A DNA stretch of 64,000 bases, from positions 352,001 to 416,000 of the forward strand of contig CAVQXP010000002.1 in the NCBI GenBank assembly GCA_963717935.1, read 5' to 3'. This DNA is from Candidatus Eiseniibacteriota bacterium. GTDB taxonomy: Bacteria > Eisenbacteria > RBG-16-71-46. Below are positions 1 to 64,000 of the stretch, piece by piece (within the stretch, counting starts at the first letter, position 1; each line of letters begins with the position of its first letter). A program made the position numbers and the translations under genes. The notes below the pieces were generated by a model that worked only from the letters and a program-made list of their open reading frames with translations, was not told the origin of the DNA and did not search any database.

Positions 1-1017
1 GCCGTGCGCTTCACGCTCATCTACCTGACGCCCACGGGCCAGGACCTGGTGTTCGACGAGAAGCGCGTCGAGACCGGGCAGTTCTTCGCGAACAAGGTAT
101 GGAACGCGGCCCGCCTGGTGCAGATGCGGCTCGGGGACGAGGACCTGTCGAAGGTGCGCGAGTCGTCACTCCGGCTCACGCTCGCCGACCGCTGGATCCT
201 GTCGCGCTACGCCAACGCGGTGAAGAACTTGACGCGGAACCTGAAGACCTACCGCTTCAACGAGGCGGCGAACACGATCTACCAGTTCGCCTGGGCCGAG
301 TACTGCGACTGGTACCTCGAGATGGCCAAGCCGCGCTGGGCCGAGGACGCCGATCCGGCGGACCGCCGCACGGCGCGCTGGGTGTCGTGGAAGGTGCTGG
401 ACGGCATCCTGCGCCTGCTGCACCCGTTCATGCCGTTCGTCAGCGAGGAGATCTGGCAGGCGCTGCCGCACGAAGGAGAGACCCTGGCGCTGGCGGCGTG
501 GCCGCGCGCGAAGAAGACCTGGTTCGATGCCGAGGTCGAGCGACAGGTCAGCTTCCTGCAGGAGCTGGTGGTGGCGGTGCGCAACCTCCGCGCCGAGAAC
601 AAGGTCGCACCCGGCCGGCCGGTGGCGGTGGTGGTGCGCGGCGAAGCGGCGCAGCTCGACATCATCGAGAAGCTCGCCGAGCAGATCCGGCCGCTGGCGA
701 GGATCGAGAGCCTCACGCTCGTCCGCGACGGCTCCCGCCCGCGCGTGGCCGCCTCCGCCGTGGTGCAGGGCGCCGAGGTCTTCCTGCCGCTCGAGGGCCT
801 CATCGACCTCGATGCCGAGCGCGAACGCCTGGTGCGCGAGGCCGACCGGCTGCTTCACGATCTCGAGGGCACGCGCAGGAAGCTCCTCAATTCGGAGTTC
901 CTCGCCAAGGCCAAGCCCGAGGTCGTCGAGCGCGAGCGCCAGCGCCTCGCCCAGCTCGAGGAGACCCTCGAGAAGCTGAAGAAGGCGCAGGAGTCGTTGC
1001 GGGTGGTCCGGGGCTAG
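1..1017 (+). CDS. valS: Valyl-tRNA synthetase, C-terminal part (5' end outside window)
   Basis: Anticodon-binding domain motifs (FANKVWNAAR, DRWILSR, YCDWYLE, LLHPFMPFVSEEIWQ) and C-terminal coiled coil (GLIDLDAERERL...FLAKAKPEVVERER). Confidence 0.97.
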   Translation, partial: AVRFTLIYLTPTGQDLVFDEKRVETGQFFANKVWNAARLVQMRLGDEDLSKVRESSLRLTLADRWILSRYANAVKNLTRNLKTYRFNEAANTIYQFAWAEYCDWYLEMAKPRWAEDADPADRRTARWVSWKVLDGILRLLHPFMPFVSEEIWQALPHEGETLALAAWPRAKKTWFDAEVERQVSFLQELVVAVRNLRAENKVAPGRPVAVVVRGEAAQLDIIEKLAEQIRPLARIESLTLVRDGSRPRVAASAVVQGAEVFLPLEGLIDLDAERERLVREADRLLHDLEGTRRKLLNSEFLAKAKPEVVERERQRLAQLEETLEKLKKAQESLRVVRG

Positions 1018-1073
1018 CCTGGACTATTCACGAGCCGCGTCGCGTGAATGCGGGATGACCGTGGGATGCCGCT

Positions 1074-2633
1074 TCAGCGCGTCCCCGCCCGCCGGTAGTG
1101 GCGCGTGAAGACGCGGCCGCCCGGGGACGGCCAGGTCCGATCCTCGACCAGCGTCCTGCCCTCCGCGGCCACGCGCTCCGTCCGCCGCTTCAGCTCGTGC
1201 CGGGACTCCGAGCTGAGGCTGCGCGACACGACCCAGACCTCGTCGAAGCCGGCAGAGCGCACGCGCGCGGCGGCGGCCGCTTCGTCCAGTTGCGCCGGCG
1301 TGAGGTGCCCCGAGAACGGCGCTTCGGCGTGCGAGACCTCGAAGGCCGGCAGCGGGGTCGCCAGCCTGGAGTCGTAGAACGCGAAGGGGTCCACGTCGAA
1401 CAACACGAGGACGCAGGTGCGCGCGGGCGCGCTCGCCGTGGCGATGTGCCCCACCACGCCCCGCCAGTTCTCCTTCCCGTGGTCGCGGTCATAGTGCGCG
1501 ACCCCGAACAGGTACATCAGGAGGAGCAGGACGCTCCAGGCGGCTCCCAGCGCGCGCGGTCGCAGACGCACCAGGCCGTGAGCCAGCAGCACGACGACCA
1601 TGGGGGAGAGGAAGACGAAGAAGCGCGGGAGCCAGAGCGGTACCCAGGGCGAGACCGCGAGCACCGCGGCCGGCGGCAGCAGCAGGCCGGCCAGCGTGAG
1701 CCGCAGCATCGGCCCGCGCGGTGCGGGCCCGGCCAGTCCGCCGAGCGCGCGCACGAGCGGCACCCCCACGAGCACGACCAGCAGGAGCCAGGCGAGCGGC
1801 CGGGGCAGCCAGGCCTCGAGCCCCGGCAGGGTCATCCCCGGTTCGCGGGTGACGATGGGCCCCGGTGCCAGGAACAGCGTGCGCACGACCTGGACGAGAC
1901 CGTGCGGTCCCGGCGCCGTGACGTACCAGTGGGTCTCGTCGAGCCCCGCGCCCCGGCCCCAGCTCGCGAGGACCCAGGGCAGGCAGAGCGCGGCCACGAC
2001 GAGCTGCGCCCGGAGCCACGGGACGAGCCGGCGCCGCGCGGCCGGGCTCAGGAGCACGAGGGCGGCCTGCACGCCGACGCCGAGCAGCGCGATGCTCTGC
2101 GTCCACATTCCGAGCACCGAGGCCAGAACGTAGGGGAACCACGCGCGCGGACGGCCCAGGAGCACGGCCCGCGCGAAGAAATGGAGCGCGCCGACCATGA
2201 AGAGCGCGACCAGCACGTAGCTGCGCGCTTCCTGCCCGTACATGATCTGGAAGGGTGAAACGGCCAGCAGCGCTGCCGCGAGCGTGGCTTCGCCGCGCCC
2301 CGCGAACAGGCGCGCGAAACGGTAGGTGGCCCAGACGAGCAGCACGGAGGCCAGAGCCGAGACGAGCCGGAGCTGGACCTCGCCCTGCCCGAGCCGGAGC
2401 GCCAGCGAGGTGAGCAGGTAGTAGAGCGGCGGGCTCTCCTCGCGTTCGGCGCAGCGGCGCACGAGCGTCCCGAAGGAGGCTGCGGCCGCGGTCCAGGTCG
2501 AGCCCTCGTCGGTCCAGACGCTGCGCATGCCGAGGTGGTAGAGACGCAGGGCCAGCGCGCCCGCCAGCACGGCCGGCAGGGCGAGCCTGTCCGTCCCGTC
2601 CCGCCGCGCCCTGCCGGGCGCCACGGCCGTCAT
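1074..2633 (-). CDS. GT-C fold (ArnT/PMT-like, GT39/GT83-type) integral membrane glycosyltransferase
   Basis: ALRLYHLGMRSVWTDEG and E-S-PPLYY motifs, QEARSY motif, many TM helices, periplasmic C-terminal domain. ATG at 2633 overlaps the wecB stop. Confidence 0.8.
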   Translation of the reverse strand: MTAVAPGRARRDGTDRLALPAVLAGALALRLYHLGMRSVWTDEGSTWTAAAASFGTLVRRCAEREESPPLYYLLTSLALRLGQGEVQLRLVSALASVLLVWATYRFARLFAGRGEATLAAALLAVSPFQIMYGQEARSYVLVALFMVGALHFFARAVLLGRPRAWFPYVLASVLGMWTQSIALLGVGVQAALVLLSPAARRRLVPWLRAQLVVAALCLPWVLASWGRGAGLDETHWYVTAPGPHGLVQVVRTLFLAPGPIVTREPGMTLPGLEAWLPRPLAWLLLVVLVGVPLVRALGGLAGPAPRGPMLRLTLAGLLLPPAAVLAVSPWVPLWLPRFFVFLSPMVVVLLAHGLVRLRPRALGAAWSVLLLLMYLFGVAHYDRDHGKENWRGVVGHIATASAPARTCVLVLFDVDPFAFYDSRLATPLPAFEVSHAEAPFSGHLTPAQLDEAAAAARVRSAGFDEVWVVSRSLSSESRHELKRRTERVAAEGRTLVEDRTWPSPGGRVFTRHYRRAGTR

Positions 2634-3709
2634 GCCGAGGTGCCCCGCAGGTGGTCCACGATCCGCTCGCCGGCGTGGCCGTCGCCGAACGGATTGGCCC
2701 AGCCGCCGCGCCGCGGGAGCATCTCCCGCGCGCAGGCCACGATGCGGTCCGGATCGGCGCCCGCCAGCACGTTGGCGCCCACCTCGACCGACTCGGGCCG
2801 CTCCGTGTTGTCGCGCAGCGTGACGCAGGGAACGCCCAGGCAGCAGGCCTCCTCCTGCAGGCCGCCGGAGTCCGTCAGCATGAGCGCCGCCTCGGCGTGG
2901 AGCCCGAGGAAGTCGAGGTAGCCCAGCGGTGGCAGCACCCGCAGCCCGTCGGTGAGCCGGGCGTCGAGCGTGGCGATGCGCGCCTGCGTGCGCGGGTGGA
3001 GCGCGGCGAGCACGACCAGGTCGAGCGCGGCCGCCACCGCCGCGAGGCCGCGCAGGCACCCGCGCAGCCGGGACGGGTCCTCCACGTTCTCCGCGCGATG
3101 CAGGGTGGCCAGCGCGAAGCGGCGCGGAGCGACCTCGAAGCGTTCGAGAAGACCGGGCTGCCGCGCCCGCTCGCGCTGCAGCAGCAGTTCGTCCACCACC
3201 GTGTTCCCGGTGACGAGGATGCGCTCGTCCGGGATGCCCTCGCCCAGCAGGATGGAGCGCGTCTTCGCGGTCGGGGCGAAGAGGTGGTCCGCGAGGTGGT
3301 CGGTGAGGATGCGGTTGAGTTCTTCGGGCATCCCGCGGTCGTAGGAGCGCAGTCCCGCCTCGACATGCCCGACCCGGATCCCGGCCTTGTTGGCGGCCAG
3401 CGCGGCGGCCAGCACCGAGTTCGTGTCGCCCTCGACCAGTACGACGTCGGGGCGGTGCTCGGCGAGCACCGTCTCCATGCCGCTCATGGTCATGGCGAGC
3501 TGGTAGGTCTGCGTGCCCGAGCCGACCTCGAGGTTGACGTCGGGGGCGGGCAGGTCCAGCTCGGCGAAGAACACGCCATCCATCTCGAAGGAATAGTGCT
3601 GGCCGGTATGGAGCAGCACGCAGGGCACGCCCCGGGCGCGGCAGGCGCGCACGAGCGGTGCCATCTTGATGATCTCGGGCCGCGTGCCGACGACGATGGC
3701 GGGCTTCAC
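2630..3709 (-). CDS. wecB: UDP-N-acetylglucosamine 2-epimerase (non-hydrolysing)
   Basis: GTRPEIIK, HTGQHY, GDTNS, HVEAGLRS, PEELNR, TDSGGLQEEA, RDNTERPE, PFGDG motifs. GTG start at 3709. Confidence 0.93.
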   Translation of the reverse strand: MKPAIVVGTRPEIIKMAPLVRACRARGVPCVLLHTGQHYSFEMDGVFFAELDLPAPDVNLEVGSGTQTYQLAMTMSGMETVLAEHRPDVVLVEGDTNSVLAAALAANKAGIRVGHVEAGLRSYDRGMPEELNRILTDHLADHLFAPTAKTRSILLGEGIPDERILVTGNTVVDELLLQRERARQPGLLERFEVAPRRFALATLHRAENVEDPSRLRGCLRGLAAVAAALDLVVLAALHPRTQARIATLDARLTDGLRVLPPLGYLDFLGLHAEAALMLTDSGGLQEEACCLGVPCVTLRDNTERPESVEVGANVLAGADPDRIVACAREMLPRRGGWANPFGDGHAGERIVDHLRGTSA

Positions 3710-4689
3710 GCGGCGGGTCTCGGCACGGTCCTGAAGCGCGGGTTCACGCGCCGGAGCCGCGGGTCGGCGGCCGCCTCGCGGGCATGCTGCTCGAGCGTCA
3801 GCACCCGGAAGTGGGCCGCGAGCTGGCTCACGGCGTCGCCCACGACCGCAAGCTTCCGTTCCGCGGAAAGGCTCATGCCCGGGAAGAAGGCCAGGGCCTC
3901 GACGTCCTCGCGGCCCAGGAAATCGAGCGAGTGGAGCAGCAGCGACGGCTGAGCCCCGCTCATCCGGCACAGGCGCAGGGCGGTGGCGAAGTAGGCCGAC
4001 GCGAGCGCCGGCGAGTAGCTGCTCAGGTAGACCAGGTAGCTGAAGTGGATGGGCACCCGCAGCAGCGGCATGGTCGTGACCGGGATCTCCACCATCCCGC
4101 CGTCCTCGAGCGCCCAGCGGTACGGGCGGTTGGGGCGCAACCCCTCGCGCAATGTGCCGAAGAGCGCGGCGCGCTGCCGCTTCTCCGCGGCGCTCAGCCG
4201 CGCCGTCATGAAGTAGTAGGCGCGGGCCAGGGGCCCGAGGAAGGTCGGGAAGGTGGAGGCGTCGTACTGGTATCCGCGCCGCGCGAGCACGCGCAGCGTG
4301 GCGGCCGAAAGGCTGAAGCCCGGGCCGCGGAACCCGACGGGCCGCCGTCCGGTGGCCGCCTCGATCACCTCTTCGGCCGAGGCCAGCTCGGCCTCGATCT
4401 CGGCCTCCGAGTACAGGTGCAGCCAGGGCTGGTGGTGGAAGGAGTGGTTGCCGATCTCGTGCCCGGCGAGCGCCAGCGCCCGCAGCGGTCCACGGTTGGG
4501 CTCCAGCGCCGCGTCCTGTCCCACGACGAAGAAGCTGATCGTCAGGTTCCGCCCGGCCAGGAAGTCCAGGATGCGCGGGATCACGAGCGGCAGGTAGGTG
4601 GGGAAGGACTCCCAGCCCCGGTCGCCGTGGGTCTTCATGTACGACCACTGGTTGTCGAGGTCGAGCGACAGGCTGGCGACAGGCTTCAT
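3706..4689 (-). CDS. Polysaccharide deacetylase (NodB/CE4-like)
   Basis: SLDLD near the N-terminus, FFVVG, GHEIGNHSFHH metal motif, GFRGPG, YDAS. Confidence 0.85.
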   Translation of the reverse strand: MKPVASLSLDLDNQWSYMKTHGDRGWESFPTYLPLVIPRILDFLAGRNLTISFFVVGQDAALEPNRGPLRALALAGHEIGNHSFHHQPWLHLYSEAEIEAELASAEEVIEAATGRRPVGFRGPGFSLSAATLRVLARRGYQYDASTFPTFLGPLARAYYFMTARLSAAEKRQRAALFGTLREGLRPNRPYRWALEDGGMVEIPVTTMPLLRVPIHFSYLVYLSSYSPALASAYFATALRLCRMSGAQPSLLLHSLDFLGREDVEALAFFPGMSLSAERKLAVVGDAVSQLAAHFRVLTLEQHAREAAADPRLRRVNPRFRTVPRPAA

Positions 4690-4783
4690 GGCGCCGCAGG
4701 ATGCGGTCGGTGCCGGGACAAATCAAGCCGGATGACGCCGGGAGCCCGGATCGATCCCTCCCGGGCCCGCGGACGCGCAGCCA

Positions 4784-6253
4784 TCATGGCCGCGCCGGTC
4801 CGCCCGCTTCGTCCGGCGCGTAACGGTACAGGTAGCGGGGCCAGCCGTGATTCCATCGCTTCGGCAGGCCCTGCAGCCCCGCGAACCGGTCCCCCAGATC
4901 GGCATCCAGCACGTAGTACGGACTCAGGATCCTCAGACAGGGGAGGACGTCGAGCGGGCGGTTCGTGAGGATGTAGGCCCTCCCCGGCGGGTGGATCGCG
5001 GGGGCCAGAGCGGCACGGACGGCCTGCGGCCCCTTGCCGCCGGCGCGCATCATGTCGTCCAGGGTGGTCCAGTGGGCCGCGGGGACGAACCGGTAGTCGC
5101 CCGGCAACTGCCCGATCCACGGCGCATACACGCTGCCCGGCAGGGCGCGGAGCATGCGGATGAGGGCCGCGTACTGATCGTCTGCATGCCGCGATGGGAT
5201 GACGCTCCTCGGGCTGTAGAGGAGCATCGCGAACGACAGGAAGAGCGCCAGCCGCTCGAGCCGGATGCCGCGCGCCGGCACGGGCCGCGCGCCGAGGGCA
5301 TGCAGCCCCAGGGCCCCGACCAGGATGGTCCAGACCCCGAGCGGGATGAAGACGTTGTCGGACGAGCCCGGGTCCAGCGCCCCCATGAAGGCGGTGAGGA
5401 CGGCGAACGGGAACTGGAAGTGCCAGGCGCTCAGCCTTCTCCGGTCCGTCCGCGCCAGATGGAGGATCAGGAGCACGGCCGAGGCGAGCAGGACGCCGTA
5501 ATACCTGGCGAAGAACATCAGCGGTCTGACGAACGTGCCCGAATCGAGCTGGCTCCAGCCCCGCGGCATCTCCCACGTGTAGTAGTGGAACCCGGGACCG
5601 AACAGCGCGGTCCCCGCGAAGATGTGGAGCGCGGGACCGAGCAGCAGCAGTGCCAGCCAGTACATCCACGAGCGCGCCCACCCCTCACGCCAGGTCAGGA
5701 ACAGGGCCCCGCCGAGGGCGAAGCAGGCGCCATGCTGCTTGAACCAGAATGAGGCGATCAGCAGGAGCAGGCCCGCCCACCTCCCGAGGCGCGAGCGGCC
5801 CTGATCGAGCAGCCAGGTCCCGAGCAGGGCGGTGAAGATCAGCCAGGAATCGGAGTGGGCCGTGTCCAGGTAGGCATCCATGGCGCGGTAGGCCGCCGCG
5901 AACAGCCCGGCGGTCAGGAGCCCCCACGACGAGGAGCCCGTCCTCCTGGCGACGACGAGGTAGAGGATCAGCGTGGAGCCCAGCGTGGCGAGGATGGAGA
6001 ACAGCCGCAGCGCGAACAGCCCCGGCCCCAGGAGCCAGGTCATGGGGAGGACCGCGAAGTAGTAGAGCGGGTTGTAGGCCAGCGCCACGAAACCGGACTG
6101 CACGGCGTCGTAGATCGGCTGGTGCCGCAGCGCCCGCAGGACGTGCTGCAGGACCGTGAATTCCATCAGGTCCAGGGTGAAGGGAAAGCGCGCGTGGGTG
6201 ACCCACAGGAACATCACGAACAGGATGTTCCCGGACGCCAGCGCTCCCAGCAT
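4784..6253 (-). CDS. GT-C-like polytopic membrane protein (putative glycosyltransferase); N-terminus may extend to ~6370
   Basis: FPFTLDLME, YNPLYY, D-T-A-H-S-D, and KQ after a TM helix. A hydrophobic in-frame extension (LRYWLALAAIASVLAV) lies upstream of the annotated Met. Confidence 0.65.
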   Translation of the reverse strand: MLGALASGNILFVMFLWVTHARFPFTLDLMEFTVLQHVLRALRHQPIYDAVQSGFVALAYNPLYYFAVLPMTWLLGPGLFALRLFSILATLGSTLILYLVVARRTGSSSWGLLTAGLFAAAYRAMDAYLDTAHSDSWLIFTALLGTWLLDQGRSRLGRWAGLLLLIASFWFKQHGACFALGGALFLTWREGWARSWMYWLALLLLGPALHIFAGTALFGPGFHYYTWEMPRGWSQLDSGTFVRPLMFFARYYGVLLASAVLLILHLARTDRRRLSAWHFQFPFAVLTAFMGALDPGSSDNVFIPLGVWTILVGALGLHALGARPVPARGIRLERLALFLSFAMLLYSPRSVIPSRHADDQYAALIRMLRALPGSVYAPWIGQLPGDYRFVPAAHWTTLDDMMRAGGKGPQAVRAALAPAIHPPGRAYILTNRPLDVLPCLRILSPYYVLDADLGDRFAGLQGLPKRWNHGWPRYLYRYAPDEAGGPARP

Positions 6254-6642
6254 CCAGGAGATCCCGCGGCTGATGCGGGCCCGGCGCCCGAGAGGCGACG
6301 CCTCGAGGACCGCGAGGACCGATGCGATGGCCGCCAGGGCCAGCCAATACCGGAGGGGGAGGTGCGTTCAGCGCTCCTTGGAGGCAGGTCGTGACCGGGC
6401 CGTCCGACGGGCGGCCCGCTGCGGTCCCGGGGAGGATGGGGCGAGCGCCGGCCCAAATCAAGCTGGCGTGCTTCGCCACGGGTGCCGACAATGGTATAAG
6501 GTGCGCTTGCGAACCGCCCCCGGGTCGCGGCCCGGGTTGCCGCCTGCCTTCCGTGCTCGCAGGGCCCGGGAGTCATCGTACCGGTAGAGTGGGATCTCGC
6601 GCGGCGGGCCGACCTCGCGGATCTCCACCGGGAGACTGATCC

Positions 6643-7758
6643 ATGACCCTTGCCGAGTCGCCTTCCAGGCCCGTGGGTGAGACGCCGGCAGCGTGCCAGG
6701 AGGCCGGCAGGTCCCTGGTTTCGATCGTCGTCCCCGCCTTCAACGAGGCCGATGGCCTCGAGCGCAACCTCACGGCCGTGTGCCGTTACATGGAGACGCT
6801 CGAGGACGCCTGGCGCTGGGAGCTGGTCGTCGTCGACGACGGCAGCACGGACGACACCGGCCGGCTGGCGGACGAGTTCGCGCGCGTGCGCGGCAACGTC
6901 CACGTCCTGCACCACCTGACCAACTTCGGTCTGGGCCAGGCGCTGCGTTCCGGGTTCAGCCACTGCCGCGGCGACTACGTCGTGACGCTCGACATGGATC
7001 TGAGCTATGCGCCCGAGCACATCGGTGCCCTGCTCGAGCGGATCCGCGCCAGCGGGGCCAAGGTCGTGGTGGCGTCCCCGTACATGAAGGGCGGGCGGGT
7101 CTCGAACGTGCCCTGGTTCCGGCTACTGCTGAGCGCGTGGGCGAACCGCTTCCTGTCCATGGCCACGAACCACAGCGTCTCCACGGTGACCGGCATGGTC
7201 CGGGCCTACGACGGCCCCTTCCTGCGCTCGCTGAGCCTCAAGTCCATGTACACGGAGATCAACCCGGAGGTCATCTACAAGGCGCTGCTGCTGAACGCCC
7301 GCATCGACGAGATCCCGGGGCACCTCGACTGGGCACTCCAGCGCGCGCCGGGGACGGTCCGGCGCTCCAGCGCCCGGGTGAAGCGCCAGACCCTGCAGGT
7401 GCTGCTCGCGGGCTTCCTCTTCCGCCCGGTCATGTTCTTCATCCTCCCGGGCACGCTGATCCTGCTGTTCTCGCTCTACACCAACGCCTGGATGTTCATC
7501 CATTTCTTCGAGCAGTACGGCACGCTGTCCAGGATCCGGGGCTTCGAGGACCGGGCGACGGCGGCGGTGGGGGCCGCCTTCCAGCAGTATCCCTACACCT
7601 TCATCATCGGCCTGATGAGTCTGATCCTGGCGGTCCAGCTTCTGAGCCTCGGGATCGTGGCTCTGCAGAACCGGGAGTACTTCAAGGAGATGTTCTACCT
7701 TGGCACGCGAATCCAGCGATTCACCAGGGAACACCGCAAGGAGAATACGGATGACTGA
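6643..7758 (+). CDS. GT2 glycosyltransferase, polyprenol-phosphate glycosyltransferase (DPM1/ArnC-like) with C-terminal TM helices
   Basis: SIVVPAFNE, VVDDGSTDDT, NFGLGQAL, DMDLSY (DXD), two C-terminal TM segments. Confidence 0.88.
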   Translation: MTLAESPSRPVGETPAACQEAGRSLVSIVVPAFNEADGLERNLTAVCRYMETLEDAWRWELVVVDDGSTDDTGRLADEFARVRGNVHVLHHLTNFGLGQALRSGFSHCRGDYVVTLDMDLSYAPEHIGALLERIRASGAKVVVASPYMKGGRVSNVPWFRLLLSAWANRFLSMATNHSVSTVTGMVRAYDGPFLRSLSLKSMYTEINPEVIYKALLLNARIDEIPGHLDWALQRAPGTVRRSSARVKRQTLQVLLAGFLFRPVMFFILPGTLILLFSLYTNAWMFIHFFEQYGTLSRIRGFEDRATAAVGAAFQQYPYTFIIGLMSLILAVQLLSLGIVALQNREYFKEMFYLGTRIQRFTREHRKENTDD

Positions 7759-8980
7759 GCCTGTGAATGCACCGAAGCCCATGACGCTGCCGTCGGACCA
7801 GGACGCCTCGGGGCGGACTCTGGGGGACGAGGAGATCGCCGCCCTTACCGCCGTCATCAAGAGCGGTCACCTCTGGACCAACCGCGGGACCACGGGCAAG
7901 GCGCTCGAGGAGCAGTTCGCGCAGATGATGGGCGTGAAGCACGCGTACGCGGTGACGTCGGGGACGGCGGCCCTGCACGCGGCCGTCGCCGCGATCAACC
8001 CCAATCCCGGGGACGAGATCATCACGACCTCGATCACCGACATGGGCGCGCTGACGCCGATCCTCTACCAGGGCGCCATCCCGGTGTTCGCCGATGTGGA
8101 CCCCGTCACCTACAACCTGACGGCGAAGACCATCGAGCGCTGCCTGAGCCCGCGCACGAAGGCCATCATGGTCACGCACCTGTTCGGCAATCCCTGCGAC
8201 ATGGACGAGATCATGGCGCTCGCCGATGCGCACAAGATCCCGGTGATCGAGGATTGCGCCCAGTCCTACCTCGCCCGCGCGAACGGCCGGCTGGTCGGGA
8301 CCATCGGCGCGATCGGCTGCTTCAGCCTGCAGCAGGGCAAGCACATCACTACCGGCGAGGGCGGGCTCGTCGTCTCGAGCGACCCGGCGCTGGCGCGCCG
8401 CGCGTTCCTGTTCATCAACAAGGCGTGGGGCTACGGCGACCAGAACCCGGACCACTACTTCCTGGCGCTGAACTACCGCATGAGCGAGCTGCAGGGCGCG
8501 GTGGCGGTGGCACAGCTGCCGAAGCTCGCGGGCGTGGTCAAGGCGCGCGTCGCCCTGGCCGACGCGATGACCGCCCGCCTGAAGGGCATGGACGGCGTCG
8601 AGACGCCCTACGTGAACCCGAAGAACCTCCACACCTACTGGAAGTACTGCCTGCGGGTGGACGGCGCGAAGATCGCCGACGGCGCGGTGGGGCTGGCGAA
8701 GGTGCTGAAGGACAAGGGCGTCGCCTCGGGGCCGCGCTACATCCAGAAGCCCTCGTTCATGTGCGAGGTCTTCCAGAAGCAGCGCACCTTCGGCGACAGC
8801 CGCTGGCCGTTCACGCTGGCGCGGCCGGAGGCGGTGAACTACGACCGCGCGCTGTTCCCCGGGACCTACGAGGCGCTGGAGAAGGTGCTCGTGCTGCCGT
8901 GGAACGAGCGCTACACCGAGGCGCACCTGGACTTCCTCGCGACCTCGATCCGCGACGCCGCGGCGCTGGCGAAGAAGTGA
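7751..8980 (+). CDS. DegT/DnrJ/EryC1/StrS PLP-dependent sugar aminotransferase
   Basis: SGTAALH, HLFGNPCDM, IEDCAQS, FSLQQGKHITTGEGG, NYRMSELQ. Confidence 0.92.
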   Translation: MTEPVNAPKPMTLPSDQDASGRTLGDEEIAALTAVIKSGHLWTNRGTTGKALEEQFAQMMGVKHAYAVTSGTAALHAAVAAINPNPGDEIITTSITDMGALTPILYQGAIPVFADVDPVTYNLTAKTIERCLSPRTKAIMVTHLFGNPCDMDEIMALADAHKIPVIEDCAQSYLARANGRLVGTIGAIGCFSLQQGKHITTGEGGLVVSSDPALARRAFLFINKAWGYGDQNPDHYFLALNYRMSELQGAVAVAQLPKLAGVVKARVALADAMTARLKGMDGVETPYVNPKNLHTYWKYCLRVDGAKIADGAVGLAKVLKDKGVASGPRYIQKPSFMCEVFQKQRTFGDSRWPFTLARPEAVNYDRALFPGTYEALEKVLVLPWNERYTEAHLDFLATSIRDAAALAKK

Positions 8981-8988
8981 CGGGCGCC

Positions 8989-9981
8989 ATGACCAGGAGA
9001 CTGGATTTCGGGCTCGTCGGGGCGGGGGCCATCGCGCAGACCTACGCGCCGGCCTTCGAGCAGTGCGAGACCGCGCGGCTGGTGGGGGTCGCCGATTCGC
9101 GGGCGGAGGCCGCCGCCGCGCTGGCCGAGCGGCTGAAGTGCCCGGCCTTCGCCTCGTACCAGGCGCTGGGCGACGGCGCGAAGCTCGACGCCGTCGTCAT
9201 CTCGACGCCGCCGGACCGCCATCCGGAGATCGCCATCCACTTCCTGCAGCGCGGCGTGCACGTGCTGTGCGAGAAGCCCTTCAGCCTCGACTCGCAGAGC
9301 GCCCGCGCGATGGTGGCCGCGGCCGCGAAGTCGGGGGCCCTGCTGACCATGGCCTCGAAGTTCCGCTACGTCGACGACGTGGTGAAGGCGAAGAGCCTGC
9401 TGGCCTCCGGCGCCCTGGGCGAGATCGTGCTGTTCGAGAACGCGTTCACCTCGCGCGTGGACATGTCGTCACGCTGGAACTCCGATCCCCGCGTCAGCGG
9501 CGGCGGCGTGCTGGTGGACAACGGCACGCACTCGGTGGACATCATGCGCTACCTGCTCGGTCCGATCGGCGAGGTGCAGGTGGTGGAAGGCAAGCGGATC
9601 CAGGGGCTGAAGGTCGACGAGACCGTCCACGTCCACGCGCGCAGCGTGAGTGGGGTCGACGGGACCATCGACCTGTCCTGGAGCATCAACAAGGAGCTGG
9701 AGCGCTACATCAGCCTCTACGGCTCGGCCGGCACGGTGCTCGTCGGCTGGAAGGAGTCCAGGTTCCGGCCGGCCACGAGCCGGGAGTGGGTGCCGATCGG
9801 CAAGGGCTACGACAAGTTCCAGGCGTTCCGCAGCCAGATCGACAACTTCTCGCGCGCGGTCGCCGGGGAGGAGGCCCTGCTGATCACGCCCGAGGACGCG
9901 ATCGCCTCCGTCGAGGTGATCGAGGCGGCCCGGATCTCGCTCGCCGAGAACCGCTGGGCGCCCGTGGGGGGCAAGCCATGA
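8989..9981 (+). CDS. Gfo/Idh/MocA family NAD-dependent sugar oxidoreductase
   Basis: GLVGAGAIA Rossmann motif, HVLCEKP, GGGVLVDNGTH. Confidence 0.9.
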   Translation: MTRRLDFGLVGAGAIAQTYAPAFEQCETARLVGVADSRAEAAAALAERLKCPAFASYQALGDGAKLDAVVISTPPDRHPEIAIHFLQRGVHVLCEKPFSLDSQSARAMVAAAAKSGALLTMASKFRYVDDVVKAKSLLASGALGEIVLFENAFTSRVDMSSRWNSDPRVSGGGVLVDNGTHSVDIMRYLLGPIGEVQVVEGKRIQGLKVDETVHVHARSVSGVDGTIDLSWSINKELERYISLYGSAGTVLVGWKESRFRPATSREWVPIGKGYDKFQAFRSQIDNFSRAVAGEEALLITPEDAIASVEVIEAARISLAENRWAPVGGKP

Positions 9982-10607
9982 GCGCGCGCATCCATCCCAC
10001 CGCCCTGATCGAGGAAGGCGTCGAGATCGGGGCCGGCAGCTCGATCTGGGACAACGTGCACATCCGGCACGGGGCGCGGATCGGCGAGGAGTGCATCGTC
10101 GGCGAGAAGAGCTACATCGCCTACGACGTGCGCATCGGGAACCGCGTGAAGATCAACGCGATGGTCTACATCTGCGCGGCGGTGACCATCGAGGACGGCG
10201 TCATGATCAGCGCCTCCACGACCTTCACGAACGACCGCTTCCCGCGGGCCTGCACGAACGACCTGCGGAGCCTCAAGCCCTCCGAGCCCGACGAGCACAC
10301 GCTGCCCACGCGGGTGAAGGAGGGAGCCACCCTGGGCGCGGCGTGCACGGTCGGCAACGACCTGTCGATCGGGCGCTTCGCCATGATCGGCATGGGCGCG
10401 CTGGTGACCCGGAGCGTCCCGGACTTCCACCTGGCCATCGGCAGCCCGGCGCGCTCGATCGGCTGCGTGTGCCGCTGCGGGCAGCCGTTCCTGCGCTTCC
10501 CCACGCCGGGCGGGCGCGGCGCCAGCGGCGAGTTCACCTGCACGGTCTGCGGGCTGAAGTACGCGGTGCGGGACGGGCTGGTCACGGAGGTGGCACCGCC
10601 CGCGTGA
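9978..10607 (+). CDS. Hexapeptide-repeat sugar N-acyltransferase (WbpD/WlbB-like) with C-terminal Cys4 ribbon
   Basis: IHPTALIEEGVEIGAGSSIW, TFTNDRFPR, C-terminal CRCG...CTVCG. Confidence 0.85.
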   Translation: MSARIHPTALIEEGVEIGAGSSIWDNVHIRHGARIGEECIVGEKSYIAYDVRIGNRVKINAMVYICAAVTIEDGVMISASTTFTNDRFPRACTNDLRSLKPSEPDEHTLPTRVKEGATLGAACTVGNDLSIGRFAMIGMGALVTRSVPDFHLAIGSPARSIGCVCRCGQPFLRFPTPGGRGASGEFTCTVCGLKYAVRDGLVTEVAPPA

Positions 10608-10614
10608 GGGTCGC

Positions 10615-11970
10615 TTGACCTCGGCAGGCGGGAGGCCGGGCAGCGCCCAGGCCGCGCGACGCTGGGGCGTCGTGGGCGGGGGCATGCTCGGGCTGACGCT
10701 CGCCCACCGGCTCGCGCAGCGGGGCCTGGACGTCACCGTCTTCGAGGGCGCGGACCGCCTGGGCGGGCTCGCCAGCGCCTGGGGCCTGGGCCCGATCACC
10801 TGGGACCGCCACTACCACGTCACGCTGTTCTCCGACACCGCGCTGCGCGGGCTGCTCGGCGAGCTGGGCCTCGAGCGGGAGCTGCGCTGGGTGCGGACCC
10901 GGACGGGGTTCTACACCGGTGGCCGGCTCTACTCGATGTCCGACGCGTTCGAGTTCCTGCGCTTCCCGCCGCTGGGGCTCGTGGACAAGGCACGGCTGGC
11001 CCTGACCATCCTGCACGCCTCCCGGATCCGCGACTGGAAGGACCTCGAGCGGATCCCCGTGGCCGACTGGCTGCGCCGCTGGTCGGGCCCACGCACGCTC
11101 GAGAAGATCTGGCTGCCCCTGCTGCGCGCCAAGCTGGGGGAGGGCTACAAGGAGACCTCGGCCGCATTCATCTGGGCGACCATCGCACGGCTCTACGCGG
11201 CCCGCCGCAGCGGCCTGGGCGAGGAGCGCTTCGGCTACGTGCCCGGCGGCTACGCGCGCGTCCTCGAGCGCTTCGGCGAGGTCCTCGCGGCCGAAGGCGT
11301 GCGGGTGCACCTGGGCCGCCCGGCGCGCCGGGTCGAGCGGCAGGCGGGTGGCGGGATCGCCGTCGAATCCGCGGACGGCGCGCGCGACGTCTTCGATGCC
11401 GTCATCGTCACCCCGGCGACACCCATCGCGGCCCGGCTCGTCGCCGGGCTCGAGGACGACGAGCGCGCGCGGCTCGAGGCGGTCCGCTACCAGGGGATCG
11501 TCTGCGCCTCGCTGCTGCTCAAGCGGCCACTGGGCGGTTTCTACGTCACGAACATCACCGACGACTGGGTGCCCTTCACGGGCGTGATCGAGATGACCGC
11601 GCTGGTGGACCCGGCGCAGTTCGGCGGGAACACGCTGGTCTATCTGCCGCGCTACGTGCCGCCGGGTGACCCGCTCTTCACCCGCTCCGACGCCGAGATC
11701 CAGGAGACGTTCATGGCGGCGATCGGGCGGATGTACCCCGGCCTCGGGCCGCCGGACCTGCTGGCCTTCCGGGTCTCGCGGGTCCCGTACGTGTTCCCCA
11801 TCCCGACCCTGGGCTATTCGGACCGCGTGCCCCCGATGAGCACCTCGATCCCGGGCGTGCACGTCGTGAGCTCGGCTCACATCGTCAACGGAACGCTCAA
11901 CGTCAACGAGACGGTCCAACTGGCCGAGCGGGCGGTGGAGCGCCTGACCGGAGCCTCCCGCCCGGGCTGA
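10615..11970 (+). CDS. FAD-dependent oxidoreductase (amine oxidase/HemY-like fold), glycosylation-cluster type
   Basis: VVGGGMLG...FEGADRLGGLA dinucleotide-binding motif, DRHYH. Confidence 0.8.
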   Translation: MTSAGGRPGSAQAARRWGVVGGGMLGLTLAHRLAQRGLDVTVFEGADRLGGLASAWGLGPITWDRHYHVTLFSDTALRGLLGELGLERELRWVRTRTGFYTGGRLYSMSDAFEFLRFPPLGLVDKARLALTILHASRIRDWKDLERIPVADWLRRWSGPRTLEKIWLPLLRAKLGEGYKETSAAFIWATIARLYAARRSGLGEERFGYVPGGYARVLERFGEVLAAEGVRVHLGRPARRVERQAGGGIAVESADGARDVFDAVIVTPATPIAARLVAGLEDDERARLEAVRYQGIVCASLLLKRPLGGFYVTNITDDWVPFTGVIEMTALVDPAQFGGNTLVYLPRYVPPGDPLFTRSDAEIQETFMAAIGRMYPGLGPPDLLAFRVSRVPYVFPIPTLGYSDRVPPMSTSIPGVHVVSSAHIVNGTLNVNETVQLAERAVERLTGASRPG

Positions 11971-11982
11971 GCGCGGCCGGCC

Positions 11983-12125
11983 GGGAATCCGCCTGCGAGC
12001 GTCCGGGCCCGGATCGACCACGGCGGGAATCCCTCCGCGAGCGTCCGGGCCCGGACAGAGCGCGGCGGGAATCCCTCCGCGAGCGTCCGGGCCCGGACAG
12101 AGCGCGGCGGGAATCCCTCCGCGAG
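11983..12125. repeat. 42-bp tandem repeat, ~3.4 copies, intergenic, palindrome-rich
   Basis: Unit GGGAATCCCTCCGCGAGCGTCCGGGCCCGGACAGAGCGCGGC starts at 11983 (degenerate), 12025, 12067 and 12109 (partial). Confidence 0.93.
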
Positions 12126-12336
12126 GACGCTGCGCGCGGCCATCCTGGCCGTGCTCGCTCCCGGGCAATCCCCCGGCCGCCGCATCCTGCGTCGGCCGGG
12201 GCCCGGACCCTCGCTGCGGGGTCCCCGCCGCGCTCAGTCCGGGCCCCGCCACCACGGGGAGGTCCGCGCCCACAGGAATGAAAGCCCCCGGTTGGCGTAG
12301 GATGTCCGTGCATCCACCCTCGACCCCGGAGGAACC

Positions 12337-13691
12337 ATGAAGCGATGCCTCGTCGTGTCCTTGCCCGCCGTCGGGCTCCTGCTGGCGCTGGCCGCGGTCG
12401 CCGCGGCCGCCAGCCCCGCCGTCACCGTCTACACCCGTGACCTCGGCTTCGTGCGCGAGACCCGCGCGCTGGAGCTGGCGGGCGGGCGCGACACCGTGCG
12501 GCTCTCGGACCTGCCCGAGCGGCTCGACTTCTCCTCGGTGCGGCTCGTCCCTGCGGGCGCGGCGCGCGTCACCCGGCTCGCCTACCGCTGGGACGTGGCG
12601 AGCGGCGATGCCTTCCTCGAGAACGCGGTCGGCAAGCGCGTGAGCGTCAACTCGCGCGGCGACCGGGTGACCGAGGGGACGCTGGTCACGAGCGACGGCT
12701 CGTGGCTCGTGGTGCGCGCCGACGACGGTTCGCTCTCGACCCTCGCGCGCAGCGCGGTCGAGGCCGTGCGGCTGGCCACACCGGCGGCGCGGCTCTCGCT
12801 GCGGCCCACGCTGGAAGCCGTGATCGAGGACGGCAGGCGCGGGAGCGCCGACCGCCGAGCTGTCCTATCTGACCGGCGGGCTCTCCTGGAGCGCCGAGCA
12901 CACCGTGGTGCGACGGGGCGAGCGCGAGGCGGTCTGGTCGGCCACCGTGACCGTGCAGAACTCCACCGGCCGGGACTACGTGGACGCCACGCTCAAGCTC
13001 GTGGCGGGCGAGCCCAGGCGCGATCAGGCGCGGCTGATGCCCGCGATGCGGGCCATGGCGATGGACGGCGAGATGAAGATGGCAGGCGCCCCCGACCTCT
13101 CGGAGGAGAGCTTCGCCGAGTACCACCTCTACACCCTGGGCCGCCCGGCCACGCTGCGCGGACGCGAGCAGCAGTCCTTCACCCTGATCGAGCCGCGCGT
13201 CGTGAAGGTGACGCCGCGCTACGTCTACCGTGGCGGCGATGCGCGCGGCGTGATGAGCCAGATGCAGATCGTGGACTCGAAGGAGGCCGGGCTCGGCCTG
13301 CCCGCTGCCGGCCGGGCGCGTGCGCTTCTACGAGGTCGACCCGGCGGGCGCTCCGCAGTTCACCGGCGAGAGCAGCATCAAGCACACGCCGGAGGGGGAG
13401 AAGCTCGAGCTTGAGGTCGGGGCCGCGTTCGACCTCAAGGCGGAGCGCCGCGACCTGTACAACAAGCGCATCAGTGATCGCGAGCGCGAGTACTCGGTCG
13501 AGATCAGGCTGCGCGACCACAAGAAGAACGACGTCGTGATCGTCGTACGGGAGAGCGTGGGCGGGGACACCGAGATCACCCAGAAGACCCACGAGTTCAC
13601 GCGCAAGGACGCCAACACGATCGAGTTCGCGATCCCCGTCGCGGCCGGGAAGGAAGCGGTGCTGAGCTACACGGCACGCGTGCGGTACTGA
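12337..13691 (+). CDS. DUF4139-domain secreted protein (frameshifted near 12850 and 13310)
   Basis: Signal peptide, [54 protein letters not shown], across three reading frames. Confidence 0.8.
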
Positions 13692-13742
13692 GCGGGGGCG
13701 CCGGCCGCACCGGGAGGCCCCCCCGGCGCGGGCGAAGAGGCG

Positions 13743-13813
13743 GCGGTGCCCCGGGGTGGCGGTGGGCGAGCGGAGGCACCATGCGCTCGCCCACCGCCAC
13801 CCCGGGGCACCGC
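13743..13813. repeat. Perfect 30-bp inverted repeat with 11-nt spacer, upstream of uvrB
   Basis: GCGGTGCCCCGGGGTGGCGGTGGGCGAGCG (13743-13772) and its exact reverse complement (13784-13813). Confidence 0.95.
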
Positions 13814-13872
13814 GCACACGCGCGCGGTCCCCGCTCGACCCTTCGCCCCGGCTCGGGTAGCATCGCGCGGCC

Positions 13873-15979
<2,107 letters not shown>

Positions 15980-16873
15980 ATGCTCGACGCCATCGCCCTG
16001 CCGCTCGTCAAGTACGCGCTCTCCGAGGACGTGGGCACCGGGGACATCACCACCCTCAACGCCATCCCCTCCGGCGTGAACGCGCGCGCGGTGATCGTGA
16101 CGCGCGAGGACGGCGTGGCGGCCGGGATCGACGTCGCGCGCCTCACCTTCCGCGAGGCCGAGCCGCGGCTCAAGTTCCGCCCTCTGGCGGAGGACGGCGA
16201 CCGGTTGAAGGCGGGCGCGGCGCTGGCCCAGGTCACGGGCGAGGTGGGCGGCATCCTCAAGGCCGAGCGCACCGCGCTCAATTTCCTGCAGCGGCTCTGC
16301 GGCATCGCCACGCTGACCCGGCGCTTCGTGGACCAGATCGAGGGCACGGGGGCGACCATCCTCGACACGCGCAAGACCACGCCGGGGCTGCGCTTCCTCG
16401 AGAAGTACGCGGTCAAGTGCGGGGGCGGCGACAACCACCGGCTCGCGCTCTGGGACATGTACCTGGTCAAGGACAACCACATCCGGGCGGCGGGCGGGGT
16501 GACTGCCGCGCTCGAGCGCATCCTGCGCACGCGCCAGGGCGACCTGCTGCTCGAGGTCGAGGTGGAGTCGCTCGACCAGTTGCGCGAGGCGCTGCGGCCC
16601 GAGGTGGACCGGATCCTGGTGGACAACCGTCCGCCGGCCGAGGTGAAGAGCGCGGTCGAGGTGGTGGACGCGTGGTGCCGTGAGCATCCGCCCGACAGCC
16701 CGCGCATGACGCCCGGGGTGCGGCGCTGGCCCGAGGTCGAAGTGTCGGGCGGCATCACCCTGGCCACCGCGCGGGCCTACGCGGAGACCGGCGTGGACTA
16801 CCTCTCGATCGGGGCGCTCACCCATTCGGCGCCCGCCCTCAACCTGAGCCTGGAGATCGAGGACGTTGGCTAG
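15980..16873 (+). CDS. nadC: Nicotinate-nucleotide pyrophosphorylase (quinolinate phosphoribosyltransferase)
   Basis: EDVGTGDITT, ERTALNFLQ, DTRKTTPG, KDNHI, SIGALTHS. Confidence 0.95.
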   Translation: MLDAIALPLVKYALSEDVGTGDITTLNAIPSGVNARAVIVTREDGVAAGIDVARLTFREAEPRLKFRPLAEDGDRLKAGAALAQVTGEVGGILKAERTALNFLQRLCGIATLTRRFVDQIEGTGATILDTRKTTPGLRFLEKYAVKCGGGDNHRLALWDMYLVKDNHIRAAGGVTAALERILRTRQGDLLLEVEVESLDQLREALRPEVDRILVDNRPPAEVKSAVEVVDAWCREHPPDSPRMTPGVRRWPEVEVSGGITLATARAYAETGVDYLSIGALTHSAPALNLSLEIEDVG

Positions 16874-17720
16874 CACCTTCGACCGGGTGCGCTTCGGGTC
16901 GCGGCTCACGACGCGGCGGCTGGGCCGCACGCTCGTGGCGCGCGCCGAGGTCGGCTCCACGAACGACGAGGCCTGGGACGCGCTCGCCGTGGGCGCCCCC
17001 GATGGCACGGTGGTGGTCGCAGACGCCCAGGCGCGCGGGCGCGGGCGCGCCGGGCGCGCATGGCACACGGCGCCGGGCAAGGCGCTCGCGCTCTCGGTCC
17101 TGCTCCACGAGGGCTGCGACCGGCGCCAGCTCGGCGTGCTGCCCCTGGCCGCAGGCCTCGCCGTGGCGCAGGCCCTCGAGTCGCTGGGCGCGGCGCCCGC
17201 GCTCAAGTGGCCGAACGACGTGCTGCTCGAGGGCCGCAAGGTGGCGGGCGTGCTGTGCGAGAGCCGGCGGATCCAGGCTCCGCCGGGTTACCCCACGGCC
17301 CCGCCCACAGCGGCGGTCGCTCCCGCGGGCGCGCGCGATGCGGCCGTCGTGGGCGTGGGCGTGAACGTCGCGCAGGCCGCCGGCGACTTCCCGCCGGAGA
17401 TCGCGGAGACCGCGACCTCGCTCGCGCTCGCCGGGGTCGTGACCGACCGCGAGAGCGTGGCGGCCGCGTTCCTGGACGCGCTCGAGACCCGGTGGACGGA
17501 GCTGCAGCAGGGCGGGCGCGCGGCGCTGCTCGCCGCCTGGAGCGCACGCGCGGACTTCTGGGGGCGCCCGGTCACCGTGCGCGCGCCCGCGGGCGTGGTG
17601 ACCGGGATCGCGCGCGCCCTGGACCCGGACGGGGCGCTGGTGCTGGTGCTCGAAGACGGCGCCGAGACCGTGGTGCTGGCGGGCGACCTCGAGGTGGCGG
17701 CGGGGGAGGCGCGGTCATGA
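16866..17720 (+). CDS. birA: Biotin-protein ligase (no N-terminal HTH)
   Basis: STN, QARGRGRAGRAW, LKWPNDV, KVAGVL, GVGVNV. Confidence 0.92.
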   Translation: MASTFDRVRFGSRLTTRRLGRTLVARAEVGSTNDEAWDALAVGAPDGTVVVADAQARGRGRAGRAWHTAPGKALALSVLLHEGCDRRQLGVLPLAAGLAVAQALESLGAAPALKWPNDVLLEGRKVAGVLCESRRIQAPPGYPTAPPTAAVAPAGARDAAVVGVGVNVAQAAGDFPPEIAETATSLALAGVVTDRESVAAAFLDALETRWTELQQGGRAALLAAWSARADFWGRPVTVRAPAGVVTGIARALDPDGALVLVLEDGAETVVLAGDLEVAAGEARS

Positions 17721-18490
17721 GCGGGGACCTGCGGCCGGCCGGGGAGATGAGCTTCCTGCAGCACCTCGAGGAACTGCGCAAGGTGCTGACGCGCTCGCTG
17801 GTCGCCTGCGCGGTGGGGGCGACCGGCGGCTGGTGGCTGGCCCCGCGCGTGCTCGAGGACATCATCCAGCGCACGGTGAAGCACGTCATCGTGCTCGGGC
17901 CGCTGGAGGCCTTCAACGAGCGGCTCAAGCTGGCGTTCATCCTGGGCCTGTGCATCGCGCTGCCCATCGTCTTCTTCCAGATCTGGAGCTTCATCGTCCC
18001 GGGGCTCTTCAAGCGCGAGCGCCGGCTCATCCTGCCCATGGCCATGCTCTCGATGGTCCTCTTCGTGGCGGGGGCGGCGTGCTCGTACTTCTACGTCACG
18101 CCGCTGGTGGTGCGCGTGCTGGGTGGCTTCATGACCGCGAGCATGCAGGAGCAGATCCGCATCGGCGCCCTGCTCTCGTTCTTCTACAACCTGGCGCTGG
18201 CCTGCGGCGTGGTGTTCCAGCTGCCGCTCGTCACCATGACGCTCACGGCGCTCGGGCTGGTCACGCCGGGCTTCCTGCTGCGCCAGTGGCGCTACGCCAT
18301 CGTGCTCGTGTTCCTGGTCACGGCCATGATCACGCCCGGCGACGTGGTGACGGCCCAGCTCATCATGGGGCTGCCCATGCTCGGGCTCTATTTCCTGAGC
18401 GTCGGGCTCTCCTGGCTCGTGGCGCGGCGCCGCCGCAAGCCGGACGCCGGATCCCGCGCCGACATCGTCGAGGAGGGTGACCGTGCCTGA
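17717..18490 (+). CDS. tatC: Twin-arginine translocase subunit TatC
   Basis: MSFLQHLEELR, QIWSFIVPGL, FQLP, WRYAI, ITPGD. Confidence 0.95.
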   Translation: MSGDLRPAGEMSFLQHLEELRKVLTRSLVACAVGATGGWWLAPRVLEDIIQRTVKHVIVLGPLEAFNERLKLAFILGLCIALPIVFFQIWSFIVPGLFKRERRLILPMAMLSMVLFVAGAACSYFYVTPLVVRVLGGFMTASMQEQIRIGALLSFFYNLALACGVVFQLPLVTMTLTALGLVTPGFLLRQWRYAIVLVFLVTAMITPGDVVTAQLIMGLPMLGLYFLSVGLSWLVARRRRKPDAGSRADIVEEGDRA

Positions 18491-19283
18491 GCGGCGCACA
18501 CGCCCGCGGTCCGTCCGCGGCGGCCGGCTGCTGACCGTGGACATCGGCAACAGCGATACCGTGGTGGGACGTTTTCGCGGCGCCGCGCTGGACGGGTTCT
18601 GGCGGCTGACGAGCGGGCGCCTCACGGCCGACGAGGCGACGCTCCTGCTGGAGCAGCTCCTGGGCCGCGGCCGGGCCGCGCGCCCGCGGGGGGCCGTGCT
18701 CTGCTCGGTGGTGCCCAACCTGACGCTGGCCTGGAGCGAAGCGCTCGAGCGCGTCACCGGCCGGGCCCCGCTCGAGGTGACGGCGGAGACGGTGCGCGAT
18801 CTGCTTCCCATCCGCTACCACGACCCGGGCGCCGTGGGCGCCGACCGCATCGCCAACGCGCTCGCCGCACGCGTCCTGTACGGCACGCCGGCCATCGTCG
18901 TGGACCTGGGCACGGCCACCACCTTCGACTGCATCTCCCGCGAGGGCGCCTACCTGGGCGGGGCGATCTCCCCGGGGGTGGGCACCTCGGCCGAGGAGCT
19001 GTTCCGGCGCGCCGCGCGCGTGCCGCGCGTCGAGTTGCGGCGGCCGCGCCGCGCGCTCGGGCGCACGACCGAGGAGTCGCTCCGGGCCGGCGTGCTGTGG
19101 GGCGCGGCCGGGCTGGTGGACGCGCTGGTGCGCCGGCTCGCGCGCGAGATGAAGGGCAAGCCCAGGGTGATCGCCACGGGGGGCTGGGCGAAGATCGTGG
19201 CCCCCGAGTGCGAGACCGTCCAGGCCGTGGACGAGGGGCTCACGCTCAAGGGCATGAGGATCCTCTGGGACGAGCGGTCGTGA
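18483..19283 (+). CDS. coaX: Type III pantothenate kinase
   Basis: VDIGNS, SVVP, GADRIAN, VDLGTATTFD, GGAISPG, ATGG. Confidence 0.93.
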   Translation: MPERRTRPRSVRGGRLLTVDIGNSDTVVGRFRGAALDGFWRLTSGRLTADEATLLLEQLLGRGRAARPRGAVLCSVVPNLTLAWSEALERVTGRAPLEVTAETVRDLLPIRYHDPGAVGADRIANALAARVLYGTPAIVVDLGTATTFDCISREGAYLGGAISPGVGTSAEELFRRAARVPRVELRRPRRALGRTTEESLRAGVLWGAAGLVDALVRRLAREMKGKPRVIATGGWAKIVAPECETVQAVDEGLTLKGMRILWDERS

Positions 19284-21105
19284 GGATCCTGCGGGCGCTG
19301 GCGCTGGGGACACTCCTGCTGGCCGTGTCCACGGTGCCGCGGGCCGCGGCGGTGTCGCGCGTACCCGCTGTGCTCCCCGACAGCGCGCGCCTGCTGCACC
19401 TCGTCCGCGAGCTCACCGACCCGCGGCTGGAGGGGCGCGGCGTGGGCACCGCCGGGATCGAGCTGGCCGCCGACCTGGTCGAGCGGGAGATGCGCGCGCT
19501 CGGGCTCGTGCCCGCCGGGGACGACGGCGGCTGGCAGCCAGGGCTTCGAGGTCACCACCGGCGCCGAGGTCGGCCATCCGACGCTCGCTCGCGCTGGGCG
19601 GGACGCTGCACGAGGCGGGCGGCGCCTTCCAGCCGCTCGGCTTCTCGAACAACGGCACGCTCACCGCGCCCGTGGTGTTCGCGGGCTACGGCATCAGCGC
19701 GCCGGGCTACGACTACGACGACTACGCCGGGCTCGACGTGCGCGACCGGATCGTGCTCGTGCTCTCGAACGAGCCCGGCGAGCTGGACTCGACCAGCCGC
19801 TTCGACGGCACGGTGAACACGCCGTTCGCCGAGCTGCGCACCAAGGCCATCGACGCCCGCGAGCACGGGGCGCTGGGGCTGCTGGTCGTGAACGGCCCGC
19901 GCTGGCACGCCGGCGAGCCGGTGCGCAGGCCGCGCGCGGACGGGCAGGGCTACATGTCGAGCGGGCTGCTGGCGGGCTGGCTCGCGGATTCGCTGGGCGA
20001 GGCGCTGGTGCGCCGCGCGGGCACGAGCCTGCTCGCCGCCCAGCGGGCGATCGACAGCCTGGGGCGGCCGCGCGGCTTCCCCATCCCCGACTCGGTGACC
20101 CTCACGGTGACGCTGGCGCGCACGCGCGCCCGCATCCGCAACGTCGTCGGCCGGCTCCCCGGGCGGGACACCACGCGGGTCCTGGTGGTGGGCGCCCACT
20201 ACGACCACCTGGGCTTCGGCGGCGAGCGCTCGCTGCGCCCCGACGAGCGCGTCCCGCACCCGGGGGCCGACGACAACGCCTCGGGCACCGCGGCGCTGCT
20301 GGGCATCGCGCGGCTGCTCGCCGGCCGCGTTGAGCAGGGCTGGCGGCCGGAGCACGACCTCGTCTTCGCGGCCTTCACGGGCGAGGAGATGGGCATCGTG
20401 GGCTCCTCGCACTTCGTGGACCGGCCGCCGCGGCCGATCCAGAGCGTCGAGGCCATGCTCAACCTGGACATGGTGGGGCGCCTCAAGGACGGCAAGCTGA
20501 TGGTCATGGGGACGGGCACGGCGGCGGAGTTCCCGGCCCTGCTCGAGAACGCGAACCGCGCGGCCGGCTTCGACCTCAGGACCTCCGGCGACGGTTACGG
20601 CCCGAGCGATCACTCGTCCTTCTACAAGCGCCAGGTGCCCGTGCTGATGCTCTTCACGGGCGCCCACGCCGACTACCACCGGCCGTCCGACACCTGGGAC
20701 AGGATCGAAGGGCAGGGCCTGTGGCGCGTGACGCGCTTCGCCGCCGCGCTGGTCGAGTCGCTGGACGCGCGCCCGCGCCCGCACTATCTCAAGGCGAAGG
20801 CCGACAGCATGCGCGGGCGCATCGGGGGTGGGGGCGGCTACGGCGCCTACCTCGGCACGATCCCGGACTTCTCGCAGACCGAGGGTGGCGTGCTGCTCTC
20901 CGGCGTGCGGGAGGGAAGCCCGGCGGCGCAGGCCGGCCTCGCGCAGGGGGACGTGATCGTGAAGTTCGACGGCGTGCGCATCGACAACCTGTACGATTAC
21001 GCCTACGCCCTGCGCTCGCGGAAGCCGGGCCAGACGGCGCGGCTCGCCGTAGAGCGCAACGGGAGCCGGATGGAGGTCACCGTGACACTCGGGAAGCGGC
21101 CGTGA
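19280..21105 (+). CDS. M28 family aminopeptidase with PA and C-terminal PDZ domains (frameshifted ~19530-19600)
   Basis: Signal peptide, LEGRG, VFAGYGI...DDY, GAHYDHLG, GADDNASG, FTGEEMG, NLDMVG, SDH, YLGTIPD PDZ. Confidence 0.88.
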
Positions 21106-21109
21106 GGCC

Positions 21110-22880
21110 GTGGCGGCCTTGAGTCCGGAGGCTGGCGGCCCCAGGCCGGCCGTCGCTCGGGGGCTGCCCGCGCCCGGCATCGCCGCGGTGCTGCTGCTGG
21201 CGGTGCTGTTCGTGGCCACGCAGCATCCCGGCGCGCTGACCGTCCCCTTCGTCGGCGACGACTACTTCTCCCTGGACAAGACCCGCGACGCACCCCTTGC
21301 GGCCGTGTGGGCGCCGCAGGCCCTGGTGTCGCACTTCTACCGCCCGTGGTCGCGCGAGCTGCACTACTGGGTGCTCCAGCGCCTGTTCGGCCTGCGGGTC
21401 GAGCCCTACCACGCCGTCAGCATGGCGTTGTGGGTGGGGATCGTGGCGCTCTACTTCGCGCTCGTCCGGCGTCTCGCGGGGGGGCGCGTCGCCGCGCTCG
21501 CCACCGCCGCGGCGATGACGCTGGCAGGCTGGGGCGTGCTCATCGTGTGGGCCCAGGGGGCGCAGGACCTGTGGATGATCCTGTTCGCGCTCGCCTGCTT
21601 CCACGCCGTGGCGCGCGGCAGCGTGGCCTGGGCGTGCGTGGCGCAACTGCTCGCGCTCCTCAGCAAGGAGACCGCCGCGCTCCTGCCGCTCATGGTCTTC
21701 GTGCTGGAGTGGCGGGTCATGCGGCGCACGCCGGGAGAGGCCCTGAGGCGCACGGCGCCGCTCGCGGCGATCGCCCTGGCGTGGGCCGCGCTGCACCCGC
21801 TGCTCGGCGGCCGGCTGTGGTGGCCCCGGCTCGATCCGGTGCTGCCCGGGGTGCATCCCGGCCTCGCGCAGATCGCCGGCGCGCACGCTGCTCGCGGTCG
21901 TGAACCTGCACGCCCTGCCCGCGCCGGAGGCCGGGTGGCCGGCGACCCTGCGCCTGGCGCTGCCTGGTGCGGTCGCGGTGGTCGTGCTGGCGGTCTGGGG
22001 CCTGTTCGCGGGCAGGGGGCGCGGGGACGCGGCGCGCGGGGCCGCCCCGCGCAGAGCGGCCACCTTCGGCGTGGCCTGGGCGCTGCTGGGCTGGGCGCCG
22101 CTCCTGATGCCGACCGTGGCGTGGCACCCGTATCCCATCCTGCTCGGCGCGCTGGGCGCGTGGCTCGCGCTGGCGGTGGCGCTGGTCCGCGCGCCGTGGC
22201 CCGCGCTCGCGCTGGTCGGTGCCCTTGGCGTGGCCCGGGCGAGCCTGGCGACGACCCCCTCCGCGGACTGGGGCACGGAGTGGTTCCAGCTCCGGGCCGC
22301 GCGGTTCAGCGAGGCCGCGCACGGCGCGTTGCTCCGGCTGCGGCCCGCGCTCCCTCCGCACTCGCGCGTGTTCCTCGGCGGCGTTCCCGGGGGCGTGGGG
22401 CTGCTGCCCGGGGACGAGGAGTCGCCGCCCCTGCGCGTGTGGTACCGGGACCGCACGCTGCGCGCCGCGAGCTGGGAGCGCTACGCGCAGCGCCAGGCTG
22501 GCGACTCCCTGGGCGAGGACGTCTTCCTCCGCTTCGACTTCGAGGGTGGCTGGCGCGAGGTCGTGAGGGGCGCGGAGGACGTGGCGGCCGAGCGGGCCGG
22601 CGCGCCGTCCTGGCGCGCGGACCACGAGCGGCTCGCGGTCGCGCTCTCGCGCGGTGGCGACTGGGCGGCCGCGGCGGTCGAGTACACCAAGCTGGCGCGC
22701 GCCTTCCCGGCTGACGCGACGTATCCGTACTACGTGGGGCTCGCGCTCGCGGTGCAGGGCGACAGCCTCGGGGCGGTGGACTGGATCCGGGCGGCGGCGG
22801 CGCTGCCCTCGGCGGACCAGGAGATCCGGGCCGCCGCGCGGGCGCTGGTGCCGCGCGTGGGGAGCGCCGGCCCGCGCTGA
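21110..22880 (+). CDS. GT-C-like membrane protein with C-terminal TPR-like tail, paralog 1 (frameshift ~21878)
   Basis: PFVGDDYF, FYRPWSR, LLSKETA motifs typical of TMTC/GT-C-like proteins. Helical TPR-like C-terminus. Confidence 0.65.
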
Positions 22881-22903
22881 GCGCGGGCACGGCTGGAGGG
22901 CTC

Positions 22904-24659
22904 ATGGGAGATGCGAGGCCGGTCCGGCGCTGGGCCACGCGGGACGTCTGGGCCGTGCCCGGCCTGCTCGCGGCGTTCCTCGCCACCCAGTACGGCTACG
23001 CGTGGCGCGTGCCGTTCCTGAACGACGACTTCGTGTTCCTCGACGTCACGCGTGGAGCCTCGTTCCTCTCGCTGTGGTCGCCGCGCCCGGCGGTCTGGCT
23101 CTGGTACCGGCCGTGGTCGCGCGAGCTGCACTACTGGACCCTGCAGGGGCTCTTCGGGACGAATGTCGTGCCGTACCACTTCGCGAGCTTCGCGCTGTGG
23201 CTGGCCCTCATGGGGCTCTACTGGACGCTGGCGCGGCGCCTGACCGGTGCGCGCGCCGCGGCGATCTCGACCGCGGGCGTAGCCGCGCTGGCCGCCTGGG
23301 GTCTGCCGCTCGTGTGGATCGCGGGCGTGCAGGACCTGTGGATGATGACGCTCGCCCTCGGCACGCTGCTCGCCTTTCTGCACGCGCGCCGGGGGCTGGC
23401 CACGGTCCTCTTCGCCCTGGCGCTGCTCAGCAAGGAGACGGCCGCGCTCGTGCCCTTCGTGGCCTTCGTCCTCGCCTGGCGCGTCGAGAAGCGCCCGCTG
23501 GGGGCGGCCTTGCGGCGCACCGCGCCGCTGCTGGCCGTGGCGGCGGCCTGGGCGCTCCTGCATCCGCTCCTCGGGGGCAGGTTGTGGCAGACAGCGCCGC
23601 TGCCGGCCGCGCCCGTCGCGAACGCCGGGCTCGCGAGCGTGGCCTGCCCGCACGCTGCTCGCCATGGTGAACCTGGATGCCGTGCCGCGGCCCGAGTTCG
23701 GCTGGAGCGGGCCGCTGCTGCTGGGCGCGGCCGGAGCGCTGTGCCTGGTCGCGCTCGCGCTCGCGGCGCTCCGGCCGCGCGTCCGGCCGGCGCGCGAGCC
23801 CGCAGTGCCGGCCCGGCGGCTCGCGGCGCTGGCCGGCGCCTGGGCCCTCGCGGGCTGGCTCCCGCTGCTCATGCCGTCGGTGGGCTGGCACGCCTACTAC
23901 GGGCTCTTCGGCATGCTGGGCGCGTGGCTGCTGCTGGGCGCGTGGCTCGCGCGCCGGCCCGTGCTCGCCCTGACGGTGGTCGCCGCGCTCGCGCTGCTGC
24001 GCCCGCTGCAGGCCGCCACCGTCTCGCGCGACTGGGGCGACGAGTGGTACCAGAGACGCGCGGCGGAGTTCATCGATTTCATGCAGCGGGACCTGCTGGC
24101 GAAGGTCCCCGCGGTGCCGCCCCACAGCCGGCTCTACTTCCTGGACGTGCCGAGCAACGTGGGCTTCCTGCAGGGCGACGGGCCGGCGCTGCGCCTCTGG
24201 TACCGGGACCCCACGGTGAGCGGAGGGCTGCTCTCCCAGTACCGCGCGCGCCCGGCGGGCTCCCCGGCGGGGCCCGACCGCTTCTTCCGCTACGACAGCC
24301 TGGCCGGGTGGATCGAGGTGCGGCGGGGGCCCGAGGACGCCGCGGCACGTTCGGCCGACCGGCTCTGGCGCGAGGACCACGAGCGGCTTGCGATCGCGCT
24401 GTCGCGCGGCGAGGACTGGCCCGGGGCGGCGGGGGAGTACGCGAAGCTCGCCGCCGCGTGCCCCGACTCCGTGGACTACCTCTACTACGCCGGGCTCGCC
24501 GCGCGCGCGGCCGGAGATTCGACCGCGGCGCGCACGTGGCTCGTCCGCGCCGCCGCCCTGCCCTCGGCCGACGACGAGGTCCGGGCAGCCGCGCGCGCTC
24601 TCGGCGCGGACGCGGCACCGGCCCCGCGGGGCGGAGCGCGCGGTGCCGTGCGGCGGTAG
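22904..24659 (+). CDS. GT-C-like membrane protein with C-terminal TPR-like tail, paralog 2 (frameshift ~23648)
   Basis: PFLNDDFVF, WYRPWSRELHYW, QDLWM, LLSKETAAL. Collinear with paralog 1 along its whole length. Confidence 0.65.
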
Positions 24660-24720
24660 CGCAAGCGCACGGCGGGTGCTAGATTGCGGCTTCCCGTTCG
24701 ACCATCACGCGAGACCCTCC

Positions 24721-25785
24721 ATGGATGCTGAAGTCCTCGCCGAGTTGCTCGGTACGCTGGTGGACATCCCCAGCGTCACCGGGCGGGAATCCGCCATCGC
24801 CGGCTTCGTGGCCGCGCGCCTGGAGCGCCGCGCCACGGGAGAGTGCCTGCGCCTGGGGGACGCGGTGGTCTGGCGCGGGCCGCGGCGCGGCCGGCCGCTG
24901 GTCGTGCTCGCGGGGCACCTCGACACCGTTCCGGGAAGGGGAACGAGCGGGCGCGCCGCGACGGCGACCGGCTCTACGGGCTGGGCGCGACCGACATGAA
25001 GGGCGGCGACGCGGTGGCGCTCGCCCTGATCGAGTCCCTGGACCCCGCCCGGCTGCGCTTCGACCTGGCGGCGGTGTTCTACGACGGGGAGGAGGGACCG
25101 CACGAGGCCAATGGCCTGGGCCGGCTGCTGGAGGGGCTGCCCTGGTTGCGCGAGGCGGCCCTTGCCGTCCTGCTCGAGCCCACGGCCGCGCAGGCGGAGC
25201 TGGGCTGCAACGGCATGATGAACGTGGAGGTGCGCGTCCACGGGAAGAGCGCTCACGCGGCGCGGCCCTGGACCGGGGAGAACGCCGTCGCGCGCGCCGC
25301 GCCCTGGCTCGCGGAGATCGTGCGCTTCCCGGTCACGCCGGTCCTCGTGCAGGGCCTCGAGTTCCGCGAGACGCTGCAGGTCACCGTGCTGCGATCCGGC
25401 GGGACGAGGAACGTGGTGCCCGACGAGCTCATGGCCAACCTCAACCACCGCTACCCTCCCGGCCGCACGCCGGCCGAGGCCGAGGCGCGGCTGCGCGCGC
25501 TGGTGCCGGCGCAGTTCGAGTTCGAGGTCGTCGACCAGGCCCCGCCGGGGCTCGTGTGTCTCGACCGCCCGCTGGTGCGCGAGTTCGTGACGCGGTTCCA
25601 CCTGGAGGTGACGGGCAAGCAGGGCTGGACCGACGTGGCGCGCTTCACGACGGCGGGGGTGCCGGCGCTGAACTTCGGCCCCGGGCTGCCCGACCTGTGC
25701 CACGTCGCCGGCGAGTACTGCCCGGTCCCGAATCTGGTGCGCGGCTTACGACTGTCTGGCGCGATTCCTCGCGGAGGGGGAGTGA
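24721..25785 (+). CDS. dapE: Succinyl-diaminopimelate desuccinylase (M20 family; frameshifted)
   Basis: LVDIPSVTG, AGHLDTVP, GLGATDMKGG, YDGEE, AHAARPW, GWTDVARF, NFGPG. Directly upstream of dapD. Confidence 0.85.
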
Positions 25786-25837
25786 TGAGTCTCGACGACC
25801 GGAGTGCCGCCACGCTGGCGGGAGCGGGGGTGGAGCC

Positions 25838-26686
25838 GTGAGCGGGCTGCCGGTCGAGCGCTGGGCCGCCGTGGTCGCGGCGGCGTACGAGGGCCGCCGC
25901 CCGCTCGAGGACGGCGAGGTGCGCGGCGCGGTCGAGGGCGCGGTCGCCGCGCTCGATTCGGGCGACCTGCGCGTGGCGGAGAAGCGCGCGCCGCAGCCGG
26001 GCGGCGTGCCGGAGTGGATCACCCACGGCTGGCTCCAGCAGGCGCTGGCGCTCTACTTCCGGCTGCGCGTCTCGCGCACCATGGAGGTCGGGCCCTTCGA
26101 GTTCCACGACAAGATCCCGCTCAAGCAGGGCCTGGCGGCGGCGGGCGTGCGCGTGGCGCCGCCGGGGGTCGCTCGCTACGGCTCGTTCCTCGAGCCGGGC
26201 GCGATCCTCATGCCGGGCTACGTCAACATCGGCGCGCGCGTGGGGGCCGGCACGCTCGTGGACACCTGGGCCACGGTGGGCTCGTGCGCCCAGATCGGCG
26301 CGCGCGTGCACCTCTCGGGCGGCGTGGGCATCGGCGGGGTGCTCGAGCCGCCGCAGAGCCGCCCGGTGATCGTCGAGGACGACTGCTTCATCGGCTCGCG
26401 CTCGATCGTGGTCGAGGGCGTGCTGGTGGAGGAGGGGGCGGTGGTCGGCGCGGGCGTGGTGCTGACCGCCTCGACCCCGATCGTGGACGTGACCGGCCGC
26501 GAGCCCGTCACCACGCGGGGGCGGGTGCCCGCGCGCGCGGTGGTCATCCCGGGCTCGCTGCCGAAGAGCTTCCCGGCCGGGACCTTCGGGGTGCCCTGCG
26601 CGCTGGTCATCGGCCGGCGGCGCGAGTCCACCGACCTGAAGACCTCGCTCAACGACGCGCTGCGCGAGCACGGAGTGCCGGTCTAG
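25838..26686 (+). CDS. dapD: Tetrahydrodipicolinate N-succinyltransferase
   Basis: LDSGDLRVAE, FHDKIPLK, YVNIGA, DTWATVGSCAQIG, GGVLEP, KTSLNDALR. Confidence 0.95.
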   Translation: MSGLPVERWAAVVAAAYEGRRPLEDGEVRGAVEGAVAALDSGDLRVAEKRAPQPGGVPEWITHGWLQQALALYFRLRVSRTMEVGPFEFHDKIPLKQGLAAAGVRVAPPGVARYGSFLEPGAILMPGYVNIGARVGAGTLVDTWATVGSCAQIGARVHLSGGVGIGGVLEPPQSRPVIVEDDCFIGSRSIVVEGVLVEEGAVVGAGVVLTASTPIVDVTGREPVTTRGRVPARAVVIPGSLPKSFPAGTFGVPCALVIGRRRESTDLKTSLNDALREHGVPV

Positions 26687-29112
26687 TGAGGAAGCGCCCG
26701 GCCACAGCGCGGCCGCGACCGGAGAAGGCGCCCGCCGGGGCGGGGCGGTCCTCGCCGGCCGCGGCGGTCCCGGAGACGCCGGCCGGGCCGCTCCCGGGCC
26801 GGGATCGCGTCGCGGTCCTGGTCACCCTCCTGCTCGCCTGGGCTCTGCTCTTCGGGCCGCAACTCTTCGCCGGACGCGTGTTCGTGATCGGTGACGCGCC
26901 CGCATTCCGTCCCTACGCCGAGTTCTCCCGCGCACGCTGGCGCGAGCACCACGAGCGCACGTTCTGGAACCCCTACGTGTTCACGGGCATCCCCGCGGCG
27001 GCGAGCCTCGCGGACCCGCGCCCGCAGTACCTGCCCGATGGCCTGCTCGACGCCTGGGACGCGCTGGATCGCGCGCCCGGAGTGCCGCGCTTGTGGGGAC
27101 CGTTGCTGGCCCATCTGGCCGGCATGCTCGCGGCCGCTGGACTGGCACGGGCGCTGTGGCGCTCGCGCGCCCCGGGCATGGCCTGGGCCGGGCTCGCCTG
27201 GGGCCTGACCCCGAACCTGGTCGTGCCCTTCGCCTTCGGCCACGACGCCCAGTTCGTGACGGCCTCGCTGATGCCGGTGACGCTGCTGGCGGTGCACGGC
27301 GTCATGGCCGCGGCGTCGCGTCCGGCCGCGTGGGCCGCGGCGCTGGGTCTGGCGCTCGCCTTCGCGCTCGCGGCCGCAGCCGGCCACCCGCAGTTCGTCC
27401 TGTTCACGTTGCTGCTCGGGGCGGCCTTCGCCCTCGAGCGCGCGCGCCGTTTCGCGCGGCCGGAACGCCTGGCGCTGGCGGCGGCGGGTGTGGCGCTCGG
27501 AGGGGCGATGGCGGCCGCGGCATGGTGGCCGGCGTTCCTCTACGGCGGGCTCTCGGTGCGCGGGGGCAGGGGGCTCCCGCTCGGCGAGGTGCAGAGCTTC
27601 AGCTTCGCGCTGCGCGACTACCTCACGCTGGCCTGGCCCTGGGGCGTGGGCTTCGGTGGGAGCACCTACTGGGGCGGCATGCGCGCCACCGACTATCCGA
27701 ACTACCTCGGGGTGGTGGCACTGCTCGCGCTGCCCGCCGCCTGGGCCGTGCGCCGGGACGCCGGGCGCGGAGCGGCCACGGTGCTGGCGGTCGCGGGACT
27801 GCTCGGCCTGACCCTGGCGCTGGGGACCCGGCTCCCGCTCTACGAGGTCGCGTACCGCTTCGTGCCGCTGGTCTCGAGCCTGCGCGTCGCGGTCGCCGGG
27901 CTGATCGTGACCCAGCTGGCCGCGGCGCTGCTCTCGGCGCGTGGCCTGGAGCGGCTGCTGGAGCGCGCATCGACGCCGCGCTGGATCCTGCCCGCGGCTG
28001 GCGCGGCCCTGCTGCTCGCGGCGGCGCTGAGCGCCGGCGGGCCGCTGCAGGGCCTGCTGCGCGACGCGGCGCTGGCCGCCCGGCCGCAGCTGGACCCGGC
28101 GACGGCGGCGAGCGCGGCGGAGTCGGCGGTTCAGGATCTCGCCCTGCGCCTCGGGCTGGTCGCGCTGGCGCTCGCCGCGCTGGGACTGACCGGACGCGCG
28201 CGGAGCTGGCGGCCGCTGGTGCTGGCGGGGCTGTTGATCTGCGACCTCGCCATCGTGGACCTCCCGCTGCTCGGCAAGGCCACCGGCCCGCTGGCGGGGC
28301 TGGCTCCGCCGTCACCGCCGCGGATCGCCCAGCTCGCGGCCGCCGATCCGCTGAGCCGGGCGTTCCCGATGGACCGCGGCCTCTTCTACTCGAACGCCTG
28401 GATCGCGTGGCGCGCCCGCTCGGTGGGGGGGCTGCATGGGGCGGTGAACCGGAGGTGGGACGACCTCTGGAGAGAGGGACTGCTCCCGCGCGCGGGCATG
28501 CTGCGCGCGCTGGCGGTGCGCTGGTTCGAAGGGAACGAGCTGCAGGCCCAGGACACGACGCGGGTCGAGGCCGTGTACCGGGCGCCCTCGGGCGTGACCG
28601 TGTACCGGCTGCGCCACCCGCTGCCGCGCGCCTACGCGGTGCCGGAGGTGATCGCCCTGAGCAGGGACCTGGACGTGCTGCGGTGCCTGTACGACGCGGG
28701 CTTCGCTCCCGAGCGGATCGCCTATACGACCGAGCCGCGCGCGGCGGGCCGCTACCCGGGGTCGGCCGCTGCCGCGCTGCGCTGGCGGCGTGACGATCCC
28801 GACCGGCTGGAGCTGGACGTGGATGCGCCCATGATGGCCTTCATCGTGCTCGCCGATGCGTGGCTGCCGGGCTGGAGCGTGGCCGTGGACGGCACGCGCG
28901 CGCCGCTCTTCCGCGTGGACCACCTGCTGCGCGGCGTGGCGGTGCCGGCGGGCAGCCACCGCGTGACGATGCGCTACGAGCCCCCGGGCCGGGCGGCGAG
29001 CGTGCCCGTGACACGGGTGGCGTTCCTGCTGTGGCTCGGGCTCGTGGTGGTGGCGGGCGTGGCGCTCGCGCGCGGCGGATCGGTGAGGCGCATCCCGGCC
29101 GGGGACGCCTGA
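26686..29112 (+). CDS. YfhO-like (GT-C) polytopic membrane protein
   Basis: FWNPYVFTGIP, GHPQ, many TM helices, C-terminal LPRAY / LADAWLPGWSVAVDG / LRGVAVPAGSHRVTMRYEP characteristic of YfhO-family proteins. Confidence 0.8.
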   Translation: MRKRPATARPRPEKAPAGAGRSSPAAAVPETPAGPLPGRDRVAVLVTLLLAWALLFGPQLFAGRVFVIGDAPAFRPYAEFSRARWREHHERTFWNPYVFTGIPAAASLADPRPQYLPDGLLDAWDALDRAPGVPRLWGPLLAHLAGMLAAAGLARALWRSRAPGMAWAGLAWGLTPNLVVPFAFGHDAQFVTASLMPVTLLAVHGVMAAASRPAAWAAALGLALAFALAAAAGHPQFVLFTLLLGAAFALERARRFARPERLALAAAGVALGGAMAAAAWWPAFLYGGLSVRGGRGLPLGEVQSFSFALRDYLTLAWPWGVGFGGSTYWGGMRATDYPNYLGVVALLALPAAWAVRRDAGRGAATVLAVAGLLGLTLALGTRLPLYEVAYRFVPLVSSLRVAVAGLIVTQLAAALLSARGLERLLERASTPRWILPAAGAALLLAAALSAGGPLQGLLRDAALAARPQLDPATAASAAESAVQDLALRLGLVALALAALGLTGRARSWRPLVLAGLLICDLAIVDLPLLGKATGPLAGLAPPSPPRIAQLAAADPLSRAFPMDRGLFYSNAWIAWRARSVGGLHGAVNRRWDDLWREGLLPRAGMLRALAVRWFEGNELQAQDTTRVEAVYRAPSGVTVYRLRHPLPRAYAVPEVIALSRDLDVLRCLYDAGFAPERIAYTTEPRAAGRYPGSAAAALRWRRDDPDRLELDVDAPMMAFIVLADAWLPGWSVAVDGTRAPLFRVDHLLRGVAVPAGSHRVTMRYEPPGRAASVPVTRVAFLLWLGLVVVAGVALARGGSVRRIPAGDA

Positions 29113-29169
29113 CCGCATCCGCGGGGGTGTCTCGAACTCCTGGCGTGCCGGGCGGCCGAAGGTCCCGGC

Positions 29170-29198
29170 TTGACCGTCCCCGGGGGCACTCCTAGACT
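29170..29198 (+). promoter_or_regulatory. Putative sigma70 promoter of the folB operon
   Basis: TTGACC (29170-29175), 17-nt spacer, TAGACT (29193-29198). Confidence 0.55.
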
Positions 29199-29312
29199 CC
29201 GGCATCGCGAGCATCCGACCATTCCCGTGGCGGCGGCCCCGGCCCAGCCGGCCTGCACTTCATGCACGCCGCCTGCGCGCCCCGGCTCGCCGCCCTCATC
29301 GTGGAGGCGTCC

Positions 29313-29672
29313 TTGGCCATCGTCCGTCTCGAAGGCCTGTCGGTTTTCGGTCATCACGGGGCCCGCCCCTACGAGAAGGAGGCTGGCCAGCGGCTCGAGG
29401 TGGATCTCGAGATCGATCCCGTGGACGACGCGGCCGAGCACAGCGATCGCCTGGCCGACGCGGTGGACTACGACGCCATCTACCGCACCGTGCGCGACGT
29501 GGTGGAGGGCCGCAGCTTCCACCTGCTGGAGGCGCTGGCCGCAGCCACCGCCGAGGAGTTGCTGGCGCACTTCACCATGCGCCGCGTCCGGGTGCGCATC
29601 GCCAAGCAGAACCTGGGCTGGACCACGGGCGGGCGGGCCGTCGTCGAAGTGACGCGGGAACGGCGCGCATGA
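29313..29672 (+). CDS. folB: Dihydroneopterin aldolase
   Basis: FGHHG..PYEK..GQRLEVD, DRLADAVDY, FHLLEALA. TTG start after GGAGG. Confidence 0.92.
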   Translation: MAIVRLEGLSVFGHHGARPYEKEAGQRLEVDLEIDPVDDAAEHSDRLADAVDYDAIYRTVRDVVEGRSFHLLEALAAATAEELLAHFTMRRVRVRIAKQNLGWTTGGRAVVEVTRERRA

Positions 29673-30166
29673 AGGCCTTCATCGGGCTGGGCTCCAACCT
29701 CGGCGAGCGCGAGTCCATGATCCGGCTCGCCCTCGACGACCTGGCGCGCCTGCCGTCCACGACCCTGGTGCGCGCTTCCTCGCTCTACGACACGGAGCCC
29801 GTGGGGGACGCGGAGCAGCCCAGCTTCCTCAACGCCGTGGCCCAGATCGAGACCGAGCTCACCGCGCGCCAGCTGCTCTGGAACCTGCTGCTGATCGAGC
29901 GCCGGCTGGGTCGCGTGCGCACCCGGCACTGGGGCCCGCGCGTGATCGACCTCGACCTGCTGCTCTACGGCGACGAGGTGCTGAACCAGCCCGACCTCAC
30001 CGTGCCGCACCCCGAGCTGGTTCGCCGCTCGTTCGTGCTCGTGCCTCTGGTGGAGCTCGACCCGCTCGTCGTCCACCCGGTGACGGGGGAGACCCTGCTC
30101 GCCCACCTGTCGCGCCTCAACAACGCCCGGCCGCCCGTGAAGAAGGGCACCCGGCTGTGGAACTGA
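29669..30166 (+). CDS. folK: 2-amino-4-hydroxy-6-hydroxymethyldihydropteridine pyrophosphokinase
   Basis: IGLGSNLG, SSLYDTEP, FLNAV, WGPRVIDLDLL, VPHP. Confidence 0.95.
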   Translation: MKAFIGLGSNLGERESMIRLALDDLARLPSTTLVRASSLYDTEPVGDAEQPSFLNAVAQIETELTARQLLWNLLLIERRLGRVRTRHWGPRVIDLDLLLYGDEVLNQPDLTVPHPELVRRSFVLVPLVELDPLVVHPVTGETLLAHLSRLNNARPPVKKGTRLWN

Positions 30167-30199
30167 CCTGCCCATGACCCGAAGCCGGCCGCAGCTCCC

Positions 30200-30854
30200 A
30201 TGACCGAGAACCGCTACATCGCCGTCGAGGGCGTGATCGGCGTGGGCAAGACGAGTCTCTCGAAGCTGCTCATCGGAGCGCCTCAAGGCGCAACTGGTGC
30301 TCGAGGAGGTCGAGGAGAACCCCTTCCTCAAGGACTTCTACAAGGACCGGGCGCGTTACGCGTTCCAGACCCAGATGCACTTCCTCTTCAGCCGCTACCA
30401 GCAACAGCGCAGCCTGCGGCAGACGGAGCTGTTCAGCGAACGCCTGGTCGCCGACTACCTGTTCCAGAAGGACCGCATCTTCGCGGGGCTGAACCTCTCG
30501 GACCGGGAGCTGGCGCTGTACGAGAAGCTGGTGGTCTGGCTCGAGCTGGACGTCGTGAAGCCCGACGTGGTGGTCTATCTGCAGGCGAGCTCCGACATCC
30601 TCATGGAGCGCATCGGCAAGCGTGGCCGGGCGTTCGAGAAGGACATGGACCGCGACTACATCAAGCAGCTCAACGAGGCCTACAACTACTTCTTCTTCCA
30701 CTACGTGGACGCGCCGCTGCTGGTGGTGAACACCAACGGGATCGACTTCGTGAACAACGCGGACGACTTCGAGGACCTGCTCCAGCGCATCGTGTCGCAC
30801 CGGCAGGGCACGGTCTATTACGCGCCGCTCGAGCGCGGGGCGGCCGGGTCGTGA
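30200..30854 (+). CDS. Deoxynucleoside kinase (frameshift ~30275)
   Basis: YIAVEGVIGVGKT P-loop, EENPFL..FY, FLFSRY, PDVVVYLQA. Confidence 0.9.
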
Positions 30855-31680
30855 GCGAGCCGAAGGGCGCGGGCCCCGGGCGCGGGCGCTGGACGGCGCC
30901 CGCCATCGCCGAGCTGAAGCGCCGCGGCGAGCTCATCGCCGTGGCGACCGCCTACGACTTCCCGACCGCGCGGCTCGCGGACGAGGCGGGCGTCGAGGTC
31001 GCTGCTGGTGGGCGACAGCCTGGGCACCGTGGTGCTGGGCTACGAGAGCACGCTGCCCGTCACCATGGCCGACATGCTGCACCACGTGAAGGCCGTGACG
31101 CGCGCACGCCCCGCCGCGCTGGTGGTGGCCGACATGCCCTTCCTGTCCTACCAGGCGAGCGTCGAGGAAGCGGTGCGCAACGCCGGGCGCTTCGTGCAGG
31201 AGGGCGGCGCCGACGCGGTCAAGCTGGAGGGCGGCGAGCGGGTCGCGCCGGCGGTGCGGCGCATCGTCGAGATCGGCATCCCGGTGATGGGGCACCTCGG
31301 GCTCACGCCCCAGTCGCTGCTCGCCTTCGGCGGCTACAAGGTGCAGGGGAGGGGCGAGGGCGAGGCCGAGCGCCTGATGCGGCGAGGCGCGGCTGCTGGA
31401 GCAGTGCGGCTGCTTCGCGCTGGTGCTCGAGGGCATCCCGGCCGCGCTGGGCGCGGCCGTGACGCGCGAGCTCGGCATCCCCACGATCGGCATCGGCGCC
31501 GGGGCGGCCTGCGACGGACAGGTGCTGGTGAGCCACGACCTGCTCGGCCTGACCCAGGGCCACGTGCCGAAGTTCGTGCGGCGTTACGCCGACCTGGCCG
31601 GGACCATGCGGGACGCGTTCGCGCGCTACGTGGCCGACGTCAAGGCGCGCCGCTTCCCGTCGGACGAGGAGTCGTATTGA
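30851..31680 (+). CDS. panB: 3-methyl-2-oxobutanoate hydroxymethyltransferase (frameshifted)
   Basis: [42 protein letters not shown]. Confidence 0.93.
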
Positions 31681-32575
31681 GCGCCCGCCGGTCGCGCCCG
31701 CCGGCCCGCCGGCCCGCGCTGCGTCGCGTCGCGAGCCCCGCGCGCGTGCATGCGCTGGTGGCCGGGCTGGAAGCGCGCCGGCCTGCGCGTGGCGTTCGTG
31801 CCCACCATGGGCGCGATCCACGAGGGGCACCTGAGCCTGGTGCGGCGCGCCCGCGCGGCGGCGGACCGCGTGGTGGCGAGCATCTTCGTCAACCCGCTGC
31901 AGTTCGGGCCGGGCGAGGACTTCGCGCGCTACCCGCGCCCCGTCCGCCGCGACCGCGACCTGCTGGCGGAGGCGGGCGTGGACCTGCTGTGGGAGCCGCG
32001 CGGCGCGGACCTCTACCCGCCCGGACACCGCACGCGCGTGAGGGTCGCGGGCCTGGGCGACGTGCTCGAGGGCGCCACGCGCCCCGGGCACTTCGACGGG
32101 CGTGACCACGGTGGTGCTCGTCCTGCTCGAGGTGGTGGCGCCGCACGTGCTGTGGCTCGGACAGAAGGACGCCCAGCAGGCGCTGCTGATCGAGCGCATG
32201 GTGCGCGACCTGCGCCTGCCGGTGAAGGTGCGGCGCGGCCCGACGGTGCGCGAGCCCGACGGGCTGGCGATGTCCTCGCGCAACGCCTACCTGTCGCCCG
32301 CGGAGCGCGCGCAGGCGGTGGCGCTGTCGCGCGGCCTGGCCGCGGCCCGCGCCGCGCTGGTGGCGGGCGAGCGCTCGGCGGCGCGCGTGGCGCGGGCGGT
32401 GCGCGCGGTGTGGCGCCGCCACCCGCTGGTGCGCGAGGACTACGTGGCGGTGGTGGACGCGCAGACGCTCGAGCCGGTGAAGGACGTGCGCGCGGCGCGC
32501 CGGCTGCTGGTCGCGGTGGCCGCGCGCGTAGGTCCCGCGCGGCTCATCGACAACTTCGAGTGGAGCCGGCGATGA
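31677..32575 (+). CDS. panC: Pantoate-beta-alanine ligase (frameshifted)
   Basis: [51 protein letters not shown]. Confidence 0.93.
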
Positions 32576-33216
32576 GCGCGCGGCGGGTGGCATCGGCGCG
32601 GCCACGACGCGGGACGGCAGAGCGGGCAACGGGCGGTGAGCCGAAACGCCTCCGGCCGGCCGCCCCGGCGGGCGCACGGGGCGCGCTCGAGCGGCTGTGG
32701 GCTCCGTGGCGGATGGCGTATGTCGGCCGGGCGCAGGAGCCGGCCGGTTGTCTGTTCTGCCGGGTGGCCCGCGCGCGCGCCGACCGGCCGCTCCTGGTCC
32801 TGGCGCGCCGGCCGCACGCCTTCCTGATGCTGAACCGCTACCCGTACAACGGCGGGCACCTGATGGTGGCGGTGCGCGAGCACCGGGCCTGCTTCGCGCG
32901 TCTCACGGCGGAGGAGCGCGCGGACCTGCTGGAGCTCGTGGGGCTTGCGGAACGGGCCCTGGAGACGGAGTATCACCCGCACGGCATGAACTTCGGCGTG
33001 AACGTCGGGCGCGTGGCCGGCGCCGGTTTCCCCGGGCATCTGCACATGCACGTGGTGCCGCGCTGGGACGGCGACACCAATTTCATGGCGGCGGTCGGCG
33101 AGACCCGCGTGCTCCCGGAGTCCCTGGCGCGGACCTGGATCCGTCTGCGCCGGGCCATCCGGATGCTCGAACGGGGGCCGGGCGGGCGACGGAGGGCGCG
33201 TGGCCCGAAGGGGTGA
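32572..33216 (+). CDS. HIT family hydrolase (Ap4A phosphorylase-like)
   Basis: LWAPWRMAY, CLFC, LNRYPYNGGHLM, HLHMHVVPRWDGDTNFM. Confidence 0.9.
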   Translation: MSARRVASARPRRGTAERATGGEPKRLRPAAPAGARGALERLWAPWRMAYVGRAQEPAGCLFCRVARARADRPLLVLARRPHAFLMLNRYPYNGGHLMVAVREHRACFARLTAEERADLLELVGLAERALETEYHPHGMNFGVNVGRVAGAGFPGHLHMHVVPRWDGDTNFMAAVGETRVLPESLARTWIRLRRAIRMLERGPGGRRRARGPKG

Positions 33217-33625
33217 GGCGCTGGCACGCGCGGGCACGGGCCTCCTCGCGTTGGTCGTCGTGGCGCTTCTGCTCTCGTGGGTCTGGGCCCGTTTCGGGGC
33301 CGGTCGCGCCGGGGATGGCGCGGGCGCGGTGCAGCCCGTGGTCCGCGTGCAGGTGCTGAACGGCTCGGGTGAGGGGGGAGTGGCGGGACGGCTGGCCTCC
33401 AGCCTGCGGGAGGGCGGCTTCCGCGTCGTGGAGGTGCGGAATGCGGACCGCGACGACTACTTCGCCACGCTCGTGGTGGCGCGGCGCGAGGACCCCGCGG
33501 GCGCGCTGGCCGTGGCGCGCTACCTCGGTGGCCCGCCGGTGATCCGCCAGGCGCTGGGTTCCGATCGGGTTGATGTCACGGTGGTGCTCGGGAGCGACCG
33601 TAGCCGGCTCCGCCTCGGTCAATAG
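33200..33625 (+). CDS. Membrane-anchored LytR C-terminal (LytR_C) domain protein
   Basis: N-terminal TM helix, VQVLNGSG..GVA, VRNAD, DVTVVLGSD. Confidence 0.8.
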   Translation: MARRGEALARAGTGLLALVVVALLLSWVWARFGAGRAGDGAGAVQPVVRVQVLNGSGEGGVAGRLASSLREGGFRVVEVRNADRDDYFATLVVARREDPAGALAVARYLGGPPVIRQALGSDRVDVTVVLGSDRSRLRLGQ

Positions 33626-33649
33626 GCAGGTCTCACAAAGGAGGTCAAG

Positions 33650-33886
33650 GTGTTCGGATTCGGTCCCGGCGAGATGATGATCGTGTTCATCATCGTGCTC
33701 CTCATCTTCGGGCCCAGCCAGCTGCCCAAGCTCGCCAAGGGCCTGGGGAACGCCATGCGCGAGTTCCGCAAGGCGCAACACGAGATCTCCGACGAGCTGA
33801 ACCGGGATTCGACGGAGACCAAGCCCGACGTCCCGCACAAGCCCGCGGACGCCACGCCTCCCGAGAACAACAAGCCCGTCCAGTAG
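33650..33886 (+). CDS. tatA: Twin-arginine translocase TatA/E subunit
   Basis: GPGEMMIVFIIVLLIFGPSQLPKLAKGLGNAMREFRKA. AAGGAGG Shine-Dalgarno. Confidence 0.93.
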   Translation: MFGFGPGEMMIVFIIVLLIFGPSQLPKLAKGLGNAMREFRKAQHEISDELNRDSTETKPDVPHKPADATPPENNKPVQ

Positions 33887-33903
33887 CGCGGCGCCAGGAA
33901 CGG

Positions 33904-33936
33904 GACGGGCGGCGGGATTCGCTCCCGCCGCCCGTC
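33904..33936. terminator. GC-rich hairpin between convergent tatA and ppiD-like genes
   Basis: GACGGGCGGCGGGA-TTCGC-TCCCGCCGCCCGTC, perfect 14-bp stem, no long U tract. Confidence 0.65.
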
Positions 33937-33991
33937 GTCTGTGCGGTTCCATGGCCGCCGGCGCACCGCCGGCGCGGGATCCCGTGTGCGC

Positions 33992-35815
33992 CTACCGCGA
34001 GCCCAGGTAGCGCAGGTCCTGGATCTTCGCCTTCGCCCGCAGACCGCCCACCCAGTCGTTGAAGAAGACCTGCTGCCGGGTGGTCAGGATCTCCCTGGTG
34101 AGCTCGGTCTTCGCCTTCTCGTAGGTGGAATCCATCGGGGCCACGGTCCTCCGTTCCACGCGGGCGAAGAACCAGCCAGCCGGACCGCGCAGCGGGCCTA
34201 CGACCTTGCCCGGGGCTGTCACGAAGAGCGTTCCGACCGTCTCGCCCGCTCCCGCCAGGCGCGGGTCCGCCTGGGCTCGCGTCAGCTCCACGGTGAGCGG
34301 AGTGAGCCCGTTCGCCTTCGCGGCGTTCTCGAGCGAGCGCCCCTGCGCGAGCGCCTGGGCGATGCGGTCGGCCACCGGCTTCGCGCGGTCCACACGAGCC
34401 TCGAGCTCCGCGATCTGGCGTAGCGTCTCCGTCAACTGTTCGCGCGACACCAGGCCGCCGGGATGACGCTCGGCCACCTGCACGATGGCGTAGTCGTCCG
34501 TCCCATCGAAGATCGGGCTCACCGCCTTCAGCTTGGCGCCGAATCCCCACTCGCTCGCTTCCGGCGTGCCGGCGAGCGAAGGGGGCGTGGTGCCCAGGTC
34601 GAAGAAGCCCGTGCGCGTCGTGGAAAGGGCCTTCTCCGTCGCCGCCCTGCCCAGGTTCTTCAGGGCCGCGGCGCGCGCCCGCAGCTTCTGCAACTCGCCG
34701 TACTGCTCCTGCCGGGCGGTGTCGCTGGGTCGCACGTGGACGATGATCTGGGCCAGACGCAGGCCGGACGCGGCCTGGCCAGGCTGTGGCACCCGCTCGA
34801 GGAGCTTCATGATGATGAAGCGCCCGTTGGCCTGGTAGGGGTCGGTCACCTGGCCGGGCTGCAGGTCACGCATGTACGGCCCCAACTCGGGCCCCAGCTC
34901 GTCCAGCCGGACGACCCGGTTGATGACACCGCCCTGCGCCGCCGCGGGGCCCTCGGAGTAGTCCTTGGCCAGCTGGGCGAAGTCTTCGCCCCTGCGCACG
35001 CGATCGACCAGGTTCTGGGCGAACTGGCGGGCGGTGCGCACGTCGTCGTCGGTGAACTTCATCGGCACCAGGAGCACCTCGAGGTCGACCCGCGGGCCGG
35101 AGTAGAAGCGCCCCTTGTACTCCTGGTAGACCCGGTCGAGGTCGGCGGGCTGGGGCGGCGGCACCTTGGTCTGCAGGTCCGGCGTCACGGCGACGGTCGT
35201 GGCCACCACGCGGTCGAAACGCTCGTGGTAGGCCTCGCGCAACTCGGGCTCGCTCAGCTTGACCGAGGACAGCAGGCGTTCCTGCAGCTTGCGGACCGGC
35301 AGCTGGGACCGCGCGATCTCCTCGAAGGTCGCCCAGAAGGTGTTGTTGGGGTCACGCAGGGCGGCCCGGTACTTCTCCGGGTCGAACTTGCCGTCGGTCT
35401 GGAACGCGGGCTGGTCGATCAGCTCCTGCGGGGGGGAGGTCTGCAGCGCCAGCACCACCTCGCGATCGTGGGCCTTGATGCCGGCCAGGCGTGCCTGGCG
35501 GGCCAGCAGCTTCTGGCTCACGAGCACGCGCCAGGCCTGCGCCTCGGCGTTCTTCTCGTCGCGGTCGGCGGGGTCCGAGCCGTACTGTCGGCGGAATGCC
35601 TCGCGCTGGGTGGTGATGGCGGTCTGGTACTCCGCGGTGCTGATGGGGCTGCCATCCACGGAGCCCGCGGTCCCGGTCTGTTGCCCGCCGCCGAAATCGA
35701 CCCCCGCGCCGAAGATGAACACGAACCCGCCGAGGAAGGTGACGACGATGACGACGGTGAGCAGCCACCAGATTGCCTTGGTGTGTTTGCCGCCAGCACG
35801 CAGTTGACGAAGCAT
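33992..35815 (-). CDS. PpiD/SurA-like membrane-anchored periplasmic chaperone/parvulin
   Basis: N-terminal TM, SurA_N-like region (FQTDGKFDPEKY), rotamase motif GEDFAQLAKDYSEGP..QGG. Confidence 0.85.
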   Translation of the reverse strand: MLRQLRAGGKHTKAIWWLLTVVIVVTFLGGFVFIFGAGVDFGGGQQTGTAGSVDGSPISTAEYQTAITTQREAFRRQYGSDPADRDEKNAEAQAWRVLVSQKLLARQARLAGIKAHDREVVLALQTSPPQELIDQPAFQTDGKFDPEKYRAALRDPNNTFWATFEEIARSQLPVRKLQERLLSSVKLSEPELREAYHERFDRVVATTVAVTPDLQTKVPPPQPADLDRVYQEYKGRFYSGPRVDLEVLLVPMKFTDDDVRTARQFAQNLVDRVRRGEDFAQLAKDYSEGPAAAQGGVINRVVRLDELGPELGPYMRDLQPGQVTDPYQANGRFIIMKLLERVPQPGQAASGLRLAQIIVHVRPSDTARQEQYGELQKLRARAAALKNLGRAATEKALSTTRTGFFDLGTTPPSLAGTPEASEWGFGAKLKAVSPIFDGTDDYAIVQVAERHPGGLVSREQLTETLRQIAELEARVDRAKPVADRIAQALAQGRSLENAAKANGLTPLTVELTRAQADPRLAGAGETVGTLFVTAPGKVVGPLRGPAGWFFARVERRTVAPMDSTYEKAKTELTREILTTRQQVFFNDWVGGLRAKAKIQDLRYLGSR

Positions 35816-36006
35816 TCAGGGCTCCCGGAACGGGCCGAAGCGATCGTGGAGGAGAGTGACCCGGCATTCTACCAGCCACCTCCGGCGCGCTCAACCAGCC
35901 GGTCCCGCCCCGGGCGGGTGCGGGAAACCGCGCATCCTCCGTTGCCTGCGTGGGCGGCGTGTGCTACCTCTCAGCCTGCATCGTTGATTCCGCCCGTGGA
36001 GGGCCG

Positions 36007-37122
36007 ATGAGCACGCGCAGCGAAGCCCCCGCCCGTCCGGCCGATTCGGAGCCCGCGCCGCGCCCGATCCCGTGGCCCACGCAGGTGCTGGACGCGCTGG
36101 AACAGGGGGTGGTGGCACTCGACCGTGAGCGCCGTGTCACCTACAACAACCGCCGCATCGAGGAGCTGTTCGCCATCGAGCCGGGCGGGCTGCTGGGGCT
36201 GCCGGCGTCGCGCCTGTTCCCCGGGGCCGACGCGCGCTGGCTGAAGGGCTCCTCGCGCGAGCCGCGCGAGTTCCGCATCGAAGCCGAGGGCCGCGAGTTG
36301 ACGCTCAAGGCCGAGTCCCTGCCGTTGCGCGACGAGGATGGCGCCCTGATGGGCTCGCTCGTGATGGTGGAGGCCACCTCCGAGAGCGAGGACGGCGAGT
36401 TCCAGAAGAACATCGACCGTCTGGTCTCGCTGGGCGAGTTGTCGGCCTACGTGGCCCACGAGATCCGCAACCCGCTGACAGGCATCCGCACCACCGTCCA
36501 GTACGTGGGCTCGAAGTTCAAGCCCAACGACGCCCGGCGCGAGGATCTCGAGGACGTCATCAAGGAGCTGGACCGCATCGAGCAGATCATCACCGGCCTG
36601 CTCATGTTCGCCCGGCCGCCCGCGGCCCGCCCGCAGTCGTGCGACCTGCGCCAGGTGCTCGAGAAGACGCTGGACCTGCTCGAGCTGCAGCTGGGGGACG
36701 CGCAGGTGACGCTCTCCAAGGATTACGCCGAGGTGACCGAGGAGATCCCGCTCGTCTACGCGGACCCCGACCTCACGCAGCAGGTGTTCCTCAACCTCTG
36801 CCTGAACGCCGTGCAGGCCATGCCCGAAGGGGGCGAGCTGCACGTCATGCTGGGGGTGCGGCGCTACCGCACGCGGCGCTCGGTGGTGGACGTCTCCTTC
36901 CGGGACACCGGCGTGGGCATCCCCAAGGATCTCATGGAGAAGATCTTCGACCCCTTCTTCACGACGCGTTCCATGGGCACCGGGCTGGGCCTGCCCATCT
37001 CGCTGCAGATCGTGCGCGAGGTGGGCGGCGTGATCACCGCCAAGAACAACGCGGGCGGTGGCGCGACGCTGCGCGTCTCCTTCCCGGTCCCGGCGGAGCC
37101 GCCGGGACCGCCGGAGGACTAG
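36007..37122 (+). CDS. Cytoplasmic PAS-domain sensor histidine kinase (NtrB/AtoS-like)
   Basis: PAS (GVVALD...YNN), H-box AHEIRNPL, N-box NLCLNAVQAM, G1 DTGVGI, F/G2 IFDPFFTT..GTGLGL. No TM helix. Confidence 0.92.
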   Translation: MSTRSEAPARPADSEPAPRPIPWPTQVLDALEQGVVALDRERRVTYNNRRIEELFAIEPGGLLGLPASRLFPGADARWLKGSSREPREFRIEAEGRELTLKAESLPLRDEDGALMGSLVMVEATSESEDGEFQKNIDRLVSLGELSAYVAHEIRNPLTGIRTTVQYVGSKFKPNDARREDLEDVIKELDRIEQIITGLLMFARPPAARPQSCDLRQVLEKTLDLLELQLGDAQVTLSKDYAEVTEEIPLVYADPDLTQQVFLNLCLNAVQAMPEGGELHVMLGVRRYRTRRSVVDVSFRDTGVGIPKDLMEKIFDPFFTTRSMGTGLGLPISLQIVREVGGVITAKNNAGGGATLRVSFPVPAEPPGPPED

Positions 37123-37126
37123 GACC

Positions 37127-38501
37127 GTGAAGAACACCGTGCTCGTCGTGGACGACGAGACTCCTCATCCGCAAGTCGCTGTCCCGCGTGCTGCGCGAGA
37201 AGGGCTACCTGGTCGAGGGGGCGAGCACCGGGGCGGAGGGTCTCGAGAAGGTCGAAAGCGTGCGGCCGCAGGTCATCATCCTCGACATGCGCCTGCCGGA
37301 CACCGACGGCCTCTCCGTGCTGCGGCGCGTACGCCAGTTGGATGCGCTGGTCCAGGTCATCGTCATCACCGCCTACGGCGACGTCCAGTCGGCGGTCGAG
37401 GCCATGAAGCTCGGAGCCTGCGATTTCCTCCGGAAGCCGTACGAGAAGGAGGACATCGAGATGGCGGTCGAGGCTGCGGCCCGCACGTTCCGCCAGGCCA
37501 ACGAACTCGACCTCTACCGCCGCAAGGAGAAGCGCCGGTACACGGGGGAGGAGATCATCGGCACCTCCGTCCCCATGCAGGAGGTGCGGGATCTCATCGA
37601 GAAGGTGGTGCGCAGCCAGGCGACCTCCGTGTTCATCACCGGGGAGAGCGGGACCGGCAAGGAACTGGTCGCGCGGGCGATCCACTACCGCAGCGATCGT
37701 GCCCAGGCGCCGCTCATGGAGGTCAACTGCTCCTCGTTCCAGGAGACCCTGCTCGAGAACGAGCTGTTCGGGCACGAGCGCGGCGCCTTCACGGACGCCG
37801 GGGACCTGAAGAAGGGCCTGGTCGAGCTTTGCGACGGCGGCACGCTCTTCCTGGACGAGGTGGCGGACATGTCGATGCCGACCCAGGCCAAGCTCCTGCG
37901 CTTCATCGACTACCGGAACTTCAAGCGGGTGGGCGGGGCCGAGGACATCAGCGTGGACATCCGCATCGTGGCCGCCTCGAACAAGGATCTCGAGAGCGAC
38001 ATCCGCACCGGGCGCTTCCGCAGCGACCTGTACTTCCGCCTCAAGGTCGTGAGCATCCACCTGCCTCCGCTCAACGAGCGCGGTGACGACATCCTGCTGC
38101 TGGCGCGGCACTTCCTGCGCGAGTTCTCCCGCCAGTTCCAGAAGGACTTCCGCGACATCACGCCCGACGCGGCGCGCCTGCTGCTGTCCTACCGCTGGCC
38201 GGGCAACGTTCGCGAGCTGCGCAACCTCATCGAGCGCGTCGTGCTCCTCGAGGATGGGCGGCAACTGGAACTCGATCACCTGCCGGCGGAGGTCGCGGGC
38301 CGGCGCCTGGCCTCCGACCACTCGATCGCGCTGCCCACGCTCGCGCAGATCGAAGCCGACCACATCGCCGAGGTGCTGCGGCTCACCGCGGGGAACAAGA
38401 GCCGCGCCGCGCGCGTCCTCGGCATCTCGCGGCAGGGTCTCATCGAGAAGCTGCGGCGCTCGCGCGTGCTCGACGAGGGTGGTGGTCGTCAAGTATCTTG
38501 A
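37127..38501 (+). CDS. Sigma54-dependent response regulator (REC-AAA+-Fis HTH); frameshift ~37160
   Basis: VLVVDDE, LDMRLPD, GESGTGKE, ELFGHERGAFTDA, LFLDEV, FRSDLYFRL, WPGNVRELRN, GNKSRAARVLGISR. Confidence 0.94.
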
Positions 38502-38547
38502 CACCCACAAGGAAGTGGACACCGTCCTGCAATCTATTGTATTGCAG
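38488..38547. promoter_or_regulatory. Putative upstream activator sequences (palindromes) for a sigma54 activator
   Basis: GTCAAG-TAT-CTTGAC (38488-38502), a degenerate copy 18 bp downstream (CACAAGGAAGTGGACAC, 38506-38522), and CTGCAAT-N7-ATTGCAG (38527-38547), in the most AT-rich stretch of the window. Confidence 0.55.
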
Positions 38548-38713
38548 TTGTTTGCGATTCACGTTCCGGCTAACTCACCATTAAATTGACGGTTAGAACG
38601 GTTCGAGCCAGTCGAAAACGGCAAGGTGCGAGCCTGGGTAGAACCCACGGCTATTTTTTATTGCCTTGTACTGCAATGTCTTACGCGATGAATGACGCTG
38701 CCTCCCTGCCGTG

Positions 38714-38729
38714 TGGAATGGAACCTGCT
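38714..38729 (+). promoter_or_regulatory. Putative sigma54 (-24/-12) promoter
   Basis: TGGAATGGAACCTGCT has GG and GC at the canonical spacing of TGGCACGNNNNTTGC. It is preceded by an A/T tract and IHF-like CTGCAAtgtcTTA (38671-38683). Confidence 0.6.
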
Positions 38730-38739
38730 TCCGAGTTCG

Positions 38740-39294
38740 GGCGAGGCCAAGTGGGGTTCTCGGGAACTCCGCCGGGCCGCCGGGGCCGCGCCCAAGGCGG
38801 CGGCCAACAGTGCCCCAGCGAGAAGTTGGGGACTCCACCATCGAGATCAGATCCAAGGAGGTGATCAGGAATGGCAGCGAAGAAGAAGGTCGCCAAGAAG
38901 AAGGTCGCCAAGAAGAAGGTCGCCAAGAAGAAGAAGTAAGCCCGTCTCAGGACCTGGCACGTCCTCAGGGGATTGGTCGGCGATGCCGGCCAATCCCCGA
39001 TTGCTGGGGGAGCGGCTCTCGACCCGGCGGGGAGGTCCAGGGGAGAGGATGCGCGCCGGCTGCCACGCCCGTTCGCGGGAGCGACCCTCGCTCCGCCTGG
39101 AGTGGAAGCCGATCGACCGGCGGGTCGGCCTTACCTGAGGCCACCGGTCGCGCGAGAGAGAACGCACCGCGGGACGGTGACCTGACGGTGCGGGTTTGGG
39201 GCTGGAGGTTTCCGTGCTAGGGCTGGCCGTCTTCCTCCAGTGACCCGCGACGGTTCGCTCATGGATGGGCGGGCCGTTCGCGTCTTCTGAGGAT
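38740..39294 (+). ncRNA. Candidate structured RNA (family not recognised) surrounding the small Lys-rich ORF
   Basis: At least nine predicted hairpins, several with G-U pairs on the + strand (38751-38772, 38813-38831, 38968-38998, 39250-39277), plus possible long-range pairings. Confidence 0.45.
38871..38939 (+). CDS. 22-aa Lys/Ala/Val-rich basic peptide MAAKKKVAKKKVAKKKVAKKKK (histone H1-tail/protamine-like)
   Basis: AAGGAGGTGA Shine-Dalgarno (38855-38864), ATG 38871, TAA 38937-38939. All 13 Lys codons are AAG. Built from the 15-bp unit AAGAAGAAGGTCGCC x3. Confidence 0.8.
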   Translation: MAAKKKVAKKKVAKKKVAKKKK

Positions 39295-39394
39295 CCCCCG
39301 CAGCGTTCCCTGCAGCGAGCCTTGCCGCCGGTGGCGCGTGCTATAGTCGTGCAGCTCGCCACCGCCGCGTGCTCTTCGCCTGCCCGAGGCCCCG

Positions 39395-42184
<2,790 letters not shown>

Positions 42185-42218
42185 ACGCCGCCCATCCCGG
42201 GCGCAGACTCCCGCCGCC

Positions 42219-43680
42219 ATGGACGCCATCTCCGCCGCCGGGCTCGAGCGGCTCGACGACTTCCGCTGGATGATCCCGCGCGCGGGCGCGATGCGCGTGC
42301 CCGGGGTCATCTTCGCGGACCGGCCGCTGCTCGAGCAGATCCTCGGCCGACCGCACCTGCGAGCAGATCCGCAATGCCGCGACCCTGCCGGGCATCCTCG
42401 AGGCCTCGATCGCCATGCCCGACGCCCACTGGGGCTACGGGCTGCCGGTCGGCGGCGTGGTGGCCTTCGATCCCGGACGAGGGCGTGGTCTCGCCGGGCG
42501 CGGTGGGCTACGACATCGGCTGCGGCGTGCGCCTGATGCGCACCCGCCTCGACGCGCGCCGACCTGGCCCCGCAGGTGGAGGCCCTGGCCGACGCGCTCT
42601 ACCGCGAGGTGCCCGTGCGGCGTGGGCTCCACCGGGCGCGGTGCGGCTCAAGCCCGGGCGATCTGGACCGGGTGCTGCGCGACGGGCCGCGCTGGGCGGT
42701 CGGGCGCGGCCTGGGCACCGCGGGCGACCTCGAGCACTGCGAGGAGGCCGGCGTGCTGGCCGACGCCGACCCGGGCGCGGTGAGCGAGGCCGCGAAGGAC
42801 CGCGGCCGCGACCAGCTCGGCACGCTGGGCTCGGGCAACCACTTCCTCGAGGTGCAGGAGGTGGACGAGATCCACGACGAGGACGGCGGCGCGGGCGCTC
42901 GGGCTCGAGCGGGGCATGGTCACCGTGATGATCCACTGCGGCTCGCGCGGGCTGGGCCACCAGGTCTGCACCGACCACGTGCGCGACGTCGCGCGCAAGC
43001 TCACCGGCTGGGGCATCGACGCTGCCGGACCGGCAGCTCGCCTGCGCCCCGCTGCGCTCGCCCGAGGCCACGGCCTACCTGGGCGCGATGCGCGCGGCCG
43101 CGAACTTCGCCTGGGCGAACCGGCAGTGCATCGCCGACGAGGTGCGGCGCGCCTTCGAGCGCACGCTGCGCCGCAGCCACGAGTCGCTTGGACCTCACGC
43201 TGGTCTACGACGTGGCGCACAACATCGCCAAGTTCGAGCGCCACCGGACCGCGGCGGGCACGGTGCGCTGCCTGGTGCACCGCAAGGGCGCGACGCGGGC
43301 CTTCCCGGCGGGCCACCCCGACGTGCCCGCGGCCTACCGTGCGGTGGGCCAGCCGGTGCTGGTGCCCGGGCGACATGGGGCGCTACTCGTTCGTGCTGGT
43401 CGGGCGTCCGGGCTCGATGGCGCACGCCTTCGGCTCCACCTGCCACGGCGCCGGACGCCGCATGAGCCGCACCCAGGCGGTGCGCGAGACGCGCGGCCGC
43501 GACCTGGTCGCCGAGCTGCGCGAGGCCGGCGTCGCCGTGCGCTCCAAGGGCCGCGACACGCTGCGCGAGGAGACCAGCGAGGCCTACAAGGACGTGGCCG
43601 ACGTCGTGCGCGTGGTCGAGGGCGCGGACCTGGCGAGGCGCGTGGCGCGGCTCAGGCCGTTCCTGGTGGTCAAGGGCTGA
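42219..43680 (+). CDS. rtcB: RNA 2',3'-cyclic phosphate/5'-OH ligase RtcB (multiple frameshifts)
   Basis: [65 protein letters not shown]-terminal VKG. Confidence 0.92.
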
Positions 43681-43754
43681 CTGCTACGCGAAGCCCCGCC
43701 CCGGTGCTCCGGGACGGGGCCTCGTTCGACTCGGGGCGCCCTGCGAACCCAGCC

Positions 43755-44591
43755 TCAGGCCTTCGTGATCGTCCGTGGCGGCGCCGCCGGGATGTCCTCG
43801 CGCCGCTTGCCGCAGGGCTTGTCCGCCAGCCTGGAGGCCGGCTTGCGCACGCGCAGCCGCAGCAGGTCGAAGCACGAGGTCCTGCTTCATCAGCTGGATC
43901 GCCTTGGCCGGGTCCACCCCCTTGGGGCAGACCTGCGAGCACTCGCCCGCGAAGTGGCAGCGCCACGGTCCGCTGCCCACGGAGAGCAGCTCGCGCCGCC
44001 GCGCGAACCCGCCGTCGCGCGTGTCGCTGTTGTAGCGGTGGGCCTGTGCCAGCGGCATCGGCCCGGAGTACTTCGGGTCCGTTGCCACCGTCGGGCATGC
44101 CGCCATGCAGCAGCCGCACTTGATGCAGTAGCTGAACTGCAGGTAGCGCTCCAACTCGTGCGGCGTCTGCCAGTACTCCCCGGTCGGGTCGTTCTGCTCC
44201 TTGACGTCCTCGCGGATCAGGTAGGGCATCAGCTCGCGGTGGGCCTCGAACATCAGGTGCAGGTCGGGCACGAGGTCCTTGATGATGCCGAAGTTGGGCA
44301 GCGGCCCCACCGCGACGACGTCGCTCTGCAGTTCGGAGATCTGCGTGTTGCAGGCCAGTCGCGGGCGGCCGTTGATGAGCATGCCGCACGAGCCGCAGAT
44401 GCCCATGCGACACGAGGAGCGCCACGCCAGGGTCGGCGCGAACAACTCCTTCACCTTCCACAGGCCGTCGAGCACGGTCATGCCGGGCAGTGACGTCGAT
44501 CTTGTACGTGCTCCCAGTGCGGCTCGCGGTCCTTGCCGGGCTCGTAGCGGCGGAGGTGGAAGACCACCTGCTTCAGGCTCGTGTCGGCCAT
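43755..44591 (-). CDS. sdhB: Succinate dehydrogenase/fumarate reductase iron-sulfur subunit (frameshifts near both ends)
   Basis: SCRMGICGSCG, LAC, CIKCGCCMAACP, CHFAGECSQVCP. Confidence 0.9.
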
Positions 44592-44592
44592 G

Positions 44593-44974
44593 TCAGCCTC
44601 CCACCGGGCGGCGACGCGCGGGGCCGTGACGGCGACCCAGGCCGCCGAAGGCGAACAACGCCAGGCCGAGCCCCGCGAGCGCGACGTCGATGCTCTTGCG
44701 CAGCCCGTCGCCGGGATTCAGCTCGAGCAGGATGTTCCGCAGGCCGAAGAGCCCGTGGTACAGCGCCGCGCCGAGCATGACGACGTAGGTGACGGCGAAG
44801 AACACGCTCCTCATCCGCGCCGCGACGTTCGCCCAGGCCTCCGCCTCGCCGCCGGCGGGGTTGAAGAGGTCGGAACGTCCCGTTGAGGTGCATGATGGTC
44901 ATGTGCAGGCCCAGGAAGACCAGGATGACCACGCCTGCGAAGAGGTGCCAGGTCCAGAGCGTGCGGTCTCGCAT
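44593..44974 (-). CDS. sdhD: Succinate dehydrogenase membrane anchor subunit D (frameshifted)
   Basis: WHLFAGVVILVFLGLHMTIMH and ALYHGLFGLRNILLE, hydrophobic, with heme-ligand His residues. Confidence 0.75.
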
Positions 44975-44990
44975 GGTCGGCTCCTAGCGT

Positions 44991-45419
44991 TCACAGGAAG
45001 AAGTCGAGGCCACCCCAGACCGCGAGCGCGCCCGCGATCAGCATCGCCGCGATCGCGAGCGGCCGCTGCCGGCCGACCGAGGTCGCGTAGGGGTAGATGG
45101 GTTCGATGGGCCTGCCGACCGCAAAGCCGAGCTCGATCAGCACGAGCCGGACGCCGTTGACGGCGTGGAAGGCGAAGGCGGCGAAGACCAGGTACTCACC
45201 GGCCTTGAAGACCGGGCCCTCGACGGCGTCCATCGCCCGCTCCCAGCTCCCGGGGCCGAGGACCCGGGTCGAGGTGACGAAGATGTGCATCAGGAAGTAG
45301 GTCAGCAGGCCGAGCCCGGTGAGGCGGTGGAGCGTGTACAGGTAGCGCTCGAGGCCCCAGCGGCCGCCGCCGACCCACCCCCGGATGCCCAGCCGATTCG
45401 GATGTGCGCGGGATTCCAT
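44991..45419 (-). CDS. sdhC: Succinate dehydrogenase cytochrome b subunit C
   Basis: YTLHRLTG, FLMHI, FHAVNGVRLVLIE. Confidence 0.85.
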   Translation of the reverse strand: MESRAHPNRLGIRGWVGGGRWGLERYLYTLHRLTGLGLLTYFLMHIFVTSTRVLGPGSWERAMDAVEGPVFKAGEYLVFAAFAFHAVNGVRLVLIELGFAVGRPIEPIYPYATSVGRQRPLAIAAMLIAGALAVWGGLDFFL

Positions 45420-45433
45420 GATCTCCTCCGGGG

Positions 45434-47150
45434 CTAGTACTTGCGCTCGACCGGCTGCCACATGTCGACGGTCACGGACTTGTACTCGAGCCGCGGTCCG
45501 GTCCCGGTGTGGAAGGCCAGCGTGTGCTTGAGCCAGTTCACGTCGTCGCGCACGGCGAAGTCGCGCCGGGCGTGGGCGCCGCGTGATTCCTGCCGCTTCA
45601 AAGCCCCGGCCACCGTCACCTCGGCCAGGTCCACGAGGTTCTCCAGCTCGAGCGCGTGGATGAGGTTCGAGTTGTAGACCCGCGACTGGTCCGCCACGGG
45701 CGCCTGCTCGGAGCGGGCGCGGATCTCCTGGATCTGCTTCAGCGCCTTCGCCAGGTCGTCGCCGTTGCGGAACACGCCGACGCACGAGTCCATCGTCGCG
45801 CGCAGCTGCCGCCGCAGCTCGTACATGTTCTCGCTGCCGCGCCGCGCCAGCACCGACAGGACGTGTTCCTCGGCGCCGCGCGCCTTCTCCGCCGGCAGCG
45901 GCGCGGCCTGGCCCAGCCCGGGCAGTGCCGCCGCGATCTCCCGGCCGGTGATGCCGCCCCACACCAGGCACTCCCCGGTCGAGTTCGAGCCCAGCCGGTT
46001 GGCGCCGTGCAGCGACACGCAGGCCGCCTCGCCCGCCGCCCAGATGCCGGCGACGCGCGTGAGCCCGTTGATGTCGGTCTCGATGCCGCCCATCGAGTAG
46101 TGGGCCACCGGGCGGATCGGGATCGGCTTGATGATCGGGTCGAGGCCGAGGAACTTGATGGTCACCTCGCGGATCAGCGGCAGCCGCGTGTTGATGCGGT
46201 CCGCGCCGAGGTGGGTGAGGTCGAGCTCGAGGTAGTCCTGGCCGTCGGGGGTCTTGAAGCCGCGCCCGGCGAGGATCTCCTCGGTCTCGGCGCGCGAGAC
46301 CATGTCGCGCGGGGCGAGCTCGATCAGCTTGGGCGCGTACTTCTCCATGAAGCGCTCGCCCTTGTTGTTGCGCAGGTAGCCGCCCTCGCCGCGGCAGGCC
46401 TCGGTCATCAGGATGCCGTTGGGCACCAGGCCCGGTGGGGTGGAACTGCAGGAACTCCATGTCCTCGAGCGGCAGGCCGGCCCGGTAGGCCATGGCCATG
46501 CCGTCGCCGGTGACGGTCTGCGAGTAGGTCGTGAAGCCGTAGAGCGTGCCGCCGCCGCCCGAGGCGATGAGCAGCGCCTTGCCGCGGATCGCCACGGTCT
46601 CGCCGGTGCCGGTGTCCAGGCCGACCAGGCCCGCGAAGCGGCCGTCGTGGACCAGGATGTCGGTGACGAAGAACTCGTCGTAGCGCGTGAAGTTGCGGTA
46701 GCGCTGGAGCTGGTCGTAGAGCGTCTGCATCTCGAAGAAGCCGGTCTTGTCGGCCGCCAGGGTCGCCCGCGGGTAGCTGTGCCCGCCGAACGGGCGCTGG
46801 GCGATGTGGCCCTCGGCGTCGCGCGTCCAGGGGATGCCCCAGTGGTCGAGCTGGCGGATCTCCTTCGGGATGGTGTCGACGAAGGTCCGCACCACGTCCT
46901 GGTCGGCCAGGAAGTCGGAGCCCTTCACCGTGTCCCAGGCGTGCAGCTCGATCGAGTCGCCCAGGTCGGTGCGCAGCACGGCGGCGGTGCCGCCCTCGGC
47001 GCAGACCGAGTGGGCGCGCATGAGCTGCACCTTGGAGACGATGCCGATGTCGACCTGGCCCTCGAGACGTCTGGAGATCTCCACGGCGGCGCGCAGGCCG
47101 GCCAGCCCGGCTCCCAGGATGACCACATCGTGCTTCAGTTCACGATCCAT
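45434..47150 (-). CDS. sdhA: Succinate dehydrogenase/fumarate reductase flavoprotein (frameshift ~46430)
   Basis: GAGLAG, RAHSVCAEGG, DTVKGSDFL, QFHPTG, TEACRGEGG, HYSMGG, HGANRLGSNS, ESRGAH, ERKY. Confidence 0.95.
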
Positions 47151-47299
47151 GAAGGAACCTCGTTCGCGACTACGGTGGGCAGGGATTCCCGGTGGGTGTG
47201 GCGCCGCAGTCTGCCACAAAACCCCGCGCATCATACAACCCGACTCGCATCGGACGAAATCGGAGTCCGCGCCCGCGGAGCGCGCGGACGTCCGGCGGG

Positions 47300-48219
47300 T
47301 CAACCGGCTGGCGGTCTGGCGCTTCCGCCAGCGGACCGGGGAGCGGCCGCTCGCGCGCCACCGTGGCCGCCTCGAGCGGCCCGAGCACGCCGTCCTCGAC
47401 CACCACGCCGCGCAGCAGCTCCAGCGGCACCATCTCGGCGTGCACGTTGCGCGGCCGCACGCCCGGCGGGCGGCGCGTCCCATACCTCCGCGGTCGGCCG
47501 CTCCTCGATCCGCAGCGCCGCGGTCGTCACCGGCAGGAACTTGCGGCGCGGCGCGAGCACGTAGACCGGCACCGAGTGCTCGCGTGCCGCGAGCGCCGCG
47601 GCGTAGCCGCCCACCGCCACGATGGCGCCGCGGTCGGTGACCGCATCGGCCCCGAGCCAGAGCGCCGCGGTCTGCGAGAGCAGCATCGGGAGCGCCGCGT
47701 CCACCACGAGCCAGGTCGGCACGCCGGCCAGGCCCAGCGCGGCCGCCAGCGCGCGGCCGTGCAGGAGCGGCCGCCCTTCGCCCACCAGCGCGCGCGGGCC
47801 GCGGCCACGGTCGTGAAGCTCGAGCAGGGCCGCGCGCACGGTCGTGCCGCAGGAGAGCGTGGAGACCCACGCGCCGCGCTCGGTCAGGAGCGCGCTCGCG
47901 GTGCGCGCCACCGCCGCCCGCGCGCCCTCGAGGTCGGCGCGCTCCGCGGCGCACGACCGTGCGATCTGGACCCGCAGCTCGGGCGGCGGCTCACCGCGAT
48001 GCAGGCCCGCGTCGGCCACGTCGAGCGCGCGCGCGGCGAGCTGGTGGACCAGCCCGTTGACCGCGTAGGCGGCCTGTTCGCCGCGCAGCCGGACGAGCAG
48101 GGCGGCACGCAGCGCCGCCGCATCGACCGACGCGTCGACGGCCGCCCAGCGCTCGAGGCGAGCCAGGAAGCCAAGGGCCTCCCGCTCGCGCCCGGCTCAT
48201 GCACCGGCGCGTCCGCCAT
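47300..48219 (-). CDS. eIF-2B alpha/beta/delta-family protein (ribose-1,5-bisphosphate/MTR-1-P isomerase-like), frameshifted; 3' end uncertain
   Basis: STLSCGTTV, LVGEGRPLLHGR, VVDAAL, WLGADAV, ALAAREHSVPVYV, RKF, NVHAEMVP. Confidence 0.75.
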
Positions 48220-48399
48220 GGACTCTTCGGAACGCAACCGGGCGAGCCGGGATCCGCATGCGGTGTGCCTCCGAGGATGAAGGACCAGAACGCAGGGACC
48301 ATATCATGGCCTTCATCGGCGTCCCACCGCGTCCAGTCCCGCGGTCCGGCCCGCTCCGGCGCCGGGCGGGCCGGAGTTGACGCCGGTCCCGCCCGCGCA

Positions 48400-49241
48400 T
48401 CAGGCCGTGGAGGGCTCCAGCCGATCCCGTCCGGCAGGAACCGGGAGGGGCGCGCGCAGCGACCACTCCCGGTCCAGCCACTCCAGGAACCAGATCACGT
48501 CGCCGGGCGTCGGCAGGACGTACTCGGCGCGGGAGACGACGCGGTCCACCGCCACGGCGAGGCCGCCGCGCCGCCGGACCGCCGCGTGCACCGGCTCGTC
48601 GCGCGTGTCGTCGCCGAAGTAGAAGAGTCAGCGTCTCCGGCAGAGCCGGCTCCAGCCAGCGCTCGAGTGCCGCGACCTTGTCCCGAGCCGTCGGCGGGCA
48701 TCACCTCGAATCCGGTCCGGCCGTGGACCAGGGTCACCTGGGACTGGCAGGAGCGCACGCGGCGTCTCACGCCGGCCCCGAAGGCCGGATGCAGGCTGGG
48801 AGCGACCCCCGCGAAGTGCAGCACGCAGGAACCGACCCGGGGCTCGAGGTGCGCGCCCGGGAAACGCTGGCACCATCCTTCGAGCTCACGCAGCAGCGGC
48901 ATCGGCAGGGAGAAGGTGGCTCCGGCGTGGGTTTCGAGCCGGCCCCGCTCGTCCCGGGTCTCGAGTCCCGAGGATCCGGCATAGAAGACATGCTCGATGC
49001 CGATCCTGCGCCACAGGTCGTCGAGCGTGCGGCTCGAGAGGATCGCGAGCCGTGCCCCGGCCTGCCGCGACAGCCGCTCGAGCACCTCGCGGGCGCGCAC
49101 CGGCAGCGTGGCCTCCCGCGGATCGACCGAGATCGGGATGAGGGTCCCGTCGAAATCGAGGCCCACGTGCAACGAGTCGGCGCGGCGCAATCGCTCGCTC
49201 AGCGAACCGACCGACAGCCAGAGGGGCTTCAGGCTGGCCAT
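48400..49241 (-). CDS. otsB: Trehalose-6-phosphate phosphatase-like HAD hydrolase (frameshifted)
   Basis: LDFDGTL, LAILSSR, YAGSSGLE, FEVMP, YFGDD..DE. Confidence 0.75.
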
Positions 49242-49701
49242 GACGGCATCCTCGCATGGGTGGCCGCGCAGACGCGCCCCGGTGGCAACCGTCACCGGCT
49301 CCGCCCGCCGCCGGCAGCGCCGGCGAGCAACGGTCCGCATGCCACGCAGAGCAAACGTACTCCTCCCGGACCGGGCGAAGTCAATCCCGAAACGCGGGCC
49401 GGAGCCCGGCCGCTGTCCCGTTCAGGAGACGGGGGCGCTCGCGGGGACGCGTCCATGGCCCCCGGCACGGCCCCGGCAGGGGACCGCCCGGCGGTCGGGC
49501 GGCGGTTGGCAGCCCCCGGAGGCTGTGCTAGCTTGGCCTTGCCCGGGCCGAGCCCTGCGCCCCGCGGCGCAGGGCTCGGCCGCGTGACAGGGCCCGCTCT
49601 GCGGGCGCCCCCGCCTCGCGCTCGCGCCTGCCGGGCACCGGTCCCCGGGCGGTGCCGTCTGCGGCCGGCGCACCCTTCCGTATCGGAGAAGTCCAGAGCC
49701 C

Positions 49702-52401
49702 ATGACGACCCCCGTCGCGGACCGCATCCAGCATGAGCTGTTGCCGCGCATCTCCAAGCCCAATCGTTACTTGGGCAGTGCGTCTCATGCTCCGCGAAAG
49801 CCCCTGGACCCGGCCGCGGTGCGCGTGCTCCTGGCGTTCCCGGACGCCTACGAGATCGGGATGTCGAACCTCGGCATCCGTATCATCCATCATGTGCTGA
49901 ACCAGCGCCCCGACGCGGCCGCCGAGCTCACGTTCGCCCCCTGGCCGGACGCCGAGGCCGAGATGCGGCGGCTGGCGATCCCGCTCTTCTCGCTCGATTC
50001 CCACAGTCCCGCCCGGTCGTTCGACGTCCTGGGCTTCTCCCTCCAGTACGAGCTGCAGTACACGAACGTGCTCATGATGCTCGACCTGGCGGGGCTGCCG
50101 CTGCGCTCGCTCGATCGCGACGCGCGCCACCCGCTCGTCATCGCGGGCGGGGCGCAGGCCTTCAGCCCGGAGCCGATGGCCGAGTTCGTGGACGCCTTCG
50201 TCATCGGGGACGGGGAGGACGTCATCCACGCGATCGTGGACCAGGTGAAGCAGGCGAAGCGGGAGCGGCTCGGCCGGCCGGCGCTGCTGCGGCGTCTCGC
50301 CCGCGTGCGCGGCGTCTACGTGCCCAGGGGCTACGTCGCCGACGTGACGCCCGAGGGCTGGCTCGTGCCCCGGGCGCGGCCCGGCTACCCGGCGCGCGTG
50401 GAGTCGGTGTGGACGCCCCGGCTGCGCGGCGACTCGTACCCGGCCGCGCCGCTCCTGCCGCTCGGCGAGATCACGCATGACCGGTTCTCGGTCGAGATCA
50501 TGCGTGGCTGCACCCGCGGCTGCCGCTTCTGTCAGGCGGGCATGATCGAACCGCCCGGTGCGCGAGAAGCCGGCCCAGCAGATCGTGGAGGAGGTGCTGC
50601 GCGGATTGCAGGCGACGGGGCTCGAGGAGGTCTCGCTGGTCTCGCTCTCCTCCACCGACCACACGCAGATCACGGAACTGGTGAACGCGCTGGCCGGCGA
50701 ACTGTGCCCGACGCGGGTGCAGATCGCCCTGCCCTCGACCCGGCCCGACAACCTGCCGCCCGAGCTGGCGCGACGGCTGGCCGGGCAGAAGAAGAGCTCC
50801 ATCACCCTCGCGCCCGAGGCCGGCAGCCAGCGCCTGCGCGACGTGATCAACAAGAACCACTCCGAGGAGGAGCTGCTGGCTTCGGTCGCCACGGCGGCGC
50901 GCGAGGGCTACAACGGCGTGAAGCTCTACTTCATGTGCGGGCTGCCCGGCGAGACCGACGAGGACCTCCACGCGATCGTCGCTCTGTCGGTCAAGGCCTG
51001 GCAGCGCGCCCGGGCCGAGGGGCGGAAGAACTTCCACGTCACCGTGAGCGTCTCGCCGCACGTGCCCAAGCCGCATACGCCCTTCGCCTGGGCCGGGCAG
51101 CTCTCGACGGCCGAGCTCGTGCGCCGGCTGGGCGTGCTGCGCGCCGCGGCGCGTGGCACGCCCGTCACGCTCAAGTACCGCGACGCGGAGACCTCGCTGC
51201 TCGAGGGTGTGTTCACCCGCGGGGACCGCCGCATGGGCCGGATGGTGGAGGAGGCCTGGCGGCGGGGCTGCCGCTTCGACGCCTGGAGCGAGCACCTGCG
51301 CTTCGGTACCTGGCTCGAGGTGTTCCGCGACCACGGCCTGGACCCCGAGCACGCCCTCGAGGAGCGCTCTCCAGGGTTCGAGCAGCCCTGGGAGGTGGTG
51401 CAGCCGCCCGTGACGAAGCGCTTCCTGGTGCGCGAGAAGCAGCGCGCCGAGCGTGCCGCCGTCACCGGCGACTGCCGGCTCGAGGACCGCTGCTTCTCCT
51501 GCGGCGTGACCGACTGCGCGCAGCGCCCGTGGGTCAGACAGCCGCACCCGCCGCTCGACCTGGAGCAGGCGCGGGCCGCGGTCGCCCCGCCCGCCTACGG
51601 CCGCAGCGCCCGTCGGCGCCCGGCCGGCTCGAGCGCGCCGGTGTCGCGCGCCGCCGGAGCGCCGTCTCCAGCGTCGCCTCGAGCACGCGATTCCGCATCC
51701 TCTTCGAGAAGGGGATCGAGCTGCGCTTCACCTCGCATCTCGATCTCATGCGCACATGGGAGCGGGCCCTGCGTCGCTCGGGGCTCCCGCTCGCTTTCAG
51801 CCAGGGGCATCACCCGCACATCAAGATGTCGTTCGGGCCGCCGCTGCCCCTGGGGTACCGTTCCCGGGCCGAGGTCTTCGACCTGGAGTTCGCCCGTCCG
51901 CCCGCCGTGGATCTGGCCGAGAGGCTCAACGCGGTGCTGCCGGGCTCGCTCCGGGTGCTGGCCTTCCGTCCCATCCTCTTCAAGACGCCTTCGCTCATGA
52001 GTCAGCTCGAAGGCGCGTCGTACCGGGTCCGCTTCCCGGGCGGGTTCCTCGCGGAGGCCGGCGTAGCGCCGGAGCACCTCCAGGCGGAGCTCGAGGCGCG
52101 CGTCGGCCGGCTGCTTGCGCAGGAGCACCTCATCGTGCGCCGGCAGAGCGAGGGGCAGATCCGCGAATTCGACGCCCGTTCTTCCCTCGTCGCCCTCGAG
52201 CCCTCGAACGCCGAGACGCCGGCGGTACTGGACGTGCACGCGCTCTTCATCCCGCGCGGGCAGGTCCGCCCCGACGATCTCGTCGCCCTGCTCTTTCCCG
52301 GCGCGGATGTCCGCACCGTGGATGTCGAGCGCACGGTCCTGTGGGCGGCCGCGAGCGGCCGGCGGCTCGACGCGCTCGAGCTGCTCGGGGCACGCACGTG
52401 A
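49702..52401 (+). CDS. TIGR03960-type radical SAM protein fused to a TIGR03936/DUF2344-type domain (frameshifts ~50550 and ~51640)
   Basis: KPNRY, FPDAYEIGMSNLG, EIMRGCTRGCRFCQAGM (CxxxCxxC), APEAGSQRLR, PKPHTPF, FDAWSE, then RFTSHLD...FSQGHHPH. Confidence 0.85.
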   Translation: MTTPVADRIQHELLPRISKPNRYLGSASHAPRKPLDPAAVRVLLAFPDAYEIGMSNLGIRIIHHVLNQRPDAAAELTFAPWPDAEAEMRRLAIPLFSLDSHSPARSFDVLGFSLQYELQYTNVLMMLDLAGLPLRSLDRDARHPLVIAGGAQAFSPEPMAEFVDAFVIGDGEDVIHAIVDQVKQAKRERLGRPALLRRLARVRGVYVPRGYVADVTPEGWLVPRARPGYPARVESVWTPRLRGDSYPAAPLLPLGEITHDRFSVEIMRGCTRGCRFCQAGMIEPPGAREAGPADRGGGAARIAGDGARGGLAGLALLHRPHADHGTGERAGRRTVPDAGADRPALDPARQPAARAGATAGRAEEELHHPRARGRQPAPARRDQQEPLRGGAAGFGRHGGARGLQRREALLHVRAARRDRRGPPRDRRSVGQGLAARPGRGAEELPRHRERLAARAQAAYALRLGRAALDGRARAPAGRAARRGAWHARHAQVPRRGDLAARGCVHPRGPPHGPDGGGGLAAGLPLRRLERAPALRYLARGVPRPRPGPRARPRGALSRVRAALGGGAAARDEALPGAREAARRACRRHRRLPARGPLLLLRRDRLRAAPVGQTAAPAARPGAGAGRGRPARLRPQRPSAPGRLERAGVARRRSAVSSVASSTRFRILFEKGIELRFTSHLDLMRTWERALRRSGLPLAFSQGHHPHIKMSFGPPLPLGYRSRAEVFDLEFARPPAVDLAERLNAVLPGSLRVLAFRPILFKTPSLMSQLEGASYRVRFPGGFLAEAGVAPEHLQAELEARVGRLLAQEHLIVRRQSEGQIREFDARSSLVALEPSNAETPAVLDVHALFIPRGQVRPDDLVALLFPGADVRTVDVERTVLWAAASGRRLDALELLGART

Positions 52402-52468
52402 TGCGGGCGGAGCACGGATCTGAGAACGGAGGTCGGCCGGTCCGTCCGTCCGCCTCGCGAAGGACCCC

Positions 52469-54022
52469 GTGAGACAGCAGATCATCATCAACGCCGATCC
52501 GTACGAGACCCGCATCGCCATCCTCGAGGAGGGCGAGCTGGCCGAACTGAGGGTCGAGCGCTCCGAGCAGCGACGCAGCGTGGGCGACATCTACAAGGGC
52601 CGGGTCAACGCCGTGCTGCCGGGCATGCAGTCCGCGTTCGTGGACCTGGGGCTCGCCAAGACCGGCTTCCTCCATGCCTCGGACCTGGCCGAGAACCTCG
52701 CTGCGCTCGAAGACCTCTCCGACGTCGAGGAGAGCGGGGAGCGCGGCGGCCACCGCCGCCGGGCCGCGGCCCCCAAGATCGAGGAGCACCTCAAGAAGGG
52801 CCAGGAGGTGCTGGTGCAGATCACCAAGGAATCGATGGGCACCAAGGGCCCGCGCATCACCCAGCAGGTGAGCCTGCCCGGGCGCTTCTGCGTGCTCATG
52901 CCGGGCGTGGATCACGTCGGCGTGTCGCGCCGTATCGAGGACCGGGCCGAGCGCCAGCGCATCAAGGCCATCATCACGGACCTCAGGCCCAAGGGTGTCG
53001 GCCTGATCGCGCGCACCGCCGGCGAGGGCAAGGGCGATCCGGAGTTCGCCGCCGACGTCAAGCACCTGCACAAGCTCTGGCAGAAGGTGGACAAGAAGGC
53101 CGGCACCACGCGTGCGCCCGCGCTCGTGCACCGTGAGCTGGAGATGACCGCGGGCCTCATCCGCGACCTGTTCACCGACGAGGTGGACGAGGTCATCATC
53201 GACGACAAGGAGTCCTTCGCCGAGACCCAGGCCTACCTGAAGGCGGTCTCGCCCGAGCTGCGCGAGCGCGTGAAGCTCTACAAGGGCACGGAGCCCATCT
53301 TCGACCACTACGGCATCGAAACGCAGATCGAGAAGACCTTCGAGCGCAAGGTGTGGCTCAAGAAGGGTGGCTACATCTGCGTGGACCACGCCGAGGCGCT
53401 GGTCGCCATCGACGTGAACACCGGGCGCTTCACCGGCAAGAAGAACCAGGAAGAGACCATCTTCCGCACCAACCTCGAGGCGGCGCGGGAGATCCCCCGG
53501 CAGCTGCGCCTGCGCGACATCGGCGGCATCATCGTGATCGACTTCATCGACATGGAGATCGAGGCGAACAAGCGCGCCGTGCTGGACGAGCTACGCACCG
53601 AGCTCCGCGCGGACCGCGCCCGCACCCGGGCGTTCGCGGTCTCGGACCTGGGGCTCGTCGAGATGACCCGCCAGCGCGAGCGCTCGAGCCTGCTCCACTA
53701 CTACACCGAGGACTGCCCGCACTGCGGCGGCCTCGGCAAGGTGGCCTCGCCCGAGACCATGCTCGTCAAGCTCGAGCGTGCCGTGCGGCGGGTGGCCGCC
53801 ATGGGCGGCGAGAAGCGCATCACGGTCAAGGTGGCGCCCGAGATCGCACTGTTCTTCGTCGAACAGGAGGCGCGGCGCTTCGCCGAGCTGGAGAAGCGCT
53901 TCAGGATCCAGGTGGATCTGAAGGACGATCCGCAGTTGAAGCGCGGCGAGATGAAGGTCTTCGGCGCCGGCGGCAAGCGCGACCTGACCAAGCAGGTGGT
54001 CGGGAGCGTGCCCGGCACGTAG
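52469..54022 (+). CDS. rng: Ribonuclease E/G family endoribonuclease
   Basis: GDIYKGRV..VLPGMQSAFVD, QITKE..GTKGPR, IDVNTG, RLRDIGGIIVIDFIDM, EMTRQR, CPHCGG. Confidence 0.93.
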   Translation: MRQQIIINADPYETRIAILEEGELAELRVERSEQRRSVGDIYKGRVNAVLPGMQSAFVDLGLAKTGFLHASDLAENLAALEDLSDVEESGERGGHRRRAAAPKIEEHLKKGQEVLVQITKESMGTKGPRITQQVSLPGRFCVLMPGVDHVGVSRRIEDRAERQRIKAIITDLRPKGVGLIARTAGEGKGDPEFAADVKHLHKLWQKVDKKAGTTRAPALVHRELEMTAGLIRDLFTDEVDEVIIDDKESFAETQAYLKAVSPELRERVKLYKGTEPIFDHYGIETQIEKTFERKVWLKKGGYICVDHAEALVAIDVNTGRFTGKKNQEETIFRTNLEAAREIPRQLRLRDIGGIIVIDFIDMEIEANKRAVLDELRTELRADRARTRAFAVSDLGLVEMTRQRERSSLLHYYTEDCPHCGGLGKVASPETMLVKLERAVRRVAAMGGEKRITVKVAPEIALFFVEQEARRFAELEKRFRIQVDLKDDPQLKRGEMKVFGAGGKRDLTKQVVGSVPGT

Positions 54023-54123
54023 ACCGGGCGGCAGACCACGGTCATCTCGCACCCTCGCGTTCCGGGTCGAGAATCGTCCGGGTCAGGGGCCGGGCGGAGG
54101 GCTCCGCCCGGCCCCTCGCGTCC

Positions 54124-54714
54124 CTACTCCACCAGCTTGAGGAAGCTCAGGGGCCGCTGGAGGCGCTCGAAGCCGGCACGCGAGGGCGGGTCCACCTCGG
54201 CGATCACCCGTTCGAGCGCGCGCATCGTGTTGAGATCCTGCACCACGGTGGGGGAGGGTGGCGCGTCGGGCACGAGCAGCACGAGCCGCAGCCGCGCGTG
54301 GACCAGGTTCCAGGCCTCCGCCGCCTCGCGGCTCGGTGGGTAGCCCCGGAGCAGCACGATGACGTCGCATTCCTGAGGCAGCAGGTCGAGCGCGGTGAGC
54401 GCCTCGTAGCTCTCGGGCCAGGCGTCCAGCGCGAGGACCACGTGCGCGAGCCCGGCGGTCTGGCCCAGGTCGACGATCTCGTCCGGCGCGGGGATGCGCG
54501 CGAACTGCACGGTCACGCCGATGCGCAGGTCGCTGCGGTCCAGGATGAGCGGCAGAAGGGCAGGCCGGGCGGTCGGCCCTTCGGACGGCCGGTCGGAGGA
54601 GGCCCGCGGTGGGGTGACGGGTCGGGGCGGCTGGGCGGTGGTGGCCGGGCCGTTGGCCATGCAGCCGACGACCATGCCGGCCGCGATCAGGGCGGTGACG
54701 GTCCAGGATCTCAT
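54124..54714 (-). CDS. Hypothetical lipoprotein with Pro-rich linker and ~26-aa beta-alpha repeats
   Basis: Signal peptide ending in lipobox VVGC, Pro-rich tether, repeating strand-PPS-helix units. Confidence 0.65.
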   Translation of the reverse strand: MRSWTVTALIAAGMVVGCMANGPATTAQPPRPVTPPRASSDRPSEGPTARPALLPLILDRSDLRIGVTVQFARIPAPDEIVDLGQTAGLAHVVLALDAWPESYEALTALDLLPQECDVIVLLRGYPPSREAAEAWNLVHARLRLVLLVPDAPPSPTVVQDLNTMRALERVIAEVDPPSRAGFERLQRPLSFLKLVE

Positions 54715-54924
54715 GGGATCTCCGCGGTTGGGTGCTCGACGGGTGACGACACCGGGCCAGTATGCCACGGGCGGGATCCCACGGGTGGCGTGCTTGACCC
54801 GGTCGGGGGGGGCATGGTAGAAAGTATCGCTCCGCGCGCCCTGGTGGGCGCTTCTCGAGTGTCCGCGGGCCCGTGGCGGGGCTTCGCCTCTCGCATGCCT
54901 GCGTCTTCAGGAGACAGTCCAACG

Positions 54925-55236
54925 ATGTACGCGATCGTGAACATCAACGGTGTCCAGACCCGCGTCGAGCCCGAGGCCGTGATCCAGGTGGCACGCCTGA
55001 CGGGCGAGCCGGGCGCCAGGCTCACCTTCGGTCAGGTGCTGCTCGTGGCCGACGGCGACTCGATCGCGGTCGGACAGCCCTACGTGGAGGGCGCGAGCCT
55101 GACGGCCGAGGTCGTCGAGCATTTCCGCGGCCCCAAGATCCACATCTTCAGGTACAAGCGCCGGCAGGACTACCGGAAGCGGCGCGGTTACCGCGACGAC
55201 CTCACGCGTCTGCGCGTGACCGGCATCCAGCGCTAG
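54925..55236 (+). CDS. rplU: 50S ribosomal protein L21
   Basis: MYAIVNINGVQTRV, VGQPYVEGA, KIHIFRYKRR..YRKRRGYR. Confidence 0.93.
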   Translation: MYAIVNINGVQTRVEPEAVIQVARLTGEPGARLTFGQVLLVADGDSIAVGQPYVEGASLTAEVVEHFRGPKIHIFRYKRRQDYRKRRGYRDDLTRLRVTGIQR

Positions 55237-55245
55237 GGAGACGTC

Positions 55246-55503
55246 ATGGCACACAAGAAAGGCCAGTCCTCGTCCCGGAACAACCGCGAGTCGAACGCGC
55301 AGCGCCTCGGCGTGAAGCGCTTCGGCGGCGAGCGCGTGCGGTCCGGGGGCATCATCGTGCGGCAGCGCGGCACCAAGTTCTTCCCTGGCCTGAACGTGGG
55401 CATCGGCAAGGACCACACCCTGTTCGCCATGATCGACGGCCACGTCAAGTTCGTCCGTCGCAAGGTCCACGTCCTGCCGCCGGCGGCCGCCGAGACCGCC
55501 TAG
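55246..55503 (+). CDS. rpmA: 50S ribosomal protein L27
   Basis: [37 protein letters not shown]. Confidence 0.97.
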
Positions 55504-55519
55504 CCGCAGCCGTTCCTCA

Positions 55520-55560
55520 CGCCGCCCGGCCCCGGGTCCGAGACCCGCGGCCGGGCGGCG
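55520..55560 (+). terminator. Hairpin after rpmA, likely terminator
   Basis: CGCCGCCCGGCC...GGCCGGGCGGCG long stem followed by TTC. Confidence 0.55.
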
Positions 55561-55781
55561 TTCGTCCTGGGTGGGCGTGACCGGGCCAGGCCCGCCTCGG
55601 GAGCGCGCGGTCGGCGCCCCGCCTCCGCGCTTCGGCCCCCTTCGGCGGGTGTGCTAGTCTGCCGCTCCGTGCGCAAGCATGGCCCGATCAGCACCCGCGC
55701 CGTCCCGGGGGAGAAGACGCCCGGCGACGGCGTGCCGCGTTTCCAACGGGTGCCGCCGCCGGATCATCCCGGAGCCCGTCC

Positions 55782-56510
55782 GTGACCGACACCGTTCTCG
55801 CCGTCATCCCCGCCCGTTTCGCGGCCACGCGCTTCCCGGGCAAGCCGCTCGCGGTGCTGTGGGGCAAGCCCATGCTCCAGCACGTCTGGGAGCGGGCGCG
55901 TGCGGCGCGCGGCCTCGACGAGCTGCTGATCGCGACCGACGACGAGCGCATCGCCGCGGCGGCGCGCGGCTTCGGCGCCAGGGTCGAGCTGACCTCCTCC
56001 GGTTGCGCGAGTGGCACCGACCGCGTGGCCGAGGTGGCGCGGCGCCGGCCCCGCGCCGGCCTGGTGCTCAACCTGCAGGGCGACGAGCCCGAGCTCGAGA
56101 CCGAAGCGGTCTCGCGGCTGGTCGAGGTGATGCGTGGCGATGCGTCCCTGCGCATGGGGACCGTCGCGCACCACGAGCCCGATGCCGCGCTGCTGGCCCG
56201 GCCGGACGTGGTCAAGGTGGTGGTGGACGCCGCCGGCTTCGCGCTCTACTTTAGCCGCGCGGACGTCGCGGAGGGCTCGCGGGGCGGACCGGCGCTGCGC
56301 CACGCGGGCGTCTACGCCTTCCGCCGCGACCTGCTCCTCGAGTTCGCCTCGTGGCCGCCGGGCCGGCTGGAACAGGCCGAGCGGCTCGAGCAGTTGCGCG
56401 CGCTCGAGCGCGGCGTGCGCATCAAGGTCGTGCCGGGCGAGCGCCCGTTCGCGGGCGTGGACACGCCCGAGCAGTTGCAGACGTTGGAGAGACGCGGGCC
56501 GCGTCCCTGA
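55782..56510 (+). CDS. kdsB: CMP-Kdo synthetase
   Basis: IPARFAATRFPGKPL, SGTDRVAE, NLQGDEP, VVKVV, ALYFSR, LEQLRAL, VDTPE. Confidence 0.95.
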   Translation: MTDTVLAVIPARFAATRFPGKPLAVLWGKPMLQHVWERARAARGLDELLIATDDERIAAAARGFGARVELTSSGCASGTDRVAEVARRRPRAGLVLNLQGDEPELETEAVSRLVEVMRGDASLRMGTVAHHEPDAALLARPDVVKVVVDAAGFALYFSRADVAEGSRGGPALRHAGVYAFRRDLLLEFASWPPGRLEQAERLEQLRALERGVRIKVVPGERPFAGVDTPEQLQTLERRGPRP

Positions 56511-56555
56511 GGCGCAGCCCTGAGCGGAGACCCTCCGGGAAGGGGAGGCACGGAG

Positions 56556-58275
56556 ATGCCGAAGTACGTCGTGGTCACGGGGGGCGTGGTGTCGTCCCTC
56601 GGCAAGGGGATCGCCGCGGCCTCGCTGGGGTTGCTGCTCAAGGCGCGCGGCCTGCGTGTCACGCTGCAGAAGCTCGACCCCTACCTCAACGTGGACCCCG
56701 GGCACCATGAGCCCGTTCCAGCACGGCGAGGTCTTCGTCACCGACGACGGCGCCGAGACCGACCTGGACCTGGGCCACTACGAGCGCTTCACCAACACCT
56801 CGGTGACCCGCAGCCACAACGTCACGGCCGGCCAGGTCTACGACACCATCCTCTCGAAGGAGCGGCGCGGCGACTACCTGGGCCGCACCGTGCAGGTCAT
56901 CCCCCACGTCACCGACGAGATCAAGCGCCGCATCACGAGCCTGGCGCTCACCTCCCAGGCCGACGTGGCCATCATCGAGATCGGCGGCACGGTGGGCGAC
57001 ATCGAGTCGCTGCCGTTCCTCGAGGCGGTGCGCCAGCTGCGGCTCGAGTTGCGCCGCGACACGCTGTTCGTGCACGTCACGCTGGTGCCCTTCCTGAAGG
57101 TCGCGGGCGAGGTGAAGACCAAGCCCACCCAGCACTCGGTGCGCGAGTTGCGGGAGATCGGCATCCAGCCCGACATCCTGCTGTGCCGCAGCGAGGTGTC
57201 GCTCGACAGCGAGGTGCGCGAGAAGATCGCGCTGTTCTGCAACGTCCCGACCGAGGCGGTCATCGGCGCCACCGACCGGGCGTCGATCTACGAGGTCCCG
57301 CTCATGTTCCACGAGGGCGGACTCGACTCGCTGGTGGTGCAGGGGCTGGGCCTCGACACCGACGCGCCCGACCTCCGGGTCTGGACCGATTTCGTCTCCC
57401 GCGTGCGCGACCCCGAGAAGGAGTGCGAGATCGCGGTGGTCGGCAAGTACACGCACGTGCGCGACGCCTACAAGAGCATCGTGGAGGCCTTCGTCCACGC
57501 CGGGGCCGCCAATCGCGCGCGGGTCCGGGTGCGCTGGGTCGAGGCCGGCGACCTCGAGACGCGCGGGGCCGCGGAGTCGCTCGCCGACGTGGACGGCGTG
57601 CTCGTGCCGGGCGGCTTCGGCGAGCGCGGCATCGAGGGCAAGATCGAGGCGGCGCGCTACGCGCGCGAGCGCGGCATGCCCGTACTTCGGCCTGTGCCTG
57701 GGCATGCAGGTCGCGACCATCGAGTTCGCGCGCCACGTGGTGGGCTGGCAGGAGGCGCACTCCAGCGAGTTCGACCCGCACGCCGCGCAGAAGGTGATCG
57801 ACCTGATGGCCGACCAGGAGGGCATCAGCGAGAAGGGCGGCACGATGCGGCTGGGCTCGTATCGCTGCGCGCTGCAGCCGGGCAGCCTGGCTGCGCGCGC
57901 CTACGGCCGGACCGAGGTCGAGGAACGCCATCGGCACCGCTACGAGTTCAACAACAAGTACGCGGCGCAGCTGCAGTCGCGCGGGCTGGTGCTGTCGGGC
58001 CGCTGCGTGGGGCGCGACCTGGTCGAGATCGTCGAGCTGCCCGACCACCCGTGGTTCCTGGCGGTGCAGTTCCACCCCGAGCTCAAGTCGCGACCCTACG
58101 ATCCACACCCGCTGTTCGTGGACTTCGTGCGCGCCGCCCTGGAGCGCCGGCGCGCGCGGCTGGGCAGCGACGCGCGCGCGCGCGCCGGTGCGCCGGCCGT
58201 GGACGGGATGCAGCGGGGAGAGGCGCCCTCCACGGGCCCGGCGGTGGGCGCGCCGGCGCCGCGCGTGAGGGACGC

Positions 58276-58279
<4 letters not shown>
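56556..58279 (+). CDS. pyrG: CTP synthase (frameshifts ~56700 and ~57683)
   Basis: [64 protein letters not shown]. Confidence 0.96.
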
Positions 58280-59624
<1,345 letters not shown>

Positions 59625-59625
<1 letters not shown>

Positions 59626-60601
59626 TGGCGCGCGACCTGATCGAGCTGGCGCGAGAGGTGGTGCGCGGCGAGACCGCGGCGGTCGCCGGGCTCGAGAGCC
59701 GGCTCGGCCCGGAGTTCCTCGCGGCGGTCGAGTGCCTGCACGGCTGCCGCGGCAAGGTGGTGGTCTCGGGTGTGGGCAAGTCCGGGCTGCTCGCCCACAA
59801 GCTCGCGGCCACGCTCACCAGCACCGGCACGCCGGCGGTGTTCCTGCACCCGGCCGACGCCCTGCACGGCGACGCCGGCCTGTTCGCCTCCGGCGATGTC
59901 GCCCTGTTCCTCTCGAAGAGCGGCGCCAGCGACGAGTTGCTGGCGCTGCTGCCCTACCTCGAGCGGCACGGCATCCCGCTCGTGAGCATCGTCGCGACCC
60001 CGGGCTCCGCCCTCGGGCGCAAGAGCGGCGTCTGCCTGGTGACCGGCCCGGTGCGCGAGGTCTGCCCCATGGACCTCACGCCCGACGACCAGCATCACGG
60101 TGGCCCAGGTGATGGGCGATTGTCTCGCCGTGGCGCTGCTCGAGCGGCGCGGTTTCAAGGCCGAGGACTTCCGCTTCCTGCACCCGGGCGGGGTCATCGG
60201 GCGCTCCGCGGCGCGCCGCGTCGAGGAGCTGATGCACGAGGGCGCCGCGCTGCCGCGGGTGGCGGAGAGCGCCCCGCTGCGCGAGGTGATGCTCGAGATC
60301 ATGGACAAGCGGCTCGGCATCACGACCGTGCTGGACGGCGCCGGACGGCTCGCCGGCGTGATCACCGACGGTGATTTCAAGCGCATCCTGCTCAAGCACC
60401 CGGACCCCTGGGACGCTCAGCGCGCGGGAGGTCATGGCCCGCGCGCCGAGCACGACCGGCCGGGACACGCTGGTGGCGGCCGCGGTGCGCCAGATGGAGG
60501 AGCGGCCTGCCGGCCCGATCACCGCGCTGGTCGTGGTGGACGGGGAGGGCATGCCCGTCGGTGTGCTGCACCTGCACGACTGCCTCCGCGCAGGACGTTA
60601 G
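59625..60601 (+). CDS. kdsD: Arabinose-5-phosphate isomerase (SIS + CBS; frameshifted)
   Basis: [47 protein letters not shown]. Confidence 0.92.
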
Positions 60602-60741
60602 CCCGGACGTCGTCGCGGCGGCCGGGGCGCGGTCCGGCCCGGCCTCGCCAGTCTCCATCCGTCGACGGCGCCGTCACCCCGGCGTCAAGTCCGGGCCCGT
60701 TCGGACCGATAACCCCTCAGGATTTCAACGCGCAGACGCGC

Positions 60742-60757
60742 TGGCACTTGTCGTGCT
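60742..60757 (+). promoter_or_regulatory. Putative sigma54 promoter upstream of lptC-lptB-rpoN-hpf
   Basis: TGGCACTTGTCGTGCT: perfect -24 TGGCAC and -12 TGC at canonical spacing. Confidence 0.65.
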
Positions 60758-60798
60758 TGCGACCCGTCCCCCCCTTTGTTAGCGTGGGCTTCGACGTG

Positions 60799-61434
60799 AT
60801 GAACCGGGCACCTTTGATCCCCAGGGGGCGTTGGTCCCCCCGCTTCCGTGGTCTCCCTCCGGGGGCCCGAAGCCTCGTGGCGTTGGCGCTGCTGCTGCTC
60901 GTCGTCGCGGGCTGCGGCACCGAGCGCTCCAGCGTGCCCTCGCGGGCCGCCGGCGAGCTGCCGGACCAGGAGGTGAGCGATTTCGCCCTCACCGAGACCG
61001 ACCAGGGTGCCCCGCAGTGGAAGCTCTATGCCCGCTACGCGGCCACCTACAACGCCCGCAACGTCATCGTCGCCCGCGCCGTCCGCGTGGACTTCTTCGA
61101 CGAGCAGGGCGCCCAGTCCTCCGAGCTCACCGCGCGCGAGGGCGAGATCCAGCTGCAGACGCGCGACATGACGGCGCGCGGCAACGTGGTCCTGCAGACG
61201 CGCGAGGGCACGCGCATGTCCACGCAGGAGATTCGTTTCCTGAACCGCGAGCAGAGGATCGTCTCTCCGCTCGAGCAGATGGTGCGGGTGGAGCGCGCGG
61301 GTGACGTGCTCACCGGCTACGGCTTCGAGAGCGATCCCGGGCTCAAGCACTTCGAGTTCAAGCGCAAGGTGGAGGCGACGGTGCAGACGCGCTCGGGCGG
61401 CGGAGTCTCCGAGCGCAAGAGCGGTGCCCGGTGA
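60799..61434 (+). CDS. lptC: LPS export ABC transporter periplasmic protein LptC (lipobox-bearing; start uncertain)
   Basis: Hydrophobic segment ending LLVVAGC, beta-jellyroll-like region (VDFFDEQG, LTAREG, MTARGNVV, GYGFESD). Located between kdsD and lptB. Confidence 0.8.
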   Translation: MNRAPLIPRGRWSPRFRGLPPGARSLVALALLLLVVAGCGTERSSVPSRAAGELPDQEVSDFALTETDQGAPQWKLYARYAATYNARNVIVARAVRVDFFDEQGAQSSELTAREGEIQLQTRDMTARGNVVLQTREGTRMSTQEIRFLNREQRIVSPLEQMVRVERAGDVLTGYGFESDPGLKHFEFKRKVEATVQTRSGGGVSERKSGAR

Positions 61435-62243
61435 GCGGTGACGGCGACCGCCGGCCCGCCCTGGACCCGCCGAACGAGGGTGCCCGTGCCCCGGACGTCC
61501 CGGTGGCGCCGCCGGGCCCGGCCGAGGGCCTGGTAGCCAGCGGGCTCGAGCGCTACTACGGGCGCTGGCGCGTCGTGGACGACGTGACCTTCCACGTGCG
61601 CCGCGGCGAGGTCGTGGGGCTGCTCGGACCGAACGGGGCCGGCAAGACCACGTCCTTCTACATGATCGTGGGCTTGCTCCGGCCGAGCCGGGGGCGCATC
61701 CTGCTCGAGGGCCGCGACGTCACCGACGAACCCGTCTACCGGAGGGCGCGGCTCGGGCTCGGCTACCTCGCGCAGGAATCGAGCATCTTCCGCCGCCTGA
61801 CGGTCAGCGACAACGTGATGGCCGTGCTGGAGACCATGCCCCTCACCAAGGCCGAGCGCGAGGCGCGGCTGAAGCTGCTGCTGGAGGAGTTGAACCTCAC
61901 GCACCTGGCGGGCCGCATGGCCACGAAGCTCTCGGGCGGCGAGCGCCGCCGCGTGGAGATCACGCGGGCGCTGGCGCGGCAGCCGTCCTACATGCTGCTC
62001 GACGAGCCCTTCGTCGGCATCGACCCCATCGCGGTCGCGGAGATCCAGGACATCGTGGGTCGCCTGCGCCAGCGAGGGCTCGGAGTGCTCATCACCGACC
62101 ACAACGTGCGCGAGACGCTGCGGATCACCGACCGCGCGTACATCATGTACGAGGGCCGTATCCTCCTGCAGGGAACCTCGCAGGAGCTGGCCAGCGACTC
62201 GAGAGCGCGTGAGATCTACCTGGGCGACCGATTCAGTCTCTGA
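61431..62243 (+). CDS. lptB: LPS export ABC transporter ATP-binding protein
   Basis: GPNGAGKTTSFYM, YLAQESSIFR, LSGGERRRVEI, LDEPF, ITDHNVRETL, YLG. Confidence 0.95.
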   Translation: MSGDGDRRPALDPPNEGARAPDVPVAPPGPAEGLVASGLERYYGRWRVVDDVTFHVRRGEVVGLLGPNGAGKTTSFYMIVGLLRPSRGRILLEGRDVTDEPVYRRARLGLGYLAQESSIFRRLTVSDNVMAVLETMPLTKAEREARLKLLLEELNLTHLAGRMATKLSGGERRRVEITRALARQPSYMLLDEPFVGIDPIAVAEIQDIVGRLRQRGLGVLITDHNVRETLRITDRAYIMYEGRILLQGTSQELASDSRAREIYLGDRFSL

Positions 62244-62273
62244 CGCCAGCCGCCGCACGGAGCCAATCCCATC

Positions 62274-63707
62274 ATGGAAATGAAACCTTCGCTGAACCTG
62301 AGCCTGCGGCCGGCCCTCATCATGACGCCGCGCCTGCAGCAGGCGCTCAAGCTGCTGCAGGTGCCGACGCTCGAGCTTCAGCAGATCCTCAAGCAGGAGA
62401 TGATCCAGAACCCGCTGCTCGAGGAGGTGGACGAGGTCACGGAGAGCGAGGACCTCGCCAAGGAGGACTCTCCCGAGGAGAAGGCCAACGAAGAGGCGGA
62501 GGACCCGACCGAGGAAGATCCCATCGACTGGTCGGATTACATGCAGGACGGGGCGCTCGACCGGGTCTACGTGCCCCAGCAGGAGACCTCGGTGGAGTTC
62601 CTCGAGAAGGTGCCGGTCACGCGCACCTCGCTGGCCGAGAGCCTGCTCGAGCAGCTCCACTTCCTGGCGCTCTCGCCGCGCGACCTGATGCTCGCGGAGT
62701 TCCTGGTCGGCTCGCTGGACGAGCGCGGCTGGCTGGCGACCCCGCTCGATGAGGTGGCGCAGTCCACGGGCCAGCCGCTCGAGCTCTGCGAGCGGATCCT
62801 GAAGGTCATCCAGGCGCTCGAGCCGGTCGGGGTGGGAGCGCGCGACCTGCGGGAGTGCCTGCTCATCCAGCTCGAGGCGCGCAACGAGCGCGATACGCTG
62901 CCGTGGAAGCTCATCCACGACCAGTTCGACAACCTGGTGAACCGGCGCTTCCCCGAGATCGCGCGCCAGCTCAAGTGCACGTCCGAGGAGGTGCAGGCGG
63001 GGGCCGACGCCATCGCCACGCTGAACCCCAAGCCGGGGCTCCAGGTCTCGAGCGAGGATCCCAGGTACGTGGTGCCCGACCTGGTCGTCGAGCGCGTGAA
63101 CGACGAGTACCTCGTCATGCTCAACGACCGGCACCTGCCCCGGTTGCGCATCTCCGCGGCCTACGAAGGCGTGATGCGCGGCAAGAAGAAGTCGGAGTGC
63201 ACCGTCGGCGAGGTCAAGACCCGCGAGTACATCCAGGGCAAGCTGAACTCGGCGCGCTGGCTCATCCAGACCATCGAGCAGCGGCGCCGCACCATGATCA
63301 AGGTGATGAACTGCATCATCCGCGAGCAGCGGGAGTTCTTCGACAAGGGGATCGCGTTCCTGCGGCCGCTCACGCTCCAGCAGGTCGCCCGGCAGATCGA
63401 CATGCACGAGTCCACGGTGAGCCGCGTCTGCAGCGCGAAGTACGTGCAGACGCCGCGCGGCGTGTTCGAGCTCAAGTTCTTCTTCTCGAGCGGGCTCGAG
63501 ACCGAGGACGGCGAGGACGTGTCGGCCCGGACGGCCCGTGACATCATCAAGACCCTCATCGACGAGGAGGTCAAGACCGAGCCGCTGTCCGACCAGCGCA
63601 TCGCCGAGCTCCTGCACGAGACGGGGCTCAAGATCGCCCGGCGGACGGTGGCCAAGTACCGGGAACAGCTCAGCATCCTGCCGGCGCGGTTCCGCCGGCG
63701 CGTGTGA
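62274..63707 (+). CDS. rpoN: RNA polymerase sigma-54 factor
   Basis: MTPRLQQALKLLQ, NPLLE, GARDLRECL, HESTVSR, ELKFFF, PLSDQ, RpoN box ARRTVAKYR. Confidence 0.97.
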   Translation: MEMKPSLNLSLRPALIMTPRLQQALKLLQVPTLELQQILKQEMIQNPLLEEVDEVTESEDLAKEDSPEEKANEEAEDPTEEDPIDWSDYMQDGALDRVYVPQQETSVEFLEKVPVTRTSLAESLLEQLHFLALSPRDLMLAEFLVGSLDERGWLATPLDEVAQSTGQPLELCERILKVIQALEPVGVGARDLRECLLIQLEARNERDTLPWKLIHDQFDNLVNRRFPEIARQLKCTSEEVQAGADAIATLNPKPGLQVSSEDPRYVVPDLVVERVNDEYLVMLNDRHLPRLRISAAYEGVMRGKKKSECTVGEVKTREYIQGKLNSARWLIQTIEQRRRTMIKVMNCIIREQREFFDKGIAFLRPLTLQQVARQIDMHESTVSRVCSAKYVQTPRGVFELKFFFSSGLETEDGEDVSARTARDIIKTLIDEEVKTEPLSDQRIAELLHETGLKIARRTVAKYREQLSILPARFRRRV

Positions 63708-63737
63708 CATTCGTCCTGGAAGGGGAAGGATCCCGCC

Positions 63738-64000
63738 ATGCAGATCAGCACGACCGCTCGCCACTGCGAGCTCGATGCCCAGGTCCGCGAATTCGCGCTG
63801 CAGCGTCTGACGAAGCTCGAACGCTTCGCCCGTGACATCCAGGAGGCGCACCTCGTCGTCACCGTCGAGAAATTCCGCCACTCGGCCGAGATCACCCTGC
63901 GGATCAAACACCACGAGATGGTGAGCCGCGAGGAGGCGGACTCCAGCAAGGTGGCCATCGACCAGGCCGCCCACCGGCTGGAGCAGCAGCTCCGCCGGCT
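63738..64000 (+). CDS. hpf: Ribosome hibernation promoting factor (HPF/RaiA), partial at window end
   Basis: MQISTTARHCELDAQVREFA..RL.KL.RF...AID.A..RLE.QLRR, directly after rpoN. Confidence 0.88.
   Translation, partial: MQISTTARHCELDAQVREFALQRLTKLERFARDIQEAHLVVTVEKFRHSAEITLRIKHHEMVSREEADSSKVAIDQAAHRLEQQLRR

Follow-up and report, generated by a model that had tools for sequence, protein, structure and literature searches.

The window analysed here is a 64,000-nucleotide stretch of DNA from a Candidatus Eisenbacteria-like genome. The host is an uncultured bacterium of groundwater and soil. At the locus under study, a PAS histidine kinase gene and the gene of an NtrC-type activator (ending at 38501) are followed by three GACA boxes, an operon terminator, a sigma-54 promoter, a Shine-Dalgarno (SD) site, and a small open reading frame (ORF), and a comparison of Eisenbacteria loci found the same layout again in 16 related genomes. 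The kinase gene (36007–37122, + strand) encodes a cytoplasmic sensor histidine kinase with Pfam PAS_4, HisKA, and HATPase_c domains and an N-terminus that contains no hydrophobic stretch. The NtrC-type enhancer-binding protein (bEBP; 37127–38501, +) starts at a GTG codon at 37127 and has Response_reg, Sigma54_activat (E = 2.6e-64), AAA_lid_14, and HTH_8 (Fis-type HTH) domains. These domains and coordinates agree with the original prediction of a cytoplasmic PAS kinase next to an NtrC-type activator. The bEBP is present in 23 Eisenbacteria loci at 53–92% identity, and an orthologue of the kinase (41–94% identity) lies immediately 5′ of its gene in all 23. The window also encodes rpoN (62244–63704), with the Sigma54_AID, Sigma54_CBD, and Sigma54_DBD domains all present. 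The neighbours of rpoN are lptC/lptB-like genes upstream and hpf downstream.

The activator loop reads GAFTDA instead of GAFTGA, a point against the activator's role. A GAFTDA or GAYTDA loop occurs in 20 of the 23 Eisenbacteria orthologues, and of 79 such motifs counted in the window and the fetched loci, 31 are of the D type; it is a common natural variant, which may be competent. The activator reading frame is disrupted in the window near 37151–37160, and uvrA is scattered over at least three frames; both sets of breaks look like assembly indel errors. Should the activator frameshift prove genuine, this genome would carry a broken switch.

The putative sigma-54 promoter, TGGAATGGAACCTGCT (38714–38729, +), has its −24 GG at 38715–38716 and its −12 GC at 38727–38728, 10 nt apart, with a predicted transcription start near 38740. 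It differs from TGGCAC-N5-TTGCW at three positions, and a consensus scan of the whole window found sigma-54 motifs at a frequency not above chance (13 matches at two or fewer mismatches vs 19.5 expected). This lack of enrichment, like the frequency of spurious ORFs in ~70% GC DNA, would suit a reading in which there is no gene here, only a low-complexity ORF and a promoter-like motif that arose by chance. Against it, the promoter, boxes, SD site, ORF, and terminator are kept in 16 genomes whose activators are 74–92% identical to that of the window; the comparative data refute this reading, and the probability we leave to it is negligible. The promoter assignment is thus made because the motif is conserved in relatives and not because of the consensus scan. 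L001–L016 are the loci with the small ORF (the L016 copy is cut by a contig end), and counts of 17 are given for the promoter and boxes. A −24/−12 GG/GC motif lies at the equivalent place in 16 of 17 loci, the exception being L002 (CGG), and all but one of 16 loci examined (15 of 16) have TGG-N9-TGC at 104–163 nt 5′ of the ATG. The relatives' promoter is mostly canonical TGGCAC-N5-TGC at an almost fixed spacing to the boxes; among the 17 loci, 12 have TGGCAC as their −24 hexamer and two have TGGCAT, while TGGAAT (window), TGGTAT (L016), and CGGCAC (L002) occur once each. The window's own hexamer, TGGAAT, is non-canonical. The −24/−12 motif proposed at this position is present, and conservation in relatives backs it.

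Upstream of the promoter, three near-fixed GACA boxes occupy the range of upstream activator sites, ~100–200 bp from a promoter. Box A (TTGACAC; 38498–38504, +) overlaps the bEBP stop codon, and in 12 of 17 loci it starts 216–217 nt 5′ of the −24 TGG; in L008–L011, which are non-coding at this position, a TTGGCAC variant aligns with it. For box B (TGGACAC; 38516–38522, +), 14 of 17 loci give offsets between −197 and −200 relative to the TGG. Box C (TTGACGG; 38586–38592, +), for which relatives have TTGACAGTTA-like versions, starts 126–129 nt 5′ of the TGG in all 17, and the intervening sequence is unconserved. Boxes of this family number 8.1 per kb upstream of the 17 promoters against 0.51 per kb, a 16-fold enrichment, and boxes of similar type occur at similar offsets in the distant loci L017, L020, and L021. 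An inverted repeat (38527–38547, +) separates boxes B and C; read by eye and without a formal count, relatives have an inverted repeat of other sequence in the same place. The region had been described as the only markedly AT-rich stretch of the window, with palindromes, and both parts of that description hold: the GC content of 38500–38699 is 48.5%, the window minimum, compared to 57.5–82.5% for all 200-nt window bins, and the inverted repeat falls within it. The next-lowest stretch outside the locus is 7601–7800 (57.5%), and GC is little higher than this, 58–58.5%, at 38401–38600 and 38801–39000. Between the putative enhancer and the promoter, sequence and fold reveal a hairpin followed by a T-run (38631–38659, +), which is likely the intrinsic terminator of the kinase–activator operon; by eye, several relatives have a comparable hairpin and T-run.

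The predicted mRNA begins with a 5′ leader (38740–38870, +) that folds into a 5′-terminal hairpin at 38740–38781. The hairpin-rich leader of the original prediction is found in the window, where the leader folds better than shuffled sequences (z = −4.0; −4.73 for the whole transcript), but does not hold up as a conserved structure. Leader length and sequence vary among relatives, z falls below −2 in just 4 of 16 loci, and SD occlusion is not higher than in shuffled leaders (0.67 vs 0.61, p = 0.25). Compensatory changes in the 38740–38781 hairpin were seen within an 8-sequence subclade, and no leader structure common to the whole clade was found. The SD site GGAGGTGAT (38857–38865, +) lies 5 nt 5′ of the ATG; this exact 9-mer occurs only twice in the 64 kb, and GGAGGTGA is unchanged in 16 of 16 sequences.

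The ORF itself, MAAKKKVAKKKVAKKKVAKKKK (38871–38939, +), has 22 codons and specifies 14 lysines in about four Lys-rich pentamers; the claim of a perfect SD followed by such an ORF is borne out for both elements, each of which is conserved. Orthologous ORFs of 21–27 codons are present in L001–L015, with the L016 copy truncated by the contig end, and the consensus peptide is MAAKKKAAKKKxTKKKAAKKKK. In 12 sequences of equal length, variable sites at codon positions 1, 2, and 3 number 1, 3, and 8, the ATG and stop codon are conserved, and every length difference is a multiple of three, a substitution pattern indicative of selection on the reading frame. All lysine codons of the ORF are AAG, which reflects a habit of the genome because the AAG:AAA ratio is 164:2 in eight window genes. 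A Lys-rich ORF lies 3′ of the bEBP gene in 19 of 23 loci (15 complete and small, one cut by a contig end, three longer) and is absent from the other four orthologous loci, L019, L021, L022, and L023 (for L021, only 902 nt downstream are available). Among 57 non-Eisenbacteria loci found with the same query, two had Lys-rich ORFs, which look unrelated. The three longer forms, in the deeper-branching L017, L018, and L020, are Lys/Ala-repeat proteins of 41–101 residues: one of 41 (L017), one of 96 with the same pentamer throughout (L020), and one of 101. Because these longer forms occur at the locus, what appears to be conserved is a polycationic protein and not a particular RNA fold.

Database searches placed the peptide in no known family. 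Four peptides of 22–27 residues matched no family in Pfam or NCBIfam, the 41-residue L017 form gave only matches far below cutoff in these collections, and an exact look-up found none of 10 peptide sequences among 15 billion proteins. When the 96-residue L020 form was used as query, nine of the 10 proteins found were SWIB-domain proteins. The peptide would probably function as a polyanion binder. In size and charge it is also comparable to tiny basic ribosomal proteins such as bS22, bL37, and Thx, and conditional expression through a dedicated switch would fit a hibernation or accessory protein of this kind. A real peptide that targets the ribosome or rRNA in this way, or has a general RNA-chaperone role, in place of an action on the nucleoid or polyphosphate, is nevertheless improbable in our estimation: ribosomal proteins are fixed in length and sequence, whereas the product here is a pure low-complexity pentamer repeat that varies in copy number from 22 to 101 residues, and neither NCBIfam nor Pfam gave a match to a ribosomal family.

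Downstream of the ORF, ~350 nt of hairpin-dense sequence with no convincing protein ORF had been proposed. None of three ORFs tested in 38692–39362 matches a Pfam family, in line with that proposal, but the region is not one hairpin-dense RNA; it consists of a terminator module, a spacer, and a separate element. The terminator module includes a 15-mer, GGACCTGGCACGTCC (38950–38964, +), which folds into a 4-bp stem whose 7-nt loop carries a perfect TGGCACG, and a GC-rich terminator hairpin (38968–38998, +). This hairpin is not followed by a U-run in the window and is followed by one in several relatives; across the alignment, 98.7% of cells are paired, 5 of 10 pairs show compensatory changes, and none of 500 shuffles reaches the covariation score. 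The spacer is unconserved, and an AdoMet decarboxylase gene occupies it in L005 and L006. Beyond it, a two-hairpin element (39196–39301, +) has compensatory changes in 10 of 16 pairs, and its second hairpin combines a conserved loop, CA(C/U)GGA(U/A/C)G, with a U-rich tail. With a covariance model, 14 of 24 sources gave a single copy of the element per locus, also 3′ of the inserted AdoMet decarboxylase gene, and the element appears to be independent of the terminator module. The unit is bounded by, and does not include, the extended −10 promoter TGCTATAGT of uvrA (39339–39347, +; ORF start 39395). The predicted separate uvrA promoter is thus found here, with a similar extended −10 sequence 5′ of uvrA in relatives.

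The short ORF repeats a single codon type, has a terminator hairpin directly 3′, and is followed by an AdoMet decarboxylase gene in L005 and L006. These features would suit a leader peptide, with ribosomes that stall at the 14 Lys codons controlling read-through of the hairpin into AdoMet decarboxylase or uvrA. We judge this very improbable. The uvrA gene has its own conserved extended −10 promoter, just 2 of 16 loci have the AdoMet decarboxylase gene, and no lysine-biosynthesis genes are nearby. Moreover, consensus and single-sequence folds contain only the terminator and a small local hairpin, with no alternative antiterminator pairing, and ORFs of 41–101 codons, as in L017, L018, and L020, do not fit a leader peptide.

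The 15-mer raises a further question, as it is identical in all 16 loci that have sequence there and is conserved more strictly than the peptide itself, with variable flanks. This conservation hints at a role at the RNA or DNA level that a protein-only model leaves unexplained. One such role would be that of a dual-function RNA, the transcript being mainly or additionally a regulatory RNA, a minor though real possibility; the 3′ stem-loop would then be a 3′-UTR-derived sRNA seed or a protein-binding site, and the four AAG-AAG-AAG blocks might, at the same modest probability, serve as (ARN)n-type motifs. Protein-binding motifs of this type, which follow the Hfq rule, occur in CrcZ, a CbrAB-controlled sponge. 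The invariant 15-mer lies directly 5′ of the covarying terminator, the usual position of a 3′-UTR sRNA seed, and stays identical where the peptide and flanks vary. There is precedent in glnA, with a sigma-54-dependent mRNA from which a 3′-UTR sRNA is reported to be released (PMC9731577), and the layout of the locus is that of cbrA-cbrB-crcZ (PMC8871633). On the other side, the SD site, ATG, stop codon, in-frame indels, and wobble-biased variation all reflect selection on the reading frame, L017, L018, and L020 lack the 15-mer and yet keep a Lys-rich protein, the exclusive use of AAG codons is the genome habit noted above, and the transcript matches no Rfam family.

The original prediction did not recognise the locus as a described system, a view that fails for its architecture. 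GlrKR-glmY, LuxO-qrr, and PxrKR-pxr share the layout of CrcZ, in which a small unit with its own sigma-54 promoter lies beside an activator gene, and the same is found here. In the CbrAB system of Pseudomonadaceae, genes for a kinase and an NtrC-type activator are followed by a separate small sigma-54 unit that the activator switches on, with synteny across the clade (PMC8871633). Only the product is new here. The target is a putatively translated 22-codon ORF, as opposed to the non-coding, protein-sponge RNA crcZ; the kinase is a soluble PAS protein without the transporter-like domain described for CbrA, and the phylum differs. The locus also departs from the sRNA class of CrcZ, GlmY, Qrr, and Pxr in its coding-type ORF and in the Rfam search, in which nothing in the window reached the gathering score of any family. 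The top Rfam match, sX6 (RF02225), spans the AAG-rich ORF and terminator at 21.8 bits vs a gathering score of 40 (E = 0.0029). The published account describes sX6 as a small mRNA once taken for an sRNA, encoding a xanthomonad 80-residue protein with a signal peptide (PMC3300014). Although both are small mRNAs, we rejected membership in sX6, as the weak match falls far short of the threshold and stems from composition plus a hairpin.

Parallels to the product are the histone-H1-like Lys/Ala repeats of Chlamydia Hc2, with a variable number of lysine-rich pentamers, and Pseudomonas AlgP (PMC2848022, PMC9239181). The locus resembles these in its Lys-rich pentamer repeats, whose copy number varies among relatives, and probably in an activity of binding polyanions, DNA or polyphosphate. 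It differs in having about four repeats and 22 residues, roughly 5–10 times fewer, and its own two-component/sigma-54 switch; it falls short of the ~100 or more residues with family homology taken as the mark of H1-like proteins, and belongs to no detectable Pfam or NCBIfam family. The small-cell variant of Coxiella burnetii has a tiny basic peptide, ScvA, which is expressed conditionally and, as reported, partly under RpoS; roles in chromatin condensation and DNA protection have been proposed for it (PMC13568565). The peptide here is likewise tiny and basic but is under sigma-54 control, has no known sequence relationship to ScvA, and comes from a different organism of different life style.

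The recurring layout in relatives, together with an rpoN gene in the window, indicates that the locus is a genuine sigma-54-controlled microprotein gene. The central idea of the original prediction, that a kinase–bEBP pair drives a neighbouring sigma-54 promoter from which a tiny Lys-rich ORF is expressed, survives the conservation test: promoter, enhancer boxes, SD site, ORF, and gene order are kept in 16 related Eisenbacteria loci. Of the proposed RNA-plus-peptide output, the Lys-rich ORF under sigma-54 stands and the conserved leader fold and single downstream RNA do not. The original prediction also suggested that the unit may be a nucleoid-condensing or dormancy factor, or an RNP of the basic peptide with its RNA. 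On balance, we favour a self-contained regulatory module of Candidatus Eisenbacteria in which a sigma-54 switch leads to an inducible polycation of 22 residues, most likely with DNA, RNA, or polyphosphate as its binding partner. In this model, the cytoplasmic PAS kinase, on sensing its signal, would phosphorylate the NtrC-type activator, which would bind the three GACA boxes ~216, 198, and 128 nt 5′ of the promoter and switch on a monocistronic mRNA of ~260 nt ending at the covarying hairpin. The very strong SD would then direct translation in vivo of the 14-Lys peptide, the shortest of a locus-specific, histone-H1-like series of Lys/Ala pentamer repeats (41, 96, and 101 residues in deeper relatives). 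A more speculative version, which we consider quite improbable, pairs the peptide with its own abundant, AAG-rich mRNA and invariant 3′ stem-loop as an inducible, self-assembling, dual-function "coacervation switch"; on a signal through the PAS kinase, and at equally long odds, the pair would nucleate condensates of nucleic acid or polyphosphate or sponge an RNA chaperone. We know of no bacterial counterpart of such a sigma-54-controlled switch.

At this locus, a sensor kinase, a sigma-54 activator, an enhancer, and a promoter make up a complete module for signalling with a sole evident output, a 22-residue polylysine-type microprotein that no gene caller has recorded. The module is compact and transplantable, with ~500 bp from enhancer to terminator plus two regulator genes, and the invariant 15-nt element and the covarying pre-uvrA element are new candidate cis- or trans-acting RNAs. 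If the peptide is an inducible polyanion binder, it would provide a minimal, genetically switchable model of how an uncultured phylum compacts its nucleoid, RNA, or polyphosphate and would extend histone-H1-like repeat proteins down to peptide size.

The activator protein scan returned 80 loci, among which L001–L023 are Eisenbacteria orthologues with 53–92% identity to the NtrC-type activator; the nearest relatives are metagenome-assembled genomes that carry the label Candidatus Eisenbacteria. In all 23 Eisenbacteria loci, a sensor kinase gene (36007–37122 in the window; PAS_4, HisKA, and HATPase_c domains, without a membrane segment) lies directly upstream of the activator gene (ending at 38501 in the window; Response_reg, Sigma54_activat, AAA_lid_14, and HTH_8 domains). 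A Lys-rich ORF of 21–27 codons with an identical Shine-Dalgarno (SD) site follows the activator gene by 320–540 nt in L001–L015, and in L016, the closest relative (92% identity), the small ORF is present with a contig end cutting through it. Wherever contigs reach, the order of genes is a PpiD-like gene on the opposite strand, the kinase, the activator, the small ORF, and uvrA. The pairing of kinase and activator with a short Lys-rich ORF, on which the original prediction was built, is therefore syntenic among relatives.

The DNA around the locus is ~70% GC. The true start of the activator is the GTG at 37127, immediately past the kinase stop codon, and in the window its frame is broken near 37151–37160, inside the receiver domain, while uvrA (39395–42273) is scattered across at least three frames. 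Because of these two disruptions, the assembly probably carries indel errors rather than pseudogenes, and we treat the activator frame break as a probable artefact. Several ORFs at 30–33 kb (30200–33200) also appear split. The sigma-54 contact loop of the activator (37761 region in the window) reads GAFTDA or GAYTDA, not GAFTGA, in 20 of the 23 Eisenbacteria orthologues, and this variant accounts for 31 of 79 motif instances overall. The window also contains a classical cluster of lptC-like, lptB-like ABC ATPase, rpoN, and hpf genes (60043–63998), which places the gene for sigma-54 itself (rpoN, 62244–63704) 23 kb away from the locus.

The stretch after the activator gene, at 38500–38699, has the lowest GC content of the window (48.5%), as the original description of an AT-rich stretch held. 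The sigma-54 motif beyond it, TGGAATGGAACCTGCT (38714–38729), carries a GG and a GC spaced as sigma-54 requires and departs from the consensus at three positions. Consensus-like sigma-54 sites are no commoner in the window than in shuffled sequences, and the window motif, taken by itself, proves nothing. Comparison bears out the proposed −24/−12 element: in 15 of 16 loci, a TGG-N9-TGC motif recurs at a distance of 104–163 nt before the ATG, and the −24 hexamer among 17 loci (window included) is TGGCAC in 12, TGGCAT in two, and TGGAAT, TGGTAT, or CGGCAC in one apiece.

Three putative enhancer boxes matching T(T/G)GAC(A/G) lie downstream of the activator gene, at 38498–38504 (box A), 38516–38522 (box B), and 38586–38592 (box C). 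Box C starts 126–129 nt upstream of the TGG in 17/17 loci, and the interval between it and the promoter holds the operon terminator and is not conserved in sequence. Box A lies ~216 nt upstream of the TGG in 12/17 loci and box B ~198 nt upstream in 14/17; L008–L011 carry a box A variant, TTGGCAC, in non-coding DNA, and L005 has an insertion. Upstream of the 17 promoters, the box family reaches 8.1 per kb against 0.51, a 16-fold enrichment. Boxes at similar offsets also precede the sigma-54 promoters of L017, L020, and L021, which are distant orthologous loci. Anatomically, this is an enhancer-dependent promoter subject to face-of-helix constraints, and we infer that the adjacent activator is the protein that binds boxes A–C. 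Between boxes B and C, an inverted repeat (38527–38547) differs in sequence among genomes and keeps its inverted-repeat character; instead of a protein site, it may represent an RNA hairpin belonging to the 3′ UTR of the activator mRNA. Both this repeat and the operon terminators in relatives were judged by eye.

The small ORF (38871–38939; product MAAKKKVAKKKVAKKKVAKKKK) is the sole Lys-rich ORF of the window, and the sequence of its SD site, GGAGGTGAT (38857–38865), occurs just twice in exact form in the 64 kb. In an alignment of 16 sequences covering this region, conservation holds for the SD core, the ATG, and the stop codon, and length differences of the ORF are multiples of three throughout. 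The 12 equal-length sequences have 1, 3, and 8 variable sites at codon positions 1, 2, and 3, respectively, all in non-Lys codons. These patterns of substitution indicate that the small ORF is coding, and we hold with high confidence that it is a real coding gene under sigma-54 control. The exclusive use of AAG for lysine was considered as a special signal and rejected, as it is a habit of the genome (164 AAG vs 2 AAA in eight genes).

Downstream of the ORF, a hairpin at 38968–38998 covaries, with 98.7% of cells paired, compensatory change in 5 of 10 pairs, and a covariation score reached by none of 500 shuffles; several relatives have a U-run after it. This hairpin is the likely terminator of a predicted transcript of ~260 nt. 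Between it and the stop codon lies a 15-mer, GGACCTGGCACGTCC (38950–38964), which is identical in 16/16 loci and thus better conserved than the peptide. The 15-mer can fold into a 4-bp stem capped by 7 unpaired loop nucleotides and includes a perfect sigma-54 −24-like TGGCACG with no −12 GC at the proper distance; its possible roles include those of an RNA loop, a protein site, and a sigma-54 decoy. Because the 15-mer is invariant, the main rival to a purely protein-coding gene is a module with a dual function, in which both the RNA and the peptide act.

RNAalifold proposed a long-range pairing of the SD with a 3′ CACGUCCU, which found no support, its partition-function probability being ≤0.09 in 16/16 transcripts; the pairing shows no covariation because both partners are invariant. 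Sequestration of the SD by the leader does not rise above expectation (mean P(paired) of 0.67 vs 0.61 for dinucleotide-shuffled leaders, Wilcoxon p=0.25). The hairpin-rich leader of the original prediction is found in the window, where it is strongly folded (z=−4.0), but a conserved structured leader was rejected, as z falls below −2 in just 4 of 16 loci; a 5′ hairpin of the leader covaries inside a subclade of eight sequences. An RNase E/G gene is present at 52424–54019 in the window.

The ~350 nt after the ORF had been taken as one hairpin-dense unit. Two covarying structures, the terminator and a two-hairpin element (element b, 39196–39301), do occur there, but sequence conservation ends past the terminator, between them. 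Between the polylysine ORF and uvrA, two of the 16 loci have a gene for the polyamine-synthesis enzyme AdoMet decarboxylase (PF02675; L005 2223–2681 and L006 6275–6883), and a marginal tblastn trace of it at 39085–39201 in the window (E=2.9) gives a marginal case for a decayed copy at 39010–39195. The polylysine ORF and the decarboxylase gene place two polycation-related genes side by side, which may be coincidence. Element b, ~40–140 nt upstream of the uvrA promoter, occurs in 14 of the 16 loci with sequence there (the window, L001–L006, L008–L011, and L013–L015), including beyond the inserted decarboxylase gene, whose stop codon its first hairpin overlaps in L005 and L006. Compensatory pairs number 10 of 16, and the loop of the second hairpin is conserved as CA(C/U)GGA(U/A/C)G, with a U-rich tail after it. 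We found no Rfam match to element b, and a dispersed repeat was rejected, each locus having a single copy whose position is invariably syntenic. Element b may act as a second terminator or a small RNA, or it may take part in controlling uvrA, and it does not demonstrably belong to the peptide unit. In L004, element b and uvrA are separated by a 196-residue ORF without a Pfam family (6964–7551); in L007 and L012, uvrA follows within ~150–280 nt. The extended −10 promoter of uvrA is conserved in relatives, in keeping with the separate promoter proposed for that gene. The window also has uvrB, at 13478–15976.

The module resembles GlrKR-glmY, LuxO-qrr, and PxrKR-pxr in architecture. Its architecture equals that of cbrA-cbrB-crcZ, with the gene downstream of the activator forming a separate sigma-54-dependent unit (PMC8871633). 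Unlike in these four systems, the product of the window module is predicted to be translated. No Rfam match supports membership of the small transcript in Pxr, CrcZ, or Qrr, and the whole window is without a match at gathering score; weaker matches to sX6, toga_FSE, and gyrA were rejected; sX6 is the mRNA of an 80-residue secreted protein (PMC3300014, PMC5559785). Literature searches covering small proteins rich in lysine, sigma-54, and microproteins of the nucleoid did not find such a peptide or module described, and the Eisenbacteria matches listed were just ecological or genomic surveys. Within that literature, the claim of an undescribed system thus holds for the peptide, but not for the architecture, which is that of cbrA-cbrB-crcZ.

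Pfam and NCBIfam had no family for four 22–27-aa forms of the peptide and gave chance matches only, far below cutoff, for the 41-aa L017 form; exact look-up found 0 of 10 sequences among 15 billion proteins. The peptide therefore appears to lie outside every sequence family detectable. It resembles the lysine-rich pentamer repeats of the histone-H1-like proteins Hc2 (PMC2848022) and AlgP (PMC9239181), and Coxiella ScvA is like it in size and conditional expression (PMC13568565). Because of these likenesses, we read the peptide tentatively as an inducible microprotein with polyanion-binding activity, a function for which, by analogy, we see at best an even chance. For the combined reading, a real sigma-54-controlled gene whose product is such a microprotein, our judgement falls slightly in favour.

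Deeper-branching loci carry longer forms. In L017, L018, and L020, the activator gene is followed by a single-domain response regulator and then a Lys/Ala repeat protein of 41, 101, and 96 residues, respectively (loci at 6691–7313, 3363–4173, and 7111–7401). A sigma-54 promoter precedes the repeat-protein locus in L017 and L020 and was not found upstream of that in L018; in L020, uvrA comes next past the repeat-protein gene. The L020 protein repeats the same KKKxx pentamer over a long stretch, and a homology search with it returned 10 proteins, nine of them SWIB-domain proteins. The L019, L021, L022, and L023 loci show no such protein. Because a Lys/Ala repeat protein of differing length persists at deeper orthologous loci, the feature conserved at depth is a repeat protein of polycationic character governed by this switch, and the window form is its minimal version.

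Follow-up and report, generated by a model that had tools for sequence, protein, structure and literature searches.

A genuine and transcribed micro-gene, very probably also translated, lies beside a two-component gene pair in the window analysed here, a stretch of 64,000 nucleotides from a Candidatus Eiseniibacteriota bacterium. Its lysine-rich product is best read, with a probability of about 0.5, as an inducible polycation that would act on nucleic acid or on another polyanion as its putative target. The product, MAAKKKVAKKKVAKKKVAKKKK, is an unannotated peptide of 22 residues (2468 Da, net charge about +12.5), 13 of which are lysine and none of which is acidic. It consists of three KKKVA units plus KKKK, i.e., of Lys-Lys-Lys-X-X pentamers, and is encoded by a perfect tandem repeat (period 15, 3.6 copies, 100% matches with Tandem Repeats Finder). 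The core AAGGAGGTGA of its Shine-Dalgarno (SD) sequence (38855-38864) is followed by 6 nt and then by the ATG (38871-38873). The SD, its spacing, the start codon, the repeat, the TAA and the composition of the peptide are all as a preliminary description of the locus had given them. The peptide has no match among Pfam, NCBIfam and PDB sequences, and none to the Hc2 and H1-like models even at E 10. The features of the locus are collected in Table 1.

Table 1. Positions in the window of the micro-gene, its transcript and the adjacent regulatory genes and sites
Feature	Position	Strand	Basis
Cytoplasmic PAS-HisKA-HATPase sensor histidine kinase, first gene of the pair	35950..37122	+	Pfam PAS_4, HisKA, HATPase_c
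NtrC-family sigma-54 enhancer-binding response regulator (REC, AAA+, Fis-type HTH)	37127..38501	+	Pfam Response_reg, Sigma54_activat (2.6e-64), HTH_8
Candidate upstream activator site formed by the inverted repeat GTCAAGTATCTTGAC, which overlaps the stop codon of the activator gene	38488..38502		Upstream alignments; putative function
Second A+T-rich upstream element, GCTAAC..CCATTAAATTGACGGTTAGAAC	38568..38599		Conserved by eye across family f1 loci
Sigma-54 promoter TGGAATGGAACCTGCT, GG 38715-16, GC 38727-28	38714..38729	+	TGG-N9-TGC regex; GG-N10-GC spacing at a conserved place
RNA 5' end (+1), predicted 12 nt downstream of the C in the -12 GC and indicated by RNA-run contigs	38740	+	Contigs of RNA runs X7 and X11
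5'-terminal structure, GGCC/GGCC helix around a 9-bp hairpin, conserved loop (C)UCGG(G)	38745..38778	+	RNAfold of 38741-39003; RNAalifold
Shine-Dalgarno sequence AAGGAGGTGATC	38855..38866	+	Perfect 12-nt complement of the 16S 3' tail GAUCACCUCCUU of the genome
22-codon ORF MAAKKKVAKKKVAKKKVAKKKK and TAA, with the 15-nt x 3.6 repeat 38880-38933 inside	38871..38939	+	17-28 codons kept in 89 unique loci; position-3-biased variation of non-Lys codons
3' element GGACCTGGCACGTCC with CACGUCC(U), one base off the 16S anti-SD CACCUCC(U)	38950..38964	+	Identical in all loci found through GGACCTGGCACGTCC
Terminator-type hairpin GGGGAUUGGUCGGC-GAUG-CCGGCCAAUCCCC, weak U tract	38968..38998	+	RNAalifold, 39 sequences

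A regex-type search of related genomes, as the preliminary description had proposed, recovered the locus widely. Of the 206 genomes of the phylum, 91 have a single occurrence of AAGAAGTAR, 2-25 nt, GGACCTGGCACGTCC, and none has the reversed control pattern. Nearly all of the 89 unique loci bear the label Candidatus Eisenbacteria, and all of them retain an SD of the form GG[AG]GGTGA, the ATG and an in-frame stop, the three features whose loss in homologous loci had been named beforehand as speaking against a gene. An ORF of 22 aa is found in 51 loci and one of 21 aa in 22 loci; there are also forms of 17 and 27 aa, and lengths change by whole codons or whole 15-nt units. The 17-aa form without one 15-nt unit, found in two of the 89 loci, confirms the earlier guess that the number of repeats would vary. 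Variation inside the ORF is of the coding type: among 26 unique 22-codon sequences, the summed entropy of the non-Lys codons rises from 1.69 bits at position 1 to 5.22 bits at position 2 and 8.46 bits at position 3, and the third bases of the Ala codons vary freely. The Lys codons of all loci are AAG (1155 occurrences) and never AAA, which has a usage of 3.6% in the genome and 3.8% in a ribosomal-protein gene cluster. These data show that the ORF is a conserved gene and more than a product of chance.

The contrary reading, i.e., an ORF that arose by chance within a simple repeat, or part of a longer gene that is frameshifted in an assembly prone to errors, could appeal to the frame breaks that neighbouring genes do carry in the window assembly and to the other frames over the site, which are often open, as is usual at 70% GC. 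However, start, stop and SD are shared by independent assemblies, the frame of the peptide closes after 24 codons (median), and the 5' UTR and the spacer after the stop have indels that are not multiples of three. In addition, the overlapping long ORFs on both strands have neither a Pfam match nor consistent bounds, and RNA-run contigs match the locus. The probability of this reading is negligible, and it is already refuted as far as the comparative data reach. Extra BLAST matches in relatives, considered as further copies of the micro-gene, are Lys/Ala tails of larger ORFs and were rejected.

The NtrC-family activator adjoins the micro-gene on its upstream side in 20 of 20 loci (tblastn). The best NCBIfam match of the sensor kinase is AtoS-like but falls under every equivalog cut-off, and the activator likewise reaches no equivalog cut-off in NCBIfam. 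A frame break near 37160 in the window assembly, read from the sequence, makes the listed activator ORF start at 37188. Between activator and promoter, the GC content drops to 0.485 (38500-38699). The inverted repeat proposed as an upstream activator site is matched by the regex GTC[AC]A-N5-TTGAC in 38 of the 50 loci L001-L050, and the second A+T-rich element is possibly another activator site or a site for a bending protein. The promoter motif TGG-N9-TGC is found 104-168 nt upstream of the ATG in 77 of the 89 unique loci, with variants recognized by eye in three more, and it reads TGGCAC/T-N5-(T/G)TGC in other genera. The genome carries rpoN (Sigma54_DBD match, 210.8 bits), and a scan for sigma-70 promoters returned 0 sites. 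Transcription from the sigma-54 promoter would depend on RpoN and on the adjacent activator. A TGGCACG motif on the 3' side was considered as a second sigma-54 promoter and rejected, as it has no GC at the -12 spacing in any family. Downstream of the micro-gene lie an sRNA-like element and uvrA, or an AdoMet decarboxylase gene in one genus, after a spacer of widely variable length.

The transcript itself is represented in RNA runs. The contig of run X7 starts at 38744 and that of run X11 at 38743; the loose letters ahead of these starts (...GATCT+GGC and ...CACGACGCTCTTCCGATCT+GGG, respectively) we take to be adapter. These starts, from contigs only and from one study, hint at an RNA 5' end around 38740. 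Contigs of a close relative from two soil-labelled RNA runs cover 38744-38909 with a single-contig depth of up to 1056, and such very high depth hints at a switch that is active in situ in this uncultured soil phylum. A contig of run X18 covers 38911-38997 with 0 differences and ends at the terminator-type hairpin; cover of the 5' UTR is absent from this run. Over the four runs, and on contigs only, there is no cover upstream of 38743 and almost none beyond 39007; these gaps in cover carry no weight as evidence. In X7 and X11, the 5' UTR has a far higher summed depth than the 3' part. A stable fragment from the 5' side of the RNA, in place of an mRNA, may be the cause; breaks of the assembly within the repeat and library bias are alternative causes.

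This RNA is predicted to be structured. The fold of 38741-39003 is stable (RNAfold, z -4.24). Compensatory changes affect 7 of the 13 predicted pairs of the 5' hairpin (RNAalifold, 29 sequences) and 5 of the 25 pairs predicted from 39 sequences, all five in the terminator-type hairpin. The latter lies within about 30 nt of the stop codon, and was missed by a terminator scan because it has no T run. A scan of 37500-40000 against Rfam 15 with E up to 1 gave three sub-threshold matches (19-23 bits versus gathering thresholds of 40-45). The SD of the micro-gene is the strongest in the genome: its 12-mer occurs twice in 3.0 Mb, the other copy being the complement of the 16S gene itself. The 15-mer GGACCTGGCACGTCC, whose invariance is that of loci retrieved by a search through GGACCTGGCACGTCC, is more conserved than the coding sequence of the micro-gene; together with the invariant AAG codons, this could indicate a function at the RNA level. 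As there is one exact copy of the 15-mer in the genome, it was rejected as a repeated genomic element.

Related modules occur in other families of the phylum, where an activator gene, a sigma-54 promoter and a single REC gene precede a Lys-repeat ORF of 16-104 aa; in families f2 and f3, the promoter sits ahead of the REC gene. The repeats are of the type KKKXX in family f1 and KKXX in f3, and the orthologous site in families f7, f9, f10 and f15 encodes Lys-repeat proteins of 69-104 aa made of the same pentamer units as the micro-peptide. What is conserved across families is charge and not spacing. The link to this activator is specific: in the other families, a Lys-rich ORF accompanies the best-match activator locus in five of five cases and the second-best one in none of five. 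The long forms match Pfam HC2 with E 3.3e-6 and 27.8 bits, under the 40-bit cut-off, and the NCBIfam H1-like models NF038052 and NF038053 with 19.1 bits versus 80 and 16.6 bits versus 135, also below the cut-offs. A protein homology search with a relative of 101 aa (E up to 1e-3) gave at least 39 proteins; among the matches listed, 33 carry a SWIB domain (PF02201). These SWIB-domain proteins were rejected as kin, the likeness being compositional and the query's own family being absent among the matches listed. As part of the main reading, and with the same even chance of being correct, the micro-peptide would represent the minimal form in a family of Lys-repeat proteins, from 16 to about 104 aa, that spans the Eisenbacteria phylum. 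This family would always be the output of one dedicated module of histidine kinase, NtrC-family activator and sigma-54 promoter, with or without a single REC gene ahead of the Lys-repeat ORF.

The following model can be proposed for this system. A signal would be sensed by the PAS kinase, which would phosphorylate the NtrC-family activator. From sites in the A+T-rich spacer, the activator would then open the sigma-54 promoter, leading to a structured RNA of about 260 nt, on which the 12-nt perfect SD would drive strong translation of the micro-ORF. The resulting peptide, with its charge of +12/+13, would act by charge density and not by a fold, coating or condensing a polyanion. By analogy with Hc2, a protein of Lys pentamers, the likeliest polyanion would be nucleic acid, either rRNA or the DNA of the nucleoid. 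The preliminary description had already proposed a stand-alone, protamine-like peptide that would bind DNA, RNA, polyphosphate or LPS. Its polycation part is strengthened by the finding of a conserved and transcribed gene with coding-type variation and of long orthologues that weakly resemble Hc2; its stand-alone part has to be abandoned, as the gene is read from a sigma-54 promoter and has the genes of a histidine kinase and an NtrC-family activator as neighbours.

Several other readings have to be weighed against the inducible polycation. The transcript could be the main effector, i.e., a sigma-54-dependent regulatory or dual-function RNA behind an activator gene, as NrsZ is behind ntrC, with a translation that would be secondary or would tune the RNA. 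The covarying 5' and 3' hairpins, the stable fold, the invariant 15-mer, the AAG codons never swapped for AAA and the high summed depth of the 5' UTR in X7 and X11 are consistent with this view. It is nevertheless unlikely. Variation inside the ORF has a three-base periodicity and length changes are in frame, no Rfam family matches, and a perfect 12-nt SD, placed optimally ahead of an ATG that never varies, would make little sense without translation. Furthermore, the RNA elements of other families differ and the four long forms sampled have no 3' element, yet the Lys-repeat ORF stays. Quite improbable is a role directed at the ribosome, in which the polylysine peptide would bind rRNA (as a hibernation-type or accessory factor, possibly bound in the tunnel) or the 12-nt SD would titrate 30S subunits with CACGUCCU as an anti-SD mask. 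The uniqueness of the SD as a perfect complement of the 16S tail points in this direction, as does the invariant presence, 3' of the ORF, of CACGUCCU, which differs from the 16S anti-SD by one base. A further copy of CACGUCCU lies 13-14 nt ahead of the SD in 14 of 77 transcripts, where it is predicted to pair with the SD in a hairpin (-8.8 to -13.2 kcal/mol) that contains a G.G mismatch. The RNAalifold consensus pairs the SD with the 3' element, but in single-sequence ensembles of the 77 transcripts this pairing has a mean probability of 0.10 and a median of 0, and covariation is uninformative on it, both partners being invariant. The exit tunnel holds roughly 30 or more residues, and the 22-aa peptide is shorter; however, a plug of the tunnel is at odds with family members as long as 69-104 aa, and the peptide is unlike the ribosomal micro-proteins modelled in NCBIfam. 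The same elements could be combined with the polycation in a self-contained 'polycation switch', a speculative scheme that we consider improbable: a sigma-54 burst would produce an RNA whose 12-nt SD captures ribosomes, the G.G-mismatched look-alike CACGUCCU would mask or time this capture, and polylysine would shut down or compact the nucleic acids of the cell (ribosome or nucleoid) for dormancy in soil.

The composition of the peptide would also suit an exported or surface-acting cationic peptide, either antimicrobial or binding LPS or an exopolymer. This is very improbable: there is no signal peptide or hydrophobic stretch within the 22 residues, the five-residue period would not give an amphipathic helix, and among the conserved neighbours (kinase, activator, REC, uvrA) no gene for a transporter, a protease or a modifying enzyme was seen. 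The alternative put forward in the preliminary description, a leader peptide sensing lysine or Lys-tRNA and controlling read-through into the downstream RNA element and uvrA, has found no support and is scarcely credible. Thirteen Lys codons in 22 and hairpins that begin 11 nt past the stop would fit it, and in a relative one RNA-run contig of low depth (3.66) does link the 3' hairpin region to the downstream element. However, the hairpin after the stop is a covarying terminator, neither the consensus nor single folds showed the ORF paired with the terminator arm as an antiterminator, and the downstream genes are unrelated to lysine. Moreover, the spacer to the next element varies widely, the ORF reaches 69-104 codons in other families, and sigma-54 control already provides an on/off switch.

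The natural size series from 16 to 104 aa could show which dose of polylysine is needed to alter the state of the nucleoid or of the ribosome. Searches of the literature on lysine-rich small proteins with sigma-54/RpoN and on Eisenbacteria returned no such micro-gene among the matches listed. As far as these searches show, the combination of lysine repeats resembling histone H1 tails with a dedicated sigma-54 two-component switch is a new link. Likewise, the perfect SD and the anti-SD look-alike may represent a new layout of translational control. A regulated gene found phylum-wide has gone unseen so far because gene callers skip genes this short; none of nine exact variants of the peptide is on record in a collection of 15 billion proteins.

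The locus shares single features with several known systems. RNA thermometers of the ROSE type are RNA elements that mask the SD, as the G.G-mismatched look-alike is predicted to do in 14 of 77 transcripts; in contrast to them, most loci have their sole copy of the look-alike about 85 nt downstream of the SD, past the ORF, and its predicted pairing is weak. Very small basic ribosomal proteins are known as bS22, bL37 and bTHX, and the micro-peptide resembles them in size range, extreme basicity and a gene too short for standard gene callers. It differs from them by the lack of an NCBIfam match (also lacking for an ORF elsewhere in the genome that we take to be of the bS22 type), by a simple Lys-pentamer repeat instead of a mixed Arg/Lys/His sequence and by a tightly regulated sigma-54 promoter.

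GlmY with GlrKR and Qrr with LuxO are examples of small sigma-54 transcripts whose genes lie next to that of their activator. Like these RNAs, that of the micro-gene is structured and ends in a terminator-type hairpin, but it has no sequence or Rfam similarity to them. The relevant passages of PMC4253122 present NrsZ of Pseudomonas, behind ntrBC, as a short sigma-54 transcript directly downstream of an NtrC-family pair, which is also the position of the micro-gene. RNAs of the NrsZ type are described as non-coding, whereas that of the micro-gene contains a conserved, SD-equipped ORF with coding-type substitutions.

The resemblance to the chlamydial histone H1-like protein Hc2 (HctB; PF07382), and to other bacterial Lys/Ala repeat proteins of the H1-tail type, concerns both product and control. 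According to PMC2848022, Hc2 binds DNA and its size varies between strains through the number of lysine-rich pentamers; tandem lysine-rich pentamers in variable number are found in both systems, and the long Eisenbacteria relatives match HC2, if weakly (27.8 bits). Hc2 has 165-237 aa, whereas the Eisenbacteria product has 16-28 aa in four families. The Pfam and NCBIfam scores are under the cut-offs and the likeness is compositional, DNA binding by the micro-peptide being putative. Both genes appear tied to an alternative sigma factor: according to the corresponding part of PMC12282069, hctB is driven by sigma-28, whereas the micro-gene has a sigma-54 promoter and would be controlled through a two-component activator.

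The 22-codon Lys-repeat ORF (micro-gene) shows in the window sequence all the features that the preliminary description had reported: SD, ATG, repeat, TAA and 13 Lys among 22 residues. Its product, MAAKKKVAKKKVAKKKVAKKKK (22 aa, 13 Lys, 2468 Da), matches none of the protein families and solved structures searched, and Tandem Repeats Finder delineates 3.6 copies, 100% identical, of the 15-nt unit AAGAAGAAGGTCGCC (38880-38933). The 901-nt intergenic stretch is matched by BLAST in 39 of 41 related genomes, and the block common to many of them extends from the SD to just beyond the hairpin located 3' of the ORF. Of 206 genomes of the phylum Eisenbacteria, 91 carry a single copy of the pattern AAGAAGTAR, 2-25 nt, GGACCTGGCACGTCC (82/88 in f1, the family of the window, and 8/10 in family f3), which is absent from the other families; the reversed control pattern has no occurrence in these 206 genomes. 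Among 185,579 species, with one genome each, the pattern was found in 86 stretches, whose 80 listed titles comprise 52 Candidatus Eisenbacteria/Eiseniibacteriota, 25 named only "uncultured bacterium" or "bacterium" and 3 with other labels.

Removal of duplicates left 89 unique loci, plus one cut by a contig end. The conservation of SD, ATG and stop, a check proposed beforehand, holds in all 89 (GG[AG]GGTGA, nearby ATG, in-frame TAA or TAG). The SD-to-ATG distance is 6-7 nt in 77 of them (automatic start choice), and all have 17-28 codons (22 codons in 51, 21 in 22). Repeat copy number does vary, as had been anticipated: a genus-mate has a 17-aa form, and length changes involve whole codons or the whole 15-nt unit. 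Indels in the 5' UTR and 3' of the stop have lengths not divisible by three. Among 26 unique 22-codon sequences, the variation of non-Lys codons is centred on position 3 (summed entropy: position 1, 1.69 bits; position 2, 5.22; position 3, 8.46); the spacer residues remain small (A, G, V, T, S, P). The Lys rhythm is KKXX in f3 versus KKKXX, which, together with the length changes, argues that charge is conserved and register is not; statements on f3 rest on loci L021-L027 and on L028, whose source genome, G026, is unpublished. Where flanks are long (43 loci), the peptide frame closes at a median of 24 codons; the other frames stay open over variable lengths, which is expected at 70% GC, and have no Pfam match. 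By these comparisons, the micro-gene is a conserved gene.

Features of the window around the micro-gene
Feature	Coordinates	Strand	Remark
Pantoate ligase fragment	31750-33216		runs into HIT domain
PAS-HisKA-HATPase kinase	35950..37122		upstream of micro-gene
Frame break, activator N-terminus	37127-37190		shift near 37160
NtrC-family REC/AAA+/Fis-HTH activator	ends 38501		upstream of micro-gene
Palindrome	38527-38547		CTGCAATCTATTGTATTGCAG, within 48%-GC spacer
SD of micro-gene	38855-38866	+	reads AAGGAGGTGATC
Micro-gene ORF	ATG 38871, TAA 38937-38939	+	read from window sequence
3' element GGACCTGGCACGTCC	38950-38964		between stop and terminator
sRNA-like element	39200-39285	+	between micro-gene terminator and uvrA; conserved, structured
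uvrA	39395-42273		split across overlapping ORFs
RtcB	42576-44123		partial match
rpoN	63225-63701		~24 kb downstream of micro-gene; Sigma54_DBD 210.8 bits

The "stand-alone" character attributed to the micro-gene is not borne out, as it belongs to a sigma-54 module with the adjoining kinase, activator and -24/-12 promoter. Neither the kinase nor the activator reaches any NCBIfam equivalog cut-off. The activator adjoins the micro-gene in 20/20 loci and uvrA lies downstream in 16/20. In 77 of the 89 unique loci, the promoter, TGGCAC/T-N5-(T/G)TGC (TGGAATGGAACCTGCT in the window's genus), precedes the ATG by 104-168 nt; the 12 without a regular one comprise eight of f3, one cut by a contig end and three that are variants by eye. 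In f2 and f3, the promoter is located 5' of a single-domain receiver gene (REC), which precedes the peptide gene. In each of five other families sampled (f7, f9, f10, f15 and f18), the best activator match is clear (56-59% identity versus 45-50% for the next best) and is followed by REC and then by a Lys-repeat ORF (91, 101, 69, 104 and 16 aa, respectively), with a promoter-like site scoring at least 9/12 in three; Lys-rich ORFs are absent from all five second-best activator loci of these families. The module is therefore phylum-wide, and the window holds its minimal form, REC having been lost in f1.

There are 22 Sigma54_activat matches in the genome, some of them fragments of one gene. GCAA...TTGC-type motifs at the same position as the palindrome in relatives may represent additional regulator sites. 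L009, L032, L088, L103 and other f1 loci, from several other genera, have 2-4 DnaA-box-like repeats in the same orientation (TTATCCACA-like: TTCTCCACA, CCATCCACA, TTATTCACA) in the interval from the conserved TTGACA element to the sigma-54 promoter; the window has none. In one f3 genus (L023:1762-2262), S-adenosylmethionine decarboxylase (polyamine synthesis) replaces uvrA after the micro-gene; this second polycation pathway beside a polylysine gene may be a coincidence.

The 16S rRNA of the genome ends in ...GGAUCACCUCCUUUCU, so the SD is its perfect 12-nt complement. This 12-mer has two occurrences in the 3.0 Mb genome, of which the second simply complements the 16S gene. There are 38 copies of the 9-mer GGAGGTGAT, 11 of them with a start codon 2-9 nt downstream; by translation, a handful of these 11 look like real genes, including the micro-gene and another read as ribosomal protein L24. 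Elsewhere in the genome (G000:C4:2078784-2078879), the 31-codon ORF MGSGKKRKRKKIATHKRKKRLRKNRHKKRIR, without NCBIfam match at E up to 1, looks like a Bacteroidota-type ribosomal protein bS22.

Transcript evidence consists of contigs from four RNA-labelled runs, which indicate presence and hints of ends, not levels. Contigs of X7 and X11 (soil-labelled, one study; single-contig depth up to 1056) cover 38744-38909 with 2-5 differences per 56-136 nt, which points to a close relative as their source. They start at 38744 and 38743, after loose letters (...GATCT+GGC and CACGACGCTCTTCCGATCT+GGG) that we take to be sequencing adapter and first bases of the RNA; by this reading the RNA begins near 38740, exactly 12 nt past the C of the -12 GC. 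An 87-nt contig of X18 (wetland-labelled; depth 83.8, 0 differences) spans 38911-38997, stopping where the 3' hairpin ends. Contig breaks fall within the 15-nt repeat, as expected. The 263-nt RNA is predicted to fold at -119.6 kcal/mol (z -4.24). Compensatory changes affect 7/13 predicted pairs of a 5'-terminal hairpin with a conserved (C)UCGG(G) loop (29 sequences) and, in a 39-sequence consensus, 5/25 predicted pairs, all within the 3' hairpin.

The 3' element is invariant in f1 and f3, with one exact copy in the genome; its core GGC(A/G)CGTCC is retained in f2 and f18, and it is absent from the four sampled long forms. It includes CACGUCCU, which differs by one base from the 16S anti-SD CACCUCCU. 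In 14/77 transcripts, a second copy of this octamer 13-14 nt 5' of the SD is predicted to pair with it in a hairpin that contains a G.G mismatch (-8.8 to -13.2 kcal/mol). The SD pairs with the 3' copy in the RNAalifold consensus, with a mean probability of only 0.10 in single-sequence ensembles; covariation cannot decide on this pairing because both partners are invariant. The 3' element is probably an SD-masking device specific to short forms. Further downstream, the sRNA-like element, at a variable distance from the micro-gene, consists of a CUGGAGG/CCUCCAG stem enclosing a hairpin, followed by a terminator-type hairpin; it has compensatory changes in 8/28 predicted pairs (14 sequences) and no Rfam match.

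Over the 89 loci, Lys is encoded by 1155 AAG and 0 AAA (counts from related loci, which do not amount to a statistical test), AAA representing 3.6% of Lys codons in the genome and 3.8% in a ribosomal-protein gene cluster. Exclusive AAG is what a translated poly-Lys gene avoiding A-runs would show, but an RNA-level constraint fits it equally well. The transcript itself might be the main effector, a less likely reading, against which the position-3 variation and whole-codon length changes speak. It is rather doubtful that the peptide or RNA is directed to the ribosome, the anti-SD complementarity and the anti-SD-like octamer being the features in favour of this. Export of the short polylysine peptide seems improbable, and a leader peptide, the alternative offered by the preliminary description, slightly more so. 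An artefact without any gene is hardly credible: the window assembly does have frame breaks in neighbouring genes, those at the activator, uvrA, pantoate ligase and RtcB looking less like biology than like residual indel errors, and many independent assemblies rule out that the micro-gene is a piece of a broken gene.

Among the proteins that resemble the long relatives in composition (P0001-P0039, matches listed), fusions of Lys-repeat regions to SWIB/MDM2 domains (PF02201) are frequent; two of these proteins are labelled Zixibacteria. A literature search of limited breadth found no other sigma-54-switched Lys-repeat micro-gene. The long relatives match Pfam HC2 (E 3.3e-6, 27.8 bits versus a cut-off of 40) and NCBIfam H1-like models below threshold. 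Chlamydial Hc2 is described as a DNA-binding protein whose size varies through the number of lysine-rich pentamers (PMC2848022), and sigma-28, an alternative sigma factor, activates its gene (PMC12282069). Given these matches and this precedent, the reading that we favour, with a probability of about 0.5, is that the peptide would be an inducible polycation binding nucleic acid or another polyanion. The micro-gene product is rated as a miniaturised H1-tail-like lysine-repeat protein under a dedicated sigma-54 switch.

Follow-up and report, generated by a model that had tools for sequence, protein, structure and literature searches.

A probable sigma-54-dependent micro-protein mRNA and a separate conserved two-hairpin RNA element upstream of a uvrA-like gene in Candidatus Eisenbacteria

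NtrC-family sigma-54 promoters are known to carry a GG-N10-GC motif beside genes for a kinase and for an activator with a receiver, an AAA+ sigma-54-interaction domain and a Fis-type HTH. Examples of dual-function RNAs, in which a small peptide is encoded alongside structured regulatory parts, are SgrS/SgrT, RNAIII/hld and SR1/SR1P. The locus described here shares the promoter motif, kinase and activator of the NtrC-family systems and also has conserved upstream boxes whose distances are fixed and which are separated by an A/T-rich stretch. It differs from them in its target, which is a 22-codon ORF rather than an enzyme or transporter operon, and in the degenerate -24 hexamer of the genome analysed; rpoN dependence and activator binding are here predictions.

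The window, that is the whole stretch of DNA analysed, comprised 64,000 nt from Candidatus Eiseniibacteriota (GCA_963717935.1, contig CAVQXP010000002.1, positions 352,001–416,000, + strand). It was compared with a set of 80 loci, 23 from Candidatus Eisenbacteria and 57 from outside that group, with a close set of 16–17 sequences. A sequence-only reading had taken positions 38740–39294 of the window for a single hairpin-dense ncRNA of ~550 nt. Our analysis indicates that this hairpin-rich stretch is probably a sigma-54-dependent micro-protein mRNA plus a separate, new conserved RNA element, and thus a chain of modules, not one folded RNA. The features of the upstream part of the locus, to the end of the micro-ORF, were as follows.

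37188–38501: gene for the enhancer-binding protein (EBP), with the domains Response_reg, Sigma54_activat (E 2.6e-64), AAA_lid_14 and HTH_8
38498–38504 and 38516–38522, + strand: two GACAC-type boxes, TTGACAC and TGGACAC, candidate upstream activating sequences for the EBP
38527–38547, + strand: terminator-like hairpin with a T-rich tail, 3' of the EBP gene (consensus scan)
38586–38595, + strand: third box, TTGACGGTTA, at position -126 relative to the promoter
38714–38728, + strand: predicted sigma-54-type promoter TGGAATGGAACCTGC (GG at -24, GC at -12), with a predicted start at ~38739–38741
38740–38870, + strand: 5' UTR of ~130 nt, with hairpins at 38751–72, 38775–805 and 38813–31 and a small hairpin presenting the Shine–Dalgarno sequence
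38855–38866, + strand: extended and very strong Shine–Dalgarno sequence AAGGAGGTGATC
38871–38939, + strand: micro-ORF MAAKKKVAKKKVAKKKVAKKKK, 22 codons and a stop

The upstream neighbours of 38740–39294 were a PAS histidine kinase (HATPase_c, HisKA and PAS domains) and the NtrC-type EBP, and the gene order kinase, EBP, micro-ORF and uvrA was common to loci L001–L014. The sigma-54 pattern was found at the same spacing in 16 of 17 sequences, 104–163 nt upstream of the ORF. Its first hexamer was TGGCAC in 12 sequences, TGGCAT in two, and TGGTAT in L016, whereas the window has TGGAAT, a degenerate form two positions off the TGGCAC of the 12 relatives; L002, read by eye, has CGGCAC...TGC at this position. 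As background, each strand of the window has roughly one loose sigma-54 pattern per kb, and a strict pattern turns up only three times in 128 kb. The GG and GC of the predicted promoter lie 10 nt apart, and the gene of an AAA+ enhancer-binding protein is adjacent.

The first two boxes, of which the TTGACAC box (38498–38504) overlaps the stop codon of the EBP gene, were located, relative to the TGG of the promoter, at -214 in 13/16 sequences and at -196 in 15/16. The third was located at -125 to -127 in 15/16, and in the window it falls within a low-GC patch (38500–38700, GC 0.485 against ~0.70 in the flanks). From this arrangement we infer that the EBP may bind all three GACAC-type boxes. The boundaries of the sequence-only reading were well placed, with 38740 being the predicted sigma-54 transcript start and ~39290 the end of the last conserved hairpin.

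The stretch 38713–38937 showed 83.6% identity to L016, and a hairpin near the predicted transcript start was weakly indicated in the relatives. The Shine–Dalgarno core GGAGGTGA was kept in all 17 sequences, 4–8 nt ahead of the start codon. It had been suggested that both this sequence and the small ORF lie in an unstructured, purine-rich part; for the ORF this agrees with the centroid structure, in which it is unpaired.

The micro-ORF was found in 17/17 close sequences, with lengths of 21, 22 (n=13), 23 and 27 codons, and all length changes are therefore multiples of three. Variation was limited to 11 of the 22 codons, eight of these being Ala, Val, Gly, Thr or Pro codons. The Lys codons were constantly AAG except in the divergent L002, in which codon 3 is Lys for Ala and the charge is maintained at two further positions by K-to-R changes (AAG to CGC). 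Judged from its sequence, the micro-ORF is under protein-coding conservation. It had previously been treated as incidental, but it is the best conserved core of the stretch and varies in a coding pattern. The encoded peptide has 22 residues, 14 of them lysines (64% one amino acid). No Pfam or NCBIfam family matched the window peptide at E<=1, and exact look-up of seven peptide variants in ~15 billion predicted proteins returned none; ORFs of 22 codons are missed by gene callers.

The features downstream of the micro-ORF were as follows.

38950–38964, + strand: invariant 15-mer GGACCTGGCACGTCC; as RNA, a 4-bp stem GGAC/GUCC with a 7-nt loop CUGGCAC
38968–38998, + strand: 14-bp GC-rich hairpin (-27.4 kcal/mol)
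38999–39196, + strand: lineage-specific spacer, unconserved and with no excess structure
39197–39287, + strand: conserved two-hairpin element of ~90 nt, just upstream of the uvrA promoter
39202–39240, + strand: hairpin 1 of the element, arms CTGGAGG/CCTCCAG, conserved 25-nt loop
39246–39282, + strand: hairpin 2, whose apex CATGGATG (39260–39267) is a hexaloop ANGGAN with an invariant C-G closing pair
39339–39347, + strand: extended -10-like sequence TGCTATAGT, candidate promoter of the uvrA-like gene

The 15-mer was exact in 16 of the 16 sequences reaching that far, as a single copy in each, and neither the window nor the 80 loci had any further copy. It lies between 8 and 16 nt past the stop codon, a variable distance, and is therefore not coding. 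Two RNA pairings of the 15-mer were considered. Pairing with the ribosome-binding site, as an anti-Shine–Dalgarno mimic, was rejected: duplex energies were no better than those of shuffled motifs in most of the 17 sequences (fraction of shuffles at least as good 0.007–0.74, and >0.1 in 13/17). Kissing of its loop with that of hairpin 1 nominally beat shuffles in the window, L008–L011 and L015 (0.007–0.09) and was no better than shuffles in the other eight copies (0.10–0.88), leaving it unsupported.

It is also conceivable, though doubtful, that the 15-mer acts as double-stranded DNA, either as a dyad operator (GGACnTG-N-CAnGTCC) or as a -24 site that serves sigma-54 or the activator as a decoy. 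Read by eye, six of its seven symmetric positions are palindromic, it contains CTGGCACG, which matches the sigma-54 -24 consensus, and a protein-binding site would more typically stay invariant over 15 nt than a 4-bp hairpin would. A second sigma-54 promoter at the 15-mer was rejected because GC was present at -12 in 0/16 copies, and this same lack counts against a DNA site. The 15-mer also always lies 1–5 nt before the post-ORF hairpin and 8–16 nt past the stop codon, a typical place of an RNA 3' element. Lastly, the distant L019 keeps GGAC and GGCACGTCC with a 27-nt hairpin inserted between them, which is compatible with an RNA stem and would disrupt a dyad in the DNA.

The hairpin at 38968–38998 had 10 consensus pairs, five of them with compensatory changes. 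A T-rich tail (>=5/10) followed it in 9/16 sequences, compared with only 3/10 T in the window. As an intrinsic terminator it has the GC-rich stem and, in the window, lacks the U tract, and the consensus scan made no call. It is probably a terminator or 3' stabilizer of the micro-ORF transcript, although not a textbook terminator. The spacer that follows may be transcribed by read-through. It had no blastn match in the 23 loci; its origin as a decayed AdoMet decarboxylase gene was considered and set aside, the tblastn match to L005 (39085–39201, E 2.6) not being significant.

The two-hairpin element was found with compensatory changes in 14/16 sequences. A covariance model scored the copies at 60–94 bits, with the next best match in 243,658 bases at 14.9 bits. 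A repeated (REP/MITE-like) element was rejected on the grounds that the model found only 14 syntenic copies in the 243,658 bases and that the 15-mer is single-copy. Covariation in the element was 0.390, compared with 0.230 +/- 0.019 in shuffles, none of 500 being as high. The fold of hairpin 1 was present in 14/14 copies. Its arms are out of register in the MAFFT alignment; when registered by hand, which favours pairing, 98/98 cells pair in 12 arm combinations with 12 G-U cells, and none of 2000 arm shuffles, a control covering covariation only, reached this. In hairpin 2, 93.8% of cells were paired and both sides had changed in 7/11 pairs. A T-rich tail follows hairpin 2 in only 2/14 copies, so it is not a textbook terminator.

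Downstream of the element, the uvrA-like gene begins at a TTG start at 39395. No complete -35/-10 promoter was detected for it in a sigma-70 consensus scan; on reading of the sequences, TAnnnT preceded by TG recurs in the relatives at the same place upstream of uvrA. In the window this gene is broken by at least three frame changes, which may reflect a decaying locus or indel errors of the assembly. In L005 and L006 an AdoMet decarboxylase gene (Pfam AdoMet_dc, E 3.6e-27) lies between the ORF and the element.

The invariant CANGGANG loop of hairpin 2 indicates that the element is likely a protein-binding, insulating 3' module. It could go further and be a functional unit of its own, a small RNA or 3' UTR module whose CANGGANG hexaloop titrates or recruits a CsrA/Rsm-type regulator and which is more than a terminator, although we regard this as unlikely. 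The hexaloop with its invariant C-G closure was found in 14/14 copies, and the hairpin 2 apex equals the core of the CsrA/Rsm-binding consensus A/U-CANGGANG-U/A quoted in PMC6849547. Five copies also have CAGGAYG in the hairpin 1 loop, ~40 nt upstream, and the tail of hairpin 2 is poor as a terminator tail in most copies. A second GGA site was present in 7/14 copies; the window copy has one site only, its hairpin 1 loop being AGGG without GGA. Thus the window has the core with GGA in a hairpin loop and lacks the second site as well as the flanks of the consensus, whose A/U...U/A is not kept and is replaced by G on the 3' side. In addition, no promoter was visible upstream of the element, the element overlaps the end of a coding gene in L005 and L006, and the match to the consensus was found after the fact.

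The nature of the peptide was considered in relation to deeper Eisenbacteria. In L017–L021 the order is EBP, sigma-54 promoter, receiver-only regulator and a K/R-rich protein of 43–227 aa, and a similar arrangement was found in only 1/57 non-Eisenbacteria loci. The syntenic 227-aa protein of L019 had a weak match to Pfam HC2 (PF07382; E 1e-7, 32.7 bits against a cut-off of 40), which composition may explain. The peptide is most likely a polycation binding nucleic acids or ribosomes, and it would represent a minimal form of the 43–227-aa K/R-rich, histone H1-like proteins of the deeper Eisenbacteria. Literature searches on Eisenbacteria gave nothing on RNA or small proteins among the matches listed, no paper joined lysine-rich, small protein and sigma-54, and nothing relevant on histone H1-like and sigma-54 was among the matches listed.

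A composition of 64% one amino acid, with a strong hairpin 29 nt later, could also describe a lysine-sensing leader, in which stalling on the 14 Lys codons controls termination at 38968–38998 and hence the downstream genes, candidates being uvrA or, in L005 and L006, the AdoMet decarboxylase. The window hairpin has no U tail and read-through could therefore be regulated. Against this, no antiterminator complementary to the 5' arm of the hairpin was found upstream, either in folds or by sequence reading. The downstream genes are not for lysine biosynthesis, and uvrA has a promoter-like element of its own. The deeper proteins at the same position, at 43–227 aa and K/R-rich, are not leaders, and the K-to-R changes, which preserve charge, suggest that the peptide itself is under selection. 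This makes a leader peptide very unlikely.

The overall fold was assessed against dinucleotide shuffles. For 38740–39294 the minimum free energy of the + strand was -287 kcal/mol (z -3.83), with 0/100 shuffles as good, and the - strand had z -1.25, with 11/100 as good. A + strand bias had been proposed from the G-U pairs, and this difference between the strands indicates that the asymmetry is real. The folding excess was modular and unevenly spread: the 5' UTR (38741–38870) had z -2.76 on the + strand and -1.16 on the - strand, the 15-mer with its following hairpin (38940–39005) -4.65 and -2.76, and the two-hairpin element -3.74 and -2.95. Of the spacer, 39006–39100 was less structured than shuffles (z +1.77, + strand), and 39101–39196 had z -1.73 (+ strand), with 11/200 shuffles as good. 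The proposed selection on + strand RNA structure therefore holds for the 5' hairpins, the post-ORF hairpin and 39197–39287, as seen in covariation and + strand G-U pairs, but not for the middle ~200 nt, which are neither conserved nor structured.

All nine stems of the sequence-only reading were complementary, with no mismatches and eight G-U pairs, including the three claimed for 39250–61/39266–77. Its two long-range pairs were likewise complementary (10 G-U in total together with the nine stems), but are absent from the centroid structure and lack comparative support. This lack is shared by the spacer stems 39078–94, 39108–29 and 39163–92, because one partner lies in sequence common to no relative. 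The view that no known RNA family is involved agreed with Rfam 15, for which the whole window gave no match at the gathering score, and a search at E<=10 of 38450–39450 plus two relatives gave nothing meaningful or consistent. The best sub-threshold matches were a hairpin look-alike of 29 nt (score 23.4 bits, threshold 40) and others at chance level.

One structured ncRNA across 38740–39294, with a functional global fold including the long-range pairs and an incidental ORF, would fit the full-stretch + strand z-score, the complementarity of all stems and long-range pairs, the boundaries and the lack of a fitting Rfam family, but is scarcely credible given that the central 200 nt are conserved in 0/23 loci and have z-scores of +1.77 and -1.73, that the two conserved blocks are spaced very differently among relatives (110 to 896 nt separate the ORF stop from uvrA, and L004–L006 have whole genes inserted), that the long-range partners sit in non-conserved sequence, that the best conserved core is a protein-coding micro-ORF, and that this ORF evolves as a coding sequence.

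For the reading as a micro-protein mRNA with a separate RNA element, the following working is proposed. The kinase would activate the EBP, which would bind the three fixed-distance GACAC-type boxes and fire the 38714–38728 promoter; here the architecture is observed and the activity predicted. A transcript from the putative start at ~38740 would carry a 5' UTR rich in hairpins, together with a very strong ribosome-binding site, and its translation would yield the 22-residue peptide with 14 lysines, for which the coding conservation is seen directly. The 15-nt mini-hairpin and the strong GC hairpin may then close or stabilize the message. The window hairpin has no U tail, and transcription would in part probably continue through the spacer, such read-through reaching the two-hairpin element of 90 nt, whose end lies a short way upstream of the putative uvrA promoter.

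A complete two-component/sigma-54 circuit appears to be directed at this peptide, and the circuit is conserved across an uncultured phylum of soil and groundwater. If this reading is right, the locus would be a clear example of a polycationic micro-protein under signal control, would offer a natural lysine-rich length series of 21–227 residues for the minimal H1-like polycation unit, and would add two RNA motifs new to Rfam, the invariant 15-mer and the covarying two-hairpin element. The locus also illustrates that what looks like a 'hairpin-dense RNA' can prove to be an mRNA and its regulatory ends. A further and rather improbable interpretation is that the sigma-54 RNA is a phylum-specific dual-function RNA, combining a 22-residue polylysine-like peptide, the smallest in an H1-like polycation lineage, with 3' protein-recognition hairpins, that is the 15-nt hairpin and the CANGGANG hexaloop capturing a CsrA/Rsm-type regulator. 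If true, a two-component signal would reprogramme nucleic-acid packaging and global translation together. We know of no csrA gene for the Eisenbacteria phylum; if the micro-protein reading is right, the two-hairpin element may widen the range of CsrA-type recognition hairpins to include a phylum with none known.

Among known systems, the locus resembles leader-peptide attenuators of amino-acid operons in that a strong hairpin follows a short ORF dominated by a single amino acid. It differs from them in lacking an antiterminator alternative and any cognate biosynthetic genes further downstream, and in that the peptide is selected for charge and has long versions in relatives. Hairpin 2 is similar to CsrA/Rsm-binding hairpins in presenting CANGGANG as a hexaloop apex in all 14 copies, but there are one or two sites here compared with many in sponge RNAs, and the element does not cover a ribosome-binding site but closes the unit at its 3' end, ahead of a promoter. 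As in dual-function RNAs, a short ORF occupies an unpaired stretch between conserved hairpins within one transcript; here any target pairing or regulatory role of the RNA part is putative, and the two structured blocks may be on separate transcripts. The peptide is only 22 residues long, matches no family and is a putative DNA binder, and in these respects it differs from the chlamydial Hc1/Hc2-type H1-like proteins, with which it shares a K/A(V,T)-rich, low-complexity composition of short repeats.

An 893-nt gap on the + strand between two gene sets (38502–39394) houses the whole finding. Its GC content is 0.485 at 38500–38700 compared with about 0.70 in the flanks. The features referred to below, in the window and in related loci (L numbers), are:

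35950–37122, + strand: PAS/HisKA/HATPase_c histidine kinase, upstream of the gap
37188–38501, + strand: NtrC-type activator with Response_reg, Sigma54_activat (E 2.6e-64), AAA_lid_14 and HTH_8 domains
39197–39287, + strand: window copy of the two-hairpin element, identified by covariance model and covariation
From 39395, + strand: UvrA-like ABC ATPase, downstream of the gap
L005 2235–2681 and L006 5833–6339: AdoMet decarboxylase (speH-like) gene, inserted after the micro-ORF hairpin and before the two-hairpin element
L017 5691–6149, with equivalent ORFs in L018–L021: receiver-only response regulator, encoded downstream of the sigma-54 promoter and ahead of a lysine-rich gene

The sequence-only reading had proposed a hairpin-dense RNA of about 550 nt at 38740–39294. 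Its nine stems and both long-range pairs were complementary as listed, with 10 G-U pairs and 0 mismatches, and for the 555 nt the + strand gave a fold of −287 kcal/mol (z −3.83, 0/100 shuffles as good), the − strand a z of only −1.25. The predicted transcript start lies near 38740, matching the proposed 5′ end. G-U pairs of the two-hairpin element become A-C mismatches on the opposite strand, and this RNA is therefore read from the + strand, as had been argued. No Rfam family matched at the gathering score across the whole window, and relaxing the threshold to E≤10 over the region returned chance-level matches only. A real, strand-specific RNA structure with well-placed boundaries was thus confirmed. 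The excess of structure was nevertheless confined to three blocks, the 5′ UTR (z −2.76), the conserved motif plus post-ORF hairpin (z −4.65) and 39197–39287 (z −3.74), with the spacer no better than shuffles (39006–39100, z +1.77; 39101–39196, z −1.73). In place of a single non-coding RNA, the region is best read as a micro-protein mRNA, predicted to depend on sigma-54 and structured at its ends, then a spacer that is not conserved and, as a unit apart, the conserved two-hairpin element. Confidence in this modular reading is high.

The activator protein was searched against species-representative genomes, giving 80 loci. L001–L016 (74–92 % identity; the close loci) and L017–L023 (53–59 %) are all Candidatus Eisenbacteria, L003, L009, L011 and L021 being titled only 'bacterium' or 'uncultured bacterium' and placed there by identity; the remainder are paralogues or orthologues of about 40 % identity from other phyla. 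The gene order kinase, activator, micro-ORF, uvrA is common to L001–L014. Comparison of the gap with L001–L023 by blastn identified a first conserved block (38856–38998), matched whole or in large part in L001–L015, and a second (about 39187–39285) detected in four loci, with no match for 38999–39186. The L016 match spans 38713–38937, its contig ending inside the micro-ORF.

The uvrA-like gene, a single ORF of 925–986 aa in L001, L002, L003 and L007, is split in the window (39395–42273). It aligned to the intact L003 UvrA in frames 2, 3, 1 and 2 successively (39410–39727, 39729–40238, 40054–41973 and 41891–42169; at least three frame changes), and is either a pseudogene or a carrier of assembly indel errors. 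Pfam also showed partial or fused domains in long ORFs at 30200–33216, 42576–44123 and 44991–47954, such as RtcB profile positions 69–169 of 426, Pantoate_ligase positions 14–122 of 268 followed by HIT within one ORF, and a 987-aa ORF joining FAD_binding_2 and Sdh_cyt, which suggests further frame disruptions or spurious high-GC ORFs.

An ORF of the type MA(A)KKK-AA-KKK-xT-KKK-AA-KKKK was present in the window (38871–38939) and all 16 close loci, with lengths of 21, 22 (13 sequences), 23 and 27 codons and GGAGGTGA 4–8 nt ahead of its start; the L016 copy runs off its contig. In the 13 copies with 22 codons, variation is limited to 11 codons, eight of which encode Ala, Val, Gly, Thr or Pro. Lysine codons are all AAG except in L002, where a change of all three bases (AAG to CGC) puts Arg in place of Lys at two positions and keeps the charge. 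A translated gene varies in this way, and confidence in coding status is high. The peptide matched no Pfam or NCBIfam model, none of seven variants was present in a 15-billion-protein collection, and confidence in any function is low. The window copy carries the 15-nt unit AAGAAGAAGGTCGCC in three tandem copies (38882–38926) encoding KKKVA x3; slippage between the repeats may have given rise to the window peptide or homogenized it, and in relatives the middle position instead holds GT, VT or AT.

A GG-N10-GC pattern was found 104–163 nt upstream of the micro-ORF in 16/17 sequences, the first hexamer being TGGCAC (12), TGGCAT (2), TGGTAT (L016) or TGGAAT (window); L002 reads CGGCAC...TGC. Across both strands of the 64 kb window the loose pattern occurred 100 times and the strict pattern three times, and its recurrence at one position is beyond chance. 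The distance from activator stop to promoter is 212–217 nt in ten sequences. Three GACAC-type boxes recur at −214, −196 and −126 (13/16, 15/16 and 15/16 sequences, respectively), with an A/T-rich run between boxes and promoter. This observed arrangement is the one usual for enhancer-dependent promoters, and from it we infer binding and activity; confidence in sigma-54 control of the micro-ORF is moderate.

In the deeper loci L017–L021 the order is activator, sigma-54 promoter, receiver-only response regulator (PF00072, E 3.4e-21 in L017) and a K/R-rich repeat protein of 43, 101, 227, 96 and >68 residues, respectively, preceded by a strong ribosome-binding site; in L020 uvrA follows next. The receiver-only regulator is missing from the window's clade. 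The 227-aa protein scored 32.7 bits against Pfam HC2, a histone H1-like nucleoprotein family, under the cut-off of 40. L022 and L023 have no K/R-rich gene of this kind, and only one of 57 non-Eisenbacteria loci had a K-rich ORF downstream, apparently spurious. Longer proteins in the deeper loci and almost none outside the phylum suggest that the phylum has its own signal-controlled family of lysine-rich polycations, of which the 22-residue peptide is the shortest; by its composition this peptide would bind nucleic acids.

Downstream of the micro-ORF, the 15-mer GGACCTGGCACGTCC was exact in 16/16 sequences reaching its position and occurred nowhere else in the window or the 80 loci. It lies 8, 9, 10, 11, 14 or 16 nt past the stop codon, a variable spacing that shows it is not read as protein. 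It is 6/7 dyad-symmetric and includes a −24-like CTGGCACG, with the −12 GC absent from every copy. When tested for pairing to the ribosome-binding site or to the hairpin 1 loop, it did no better than shuffles in most sequences. RNAalifold drew a 4-bp hairpin with a 7-nt loop, for which the invariant sequence gives no covariation information. In the distant L019, GGAC and GGCACGTCC flank an inserted hairpin directly ahead of the terminator; retention of both halves around it favours an RNA stem, and confidence in function is low. The adjacent hairpin (38968–38998) has 10 consensus pairs, five with compensatory changes, and a T-rich tail in 9/16 sequences (only 3 T in 10 nt in the window). ACGUCC, also the 3′ half of the 15-mer, lies 5–8 nt upstream of the Shine-Dalgarno in the 5′ UTRs of L003, L008–L011 and L014 (ACAUCC in L008, extended to CACGUCC in L009–L011 and L014), and in L009 and L010 the motif pairs back onto the Shine-Dalgarno site in minimum-energy structures.

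The two-hairpin element, of about 90 nt, was found in 14 of the 16 sequences covering the ORF–uvrA interval (absent in L007 and L012), with the same fold in all 14. A dispersed repeat was rejected: covariance model R1 recovered only syntenic copies (60–94 bits) in 243,658 bases (window plus L001–L023), the next best match scoring only 14.9 bits (E 2.7), so the element is single-copy. In the model alignment 88.1 % of cells paired versus 78.2 % in shuffles, covariation scored 0.390 versus 0.230±0.019 (0/500 shuffles as high), and shifting partners by one column reduced pairing to 49–57 %. Hairpin 2 paired in 93.8 % of cells, with 7/11 pairs changed on both sides. Hairpin 1 arms were out of register in automatic alignments; registered by hand, which favours pairing, 98/98 cells paired (12 distinct arm combinations, 12 G-U cells) versus 81.5±3.0 with arms shuffled among sequences (0/2000 reaching 98). 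In L020, a weak R1 match directly upstream of uvrA (6453–6551; 12.8 bits, E 6.1) may be a diverged element or chance.

No promoter of the element's own was visible, and a TG-TAnnnT promoter-like motif of uvrA follows its end by 20–66 nt (39339–39347 in the window). In L005 and L006, the AdoMet decarboxylase gene (Pfam E 3.6e-27) has its last codons and stop inside hairpin 1, the stop in the loop; the window gave no significant match to a remnant (E 2.6). Given this stop and the downstream uvrA motif, the element apparently acts as a 3′ terminus for any transcript arriving from upstream. L004 has a different extra gene between element and uvrA (about 6040–6600), its product beginning with what resembles a signal peptide and containing repeated 'QIKAVR' segments that are coiled-coil-like. 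Confidence in the element's function is low. Relative to the Rsm/CsrA consensus as quoted in PMC6849547, hairpin 2 does not keep the flanks and the window copy is without a second GGA site, but its apex, CANGGANG in 14/14 copies as a hexaloop with an invariant C-G closing pair, equals the consensus core, a match that makes hairpin 2 a lead as a candidate CsrA/Rsm-type site.
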